Assembly (NCBI RefSeq): GCF_001194135.2
Contig: NC_068989.1
Span: forward strand, 71,946,439 to 71,978,816
Source of the DNA: Octopus bimaculoides
Taxonomy: Eukaryota
Reading direction: 5' to 3'
DNA: 32,378 nt
Shown here: piece after piece, positions 1 to 32,378 of the stretch
Layout of the letters: each line of letters starts with the position of its first letter
How positions within the stretch are numbered: the first letter of the stretch is position 1
The notes under the pieces: generated by a model
The model's database searches: none
What the model was told of the DNA's origin: nothing
Seen by the model: the letters and a program-made list of their open reading frames with translations, nothing else
Program-made: the position numbers and the translations under genes

Positions 1-106
1 AGATGTCCTCCTGGGGCTAAAAGCAACAGTAACATCCACCCCTAGGGGTCAGCCACACTTAAGTGGCAATATACTACACTTTATATATATATATATATAT
101 ATACAT
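1..106. repeat. Terminus of an unclassified (TA)n-anchored interspersed repeat, followed by (TA)n
   Basis: The reverse complement of about 26-85 (TATAAAGTGTAGTATATTGCCACTTAAGTGTGGCTGACCCCTAGGGGTGGATGTTACTG) matches 20301-20359 almost exactly. Both copies abut (TA)n. Confidence 0.75.
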
Positions 107-109
107 ATA

Positions 110-930
110 ATTTTTTTTTTAGAATGAGATAAAAAAAACCAAGGCTGTGAAGATTTTAGAACATTTATAAATAGAAGGTCTTACAGCTGTTTTCATGATA
201 TTTATTATATCGGAGACGGTGTGAGAAGATGGTTAAGCAATAGTTAATTTAGATAAGATACGAAATAGAGAGTGAAGCGAATGAATGAAAATAGATGTGA
301 GATATGCAGGGATATTGTATTTGTAGATCCATTATTTAGGCAGAATGGTATACATATAAGATTCCAATACCTTGTGAGTAAATTCCAATTTAAAATTGGT
401 TATTGTAAATTCCAACAGTATATAAAATTGGTCAATCCAAGTATAGTGTTTGTATACAGTGCTATTAAAACGAAGGTTTTATTTAAAGTGACCTAAAAGT
501 AGGGAATGTATTTGTAAGGTCAAATCGAAAACAGGAAGAGAAGAATAAAGTAAAGAAAGGAAAAAAGAAAAACAAGGAGAGAGATAATAAAGAGATGAAG
601 AGAGGGGAAGTGTACCAGTTAGTGGTCAGTCAAGATAACTTGAAAGTAGGAATGGGGAGATGAGGGTGATAGAGAGAGAAAGGTATTAGAGTGTAATAAA
701 GGTGATAGGGTAAAGAGTAAAGGTGTGTCAGATAGAAGAAATGGGGGTGATATAGAGAGAGAGGTATAATAGTGTAAAGGGTAAAGGAGTGTCAGTTATG
801 TAGTGATAAGAGTTTAAGTGATGGGGAAGAGAGAGGGGTAGTAGTATGGAATGAAGAATTTAGGAATATAGATTAGGTGGTTGGACAGGTCAGTGCTTAA
901 TAGTAGAAGAAAGTATATATGTGAAGATGT
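110..930 (-). mobile_element. Degenerate Penelope-like element (PLE) remnant: GIY-YIG C-terminal-like coding remnant and 3' terminal region
   Basis: The minus strand reads NSTVYKHY..F.IL..HKVLESYM followed by a frameshifted LNNGSTNTISLHI, resembling PLE endonuclease C-termini. A GAAAACAGCTGTA hammerhead-like 3' half lies at about 182-194 and an A-rich end at about 111-121. The upstream part is strongly strand-skewed. Confidence 0.45.
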
Positions 931-940
931 ATTCAGATGC

Positions 941-1570
941 GTCTATAGTGATGATTGTCCCGCCACCCTCCTTCAATCGGACAAGTAAAGCAGTTTTCTT
1001 TTGCCTGGTGTCTGTGGCAAAAGAAGTCGTTTACTGGACGAGGCTGAAAGGCATGAGGACAGATGCATTCCTCTTTGGTAGAGGTCTCAAGTTTCAATTC
1101 TTCAAGTTTCAGTTGAAGAAGAAATTGAGGGTGGAGAGGGAAGTGCTGTCCTCGAGTGATTTTATTGAAAGGTGAGTGAAAGTTGCGAAAATGGCAAGAG
1201 TGGATGGTACTTCTCTATGTGTAGACCTGTGAGTCAGAGAGAGGGAATTGGAGAGGGCACTTGCCCTTAGTGTTTAGCATCTTGGACAGTGGGGTTCCTC
1301 GATTATACCTAGAGGTCATCCTGTATCAGGAGGGCTACATCTCTATTATCCTCACTTTTTTTTCTTTAAACCTTTGTATACTATGTATATTTCCCTTCCT
1401 TTTCATTATATACCGCGTATACTTACATTTTGTTTTGTTACTTATTTAATTATTTTATAGTTTCATTATCCATAAACCCCGACACTTTATGTCTGTCTTT
1501 GTATTGTACCCCTCCTCCTTCGCCCTGGTAGCAAATAAATGAAATCATCATCAACATTATTACTATTATT
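941..1570 (+). mobile_element. 5'-truncated L1/Tx1-like LINE: ORF2 C-terminus, 3' UTR and (ATC/ATT)n tail
   Basis: Encodes SIVMIVPPPSFNRTSKAVFFCLVSVAKEVVYWTRLKG...ERWVKVAKMARVDG, homologous to the copies at 5500-5770 and 12130-12430. It ends GCAAATAAATGAAATCATCATC...ATTATT. Confidence 0.85.
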
Positions 1571-2774
1571 GGTTGTTCGTGTCTCGACAAGAGTTACATA
1601 TCGCTCCTGTAAGTTTAGCTTTATTTTCCTTGTTAAAGTCTATTATTTGTTGTTGTTTTGGTACATTGTGTATCTGTTGTTGAGCAGACCATAGGGGTCT
1701 GAATAGGAACGTTTGTTGTCTGTCCTAAGGGGCGAAATTTCGAAAGGAAAGTTTTTCTTTCGGAAATTTTTTTTCAAATATCAGTATGGCGGAACTCTTG
1801 TCAAACAAGCAGTATGTGAGAGTGGCGGTCACAGGTAAGAGATCAGTGTCTTTCTGCTTCTGCTAGCCAAGCTACTTCGTCTTAGCCACAAGACATAGAA
1901 AGTGGTAGCAAGAACGACAACAACAGTAGCAGAGTAGAGTTTGAAAGTAACTTTCCTTTGCTTCCAGCACCGCCATCGCAGCAGGGCAAAGTGGTGACCA
2001 ACAGCACCCGTGAGAACGTTGTCACCTCTGCTGCCGCCACCACCACCACCACCACCAGTGGCAGCAGTAAGCTAGCAATGACAGACAAAATTATTAAAGA
2101 AAAACGAACGAACGAATATAAGTTTCAAACCCAAGAGTACGGGGTTCGCAACAGCTACAGGCGAAATGTGCAAGGAGATTTTTCTGCATGGAGATTAGTA
2201 TAGGGTTGCCAGAAATATGTTAAGAAAAGTTGGGAGAAGCATTGAACTAACTGTACCCGCACCTGTCTAGTACAAGTTTGCAGACGATTATATAAAAAGT
2301 GATTGGCAGAAGGAGCATAAAGATAATACCAGACTATATAACTCTGTCGGACGGTAGAAAGCCTCACGCATCTGCTGAGGGCAGAAGACCGAGATGTCAC
2401 CTATGCGGGGAGACAAACCACCTCAAGGACTTTTGCCCACAGCAAGGGAAGCCAACACCAGAACCATGGCCACCACCACCACCAACAACAACAACTACAG
2501 AAACACACAAAACAAAAACGACCTCAAATCACTGCAAACAGTCTCAGAAGTACCCCTCCCTCTCTTTAGATCAATCAGACGTGTCCTGCAATGAGGAGGA
2601 GGGGGATGAGCCGAACTGGCATAGAACGTAGGATGGACTTTAGAGTCTACCTCGCAGCGAAATGCCGATAAATGTTCGATGGGCTGCACAGGGAGAAAAT
2701 CACCTGGTTTAAATGGTCTACCTTACGAGATTTACTATTATATGCCAGACTTGCTTGGGAACCTTTTAGCCGAT

Positions 2775-3035
2775 TATTTACATTATTTACATTTGAAGGA
2801 TATTTGTCCTCATCTTGTTTGTTGTTAACACAACGTTTTGGCTGATATACCCTCCAGCCTTCATCAGGTGTCCTGGGGAAATTTCGAACCTGGGTTCTTA
2901 TTCCTAAGGTATTTTTCGATGTTGTTGTTGCTGTTGTTCAGGTCACTACCTGGAATTTTGGGGTTAATGGCCCGCGATCATAGCTAGATGAGGACAAATA
3001 TCCGTCAAATGTAAATAATGTACATAATTCCTCAT
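2775..3035 (-). mobile_element. Penelope-like terminal fragment inserted into the RT of LINE A, with a 12-bp target-site duplication and an inverted terminal duplication
   Basis: CTTTTAGCCGAT occurs at 2763-2774 and 3036-3047, and the RT frame resumes after it. 2774-2815 and 2986-3027 are inverted copies (40/42). The same family is at 29441-30146. Confidence 0.85.
2827..2872 (-). ncRNA. Hammerhead ribozyme-like motif, probably inactive (GAAA changed to AAAA)
   Basis: Minus strand GACAC-CTGATGA-A-GGCTG GAGGGTATAT CAGCC-AAAA-CGTT-GTGTT. It differs from the 29488-29533 motif at catalytic G12 and at one loop base. Confidence 0.65.
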
Positions 3036-3270
3036 CTTTTAGCCGATATCTACCGCAACTAGCAGCAGAACGGGAGAATTCCTAGTTCTGTGGCACTACT
3101 GAGAAAGGATCCAAACAAGGGGGATCAAGTAGAAAAGTTTCGGCCCATAACGCTACTAAACGCAGAAAATCCTCGAAGTCTATCTGAGAGATAACAATAG
3201 AGGTCCTCATCCAGACCAGTCACATGAATGTAGATGTCATCGCAGACGATATTCATTTTTCTTGAGGCAG

Positions 3271-3397
3271 TGTCATTCTAGTCAGAGTGGATGGGAGGAA
3301 GGCAAAGGGCCACATTTGCCTTTCAACCTCTCATCTAAAAGCTTTCTTCCTTAGATTGAGGGAAAAAGTAAAGCGGACACCTCTCCTCCCAAAACTC

Positions 3398-3432
<35 letters not shown>

Positions 3433-6196
3433 GCAACAGCAACGGCAACAGCAACAACAACAATACAAAGTAATGAGACTAGCATTATGAATTCATGGCA
3501 ATAAACACAAAAAACGGAGATTTTATGAATTACATAGAAACACACACCGATATAACAAACAGATTTAGTTACACTCTCAATCATCCTACCAACACATGCA
3601 CAATTCGTTCAAACACAAAACACGTACAAGCACCTAAAAACCAAATACCCACAGGAAATCGGAAATTTCTGTGGGTACACCTCCAAGAGAATACTTGGTG
3701 ATTTGCTGGTGGGAACGCCAAAATCCAACAGAAGGGACAGACAAACTGCTCGTCCCAACAAAATCAAGTAAGTTTTCTTTTCCTTTCTTTTTCTTTTTCC
3801 GACAACATGGTCGTGCACAGAATAGGCAGCGTGAATGCACATGGCCTGAGCTCGTCTTAGAAGCGGGGTTACCTGCCCAACAACCTCAGAGCACTGGATA
3901 ACGATGTGATGGCCATTAATGAAACCAGAATTTCCGACTCACGGGACTTCCAACCTATTTTCGGTGACTGTGGGGTGTACGCATCTCCAAGTCGTCCGGG
4001 AGAAGGAGGTGGAGTCGCCCTGATGGTTCGGAAAAAAACCTGGATCTTGCAATACGGACGATCTTCCTGTATCCAGAAGGTAAGTCAGTGGTACCGGATG
4101 TAACCGGCATGAAGGACAATTTCAGGTTAGTTGCCGTCTATGCCTCGACAGGAGCAGGGCGACCAGATTTCTTCAGGCGCCTGGAAACTTTTCTGGGAAC
4201 GTCCCGCTCTTTAGTGTTATTGGGAGATTGGAACAAAGTGTTAGATGTATGTAGGACTCTGTGTGTTTAGCAGACAGGGGAGGAGGGTGAAAAAGCCTCG
4301 CAAACCTGCTCAGACGATTCCAACTGTCTGACAAGTATCGACTAGATTTCCCTGATGTGGCAGTGTGAAACTGGTCAAACCGCATCGGGTCATCCAGATC
4401 GTATCTTGATAGAGTATTCTGTAGAGAAGCAGATAAGGATAGCACAGGCTGACCACAATTTAGGGTAGTTGACTACACAGACCACAAGTTCGTGATCTGT
4501 ACAGTCGACTCCATAGGCTCCATAGACAGGGTCCCGGTTACTATAAGCTGAACGCACTGTTGCCGGCGTGCTAAGATTTCAGAGACCGGATTAGTGATGG
4601 TTCGCATTAAAAATGGCGATTAGAATAGAATCGATAAAGTTTAGCACAAAGACTGGCAGTAGGAAAAAAAAAAAAAAAAAGAGTAGAAGCAGAGTTAGTT
4701 AGGAAATCAGATGAGGCCTTTAGAAAAGGCATCGTGACCGACATGCCCGCAGCAAAATTGGTATTCGAAGGTTGCGTTGTCAGAGCTAAGGCGCGCGCAC
4801 TTAGACAGGAAGGGACGAAAGCCGTTCAATGGGCCCAAGTGGCAGGGGCATGGCGTGGAAATAAATACACGATCCGATCTTTATCGGACCACAACTGGTA
4901 AACGATAATCAATCCGAAACAAGTGTGTGCATCTTTTCAGCGGCGCTTCGCACAACTGCTCGGGAGTAGCGGTGAACCGGGTCGCAGGATAGACTTCACT
5001 TCCTACCTCGACGGGCTGCCGCGACGCTGCGAAAGGCCTATAAACAGCCTTTGAAATACTGGAAGCAAAGGCTAGCTGCTCGAGGGGTAAATCGCCTGGT
5101 TTGGATGGTCTGCCCTACGAGATTTACGCTTACATGCCAGACTTGTTCGATGACCACTTGGCAAACATTTACTGCAACTGGCAACAGAATGGGAGAAGAC
5201 ATTCTTGGGGAGACCTTGGGTACCGAAGAAGATCAACTAGCCGCTCTTTTTCGGAGAACTTTCGACCCGAGACCGATGGATAATTTCCAAGAATCTCTGG
5301 TATGGTAGTGCTACTGGGGAACTTTGCCTGATTGAGATAAACTATACAGGCACTGAAGTGCCGTCAGCTGAGTATGTCCGAGATGTACGCCGGACGACGA
5401 AACCGTTCTGCATGCACTCATTCAGTTCCCGATCATTGCTGACCTGTGGATTTATGTCGAATACCCGTTGTCGCTTGTGGGATGGACCTGGCTGTCAACA
5501 GAATTCATCGTGAAGATCGCTTCGCCGCCTTCGATTAACCAGGAAGGGTAGGCTGTCTTTGAATGCCTGGTGACCATGGCGAAAGAGGTTGAGTGGTAGA
5601 CGAGACTAAAAGGGCTGAAGACAAACACTTTTCTCTTTGGCCAATCCTTGATCAACTTCATCAAGTTTCACTTGAAGAGAAAAATAAGGGCAGAGAGGGA
5701 AGTGTTGCCTTCAAGCCAACTTGCTGAAAGGTGGATGAAAGTGGCAAGAATGGTGCGAGTGAACGGGCAGCCCTGAGCATACGCCTGTAATTGGAGAAAA
5801 GGAGAGAAAGGAAAGGAGAAAAGGTACCTTCCCCAAAAGTCAGGGCACCCCTGGTTTTATGGGGTCTTTCCATAAGTAGCCCTCGACGTCTCATCCCTAT
5901 CGAGGATTACACAGTTAATTTTTTTCCCATCATGTTAATCTTGTTTACATGCAAAACCCTCACAACAAACACTCACACACATACACACAAACACATATTT
6001 GTTTTGTCCTGAACTGTCCGTAATGTTTTTCTTAACGTAAACCCTTTGTGGTTAATAAAGGAAACCTTTTTTTAATAATTATTTTATCACTTCATTATAT
6101 GTAACTTCCCATACTTTATATCTGTCTTTGTATTGAACGTCTCATCCTTCGTCTTGGTGGCAAATAAACGAAATCATCATCATTATTGTTATTATT
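3271..6196 (+). mobile_element. L1/Tx1-like LINE B: partial ORF1 with (CAA)n, APE endonuclease, RT largely deleted, C-terminal Cys/His region and 3' UTR
   Basis: The APE start is at 3807. GLDGLPYEIY lies near 5095-5127 and then joins directly to the C-terminal region at about 5197. The 3' end GGCAAATAAACGAAATCATCATC is at about 6159-6181. Confidence 0.85.
3807..4540 (+). pseudogene. Decayed APE-type endonuclease domain of LINE ORF2
   Basis: MVVHRIGSVNAHGL...DVMAINETR...GGVALMVRK...LVAVYASTG...LVLLGDWN, then an SRxDRILI/DHKFV-like motif, with in-frame stops and frameshifts. Confidence 0.85.
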
Positions 6197-6408
6197 GGCC
6201 AACTGGCAGAATCGTTAGTGCGCTGGACAAAATGCTTAGCGGTATTTCGCCCGTCGCCTCATTCTGAGTTCAAATTCCACCGAGTTTGACTTTACCTTTC
6301 ACCTTTTAGGGTTGATAAAATAAGTACCAGTTGAAGACTGGTGTCGATGTAATCAACTCATCCTCTTCCCCAAAATTGCTACCCTTGTGGAAAAATTTGA
6401 AACAATTA
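6197..6408 (+). mobile_element. tRNA-derived SINE, family 1 (tail type A)
   Basis: A-box-like TGGCAGAATCGTTAG and B-box-like GAGTTCAAATTCC, plus the shared central block CTTTCA.CTTT..GGGT.GATAAAATAAGTACCAG found in more than ten copies in this window. Confidence 0.9.
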
Positions 6409-6410
6409 TG

Positions 6411-6642
6411 AAGGCGGCAAGTTGGCAGAAACGTTAGCACGCCGGGCGAAATGCTTAGCGGTATTTCGTCTGCCACTGCGTTCTGAGTTCAAATTCCGCC
6501 GCGGTCGACTTTGCCTTTCATCCTTTCGGGGTCGATAAATTAAGTACCAGTTGCGTACTGGGGTCGATATAATCGACTTAATCCGTTTGTCTGTCCTTGT
6601 TTGTCCCCTCTGCGTGTAGCCCCTTGTGGGCAGTAAAGAAAT
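6411..6642 (+). mobile_element. tRNA-derived SINE, family 1 (tail type B)
   Basis: Full head AAGGCGGCAAGTTGGCAGAAACGTTAGC and the central block. The tail is TCTGTCCTTGTTTGTCCCCTCTG..GCCCCTTGTGGGCAGTAAAGAAATA. Confidence 0.92.
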
Positions 6643-6815
6643 AGGTATTTCGTCCATCGCTCCGTTCTGAGCTTAAATTTCACTGAGGTCGACTTTGCCT
6701 TTCATCCTTTCGGGGTCGATAAATTAAGTACCAGTTGAAGACTTGGATCGATGTAATCGACTCATCCCCTCCCCTAAAATTACTGCCCTTGTGGAAAAAT
6801 TTTAAATCATTATTA
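6643..6815 (+). mobile_element. 5'-truncated family 1 SINE (tail type A)
   Basis: Starts at GGTATTTCG, carries the central block and ends in (ATT)n. Confidence 0.88.
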
Positions 6816-6819
6816 TTTT

Positions 6820-7703
6820 TGAATGTCGTCAGGCGCTCACAGCCATCTACCAGTCGGGCAATGGGATCCGTGGATGTTCCGCTTTAGAAATTTATAGAGG
6901 ATTAGTAACGGGGAAGTGCAACGATGTTTTCAGGGAGACTCTGGGCGCCGATGAGAACAAACTGGCAAGTCTGTTTCGGAGGACTTTCCGGTCGGGAACT
7001 ATCATGGATAATTTCCAGATGTCTTTGGCCTGGTATTGCTACCGGGTGGCGCTACCAGTTCGAGATACCGGCACGGGCTTGACCGACGGACTTGTCCGAG
7101 GTGCACGCAGAGTGACGAAACCGTTCTGTATGCACTCGTTCAGTGTCCGGACATTGTTGACTTGTGGGGTTATNNNNNNNNNNNNNNNNNNNNNNNNNNN
7201 NNNNNNNNNNNNNNNNNNNNNNNNNNNNNNNNNNNNNNNNNNNNNNNNNNNNNNNNNNNNNNNNNNNNNNNNNNNNNNNNNNNNNNNNNNNNNNNNNNNN
7301 NNNNNNNNNNNNNNNNNNNNNNNNNNNNNNNNNNNNNNNNNNNNNNNNNNNNNNNNNNNNNNNNNNNNNNNNNNNNNNNNNNNNNNNNNNNNNNNNNNNN
7401 NNNNNNNNNNNNNNNNNNNNNNNNNNNNNNNGACAGTGGGGTTCCTCGATTATCTCTAGAGGCCTTTCCTGTATCAGGAGGGCCACATCTCATCCTCCCT
7501 GCCACTTTAAAAAAAACAACCTTTGTATGTTATGTATATGTGCATTCTTTTTCAGTGTATACTGCGTATGCTTACTCTCTCTTCCTTTCCCTTTTTTTAA
7601 TTATCATTTCATTATATGTAAACCCCAACACTTTATGTCTGTCTTTGTATTGCCCCCTTCATCCTTCGCCCTGGTTGCAAATAAACGAAATCATTATTAT
7701 TAT
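6820..7703 (+). mobile_element. 5'-truncated L1/Tx1-like LINE 3' end (contains gap 7174-7431)
   Basis: MDNFQMSLAWYCYRVALPVR and CPRCTQSDETVLYALVQCP (C-terminal Cys/His region). The 3' UTR is homologous to 1290-1570. Confidence 0.85.
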
Positions 7704-7920
7704 TGAGTGGCGAGAATCGTTAGCACGCGCCGGGCAAAATGAATGCTTAGCGGTATTTCGTCCGCCCTGACGTTCTGAGTTCAAATTCCACCGGGGCCGA
7801 CTTTGCCTTTCATCCATTCGGGGTCGATTAATAAGTTACGCATTGGGTCGATGTAATCGACTTCACCCCTTCCACCAAATGTCAGGCCTTGTGCCTAGAG
7901 TAGAAAGGATCATTATCATT
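7704..7920 (+). mobile_element. Family 1 SINE
   Basis: Head GAATCGTTAGCACG, B-box, central block, and tail GGCCTTGTGCCTAGAGTAGAAAGGATCATTATCATT. Confidence 0.88.
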
Positions 7921-7995
7921 GCCGTCAGCTGCGTAAGCCATACTGACCTCATCTACGTATTTTGTTTATGAAAAATCTCTATTTCCTCTGCTTTC

Positions 7996-8334
7996 ATGTC
8001 ATTCTGGACCAGAGTGAGGAATAGGGAAACCTTACTTTGCTGTTGAGTTCCTATTTCTTTTTCTTTTTTTTCTTTTTTTTTTTTTAATCTAAAGTTCCCC
8101 CTATTTCTTGTAAAACTTACCGATATTATTTACACGGTGGAAAATTTTTTTAACTTTTCAAAATGGCAACAATAATAATAATGCTCGAGAAAGAATCAGT
8201 TGTCAATGAGAGAGCGGGAGGACATGATTCATAGAGAGAGCAATTGCATTTCGCCTGTTGACCTTGCTACTGAAAAGGCAACATTGGCAGCCAGACATAG
8301 CGAAAAGCCCAACACCACCACCACCACCATCACT

Positions 8335-8404
<70 letters not shown>

Positions 8405-8671
8405 CCACCACCACCACCACCACCGTCGTCGCCATCACCACCATCACTTCGAATAGCAACAGCAGCAATAACGAGGACAACAACAACAGCAACAACAGCA
8501 CCAGCGGTAGCGACAGCAACCGCAATGCCAACAATTTTGTTCAGGAGAAGCAGGACAAAGTTTTCGAGAAGGAAAACGAAACCACGTCCTCCTCTGCCAA
8601 CACTCGCCGCCGCAGTCGCAGTCGCAGTCGCCGTCGCCGCAGTCACCGCCGCCGCCGCCGCCGCCGCCGCC

Positions 8672-8707
<36 letters not shown>

Positions 8708-9110
8708 AGAAAACCAGCGTTTCTTTTGCTAAAGTTACTCAACAGAGATGCTTAGCGCACTCTTTCGTCACTAATTTCGGTCTAATCTTCCGGAAATGCT
8801 TGCTAAAGCTCAATCTTCTCGTACTGCCACCAGGAGAAAAAGATAAGATCACAAAAAGAACTGTGATTCTAAATGAGAAATCCAGACGGATCGAAAATCC
8901 GACTCCATGTAGGCAGAAAAATGTCTGAAAGAGGTTTGGGAGTAGATTTGGCACGTCAGGAAAGCGAAAGAATTTGGATCTCTCGTGGCTATATGCCATA
9001 GCAAAGAGGCAGCGAAAAGGATGGCCATGCACACTTGCTCCTTAGATGAACATATTTTGATCCCATCTTATCTGGGTTACTTTTTACAGTATTTGAAGAC
9101 CCAGCTAGTA
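7996..9110 (+). mobile_element. Probable 5' UTR and ORF1 of another LINE, with in-frame compound trinucleotide expansions
   Basis: The 5' motif GTCATTCTGGACCAGAGTG resembles GTCATTCTAGTCAGAGTG at the start of LINE B (about 3273). A T-rich leader leads to an ATG at 8163. After the repeats come VSFAKV and DKITKRT (compare DKIIKEKRT in LINE A ORF1). Confidence 0.45.
8314..8703. repeat. Compound microsatellite (ACC)n/(AAC)n/(AGC)n/(CGC)n
   Basis: Directly visible; it explains the overlapping low-complexity ORFs on both strands. Confidence 0.97.
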
Positions 9111-9114
9111 AGCC

Positions 9115-10540
9115 AGAAATATGGCACCTTATCTTTACCAGGGGATTTCCACTTATGAATCTTTGTGAATGTCATCCTTAGGTCTGCTATTGTGATGTCT
9201 TCCCATGCTTGTTCTCATAAACTTTGGTAGGATCCTTCTGTGCATCTAATCCAATCTGCAATTTCACTGTATGTCTTTTCATCGATCTAAATATTTTTCT
9301 AAAAGTCTTCAGCTTCTTCCATGGGAGCGGGGTTTCAACGGTTATTTTCTTCCTACGCTATTTCTCTGTAGAATGTTTTCGTATTGGATGTGAACAGCTT
9401 ATTTTGCTTGTAAAATTTGCTTCTTTTCTCAAATCTTCGTAGTTTTTGAGCTTTTACTTGGACTTTTTGTGGCAGTGTTTTTTTTGTTGAAAGCATTTCT
9501 TCTCTTGGTGAGAATCTATATTTTCTTTTCATCTTTTTTCCTTTTCTGGATCTTACATTGTTTCCACAGATTAGTTCATTTTATATTGATATTTCACCTC
9601 TCATTAATTCAATCTCTTTTTCAATTTCACTTCTCCAGTTTGGAATTTTTTCCAGGTTTGGTTTTCTTTGATTTTTCGGGGGCATACAACTTGCTTCAAT
9701 TGTCTTAGTAGACGAGTAAATAATTTCTTGTGACTCAGTAAGATCAAGTTTTGATTTGTGTATGATTTCTTTTGTTACATAGTGACCAATTAAAACTTTT
9801 TTTTTGTATTTTGTATTTTATTTGAGAGTTTATGAAGTAGTTCTCTATCATGCATATTTGCATATCTTACTGTAAGCTTATTCAAGATTTTTTGCTTCAT
9901 TTCTATCATAGACACTATGTTCTTCAGAAAATGTGTGGTCTTCAAATACTGTTTTTTTTTACCACTTTCCTGGTTATCTTTGTCAGGTTCAATACAATTT
10001 ATTTCTTCAGGCCTTTGAATGTTTTGGTCAGATGACAGTCTTTCAATTAAGACTCGTGGAGGGTTGCTCACTTCATCTGATTCTTCATTTTCTTCCTGCC
10101 TTATATTTAGATCATTTTCCACTTCGTGCTTGATCGCAGTTATTTCACTATCTGTGAGTCTATTATTCCTAAAGATGTCCCTCCTAACATTTGCTAACTT
10201 GTTTTCTACCAAATAGGGTTTGCTGCCTTGATTTCGTGTTCTCCATATTTGATAAGAGTTTGCGGTGTGTCTCTCTTGAGATGGCTTACCAAATGCATAG
10301 TAATAAGCACATGTTACTTCTTTATGTTCTTTACAGGTGTATTTGATCCTCTTACATTTTCTTACTGGAGTGGCTGTGGTGGTGAACTTAGAGGGCACAA
10401 ATTGGGGCAGTTCCCGTTCAAGTGACCATCCAGGTTCGTATTCAGAGATGAATTTGTGCCAGTGGATGACTTTTCGACTCTAAGCTAGCTCTCTCCTGAG
10501 GGACGCGTTTCCAGATTAACCATAGGACAAGCGATTTGGT
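9115..10540 (-). mobile_element. 5' half of an R4/Dong-like RLE non-LTR retrotransposon, decayed and ending at the RT start
   Basis: CAYYYAFGKPSQ..SYQIWRTRN..NKLANVRRDIFRNNRLTDSEITAIK, then NKLFTSNTKTFYR, WI, and DIT..L...HKWKSPGKDKVP-FWL, which is the R4/Dong N-terminal to pre-RT motif series. Confidence 0.75.
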
Positions 10541-11258
10541 GTTACAGTTTTAATTTTCCTTTTTGTTTCGGAAGATATTTTGTGCTACATTAATATTATT
10601 AATATTGATCCCTGTGTGGCTGATGTAGAAACAGTTATTAGCTCTATCACTATTGTCACCTCTGCCATGATTACCATTAAAATTATCTCTTCCATGCCAT
10701 TACAGCAGCATTGGCCATCGTTAGTTACCAGCACTGTCGCAGTCTCAATCCACGCGGCCACGCTTTGTAGCCATGGCAAGTGTTGCTGTTATCATTGTTG
10801 CTATGAGCTGCTGCTGAGGACAGGCATAATCAAATTAAATCTGTCAGGTTTGCTCCTACAACTGTGAAGGATTATTAAATGTTTAGTTTCGACTTTTACC
10901 TTGTACTTGAGATAATCATAAATAGATGAGGGTTCGTGGGAGGAAGAGAAGCAGCCTAGTGGACACAGCCAAATTACACCAGTCTGTAAAGAGGTCCAGC
11001 AAATGCTGACAAAGAGATCAACAACGGCGCAGGCGCACCTCTGTGGGATCAACAAAGGAGCGATCATATCCATGAAGTCAGCAGAGGTCAAATATGTGTT
11101 TAGTACCACAGCGGTCTATGAGAGCGGTGGGAGATCTTGGAGAGAACCAACCCACCTTGTTCTGTTTTAATTACCGATGGAACTTTCAATACATCTCGAC
11201 GCTTCTAAAGCAACCTTTGTTTGCTGACTTTCAACGTAAGCTGAATTTCACACACACG

Positions 11259-11322
<64 letters not shown>

Positions 11323-11790
11323 NNNNNNNNNNNNNNNNNNNNNNNNNNNNNNNNNNNNNNNNNNNNNNNNNNNNNNNNNNNNNNNNNNNNNNNNNNNNNN
11401 NNNNNNNNNNNNNNNNNNNNNNNNNNNNNNNNNNNNNNNNNNNNNNNNNNNNNNNNNNNNNNNNNNNNNNNNNNNNNNNNNNNNNNNNNNNNNNNNNNNN
11501 NNNNNNNNNNNNNNNNNNNNNNNNNNNNNNNNNNNNNNNNNNNNNNNNNNNNNNNNNNNNNNNNNNNNNNNNNNNNNNNNNNNNNNNNNNNNNNNNNNNN
11601 NNNNNNNNNNNNNNNNNNNNNNNNNNNNNNNNNNNNNNNNNNNNNNNNNNNNNNNNNNNNNNNNNNNNNNNNNNNNNNNNNNNNNNNNNNNNNNNNNNNN
11701 NNNNNNNNNNNNNNNNNNNNNNNNNNNNNNNNNNNNNNNNNNNNNNNNNNNNNNNNNNNNNNNNNNNNNNNNNNNNNNNNNNNNNNNNNC

Positions 11791-12686
11791 AATTAACTGG
11801 TCTTTTCGGGAGGACTTTCGGCCTAGGGACTATGGATAATTTTCAAAAATCCCTGATGTGGCAGTGCTACCGAGAAGCTCTGCTGGTTAGAAGCAAGCTC
11901 AAGAGGCACAGAAGTGATGTCGGACGGACATGTCTGAGATGAGCACAGAGCGATGAAACCGTTCTGCATGCACTCGTTCTTTGTTCAAGTATTGATGAAT
12001 TGTGGAGCTTTTGTCGAACAGCTTTTGTCGAATAGCTTTTGTCGAATAGCTTTTGTCGAATAGCTTTTGTCGAATAGCTTTTGTCGAACAGCTTTTGTCG
12101 AATAGCTTTTGTCGCGTGTGGGACAAATCCAGTTATCGGTCGAGTCCATCGTAAGGATCGTCCGCTGCCATGCTTTTGGCCTATAAGTACCGGCAGTTTC
12201 CCTCTGCCTGGTGGCTATGGTGAAAGAGATAGTGTGGTGGGCGAAGTTGAAAGTGCTGAAGACAGATACTTTCCTCTTCAGCCAAGTCCTCATCGACTTT
12301 TTCAAGTTCTACTTGAGAGAAAAGAGGTGAGGGTAGAGAGGGAAATGCTGTTCCCCAGTATTTTTGCAGAAAGACAGGTGAATGTGGCGAGGATGGCCCG
12401 TGTGGATGGGCTTACTCTGAACATGCGCCTGGAGATCGAAGGGGATGAGGAGGAGTAAGGTTCCTGTCTGGGCTGCCCTTGGTGGTTGAGGTGACCACGA
12501 TATGTGGCGTTCCTTGATTGGCTCTGGGTGGAACTCTTTCATTTGGGGAATTTTATTGTTTAAATTTTATACACATGTGACTTTTTGCTAAACCCCACTT
12601 GTCCCTTGTTTTGTTTTGTCCTTTTTTGTCTTGTGTTCGACTCTTGTGGCCAATAAAAAAACAAAATTATTATCATTATCTTTATT
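11791..12686 (+). mobile_element. L1/Tx1-like LINE 3' part (5' end in gap 11323-11790)
   Basis: MDNFQKSLMWQCYREALLVR and ETVLHAL; RKEVRVEREML..ERQVNVARMARVDG; the 3' end is CTCTTGTGGCCAATAAAAAACAAAATTATTATC. Confidence 0.85.
12007..12114. repeat. 14-bp minisatellite GCTTTTGTCGAAYA x7.7
   Basis: Seven full units plus a 10-bp partial unit, inside the LINE coding remnant. Confidence 0.97.
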
Positions 12687-12897
12687 AAGGCGGCGTGCTG
12701 GCAGACTCGTTAGCACGCCGGGCAAAAAGCTCAGCGGCATTTTCACCCACCTTCACGTTCTGAGTTCAAATTCCGCTGAGGTCGACTTTACCTTTTATCC
12801 TTTCTGGGTCGATATAATAAGTACCAGTTTAGTGCTGGGGGTCGATGTAATTGACTTACCTCATCCCCCAAAACTGCTGACCTTGTGCCAAAATTAA
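12687..12897 (+). mobile_element. Family 1 SINE (tail type A)
   Basis: Complete head, B-box and central block, directly after the LINE tail. Confidence 0.9.
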
Positions 12898-13035
12898 TTA
12901 ATTTAGTTATTTTTAAGATTTGAGTACATTTATCTAAATTAGATATACGTATTCACGATAACAATGTTTGTTTTACATTTGCTGGTTTGCTTCAGATCTG
13001 CGTGATTTAAATTGCATTATATTTCTACATCCCGC

Positions 13036-13073
13036 ATGGAGAACAGTGATCATGAACTCGCATCTAAAGCAAG
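13036..13073 (+). CDS. Putative first coding exon of the SLC16-like gene (MENSDHELASKA + AG; exon about 12996-13073)
   Basis: Unique non-repeat island with acceptor TTTGCTTCAG at 12995, ATG at 13036 and donor AAG|GTAATT. It ends in phase 2, matching the phase-2 acceptor TGTTTAG|T at 20664/20665. Confidence 0.4.
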
Positions 13074-13310
13074 GTAATTAAGCATTATATTTTCTGTATA
13101 TAATTTTTGTACTACACCCAATATTTAGAGAACCTCAGCACTTTTATTTATATGTATTGTTGTTTTTGTTCAGCTCCTGGTTAGTTCTAATCGTGAAGAC
13201 CTCTGATTAACGGGTGTCCCAGTTACGAACAAGTCTTTGTTCTTTCCTTATCTACAGTGCCCTATCTTATCCACTAACGTGTGCCTTATTTATTTATTTA
13301 TTTATTTATA

Positions 13311-13542
13311 AGGCGGCGAGCTGGCAGAATCGTTAGCACGCCGGGCGAAATGCTTAGCGGTGTTTCGTCTGCCGTTACGTTCTGAGTTTAAATTCCGCCG
13401 AGGTCGACCTTGCCTTTCATACTTTCGGGGTCGATAAATTAAGTACCAGTTACTCACTGGGGTTGATGTAATCGACTTAATCCCTTTGTCTGTCCTTGTT
13501 TGTCCCCTCTATGTTTAGCCCCTTGTGGGCAATAAAGAAATA
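13311..13542 (+). mobile_element. Full-length family 1 SINE (tail type B) with 12-bp TSD
   Basis: The TSD AACGTGTGCCTT is at 13276-13287 and 13543-13554, with (ATTT)n between the 5' TSD and the head. Confidence 0.95.
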
Positions 13543-13780
13543 AACGTGTGCCTTTTTTGCAAGACTGCAATTTATAATTTAAGGGTGATGTGGCTGCTAT
13601 ATCTTATATGAACACCAACTACGTAGATGGTCACTCAATAGGTTGGCACATTAGGTATATATTTAGCTGTTACCGGCGTTGTTGTTATTTCCAAGGAAGA
13701 TAATATTTACCCGTTGAAGACTGGAAACAAATAACATTGTTTTATGATGCTCATTTACAATCACCACACACACACGTATA

Positions 13781-13889
13781 TACGATATCTATCTATACGA
13801 TATCTATCTATACGATATCTATCTATACGATATCTATCTATACGATATCTATCTATACATGCATACATACATACATACATACATACATA
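13781..13889. repeat. 15-bp tandem repeat TACGATATCTATCTA x5, then (TACA)n
   Basis: Directly visible; it forms the tail region of the adjacent minus-strand SINE. Confidence 0.95.
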
Positions 13890-13890
13890 C

Positions 13891-14034
13891 GACGTGCTTC
13901 TTTCAGTTCATGTCATCCAAATCTACTCACAGGGGCTATAATAGAAGAAATTTGCCTAAAGTGCTACACAATGGAATTGAACCCGAGCCCACATGGTTGG
14001 AAAGCAAGCTTCTTAACCAGACAACCATGCCTAC
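13891..14034 (-). mobile_element. tRNA-derived CORE-type SINE (family 2)
   Basis: Minus strand GTAGGCATGGTTGTCTGGTTAAGAAGCTTG..GGGTTCAATTCC..GCACTTTAGGCAAATTTCTT (A box, B box, CORE-like block). Confidence 0.75.
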
Positions 14035-14440
14035 ACTCATTTGAATTTATTTTAGTTTTCTGATTTACGCTGTGTTGTGCATAAAATAGACGTTATTTAA
14101 TTAATAACGAGTCGTCAAATCACAGCTGTAAAAATTAGGGTATCCTCTTTAGCGCTAGCTTAATACACGACTACCATATTTTGCCACTCATCTGTAAAAT
14201 GGGCTGGCGAAGGAAGCTGGTACATCTCTGAAGAGCACTCAACTAACTGTGAAACGCTTCGCCAGGAGATTTCTTCTGTTTCTTTTTATTCGTACACGAA
14301 TATTATAAAAAGAATGTTATTTAAATCACAGTGAGGCTTTCTAGTGTTTGAATTGTTTAATAAAACTGCAACTTTGTAGATCGTTTGAGTGGAGGTGGAA
14401 ATCTTTTTCGAATGCACATATACACACATATATATATATG

Positions 14441-14508
<68 letters not shown>

Positions 14509-14821
14509 ATACTTTTTTCGTTGTATATTGTATTCGTTTTTTTTTGTATGTTATTTTTATAATTATTTATCTTCTATATAAATGATCCGTTAATTTATTG
14601 CTTTTCTCTACATAAACCGAGCAGACACCTTGCGGAACAGTATTTATTTTAACAAGTTATATCTAATTATCATCCGAAGTGACACATCTACACCGTCCGA
14701 TGCTCCGAAACCAGTTAAGTATCTCACCCGTGAGGGATCGATGCTAGATGGGTCGAAACAATTGTCGTGATTAATAAATATTCTCATATCTTCCGCCTCT
14801 CCCCCCTCTCTCTCATTAACC

Positions 14822-14858
<37 letters not shown>

Positions 14859-14860
14859 TA

Positions 14861-14896
<36 letters not shown>

Positions 14897-15776
14897 NNNN
14901 NNNNNNNNNNNNNNNNNNNNNNNNNNNNNNNNNNNNNNNNNNNNNNNNNNNNNNNNNNNNNNNNNNNNNNNNNNNNNNNNNNNNNNNNNNNNNNNNNNNN
15001 NNNNNNNNNNNNNNNNNNNNNNNNNNNNNNNNNNNNNNNNNNNNNNNNNNNNNNNNNNNNNNNNNNNNNNNNNNNNNNNNNNNNNNNNNNNNNNNNNNNN
15101 NNNNNNNNNNNNNNNNNNNNNNNNNNNNNNNNNNNNNNNNNNNNNNNNNNNNNNNNNNNNNNNNNNNNNNNNNNNNNNNNNNNNNNNNNNNNNNNNNNNN
15201 NNNNNNNNNNNNNNNNNNNNNNNNNNNNNNNNNNNNNNNNNNNNNNNNNNNNNNNNNNNNNNNNNNNNNNNNNNNNNNNNNNNNNNNNNNNNNNNNNNNN
15301 NNNNNNNNNNNNNNNNNNNNNNNNNNNNNNNNNNNNNNNNNNNNNNNNNNNNNNNNNNNNNNNNNNNNNNNNNNNNNNNNNNNNNNNNNNNNNNNNNNNN
15401 NNNNNNNNNNNNNNNNNNNNNNNNNNNNNNNNNNNNNNNNNNNNNNNNNNNNNNNNNNNNNNNNNNNNNNNNNNNNNNNNNNNNNNNNNNNNNNNNNNNN
15501 NNNNNNNNNNNNNNNNNNNNNNNNNNNNNNNNNNNNNNNNNNNNNNNNNNNNNNNNNNNNNNNNNNNNNNNNNNNNNNNNNNNNNNNNNNNNNNNNNNNN
15601 NNNNNNNNNNNNNNNNNNNNNNNNNNNNNNNNNNNNNNNNNNNNNNNNNNNNNNNNNNNNNNNNNNNNNNNNNNNNNNNNNNNNNNNNNNNNNNNNNNNN
15701 NNNNNNNNNNNNNNNNNNNNNNNNNNNNNNNNNNNNNNNNNNNNNNNNNNNNNNNNNNNNNNNNNNNNNNNNNNNN

Positions 15777-15826
15777 TATTGAGCACGGTGTGCTAACGAT
15801 TCTGGCAGCTCGCCGCTTTTGCGATT
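15777..15826 (-). mobile_element. 5' head of a family 1 SINE running into the gap
   Basis: The reverse complement is GCGGCGAGCTGCCAGAATCGTTAGCACACCG. Confidence 0.75.
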
Positions 15827-15960
15827 TGTGTAATTGGCAAGCAAAAGTACAACTGTGCAGAAATTCTCAATAAAATGAGACTTTGCCTATTATCTATCTC
15901 TATTTCTGAGTTGCACATGAAATAATGGTTTCAAATTTTAGTAGAGGACCAACAGTTTCG

Positions 15961-16213
15961 GGGGAGAAGAGATGATTACATCAATCCCAGTACTTAAATG
16001 GTACGTATTTTATCGAACCTCGAAATGGTACGTATTTTATCGATCTCCGAAAGGACATGTATTTTATCGATCTCCGAAATGGTACGTATTTTATTGACCT
16101 CGCTTGGATGGAAAGCAAAGTCGCAGTCGGTGTAATTTGAACCCGAAGACAGACAAAATACCGCTAAGTATTTTTTTCCCGGCGTGCTAATGATTTTGCA
16201 AGCTCGCAGCCTT
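15961..16213 (-). mobile_element. Family 1 SINE with a 4 x 27-bp internal tandem amplification
   Basis: The head is at 16170-16213. Units like AAATGGTACGTATTTTATCGATCTCCG span 15996-16102. Confidence 0.8.
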
Positions 16214-16320
16214 GAAATGTGATACATGTAATAATGCAAATCTAGTTTTTTCTAAATCTGTATGATGCTGATTCTGCATGCGAATTACAGAAAGGTTACA
16301 TCTGTCTTCGGAATATTAAC

Positions 16321-16450
16321 CTAGTGGTTATGGCTGTGGGACTCACAGTCGTTATGTTGTGGGTTCGATTATCGAACTTGGACGAGAATTGTGTCCTTGA
16401 GGAAAGCACTTCATCCCATTTTGCTCCAGCACACTTAGCTGAAAATCAGT
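16321..16450 (+). mobile_element. Degenerate CORE-type SINE
   Basis: TAGTGGTTA, GGTTCGATT and GTGTCCTTGAGGAAAGCACTT. Confidence 0.6.
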
Positions 16451-16479
16451 GTCAGCAACAGTTGAAATGTTCATAACAG

Positions 16480-17050
16480 ACTTCCTTCACGCTCTCGTAT
16501 CCCCTTAGGTAAAACTATGCAGTGTTCAAATAAGCAGTGCCTTAGCCTTATCAAAAGAAAGTAGATGTCTTCTTTCTTTAGAATTTTTCTAACCACATAG
16601 GTATCCACGGGGCAGCAAATTTCGATAATAAAACATATTTTCCTTGCGGACCCATAAAACAATATCTGGCCGGTTGTGTTTTAACTTGGTGGCTGCTATA
16701 ATTGTCAACAATATTCTTTTGAGCCATCCGTCTCAATATTGTCAAATTCATCTACAGACACTTGTTTTTGTTACCCTGTTCCAGACTGTTCTGCGTAGTA
16801 CGTCATATCTCATAAGAAGATGACATGTGGAAAACATTATCTCGCAGCTGGCAATAATGTGGTTGATGTCCTCAATCTTTGTCTTGTACAGTCTACATTT
16901 GTTGTCTATCGATGTTTTCTGCCTTTTATGCCGCAAGTACTTGGTGGTACCGAATATCGTGCTTTGACAATTCCATTTCAGATGATTGTGATAACGGTGA
17001 AAAAAATATCCATGTTAATTTATTGATGCATTCAGGCAAGTCAATGTCTG
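16480..17050 (-). mobile_element. 3' part of an R4/Dong-like element: zinc-knuckle and restriction-like endonuclease remnant
   Basis: TTKYLRHK..DNKCRLYKTKIEDINHIIASC..R(Y)D (decayed CCHC), then HNRPDIV and FIIEICCPVDTYVVRKILKKEDIY (PD-(D/E)xK-type RLE). Confidence 0.75.
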
Positions 17051-17310
17051 TATTATCAAGCAATTTCCCAAAAAATGTTTTTAAAAATTTCACAAATCTG
17101 CAAAAATCCGGTACAAATTATTTATGGTTCAAAACGTTGCTTACTTTTTACTCAACCTGATATATATATATATATATATATCGTGTTCTTCATTTCTTTT
17201 TACTTATATTTCTTTACGACCACTTTCTCAATAAATTTTTTTAGTCTAATACTAATATTGCGTTTCGATTTTTTTTCTTAACCATTTTCTGACTCTAAAC
17301 TCCTTTTAAA

Positions 17311-17502
17311 CCTAAAAAAGGGCCAAAACTATGTAATCAGCCTTTTTTAAAGGCATTTTAAAAGTTAAAACTATAAATTCAGTATTTTTTTAACTCTAAA
17401 GTAAAGCAAAAAAAAAAAAAAAACTATAGCTTTTGGGTTCTAAAGCCCTTAAAAAGGCTAAAAAAAAAAGGTTGATTTTATAGTTTTGGCACTTTTTAAA
17501 GG
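17311..17502. repeat. Imperfect AT-rich inverted repeat (foldback-like)
   Basis: CCTAAAAAAGGGCCAAAACTAT..CCTTTTTTAAAGGC pairs with GCCCTTAAAAAGG..ATAGTTTTGGCACTTTTTAAAGG. Confidence 0.6.
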
Positions 17503-17530
17503 TGTTTTTAGGTGTTATTTTTTCTATAAT

Positions 17531-17672
17531 AAAAATTGGCGTTAACGGTTTATCGAAAACTTCTGTTACATTTTTAAAGAATTAACTGATTAACGGTTAT
17601 CGAAGTTAGCTTTTTGGTTAACCGAGCAACGGTTAACGAAGTTAACTTTTCGATTAACGACGCTCACCTTTG
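17531..17672 (-). mobile_element. Possible DNA-transposon (hAT-like) end with clustered GTTAAC/TAACG subterminal motifs
   Basis: The minus strand begins CAAAGGTGAGCGTCGTTAATCGAAAAGTTAACTTCGTTAACCG, with repeated short subterminal motifs. The superfamily call is inference. Confidence 0.4.
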
Positions 17673-17852
17673 AAATTTATGTATTACATTGTCTACCAAT
17701 TCTACGATATATTTTTCATGATATCTGTTTATTATTTATTGTTATTGTTATTAACACATATTTTCACACGACAGCTATGCCCTCCCTTACTTACAGCGTA
17801 TAATCTCTAAATTTTCTTTACAGTTTTATAATTTTTATAGTGCTATTATCTC

Positions 17853-17963
17853 CCTTTTAATTACCTTTATAATTCATATATAGCATTTATTATCAGTTTA
17901 ATACTGTTTACCTTTTAATTACCTTTATAATTAATATATGATATTTATTATCAGTATAATACT
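17853..17963. repeat. Direct tandem duplication, 58-bp period
   Basis: CCTTTTAATTACCTTTATAATT..ATTTATTATCAGT.TAATACT occurs at 17853 and 17911. Confidence 0.85.
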
Positions 17964-19272
17964 ATAATTTTGCGGTTTTATAGGAGGTTTTTTTCATTTC
18001 CATTCATTAGGTTCCAAATTCCTTAATAGAACCCCACTACCCCTTTCATCATTAAAACCTCACCTAAAAAAAAAAAAAAATAAAGGATAGAAGGGACCGG
18101 TAAGTAAATAAATAATTTAAAATTCAAAAATTCAAAATTACCAATCAAGACCTTAAAATGAGATTGCCGCTTAGAACTAAAATAAAATAAACTAAAATAG
18201 AATAGAATAAAATAAAATAAAATAAGAATTTAATTTGTTGAGGCTACGGGCCTAAAGATTCTATTATCGAACAACTTAATGCATGTATAATGGTGGCTAA
18301 TTTTCGTCAACCCACCCCACCCAAATTTCTGGCTTTGTGCTTAAAGTAGAAAGTTTTATATCTTGACAAAAAAAAAAAACATAAACACACAGACACGCAT
18401 ATACTACCATCCCTAATATGCAAACAAGCTACTCCCAACGTGCATCCGCCCACACAGGCAGAAAAAAATATACACACTCCACATAAACAAGTAGTCTCAC
18501 CACACACTCACAGACTCTCCTGTCTTAAAAAAAACCCCACATTTTCTACCTCTCTCCAACTTCCGGTCAGTTACTTTTCGGCCATGAAACAACGCACGGC
18601 CTTTTCTCCGGACTATCTGCTCCTTTCTCCCTTTCCTTCTTTCTGGACATTTTCCTCTTTCCGACGAAGAGCCATATTCGAAACGGCTTTTCCGCTCCTA
18701 TTTTTCCATCTAAAATTTACACTGAGCATCAATTTAATAGATTCACTGTTTCCGTCTAATTCACTTCTGTTGTTTTCCTTGTTTTTTTTATTTGCCTATA
18801 TNNNNNNNNNNNNNNNNNNNNNNNNNNNNNNNNNNNNNNNNNNNNNNNNNNNNNNNNNNNNNNNNNNNNNNNNNNNNNNNNNNNNNNNNNNNNNNNNNNN
18901 NNNNNNNNNNNNNNNNNNNNNNNNNNNNNNNNNNNNATATAGAGAGAGAGAGAGAGAGAGAGAGATAAAACTTACTTGGGAAAGGATGCGTGGCGTTAGA
19001 TCATATAATAATATAAATAATATATAAACATATGCATATATCCATACATACATGTACATACCTACATCTATATGTATACATACATGCATATAGGGGTACA
19101 GGACATCACAAAAAACGTTAAACACAATGAGAAACGGAAACATAAAGACGAAAACAGAAAACGAACTTTTTTCGAACAACAAAAAAACAAACAAACAGAG
19201 AAACGAGACAGGCAACATAAAGAGTATAACCATATGCATATGTTTATATATTATTCATATTATATATATATA

Positions 19273-19440
19273 TATCAATTGATAATTAATGGTACTACAG
19301 GTAGTACCAGCATGCTAAAATAGCTGTCAAAATTACTCAAACCACAAGTTTTCACTCTAACACAAGGGTGAAGGCGGGCATTTGGACTGCTATTTTAGCA
19401 TGCTGGTACTTCCTGTAGCACTCTTAATTATTAATTGATA
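19273..19440. mobile_element. MITE-like element with 61-bp imperfect terminal inverted repeats and a 46-bp spacer
   Basis: 19273-19333 matches the reverse complement of 19380-19440 (TATCAATT.ATAATTAA..GT.CTACAGG.AGTACCAGCATGCTAAAATAGC.GTC.AAAT). Confidence 0.75.
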
Positions 19441-19841
19441 ATTTCACCTTTATGGGTTTTTTACGCATGCTATGCTACTGATATATTATAAACAATAATA
19501 TCCTTATATATATATTGTTGTTTTTCGGAATGGTCATTTTTTTCTGTCAAAAAAAAAAGAAGAAAAAAAGAAAAATACCATCTGAAATACAGCAATATCT
19601 GTTTCAACACACGATTTTACATAAGGAATCTTGTAAAACGATTTGATAACGTGTATATATGTATGTGTGTGAATAGTTTTGTTAAACGGTGTCGAGTTTT
19701 ACAATTCTGTAAATAATAATAATGGTATTTTTATAAGCTTAAAGCTTATAGCGATCACCGTGCAATGACTAAGGAAAATAGTCTAATAATGGAGCATTTA
19801 TATGCCCCAAGACCTCGACAGAAAAAAAAAAGTAGGATTTT

Positions 19842-19915
19842 CCATCTGCGCAGGACTCGAACCCACACCCCTTTGTTAACGCAACTAAGTGTGTTACCGA
19901 TTACGTCAGCGAACT
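19842..19915 (-). ncRNA. tRNA-like Pol III unit, left arm of the palindrome
   Basis: A-box-like TGACGTAATCGG, B box GGTTCGAGTCC and a cloverleaf-like fold. A T-run terminator follows (A11 on + at 19822-19831 region). Confidence 0.55.
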
Positions 19916-20068
19916 AGCTTGCTTCTTGTTTTCACATTTAAGAACTATATTAGTTCGTAGTTGTAAACAAACTCTATGTGCTTTCGGTGCAGATGTACAT
20001 AGAAGTTTGTTTACTAAAAACAACTACGAACTAATGTAGTTCTTAAATTTGAAAGCAAGAAGCAGGCT

Positions 20069-20142
20069 AGTTCGCTGGTGTAGTCGGTAACACACTTAGT
20101 CGCGTTAACAAAGGAATGTCGGTTCGAGTCCCACGCGGATGG
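20069..20142 (+). ncRNA. tRNA-like Pol III unit, right arm of the palindrome
   Basis: Acceptor AGTTCGC/GCGGATG (6/7 paired), D arm GTGT-AGTCGGTA-ACAC, T arm with TTCGAGT, atypical 9-nt anticodon loop, and TTTTT at 20156-20160. Confidence 0.55.
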
Positions 20143-20300
20143 AAAAGCCACTTTCTTTTTATCTGTCGGGGGCTTACATGCCCCACTATTAGACTATATT
20201 CCTTAGTCATTGCACGGTGATCGCTCTAAGCTTATAAAATACTATTATTATTATTACTTACAGAAGTGTGTGTGTATGTATATATATATATATATATATA

Positions 20301-20373
20301 TATAAAGTGAAGTATATTGCCACTTAAATGTGGCTGACCCCTAGGGGTGGATGTTACTGGTCAGCCACATTTA
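20301..20373. repeat. Second copy of the (TA)n-anchored repeat terminus, with a local 15-bp inversion
   Basis: Matches about 26-85 inverted. TAAATGTGGCTGACC (20325-20339) and GGTCAGCCACATTTA (20359-20373) are exact reverse complements. Confidence 0.8.
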
Positions 20374-20650
20374 NNNNNNNNNNNNNNNNNNNNNNNNNNN
20401 NNNNNNNNNNNNNNNNNNNNNNNNNNNNNNNNNNNNNNNNNNNNNNNNNNNNNNNNNNNNNNNNNNNNNNNNNNNNNNNNNNNNNNNNNNNNNNNNNNNN
20501 NNNNNNNNNNNNNNNNNNNNTATATATATATATATATGTAAAATACTTTATTTATACCTCTTAATTCCTAATCCAACTCTCGTTATTTCATCAAACAAAC
20601 AAAAAATTTATGCAGATCCATATGTCGTGCTTATTCTTATTTCTATTTCC

Positions 20651-20864
20651 ATGGCATTGTTTAGTGAAAAACCTCAACTTACATGGTGTAAAAAAGCGGA
20701 AGCTATTCTGGTGGTCGCCTCTGCTTTCGTCTGCAACGTTTTGGTTCACAGTGTCATTGTATCACTTCATCTGTATTTTGCTGAACTGATTCGAGAATAT
20801 CCAAATAACCGTGAACTTATATCAGTAATTATATTCTTACCACTAGTAGTTTATGGATTAATAG
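20651..20864 (+). CDS. SLC16/MCT-like MFS transporter, exon encoding TM1-TM2 (starts at ATG 20651 or at acceptor 20665)
   Basis: ILVVASAFVCNVLVHSVIVSLHLYFAELIREY..LISVIIFLPLVVYGLIG matches the MCT TM1-2 pattern. The phase-1 donor G|GTAAGT at 20864 is at the intron position typical of SLC16 genes. Confidence 0.8.
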
Positions 20865-21049
20865 GTAAGTTAAACATGATTGTTTTCATTGCGATTAATC
20901 ATAGTCACCGATACGTGGATACCTCTATTATTACTTTTTTTTTTGAGCCATTAAACTCAGTGCTTAAATATTTTTAAAGTTCAGCCGGCCACCTCCAGCA
21001 AGTGAGTATGGCTTGCTAATATGTACCATACTTTCTCTGGTTGTTCTAG

Positions 21050-21297
21050 GTGCCTATGTAGTCGCTAGCAGACAGAAACCTTCTTGGCCCCGTCACCTTT
21101 GATTCAGTGGACACCCAAGATACCACAGTTAGCAGGAGAGAGGGCTGAATCAATACCCAGCTGCTACACATAATAGCTGAATTGGCTAGTGCAACAGGAA
21201 ATGGAGGAACTTGCTCAAGGATACACCGCGTCACTCAGTCCTGGAATTCAATCCACGATCGTATGATTATAAGTCGAACACCCTAACCATTATGCTA
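21050..21297 (-). mobile_element. CORE-type SINE in an intron
   Basis: Minus strand TAGCATAATGGTTAGGGTGTTCGAC..GGATTGAATTCC..GTGTATCCTTGAGCAAG. Confidence 0.7.
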
Positions 21298-22565
21298 ATT
21301 TTTCCTGCTTTCTCAGTCACTATAATTCGCGCCTACTGGTGAACATCTACTTAGTAGTTCTCACATCGCTGCTTCGGTGAGTTGCTGCGGGTTGTGTATG
21401 AGTATCATCTCTCGCAGTCTCATCTTTACTAAGTGGCCATCCTTTATCACCATGTCGAATGTTTGTCAGCACTCTGAAATAAAGAATGAAACTGCGCTAT
21501 CCCTCCCCCCTCTCTCTCTCTCTCTCTCTCTCTCACCTCATTATTACACTGTCTGCTCGAATGACTGCCTGTCCTACACGATGTTAACAACCGATTATTT
21601 TTCTCTCGCGCTCTGTGTCAATATTCCACTCATTTATTCTAATTTTGCTAACCAGTGCCTGCTGGATGACAAACCAATGGTTTTGAATAAATAATAAGTT
21701 ATATGTCATGTTAGTTGCATTTTCGTTGTATGTTACCCTGGGAGTTGAAAGCAGTGGCTGCACTGAGAGCGGTGAAAGAGATTGAAAGAAAATATTGTAA
21801 GAATAGGTAGATGAGAGAGAGAGACGGGGAGAGGGAGAGAGAAAGGAAGAAAGAAAGAGATAAAAGGAGGGTGAGAGAGACAATCATATATAAATGTAAT
21901 TATATATATGTGTGTATATATCACCTGCTCTTTCTTTTACTCCCTATCTCTCAAAGCAGTATTTGCACAGAAAGGCAAGTTTTTATATCCAACTTTACAT
22001 AAATGTCTTATTAGAACACCGAATACTGCGTTATTCACCCTGGGAGATCCTCTCATGTAGGTGCTTCATGCACAAAAGCATAAACATAGATCGTAGCAGA
22101 CGAGAGGTGTCTGTCATGAGCACCAGAGCTCCGATATCCCGTGGTTTCATTCTGCTGGAAGCTGTCAGTGGGAGATGTCTGGTCACTGCATGCCAGTCAT
22201 ACACACACACACACACACNNNNNNNNNNNNNNNNNNNNNNNNNNNNNNNNNNNNNNNNNNNNNNNNNNNNNNNNNNNNNNNNNNNNNNNNNNNNNNNNNN
22301 NNNNNNNNNNNNNNNNNNTATATATATATATGTGCATATATATATATATATTATTTATATTATTATATATATGTATGCATATATATGAATATATATATGT
22401 GTATGTGTCTGTGTCTGTGTGCGCCTGCGCGTATGTGTGTGTATTCATTCACCTTTGGGTCCCAAGTTAACCAACAAGAAATACTGGAATATAATAAATG
22501 GGCAATTCACATAATTTATTTTCGTTTAGAATTAATTTCATATTGCATAATTTAACATTTACTTT

Positions 22566-22812
22566 GGCGGTAAGGTAACAGAATCGTTAGTGTGTTGGGC
22601 AAATGCTGAATAACCCTTCTTGTGGCTCCTATGTTTTCAATTCATATTCCGTCGCTACGTTCTGGGTTCAAATTTCGCCGTGGTCGACTTTGCCTGTCAT
22701 CCTTTCGGGATCGATGAAAGAAATATCAGTTATGCATTGGGGTCGATATAATCGACTAGTCCCCTTTTCCCCAAATTTTCAAGGCCTTATGCCTAGAGAA
22801 GAAGAAATAATA
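22566..22812 (+). mobile_element. Family 1 SINE in an intron, with a rearranged head
   Basis: CAGAATCGTTAG head, central block and GGCCTTATGCCTAGAG tail. Confidence 0.8.
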
Positions 22813-22822
22813 ATTTTTTATT

Positions 22823-23010
22823 AAGGCGGCGCGCTGGACGAAATGTTTAGCGGTATTTCGCTCGTCGTTACGTTCTGAGTTCAAACTCCGCCGTGTGACT
22901 TTGTATTTCATCCTTTCGGGGTCGATAAAATAAGAACCAGCCTGGGGTCGATGTAAATGACTTAAGCCCCTCCCCCAAAATATCAGGCCTTGTGCCTATA
23001 CTAAAAATAG
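22823..23010 (+). mobile_element. Family 1 SINE ending about 50 bp before the splice acceptor
   Basis: AAGGCGGCG head with an internal deletion, B-box and central block. Confidence 0.85.
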
Positions 23011-23059
23011 AGAAAAATCAAAATAATATACTAACATTTACTTGTGGCTTATTTTTTAG

Positions 23060-24121
23060 GTAAAGGCTGTTCATTTGTGTACTTCTCTCTGAACGTGGCT
23101 CTCTTTACATACTTTCCAAATGCTGGTCGCCAGTTGGTCTCCTTGGTCAGTGTTGGTGAAGGTGTTTGTTTTATTTTTGCTCTTCCTTTCATCTCATACT
23201 TCATTGAATCTTACGGCTGGCGTGGTAGTTTGCTTTTACTGTGTGGCATGGAAATGCACTGCCTTCCGTTCGGACTTATCTACAGTATGAAAGTAGACAT
23301 CACGCATGGTAATCGCATAATGTCCAATCGGCCTAAAAGAGCAGCCATACGTACGACCTCGTTTTCTGAAAGCAAGAAAAATCGATTTGCATCTAACGAG
23401 AACCATGCAAATCATCCCCAAAATAACGAGAGCAAAAAAGATCAATGCGAACCGTATACAACTGCTACAATAAATAAAGCTTTTGAAGACACAGAATGTG
23501 ATGATGCTAATAGCTGTGATAATGGTTCCACAAACTATAAACCAAAACATTTAGACTCACCACAGATGAATGACTCGCATATAACAAATGATGACGACAG
23601 CCAGATTGAAGAGGAGCAACCCGAGTCCAAGCAAAAGCAAGGCATTACTTTAAAAACCTGGAAAAGATTAGCCACAAATAAAATGTACATATTAACTTTA
23701 ATATCGACGGTCACATTTCTTAGTACGTCATTGGTCATGGTAACGATTCTCCCCGATTTTTGCATGCAGCACGGATTGTCACTCTCACAAGGAGCTTGGA
23801 ATAGTGCAATAGCTTCAGTAGGGGATATCATCGCACGTCTTGTGGGTTCCTGGCTTCTTCATTCGAAACTGCTACCGAGCATAGTGATTTTTTCCTCAGC
23901 GATCATCGTATGTGGGATTACAATGTCGGTCTATATTGCCGTAAACACACCGACGTATATTACTCTGACCTCGTTCTTTTTCATGCTATTCAATGGACTT
24001 GCTTACTCTCAGTATGGTGCAATCTTCTTGGATCTTGTCGATTTAGAGGACTATCCTCTGGGGATCGGCCTGAACGAAACTTCTGCTGGCATTGGTCTCT
24101 TATTGTGTGGTTATCTCATTA
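23060..24121 (+). CDS. SLC16/MCT-like MFS transporter, main exon (TM4 end to TM11 and the large central loop)
   Basis: A 363-aa ORF with YF..GR, SYGWRGSLLLLCG (TM6 signature), a long hydrophilic loop, and GDIIAR (TM8 D/R pair). The acceptor is TTTTTTAG|GT (phase 1) and the donor is ATT A|GTAAGT (phase 1). Confidence 0.92.
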
Positions 24122-24360
24122 GTAAGTATCTCTAAACATTTTTGATATTTCAACAAGTGAATGGGCAGGTGTGTAGATTTGCGCATATATGTCTAAATGT
24201 ATATGTGTATGCATGCATGCTGTCTATATATGGGTTCTTGCATACGTATATGTATTTAATAAGCAAACCGAAACCGCTTTGATTCAATAGCATACATGCG
24301 TATGAAAATGAGACCACCTGATGGATTACTCTGTTTTTGAAGAGTACAAATTTATTATTT

Positions 24361-24464
24361 TTAGACAAGAACATTATCAACAGTGACTTCAATGTTTCGG
24401 TTATTCCGATGATGGCTTAATTACCCGAAACTTCGAAGTCACTGTCAATAATATTCTTGTTTAA
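24361..24464. repeat. 43-bp imperfect inverted repeat (36/43) with an 18-nt loop; head-to-head PLE-like termini
   Basis: Arms are 24361-24403 and 24422-24464. The loop and right arm contain CCGATGA..GAAACTTCGAAGTC. Confidence 0.75.
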
Positions 24465-24541
24465 GTATAAAGATTTATACGTATGTATGTATGTATGTAT
24501 GTATGTATGTATCTATCTATGTATGTATGTATGTATTATTT

Positions 24542-24690
24542 AGGCGTCTGACTGGCAGAGTCATTAAGGTGACGGAAAGATTACTTTACAGTAATCTTTC
24601 TGACTCTAGGCCCTGATTTCAAATCCTGCAGAAATCAACGTTGCCTTTCTATTTCTCGTGGTCGAAAAATAAAGTACCAAGCCTGTTCAG
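24542..24690 (+). mobile_element. Old, degenerate family 1 SINE
   Basis: GGCGTCTGACTGGCAGAGTCATTAAG..GATTTCAAATCC..GTTGCCTTTC..GGTCGAAAAATAAAGTACCA. Confidence 0.6.
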
Positions 24691-24763
24691 GTGCTTATTC
24701 TTGCTTTTCCCTCGTTGTTTGTTTCTGTCCATCTGTTTGTCTTTCTACCGCTTGAAAGGAATC

Positions 24764-24801
<38 letters not shown>

Positions 24802-25515
24802 NNNNNNNNNNNNNNNNNNNNNNNNNNNNNNNNNNNNNNNNNNNNNNNNNNNNNNNNNNNNNNNNNNNNNNNNNNNNNNNNNNNNNNNNNNNNNNNNNNN
24901 NNNNNNNNNNNNNNNNNNNNNNNNNNNNNNNNNNNNNNNNNNNNNNNNNNNNNNNNNNNNNNNNNNNNNNNNNNNNNNNNNNNNNNNNNNNNNNNNNNNN
25001 NNNNNNNNNNNNNNNNNNNNNNNNNNNNNNNNNNNNNNNNNNNNNNNNNNNNNNNNNNNNNNNNNNNNNNNNNNNNNNNNNNNNNNNNNNNNNNNNNNNN
25101 NNNNNNNNNNNNNNNNNNNNNNNNNNNNNNNNNNNNNNNNNNNNNNNNNNNNNNNNNNNNNNNNNNNNNNNNNNNNNNNNNNNNNNNNNNNNNNNNNNNN
25201 NNNNNNNNNNNNNNNNNNNNNNNNNNNNNNNNNNNNNNNNNNNNNNNNNNNNNNNNNNNNNNNNNNNNNNNNNNNNNNNNNNNNNNNNNNNNNNNNNNNN
25301 NNNNNNNNNNNNNNNNNNNNNNNNNNNNNNNNNNNNNNNNNNNNNNNNNNNNNNNNNNNNNNNNNNNNNNNNNNNNNNNNNNNNNNNNNNNNNNNNNNNN
25401 NNNNNNNNNNNNNNNNNNNNNNNNNNNNNNNNNNNNNNNNNNNNNNNNNNNNNNNNNNNNNNNNNNNNNNNNNNNNNNNNNNNNNNNNNNNNNNNNNNNN
25501 NNNNNNNNNNNNNNN

Positions 25516-25572
<57 letters not shown>

Positions 25573-25676
25573 GAGTGAGAGAGATAGGTGAACATATACC
25601 CACGCGTTACCACCCTCACATTATGGTTAAATATTGCACCATGCTGCTTGAATTAATTTTTAGTAAATATGTGCGT

Positions 25677-25850
25677 GTGAAGACGCATAACCTACAACTC
25701 GAGATTGTACTCGAGATCACGGTTTCAGTTCCAGGACGGAGTGGTGCGTTGTGTTCTTGAGCAAGACTCTTCATCTTACGTTACGCTGCAATCATTTCGA
25801 CACTTGACGCGTGGTACACTGTGCAACTTGTTCAAGCGACCTCGATATGA
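25677..25850 (+). mobile_element. Degenerate CORE-type SINE
   Basis: GGTTTCAGTTCC B-box-like motif followed by GTGTTCTTGAGCAAGACTCTT. Confidence 0.55.
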
Positions 25851-25958
25851 TAGCACAAACATTTAATCGCTATAAACAAATCATCTGTGCAAGTTATCCA
25901 GCAAGAAATTGCAGAACCGCCTTTCTCAGACTGCGAGAGACCATTAACACACGCACAA

Positions 25959-26175
25959 AAGGCGGCGAGCTGGCAGAATCGTTAGCACGTAGGACGAAAT
26001 GCTTAGCAGCATTTCGACCGTCGCTACATTCTGAGTTCAAATGCCACCAAGGTCGACTTTACCTTTCATCCTTTCGGGGTTGATAAATTAAGTACCAGTG
26101 AAACACTGGGGTCGATGTAATCGACTAGTCACCTCCCCAAAAATTTCGGGCCTTGTGCCTAGAGTAGAAAAGATT
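25959..26175 (+). mobile_element. Family 1 SINE with a probable ATTAACACAC TSD
   Basis: Complete head and central block. ATTAACACAC occurs at 25943 and 26173. Confidence 0.9.
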
Positions 26176-26308
26176 AACACACACACACACACAAGTATAC
26201 TTATATACTTAGCCGAGCTATTAGATTTAATCTTGATTTTTAAAAAAATGGCTGATGAATGTTTACGTAGTTTTTCTTCATTTTTTTTTTTATCTTCTAC
26301 TTCTTCAG

Positions 26309-26538
26309 ATTTACTTACTGAATACAATAACAACTATGATTACAGTATCTTAATTCTGGCAGTACTGACAACGGCTGGTGCTCTACNNNNNNNNNNNNNN
26401 NNNNNNNNNNNNNNNNNNNNNNNNNNNNNNNNNNNTGTACCTGTAGAAAAACGAAAGCTGAGATACTCGATCATCACCAGCACACTGAAGATACGTCGAC
26501 AATTAAGAAAATTGCTGCTTAATGTAATTCGATTTTAA
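26309..26538 (+). CDS. SLC16/MCT-like transporter, terminal exon (TM12 and C-tail), interrupted by gap 26387-26435
   Basis: A strong polypyrimidine acceptor TTCTTCAG|AT (phase 1) joins to give GYLI-N-LLTEYNNNYDYSILILAVLTTAGAL. The frame after the gap is uncertain: the stop is at 26538, or at 26522 if the tail is CTCRKTKAEILDHHQHTEDTSTIKKIAA. Confidence 0.75.
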
Positions 26539-26769
26539 AATTTTATATTTCCCTATTTGAAGACCACGATGTACAAGTAAAATAATTTATAAATCGGTCT
26601 TTTCGTGTTAATCTTTTCTTCTTTTTTTTTTCTTTTACTTTTTCAGTCATTTGACCGCGAGCCATGCTGGGGCATCACCACAAATGATTTTTGTTAAACA
26701 AATCCAAAGCTTATCTTTTTTTTTTTTTTTTTTAGCCTGGTACGTATTCTATCGGTCTCAAAAATTAAT

Positions 26770-26851
26770 CGACGACGATGAGATTCGAACTCACGCTGGG
26801 AGACCCCAATGGATTAGTAATCCATCGTGCCAACCACAGGATCACCTCGTC
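26770..26851 (-). pseudogene. tRNA-Ser(GCT)-derived pseudogene; anticodon now ACT
   Basis: GACGAGGTGATCCTGTGGTTGGCACGATGGATTACTAATCCATTGGGGTCTCCCAGCGTGAGTTCGAATCTCATCGTCGTCG is 82 nt and colinear with metazoan tRNA-Ser(GCT). The D arm is disrupted and there is one acceptor mismatch. Confidence 0.8.
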
Positions 26852-27076
26852 TGATACAAAAATGGTTAATTCCTGTAGAGAGTTTCTTTCTTTCTTTCTT
26901 TCTTAAACACCAGTTTCGCTAGAAAGCATGTGTTAGTATCATGGCAAAGTATATATAAAACAGAACTGGTTCTAGAATGTTGCCTTGTTTGGCATCACTA
27001 CCCACATGCATACATGCATGCATTCATACATACACACATATACATACATACATACAAACACACATACATGCACATA

Positions 27077-27124
<48 letters not shown>

Positions 27125-27784
27125 NNNNNNNNNNATATATATATATGTCTTTGCGTGCACACATACACTTTCTCTTTCACACACACACACACACACATGG
27201 TGTGCCCTGTTTACGCAAAGAAGATCATTTCCAGATAAATCATGCCGGGATAAGAAGTTTGAATCTTAAATTGAGGAACAGCGAAGAAGATGCATAAAAT
27301 ATACATAATAATAGTTTTTTCATTATTATTACAATGATCTTAAAATTTCTAATCATCGTGCATAACACCATTTCATTCTTATTGGAATTCATCAGCATAT
27401 CATTACCCATGTTAAATATATAATCTAAAACACACTTTTTATAGATAGAAAATAATTACAATTTTGAAGACAATCGTAGAATATGTGTTTTTCTTGTCTT
27501 CTTACTCTTCTTTTTCTTCATACAGGATTTGTAGTTTAGCAATTGAGAGAGAAGAGGTGGCGGCGAATTTCTTGGTTCCAACATAGACACGAACTGTTTT
27601 CTTGGAAGTTGTAGCTCGCGAGGGTGTTCTTGTTGTAGGAAATATTTTAGTTTTAACTCACGAAATTCACTGACCGTTTTCGGTATTTTATTTTTTGTTT
27701 TTCTGGGTGAGGCTATTAGTTTCAAGCTGTTCTACCATAGTACACATTTTTCGTTATGTGATAAGAGGGAAGCAGAATCCACCA

Positions 27785-27934
27785 CCACTACTCTCGTCGT
27801 CGTCGTCCTCTTCCTCCTCCTCCTCCTCCTCCTCCCCATACCCCTCCTCCCCATACCCCTCCTCCTCCTCCTCATCATATCCGCCTTTTCCCCTATTCCT
27901 CCTATTAGTTTTCCTCCTCAGTAGTATTAGTAGT

Positions 27935-27966
<32 letters not shown>

Positions 27967-27990
27967 TAGTAGTAGTAGAAGTCGTTGATG
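27785..27990. repeat. Compound microsatellite (TCG/TCC)n-(AGT/AGC)n
   Basis: Directly visible. Confidence 0.95.
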
Positions 27991-29487
27991 TTGTTTAGTT
28001 GTCGATATTGCTTGCCCCCACCACTAACCCTGATGTAGCAGATCTAATTTAAAAGATCGTCCGACCATGGCCATCTGGTCTTAAAGATTTTTAGGTATAG
28101 AATATATCCGTATAAGACAACATTATCCGGATCTTTGTGGTTTTGAGTCACTGCATGTCGATATCTTTAAAATATTTTTGGTGCAGCATACAGATGTAAC
28201 TTGCGACGTTGAATCCGAATTTGTTATTCATTTATTCCAGAAAGATTTTGCGAAATTGTTACAGGTGTTCAATGCTCGATAATTTTCAGAATTTTCAACC
28301 AATCAGAAAACAGCACGTTCGCTGCCTCTTCCATCATCTGTTACAATAGCGAGAAGGGGCGGGGGCTCCGGTATGTCAAAACATTAGAAATAATAGTGAA
28401 AAACATTAAAACATATGCGAGCATATTGAATATTTAAAAGCTGCGAGCAAACCAACTGCAGTTGCTAGAAATAACAGTTTAACCATAACTTAAAACAGAC
28501 ATTTATTGGTTCTAGTTTAATTGATTCACAGAATCTGCATTTTTTAAAAGGAAGAAGAGATCTGAAAATCGGTTATATTGATGTAGCTTTCCATTCTTAT
28601 TGCTGTGCACCCATGATCTTGTGGAGAAAAACTTAGAGGAAAAAGTTACAGAAGTTTAGAAATCGAAAAAAAACTGTGTATTTTTAGTCAATAGTGAGAC
28701 AGAAGTTTTCTGCGTTGTAGCGGTGTCAATTTTAAGGTTGTACCCTGTAAAATTTATAGTTTAGCGTCTGTGAAATGACCTGTTACCTAATAAAGTCAAC
28801 ATGTATCATCTTTACTGTTTTTTCGTCTCTCCATTGATTTCCATAGTGTTTTGTATGTTTTTAAAAAATTTGTTATATTAATATATTTATCTGCATGTGT
28901 TTATGCGTATTTCAGCATTATGTATATCTGTCGTGCATTTGTGTACATCATTAATATATAAGTGCATGTGGATGCATGTATTCATATATAAGTTTGTATG
29001 TACATTTATGCATTCATGTGTATGTGTGTGTGTGTGTGTGTGTGTGCGTGTGCGCGTGCGTGCGTGTGAAAAGGGGGCGTCTGTCTCCAAAACTCCGAAG
29101 TTGAGTAACGCTTTCATGCTTGGATTTGTAAACTACGATAAGAATAACACTGGTCAACAGAGAATTTGTTCCAAGAAAAAGAATACCTGTATCTTATACG
29201 TTTTTGCATGCAAAATTCAAAAATAATGTCAAATTATCCGTATCACCCTACAGTAAAATAAAAACAAAACGTGCAACTGAAATGAATCTCGTGGTGTGAA
29301 GAATCAGCACAGTACAACGTGAAGCACAGACGGTGAAGTGAAATATAACACAACGTACGGTTGTCATGGTAAGAAGCTGTTAATGCCTCGCTGTCTGTTG
29401 ATTGGTTAAAATTACCCAAATTTCCCGACTTTAATTCCAGACATTATTTACATTTGACGGATATTTGTCCTCATCTTGTTTGTTGTT

Positions 29488-29533
29488 AACACAACGTTTC
29501 GGCTGATATACGCTCCAGCCTTCATCAGGTGTC
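29488..29533 (-). ncRNA. Minimal type I hammerhead ribozyme motif (PLE-associated)
   Basis: GACAC-CUGAUGA-A-GGCUG(GAGCGUAUAU)CAGCC-GAAA-C-GUU^GUGUU: intact core, 5-bp stems I and II, and a palindromic AACGUU stem III. Confidence 0.75.
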
Positions 29534-29601
29534 TTAGGGAAATTTCGAACCTGGGTTCTCATTCCTAAGATATTTTTCGATGTTATTAATTATTATTATT
29601 A

Positions 29602-30084
29602 TTGAGTGAGAGAGCAGTGCATGCCATCAAAGTGACACTGGGGTAAAATATACGAAGTCCAATATACCCATCATGACTACCTGTCTGATAAGAGTACACC
29701 AGGCACATGCATCACAACCATATGTACGTGACATGGTGATCTCATATCAAGATAAACAGCGCATGACCTCGCAGGTGGGGCCCATTTAGAATTTTCTTCA
29801 GGTCGGGCAGCCCATCCTGCGCAAAAGGTCCCTGAATATTATTATTATTATTGAGTGAGAGAGCAGTGCATGCCATCAAGGTGACACTGGGGTAAAATAT
29901 ACGAATCCCATTATACCCATCATGACTACCTGTCTGATAAGGGTACACCAGGCACATGCATCACAACCATATGTACGCGACATGGTGATCTCATATCAAG
30001 ATAAACAGCGCATGACCTCGCAGGTGGGGCCCAGTTAGAATTTTCTTCAGGTCGGATAGCCCATCCCGCTCAAAAGGTCCCTGA
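29602..30084 (-). mobile_element. Head-to-tail dimer of a 234-bp (AAT)n-tailed retroposon-like unit
   Basis: Copies at 29602-29835 and 29851-30084 have identical ends and 11 substitutions. Both end CTCTCTCACTCAATAATAAT on the minus strand. Confidence 0.85.
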
Positions 30085-30532
30085 TTATTATTATTATTAT
30101 TATTATTGTTAGTCAGGTCACTGCCTAGAATCGAACTCGGAATCTGTACAAAAACGGTTTGAGGTCATTTCTTTGACCCGAGCGTCTAAAAAAAAGAAAG
30201 AAATACTTTTCTCAGAGTAAGAGAGTCACATTCCAACCACGTATCTTTTCGGAGAGACGCAGACACATTGCAGCCTCTCCGTTGGCAACGCCAGTATAAA
30301 TTCTCACGAATTGTATTTTTCTTTTTGTTCATGGTATGTCCTTACAAATCTTCTTTTCTCGTATTATTCCTTTCTCTTCGAAGAACTATGCAGCATCTTC
30401 TTCCGTCTTTACTTCATCCAACAAACAGGAAAGGCTTAAAGTGGCCATCTCTCGTCACTGTTCTAAAATTGAATTCCTACTGTTATGAAAACAAACAATT
30501 ATGGTACACGCGGTGGTTACACACGTTGTGTG

Positions 30533-30900
30533 GAGGTGCAATGGCCCAGTGGTTAGGGCAGCGGACTCGCGGTTTCGATTCCCAGACCGGGCGTTGTGAG
30601 TGTTTATTGAGCGAAAACACCTAAAGCTCCACGAGGCTCCGGCAGGGGATGGTGGCGAACCCTGCTGTACTCTTCCACCACAACTTTCTCTCACTCTTAG
30701 TTTCTGTTGTGCCTGTAATTCAAAGGGTCAGCCTTGTCACACTGTGTCACGCTGAATATCTCCGAGAACTACGTTAAGGGTACACGTGTCTGTGGAGTGC
30801 TCAGCCACTTGCACGTTAATTTCACGAGCAGGCTGTTCCGTTGATCGGATCAACTGGAACCCTCGCCGTCGTAAGCGACGGAGTGCCAACACACACACAC
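30533..30900 (+). mobile_element. Full-length tRNA-derived SINE (family 3) with 14-bp TSD and (CA)n tail
   Basis: A box TGGCCCAGTGG and B box GGTTTCGATTCCC. The TSD ACACACGTTGTGTG is at 30519-30532 and 30901-30914. Confidence 0.92.
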
Positions 30901-31284
30901 ACACACGTTGTGTGCATGTGCAGCATCTTTGGTTACGATGCAAGCAGAGTTCTTTGCAAACATTTATGGAACACATGGTAGTTACTATGGAAACAGAGTT
31001 GTTTCTTTAATATACTAACAGAATTTCGCGGTGATGTGTAAAATATCCGTTTCTGATTGGCTAAAATACTCAAATTTTGCAAACTTTAAAGACTAATAAC
31101 CTTTTAAACATAAATTTACAGGAAAAGTGATTTTCATTTTCGTAATTAGTATAAAAAAACTTAATCCATGTACTAAATTTTAAAAGAATTGGAGCAAAAT
31201 TGGAGATTATGATTCAAACCACATAGCTGCTGTTTCTAACAGCCTTAACGTTCCACATAGAAACCCTTACTCTTTGGTGTAGTG

Positions 31285-31465
31285 TTACTAGTGGTGGTTG
31301 CAGCGGTGGTCGTGGTAGTGATGGTGGTGATAGTGGTGGCGGTCGAGGTGATGCTGCTGGAGGCGGTGGTGCTGGTGTTGTTGTTGTTGTTGATGGTTGT
31401 ACTGGTGGCGTCGATGATGATGATTATGGTGATACTGGTTATGGTAGTGGTGGTGACGGTAGTAC
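31285..31465. repeat. Degenerate (GTG/GTT/GAT)n microsatellite
   Basis: Directly visible; it is the source of the poly-Val and poly-His ORFs. Confidence 0.9.
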
Positions 31466-31710
31466 GCTATTTGGATCTGTATGTGTTTGTGCATAGGTGC
31501 GGTAATCAGTAAGTGGTTACGTTTCAAATTTGGGTTGGTCCGTGTCCGTGCGTGTGTGTCCGTGCGTGTGTGTGTGTGTGTGTGTGTGAATGAGACAATG
31601 AATGGTTATATTTGTGGTTAGTAAACTAAATGAACAAAGGAAAACAAAACAGGAATACAAAATAAATATGTTACATATATTATATAAAATAATCATTTCG
31701 ATTATAAGTA

Positions 31711-31851
31711 CAAGGCCTGAAATTTTATCGACCCCCAAAGGGATGAAAAGCAAAGTCATCCTCAGCGGACTTTGAACACAGAACGTAGCGGCAGATTTAA
31801 TACCGCTAAGCATTTCACCTCGTGTGCTAACGATTCTGTTAGCTCGCCGCC
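31711..31851 (-). mobile_element. Family 1 SINE with an internal deletion
   Basis: The reverse complement starts GGCGGCGAGCTAACAGAATCGTTAGCAC and keeps the central block. Confidence 0.85.
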
Positions 31852-32378
31852 GTAGGTATAATACAAAACAATATAAAATAAGACTGTAAAAAATAGGATA
31901 ACATAAATTTTAATAGTTTATGCAGAAGTTATATACATGGAGTTGAGTTACATTTTATATATATTTAGTGGAAAGTGGGTTATACATCATTAGATGTATA
32001 CCTGACTTTCCTATATAAAATTAAGAATTAACGGAACGCTGAACTCCAGACTATCAACACAAACAACATTTATTCAAGGTGGAAAATATGTATCTTTAGC
32101 TCTTGTTTGTTGAGACGTCTTCTGTGTGTGTGAGCATGGTTGTTGGCATGTAGATGTGAGCGAGCTGTCTAGCGTAAGTTCGAAAGATGGAGAGAGAGAG
32201 CTAAACACGTCCTTGCTCAATCGCTGGCCAGCAAGAAAGAGACAGAATGAAGCGGGAAAGCTTGGTTGTTGAATTCCACGCATGCGTGAGACTACGCATG
32301 CGCACGGCGTTACTACACACACACATATATATATATATATATGGATGGATGTATATGCTATACCATTATTTCTCAGTT

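What the first reader, a model, noticed from the sequence alone, without database searches (positions are those of the whole stretch)
19705..20265. 561-bp palindrome carrying two divergent tRNA-like Pol III genes with terminators
Seen directly: roughly 275-bp arms around a 13-nt spacer. Each arm holds a 74-nt tRNA-like unit (19842-19915 minus, 20069-20142 plus) with A and B boxes and a T-run 14-20 nt downstream. The two copies together imply a perfect ancestral T stem (GTGGG/CCCAC). The 5' half resembles tRNA-Val, but the anticodon loop is 9 nt. This is not a normal SINE (no LINE tail, terminator right after the tRNA) or a normal tRNA gene. Inference: a foldback or MITE-type element whose arms are Pol III units, or an old inverted duplication of a tRNA-like ncRNA gene. 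Read-through transcripts would form long dsRNA. This is one of the two best candidates for an undescribed system here.
Basis: partly seen in the sequence, partly recalled or inferred. Interest (0 to 1): 0.75.

Follow-up and report, generated by a model that had tools for sequence, protein, structure and literature searches.

The report
Old inverted pair of SINE-like repeats
The palindrome is real, but it is two decaying head-to-head copies of a common tRNA-derived repeat, found only at this locus, evolving like its flanks and with no transcripts seen, so it is ordinary.

Summary
Arms of about 275 nt (19701-19979 and 19997-20269) are 90.8% identical. Each carries a 74-nt tRNA-like unit at the stated coordinates, with a B box and a downstream T-run.

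It is not an assembly artefact. Exact unitigs from three independent studies span the centre, and three other species labels hold a single-copy orthologous version.

The "undescribed system" reading is not supported.
- **Arms:** each arm is a copy of a dispersed repeat family of tens to hundreds of copies, also present in four other species labels. The tRNA-like part, T6 run, body and (ATT)n tail all belong to the family consensus.
- **Centre:** it is single-copy, and other copies continue upstream into non-palindromic sequence. The palindrome is therefore not a mobile foldback or MITE unit.
- **Origin:** the arms share six states that differ from the family majority, which favours one local inverted duplication predating the species split.
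- **Constraint:** orthologue divergence (8-9%) is no lower than the flanks (about 6.8%). The sister species carry an independent 65-nt central deletion.
- **Expression:** three RNA-seq runs give no read on the unique centre.
- **tRNA status:** neither unit passes tRNA thresholds.

One oddity remains. The family has a consensus T6 run, a shared leader and a 35-nt direct repeat, so it is not a textbook SINE.

The parts
19701..19979 (-). Left arm: one copy of the dispersed tRNA-derived repeat unit (leader, tRNA-like part, T-run, body, ATT tail), read on the minus strand
   Evidence: Inverted-repeat alignment to 19997-20269, 90.8% identity. Family reads cover it.
19980..19996 (-). So-called spacer. 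It is really the 5' continuation of the left unit (rc = ACATCTGCACCGAAAG). The short perfect palindrome ATGTACAT at 19993-20000 marks the junction with the right arm.
   Evidence: The family's upstream consensus ...CCATTCGCACCGAAAGCATATAGA from X1 contigs aligns to rc 19963-19995 at 88%.
19997..20269 (+). Right arm: second copy of the same unit, cut at its 5' side at ACAT (19997) and ending in (ATT)4 and TTACAGAAGTGT
   Evidence: family read depth.
19842..19915 (-). Degenerate tRNA-like unit (left), B box at 19853-19863
   Evidence: Rfam RF00005 at 12.4 bits, E = 3.4, below the gathering score of 29. ARAGORN finds it only at relaxed threshold.
20069..20142 (+). tRNA-like unit (right), A-box-like 20076-20087, B box 20121-20131
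   Evidence: Rfam RF00005 at 27.1 bits, below the gathering score of 29. ARAGORN finds nothing at default.
19822..19831 (-). T10 run, 10 nt downstream of the left tRNA-like unit (A10 on the + strand)
   Evidence: Sequence. The family consensus has T6 here: GGAAAGCCTTCTTTTTTCTGTCGAGGGC.
20152..20160 (+). T3CT5 run, 9-13 nt downstream of the right tRNA-like unit
   Evidence: Sequence; same family consensus.
19916..19979 (-). Left leader (sequence upstream of tRNA +1), shared with part of the family
19997..20068 (+). Right leader. Read depth is 25-65 against about 1 at the single-copy centre.
19701..19821 (-). Left body plus (ATT)n tail (ATT repeats at 19712-19723): the highest-copy part of the family
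   Evidence: Depth 500-760 in raw reads at >=85% likeness. Loose ends continue ...CCCTCGACAGAAAAAAGAAGGCTTT into the tRNA flank.
20161..20269 (+). Right body plus (ATT)4 tail (20244-20255)
19656..19700 (-). 3' extension of the left unit beyond the palindrome. It includes a 35-nt direct repeat (19656-19689) of the sequence that precedes the leader.
   Evidence: Family pieces reach 19667-19677. The repeat alignment scores 18 against 8.4 +/- 1.4 for shuffles, with 0 of 2000 shuffles reaching it.

Best explanation
This is a unique, old, local inverted duplication: a head-to-head pair of one resident copy of a dispersed tRNA-derived, SINE-like repeat. It now appears to be decaying neutrally.

Each arm is a near full-length family unit made of:
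- a leader of about 50-70 nt;
- a 74-nt tRNA-derived module that still has A and B boxes;
- a T-run;
- a body of about 110 nt;
- an (ATT)n tail.

The inferred history has three steps.
1. One copy was duplicated in inverted orientation. The likely route is fold-back priming or template switching at a short inverted microhomology; ATGTACAT sits at the junction.
2. The centre then lost sequence asymmetrically. The right unit starts 17 nt later than the left one.
3. The arms drifted apart by about 10%.

The duplication predates the split from three related species labels. These keep the locus as single-copy DNA but have their own 65-nt central deletion.

Shown: the palindrome is real, the arms belong to a family, the locus is unique, it has orthologues, there is no extra conservation, and there are no long-RNA reads.

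Inferred: the mechanism of duplication, and the conclusion that the locus has no function. The units keep Pol III promoter boxes and T-runs, so occasional Pol III transcription of short tRNA-like RNAs remains possible but untested.
For: 1. Real and single-copy.
- Exact unitigs across the centre come from three studies at single-copy depth.
- Raw-read depth at 19970-20005 is about 1.

2. The arms are family members. Raw-read depth, against about 1 at the centre:

| Part | Depth | Likeness |
|---|---|---|
| Leader | 25-65 | >=80% |
| tRNA 3' half | 160-230 | >=80% |
| Body | 500-760 | >=85% |

- Loose-end consensus on both sides of the T-run shows one contiguous family: TTCTTTTTTCTGTCGAGGGCTTATATGCCC and ATAAGCCCTCGACAGAAAAAAGAAGGCTTT.
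- The same family is present in organisms B-E.

3. The palindromic form does not recur.
- No palindromic joints appear other than the locus itself.
- Other copies continue upstream as CCATATAACAAAACCATTCGCACCGAAAGCATATAGA or as A-rich unrelated sequence.

4. The arms are closest relatives. Both differ from the family majority in the same way at 20053, 20056, 20063, 20069, 20141 and 20143 and at their mirror positions.

5. Age.
- Arm-to-arm K2P is 0.099.
- A 440-nt single-copy unitig in organisms B and C, and a 363-nt one in D, equals 19763-19985 joined directly to 20051-20293.

6. No constraint. Orthologue divergence is 9.0% (20/223) and about 8%. Flanking unitigs give 5-8.9%, mean about 6.8%.

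7. Not a working tRNA. Rfam scores of 27.1 and 12.4 bits are below the gathering score of 29, and the consensus has G33.

8. No transcripts. Three RNA-seq runs give 0 reads on 19904-20007 and no read at >=99% likeness. The reads on the tRNA part come from other copies: those on the left unit from a single copy embedded in a longer transcript.
Against: - The shared states could also mean that two insertions came from the same subfamily.
- Read depth is only a rough proxy for copy number. It depends on how far the window's copies lie from the consensus.
- The RNA libraries were ordinary cDNA RNA-seq, sampled at about 6% each. They would miss ~90-nt Pol III products and small RNAs.
- No orthologous unitig was seen in organism E, which has the closest flanks at about 5% divergence, though that run has low coverage.
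- Both units keep a perfect B box after about 10% decay. This is compatible with chance (11 nt) but is not proof of neutrality.
Confidence: 0.72

Rival explanations
1. Two independent insertions of the same repeat subfamily landed head to head at nearly the same site. There was no duplication event.
For: - Each arm is close to a full family unit, and the inner ends of both arms lie near the family's 5' boundary at about 20003-20016.
- The family has hundreds of copies, so nested or adjacent insertions are expected.
- The window carries many other SINE copies.
Against: - The arms share six minority states against the family consensus.
- The left unit's 5' part runs through the 'spacer' straight into the right unit, with no unrelated target DNA between them.
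- No target-site duplications can be seen around either arm.
Confidence: 0.17
2. The whole 561-bp palindrome is a mobile foldback or MITE-type transposon whose long terminal inverted repeats are Pol III units.
For: It has long inverted arms with a short centre. MITEs and many unclassified SINE families are reported in octopus repeat annotation (PMC13282606), if the window is indeed from a cephalopod, which was not tested here.
Against: - The centre 19970-20005 is single-copy at >=80% likeness, while the arms are multi-copy.
- No other 'opposite strands' joint exists near the centre.
- Other copies continue upstream in non-inverted sequence.
- The left unit extends about 45 nt beyond the palindrome's outer end.
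- There is no target-site duplication at 19700/20270.
Confidence: 0.03
3. It is a functional locus. Either it is a divergent pair of Pol III genes for a ~90-nt tRNA-like RNA, or it is a hairpin-RNA source for small RNAs or ADAR editing, perhaps acting on the MFS transporter gene downstream.
For: - Both units have intact B boxes, and A-box-like sequence and T-runs lie at the right distances.
- The family consensus folds as a cloverleaf.
- The hairpin potential is extreme, z = -42.
- The locus has been kept in several species.
- It lies upstream of an MFS exon.
Against: - It is no more conserved than its flanks.
- The sister species deleted 65 nt of one arm.
- The arms carry unshared substitutions that break stems: the left unit scores 12.4 bits.
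- Three runs gave no RNA-seq read on the unique part.
- Rfam miRNA hits are far below threshold, 44 against 101 bits, and simply reflect any long hairpin.
Confidence: 0.06
4. It is an assembly artefact: a fold-back chimera next to a scaffold gap.
For: The window is a gapped draft with 9 N-runs, one of them (20374-20520) only 105 nt from the right arm.
Against: - The arms differ by about 10%, so they are not a copy of one read.
- Exact centre-spanning unitigs come from three independent studies.
- Raw reads cover the centre.
- An orthologous two-armed unitig is present in three other species labels.
Confidence: 0.01

Closest known systems
Closely spaced inverted SINE pairs, such as inverted Alu repeats in primates
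   Same: Two copies of one tRNA- or small-RNA-derived interspersed repeat lie in opposite orientation with a short spacer. They can form a hairpin or cruciform in DNA and long dsRNA if transcribed. Such pairs are unstable when identical and closely spaced, and are tolerated once they diverge or the centre becomes asymmetric (PMC10164571, PMC7999016). dsRNA from inverted repeats is the main ADAR substrate across Metazoa (PMC5625713).
   Different: Here the two copies appear to come from one local duplication rather than two insertions. No transcript or editing was seen. The repeat is tRNA-derived, not 7SL-derived.
Small inverted duplications formed by fold-back or template switching
   Same: The arms are each other's closest relatives, a short spacer lies between them, and a short palindromic microhomology (ATGTACAT) sits at the junction. 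These are features of the fold-back model (PMC3907307). Later central deletions also fit; the sister species have an independent 65-nt one.
   Different: The scale is about 0.3 kb per arm, not kilobases to megabases, and it is interstitial. The mechanism is inferred from anatomy only.
tRNA-derived SINEs
   Same: It has a tRNA-related module with A and B boxes, hundreds of dispersed copies shared by related species, a simple-repeat (ATT)n tail, and a copy number that rises towards the 3' end. A second, more typical tRNA-derived SINE occurs at least 9 times in the same window.
   Different: The consensus keeps a T6 run right after the tRNA-like part. Many copies share a 50-70-nt leader upstream of tRNA +1, and a 35-nt direct repeat brackets the left unit. 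No LINE partner, core domain or target-site duplication could be checked.
Foldback elements and MITEs
   Same: Long inverted arms, small size and no coding capacity.
   Different: The two-armed unit does not recur in the genome. It has no fixed ends and no target-site duplication.

Membership tests
Functional tRNA gene | Covariance-model score at or above the curated threshold | tested here: not met
   RF00005 scores 27.1 bits (+ copy) and 12.4 bits (- copy) against a gathering score of 29. ARAGORN at default finds neither.
Functional tRNA gene | Canonical 7-nt anticodon loop with U33 and an intact anticodon stem | tested here: not met
   Even the rebuilt family consensus gives G33, an A.A mismatch and an extra base at the 26/27 junction. 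The alternative fold has a 9-nt loop.
tRNA-derived SINE | tRNA-related head with internal Pol III A and B boxes | tested here: met
   B box GGTTCGAGTCC is perfect in both copies, the A-box-like TGGTGTAGTCGG is present, and Rfam aligns the full tRNA model positions 1-71.
tRNA-derived SINE | Dispersed, multi-copy, and shared by related species | tested here: met
   Depth is 25-760 times the single-copy centre in raw reads. Copies sit in different contig contexts in organisms A-E.
tRNA-derived SINE | Element starts at or near tRNA position +1, the Pol III start | tested here: not met
   Most copies that hold the tRNA 5' half also hold the leader, and some extend still further upstream.
tRNA-derived SINE | No Pol III terminator inside the element | tested here: not met
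   A consensus T6 lies 11 nt after the tRNA-like part and before the body. Whether T6 stops Pol III in this organism is not known.
tRNA-derived SINE | 3' tail of simple repeats or poly(A), or shared with a partner LINE; target-site duplications around single copies | tested here: inconclusive
   An (ATT)n tail is present in both arms and many copies end there. The partner LINE and the target-site duplications of other copies cannot be read with these tools.
Foldback or MITE-type transposon | The whole inverted-repeat unit recurs at many loci with the same ends | tested here: not met
   The centre is single-copy, no further palindromic joints appear, and other copies are single arms.
Foldback or MITE-type transposon | Target-site duplication flanking the unit | tested here: not met
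   The left flank is ...GAGTTTT and the right flank is GTGTGTAT, a microsatellite. The left unit runs on past the palindrome's end.
Inverted duplication or inverted repeat pair | Two homologous segments in opposite orientation, far beyond chance | tested here: met
   E = 5.8e-66 within the window, and 90.8% identity over 261 nt.
Inverted duplication or inverted repeat pair | Arms more closely related to each other than to other family copies | tested here: met
   Six shared departures from the family majority. No full phylogeny was possible.
Hairpin-RNA, miRNA or endo-siRNA locus | Transcription through the hairpin and small RNAs derived from it | tested here: inconclusive
   There are 0 RNA-seq reads on the unique centre in three runs sampled at about 6% each. 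No small-RNA run was available. Rfam miRNA hits are far below their gathering scores.

The most novel reading that the evidence does not exclude
The repeat family may not be a retroposed SINE. It could be a set of tens to hundreds of complete Pol III mini-genes, each with leader, tRNA-like RNA and its own T6 terminator. These would have spread together with their flanks by some non-SINE route, such as capture in a DNA element or in the 3' end of a LINE. This head-to-head pair upstream of an MFS transporter gene might then yield tRNA-like RNAs or, by read-through, a ~270-bp hairpin RNA feeding small-RNA or ADAR pathways.
Probability: 0.07. Interest if true: 0.45.

Novelty: new member of a known kind. 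Interest (0 to 1): 0.13.

Why it matters
It matters little as a system. It is one more inverted pair of interspersed repeats in a repeat-rich genome, with no sign of selection or expression.

It is of modest use as a dated example of how a short palindrome survives. Asymmetric loss at the centre in one lineage and an independent 65-nt central deletion in sister species fit what is known of palindrome instability.

The only point worth a transposon specialist's time is the odd build of the underlying repeat family. It has a consensus T-run straight after the tRNA-like part, a shared upstream leader and a 35-nt direct repeat. That question can be settled quickly with a complete genome assembly.

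Tried and rejected
**Steps that yielded nothing**
- Looked for a third copy of the arm in the window: none.
- Asked whether homology continues beyond the right end or across the gap at 20374-20520: only microsatellite-level matches.
- Searched for small-RNA (miRNA) libraries of the organism: none listed.
- Scanned public metagenome contigs for the best-conserved body motif, to obtain real sequences of other copies: 0 hits.
- Tried to lay RNA reads on 20521-24801 to test the downstream gene model.
- Tested whether a putative first exon (20651-20864) extends the MFS_1 match: it did not.

**Readings I dropped**
- The Rfam miRNA-family hits on the centre (mir-5014 and others, 44 bits against a threshold of 101) are generic long-hairpin matches.
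- I first read the loose ends after 19898 as showing that copies start at tRNA +1. Those ends are the leader family itself (note 3).
- I considered that the T-run was the poly(A) tail of an independently inserted antisense retroposon. I rejected this because nearly all body copies continue A6-GAAGGCTTT into the tRNA flank, so it is one family.
- I considered a tandem array of ~340-nt units. In the window only 35 nt of a 'next unit' follow the left arm, so this is not shown.

**Not done**
- The organism was not identified. Run labels are coded, and I ran no further search on it.

Full report
**1. The observation**

The window is a gapped draft scaffold of a eukaryote with nine N-runs, one of them at 20374-20520. 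The inverted repeat is real.
- The repeat finder reports colinear inverted blocks at 19809-19964/20020-20175 (86%), 19742-19800/20175-20233 (92%) and 19701-19735/20235-20269 (80%).
- A gapped alignment of rc(19701-19979) with 19997-20269 gives 261 aligned positions, 90.8% identity, K2P 0.099 and 30 gap columns.
- blastn of one arm against the window gives E = 5.8e-66 for the other arm and no third copy.
- Folded as one RNA strand, 19701-20269 would form a ~270-bp hairpin: -356 kcal/mol against -125 +/- 5.5 for shuffles, z = -42.

- Rfam's tRNA model aligns end to end to 20069-20142 (+) at 27.1 bits and to 19842-19915 (-) at 12.4 bits. Both are under the gathering score of 29.
- ARAGORN at default finds neither. 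It finds only an unrelated tRNA-Ser-like gene at 26770-26851.
- The B box GGTTCGAGTCC is perfect in both copies.
- T-runs follow at 10-14 nt: T10 at 19822-19831 on the minus strand, and T3CT5 at 20152-20160.

**2. Not an artefact**

Logan unitigs identical to the window span the centre in runs from different studies. X1 and X4 give 241 nt (19875-20115), and X13 gives 137 nt (19935-20071). All are at the depth of neighbouring single-copy unitigs. Raw genomic reads cover the centre at about single-copy depth.

**3. The arms are copies of a dispersed repeat family**

Raw DNA reads of three runs were each sampled to roughly 0.7x. Depth, against about 1 at the centre (19970-20005), is as follows.

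| Part | Depth | Likeness |
|---|---|---|
| Leader, 20018-20077 | 25-65 | >=80% |
| 3' half of the tRNA-like unit | 160-230 | >=80% |
| Body, 19757-19777 | 500-760 | >=85% |

- Where alignments break at the T-run, the loose ends agree on both sides. From the tRNA side they read TTCTTTTTTCTGTCGAGGGCTTATATGCCC (68-80 reads per run). From the body side they read ATAAGCCCTCGACAGAAAAAAGAAGGCTTT (145-225 reads per run).
- The tRNA-like part, a T6 run, the body and the (ATT)n tail are therefore one family unit. The 'terminator' is a consensus feature of the family, not a property of this locus.
The rebuilt consensus is accepted by ARAGORN as a cloverleaf (CGT anticodon, G33, one A.A mismatch), so the module is clearly tRNA-derived but degenerate.
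- The same family occurs in four other species labels, organisms B-E.
- The window also holds at least nine copies of a different, more typical tRNA-derived SINE. tRNA-like repeats are thus commonplace here.

**4. The palindromic form is unique**

- The centre is single-copy.
- No 'opposite strand' joints appear near it other than the locus's own unitig.
- Contigs of other copies continue upstream of the leader either into CCATATAACAAAACCATTCGCACCGAAAGCATATAGA or into unrelated A-rich sequence, never into an inverted arm.
- That upstream consensus matches rc 19963-19995 at 88%. The 16-17-nt 'spacer' is therefore simply the 5' continuation of the left unit, and the right unit begins 17 nt later, at ACAT (19997). 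The junction sits in the short perfect palindrome ATGTACAT (19993-20000).

**5. One duplication rather than two insertions**

At 20053, 20056, 20063, 20069, 20141 and 20143, and at the mirrored left-arm positions, both arms carry the same base while the family majority carries another (with the alignment). Arm-specific changes number about 4 on the right and about 10 on the left. This makes the arms each other's closest relatives. Two insertions from one subfamily cannot be excluded without a full phylogeny, and I give that 0.17.

**6. Age and selection**

- Organisms B and C hold a 440-nt single-copy unitig, and organism D a 363-nt one. It equals window 19763-19985 (20 mismatches in 223, no gaps) joined directly to 20051-20293.
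- This is the orthologous palindrome carrying its own 65-nt deletion of the right leader. The duplication therefore predates the species split, which fits the arm-to-arm K2P of 0.099.
- Flanking single-copy unitigs of the same species differ from the window by 14/188, 36/581, 15/300 and 33/371, about 6.8% overall.
- The palindrome, at 8-9%, is no better conserved than its surroundings.
- Central deletions in both lineages fit the known instability of short-spacer inverted repeats, which falls as spacer length and divergence grow (PMC10164571, PMC7999016).

**7. Expression**

Three cDNA RNA-seq runs of the same species, about 6% of each read, give no read on 19904-20007 and no read at >=99% likeness anywhere in 19800-20180.

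The reads on the tRNA-like part come from other copies. All those on the left unit carry 19868 C>T and 19881 G>A and share one loose end, ATTATATCTGTTTTAATAAAG..., so they come from a single copy inside a longer transcript.

RNA contig sets of 15 further runs share no sampled word with 19830-20160. No small-RNA library was available. Short Pol III products and small RNAs therefore remain untested.

**8. Surroundings**

- The left unit continues about 45 nt beyond the palindrome, to about 19656-19677.
- The right arm ends in a (TG)n(TA)n microsatellite. This is followed by an extremely abundant hairpin-bearing repeat and the scaffold gap.
- An MFS-type transporter exon lies at 23044-24135 on the + strand (Pfam MFS_1, 2.3e-14).
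- An ORF with a canonical GT donor at 20651-20864 may be its first exon, but Pfam did not confirm this.

**9. What stays unexplained**

The family is not a textbook SINE.
- Its consensus has T6 before the body.
- Many copies share a leader upstream of tRNA +1.
- A 35-nt direct repeat brackets the left unit: score 18 against 8.4 +/- 1.4 for shuffles, 0 of 2000 reaching it.
- Depth rises from leader to tail, as with 5'-truncated retroposed copies. It may also reflect how far the window's copies lie from the consensus.

SINE, 3' end of a LINE, or DNA-level repeat cannot be separated without the genomic copies and their flanks.

**10. Verdict**

The interpretation as a new system is not supported. 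This is an old, unique inverted duplication of a common tRNA-derived repeat, with no sign of constraint or of long transcripts. Novelty: a new member of a known kind. Interest is low.

Noticed in passing
window 20305-20373 (and, reverse-complemented, about 53-110): An extremely abundant repeat with an internal hairpin (TAAATGTGGCTGACC...GGTCAGCCACATTTA), always next to a (TA)n run. Raw-read depth is about 10,000-20,000 against about 1-3 for single-copy DNA. It abuts the scaffold gap at 20374, and family reads continue TTGCTTTTAGCCCCAGGAGGACATCTCCTC.
   Followed up: partly
window 6220-6812, 7731-7910, 12727-12905, 13338-13527, 22629-23011, 24580-24686, 25987-26176: At least nine copies of another, more typical tRNA-derived SINE, with head ...GCTTAGCGGTATTTCG...GTTCTGAGTTCAAATTCCGCCG and body ...GGGTCGATGTAATCGACT...CCTTGTGCC. 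One copy ends just before the acceptor of the MFS exon.
   Followed up: no
window 26770-26851 (-): A tRNA-Ser-like gene with anticodon ACT at 32 bits, just above the Rfam gathering score of 29, with several non-standard pairs. It may be a pseudogene or another SINE head.
   Followed up: no
window 23044-24135 (+) and 20651-20864 (+): A large exon of an MFS-type transporter (Pfam MFS_1, 2.3e-14). A possible first exon (MALFSEKPQ..., GT donor at 20865) begins about 380 nt plus a gap of unknown true size downstream of the palindrome. Pfam did not confirm it.
   Followed up: partly
window 19585-19639: A separate very high-copy segment, with contig depth about 4 times that of the arm body, present in all five species labels. 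Family copies diverge from the window on both sides, at 19593 and 19639.
   Followed up: no
window 19273-19333 / 19380-19440, and 19008-19039 / 19232-19263: Two further inverted repeats just upstream: 61 nt at 89% with a 46-nt loop, and 32 nt at 97% flanking 192 nt. Short palindromic or MITE-like structures are common in this AT-rich stretch.
   Followed up: no
loose ends of runs X21-X23 at window 19728, 19785, 20034 and 20306-20329: The perfect palindrome AGGTTCGTCCATCGATCGATGGACGAACCT recurs as the unaligned part of reads in the three 'GENOMIC OTHER' libraries only. It is probably a library linker or ligation junction, not genome sequence.
   Followed up: no
window 19798-19852: A 325-nt unitig of run X5 (2025 study) spans 19778-20115. 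It differs from the window at 15 sites plus 13 gap letters; all nine substitutions and four deletions that the tool lists for that unitig alone lie in this stretch, and five of the nine substitutions go towards the family consensus. It could be a divergent allele, gene conversion from a paralogue, or a graph path.
   Followed up: no
window 29589-30086 and 11992-12128: A 249-nt tandem duplication (two copies, 95%) and a 14-nt tandem array (AGCTTTTGTCGAAT, about 9 copies).
   Followed up: no
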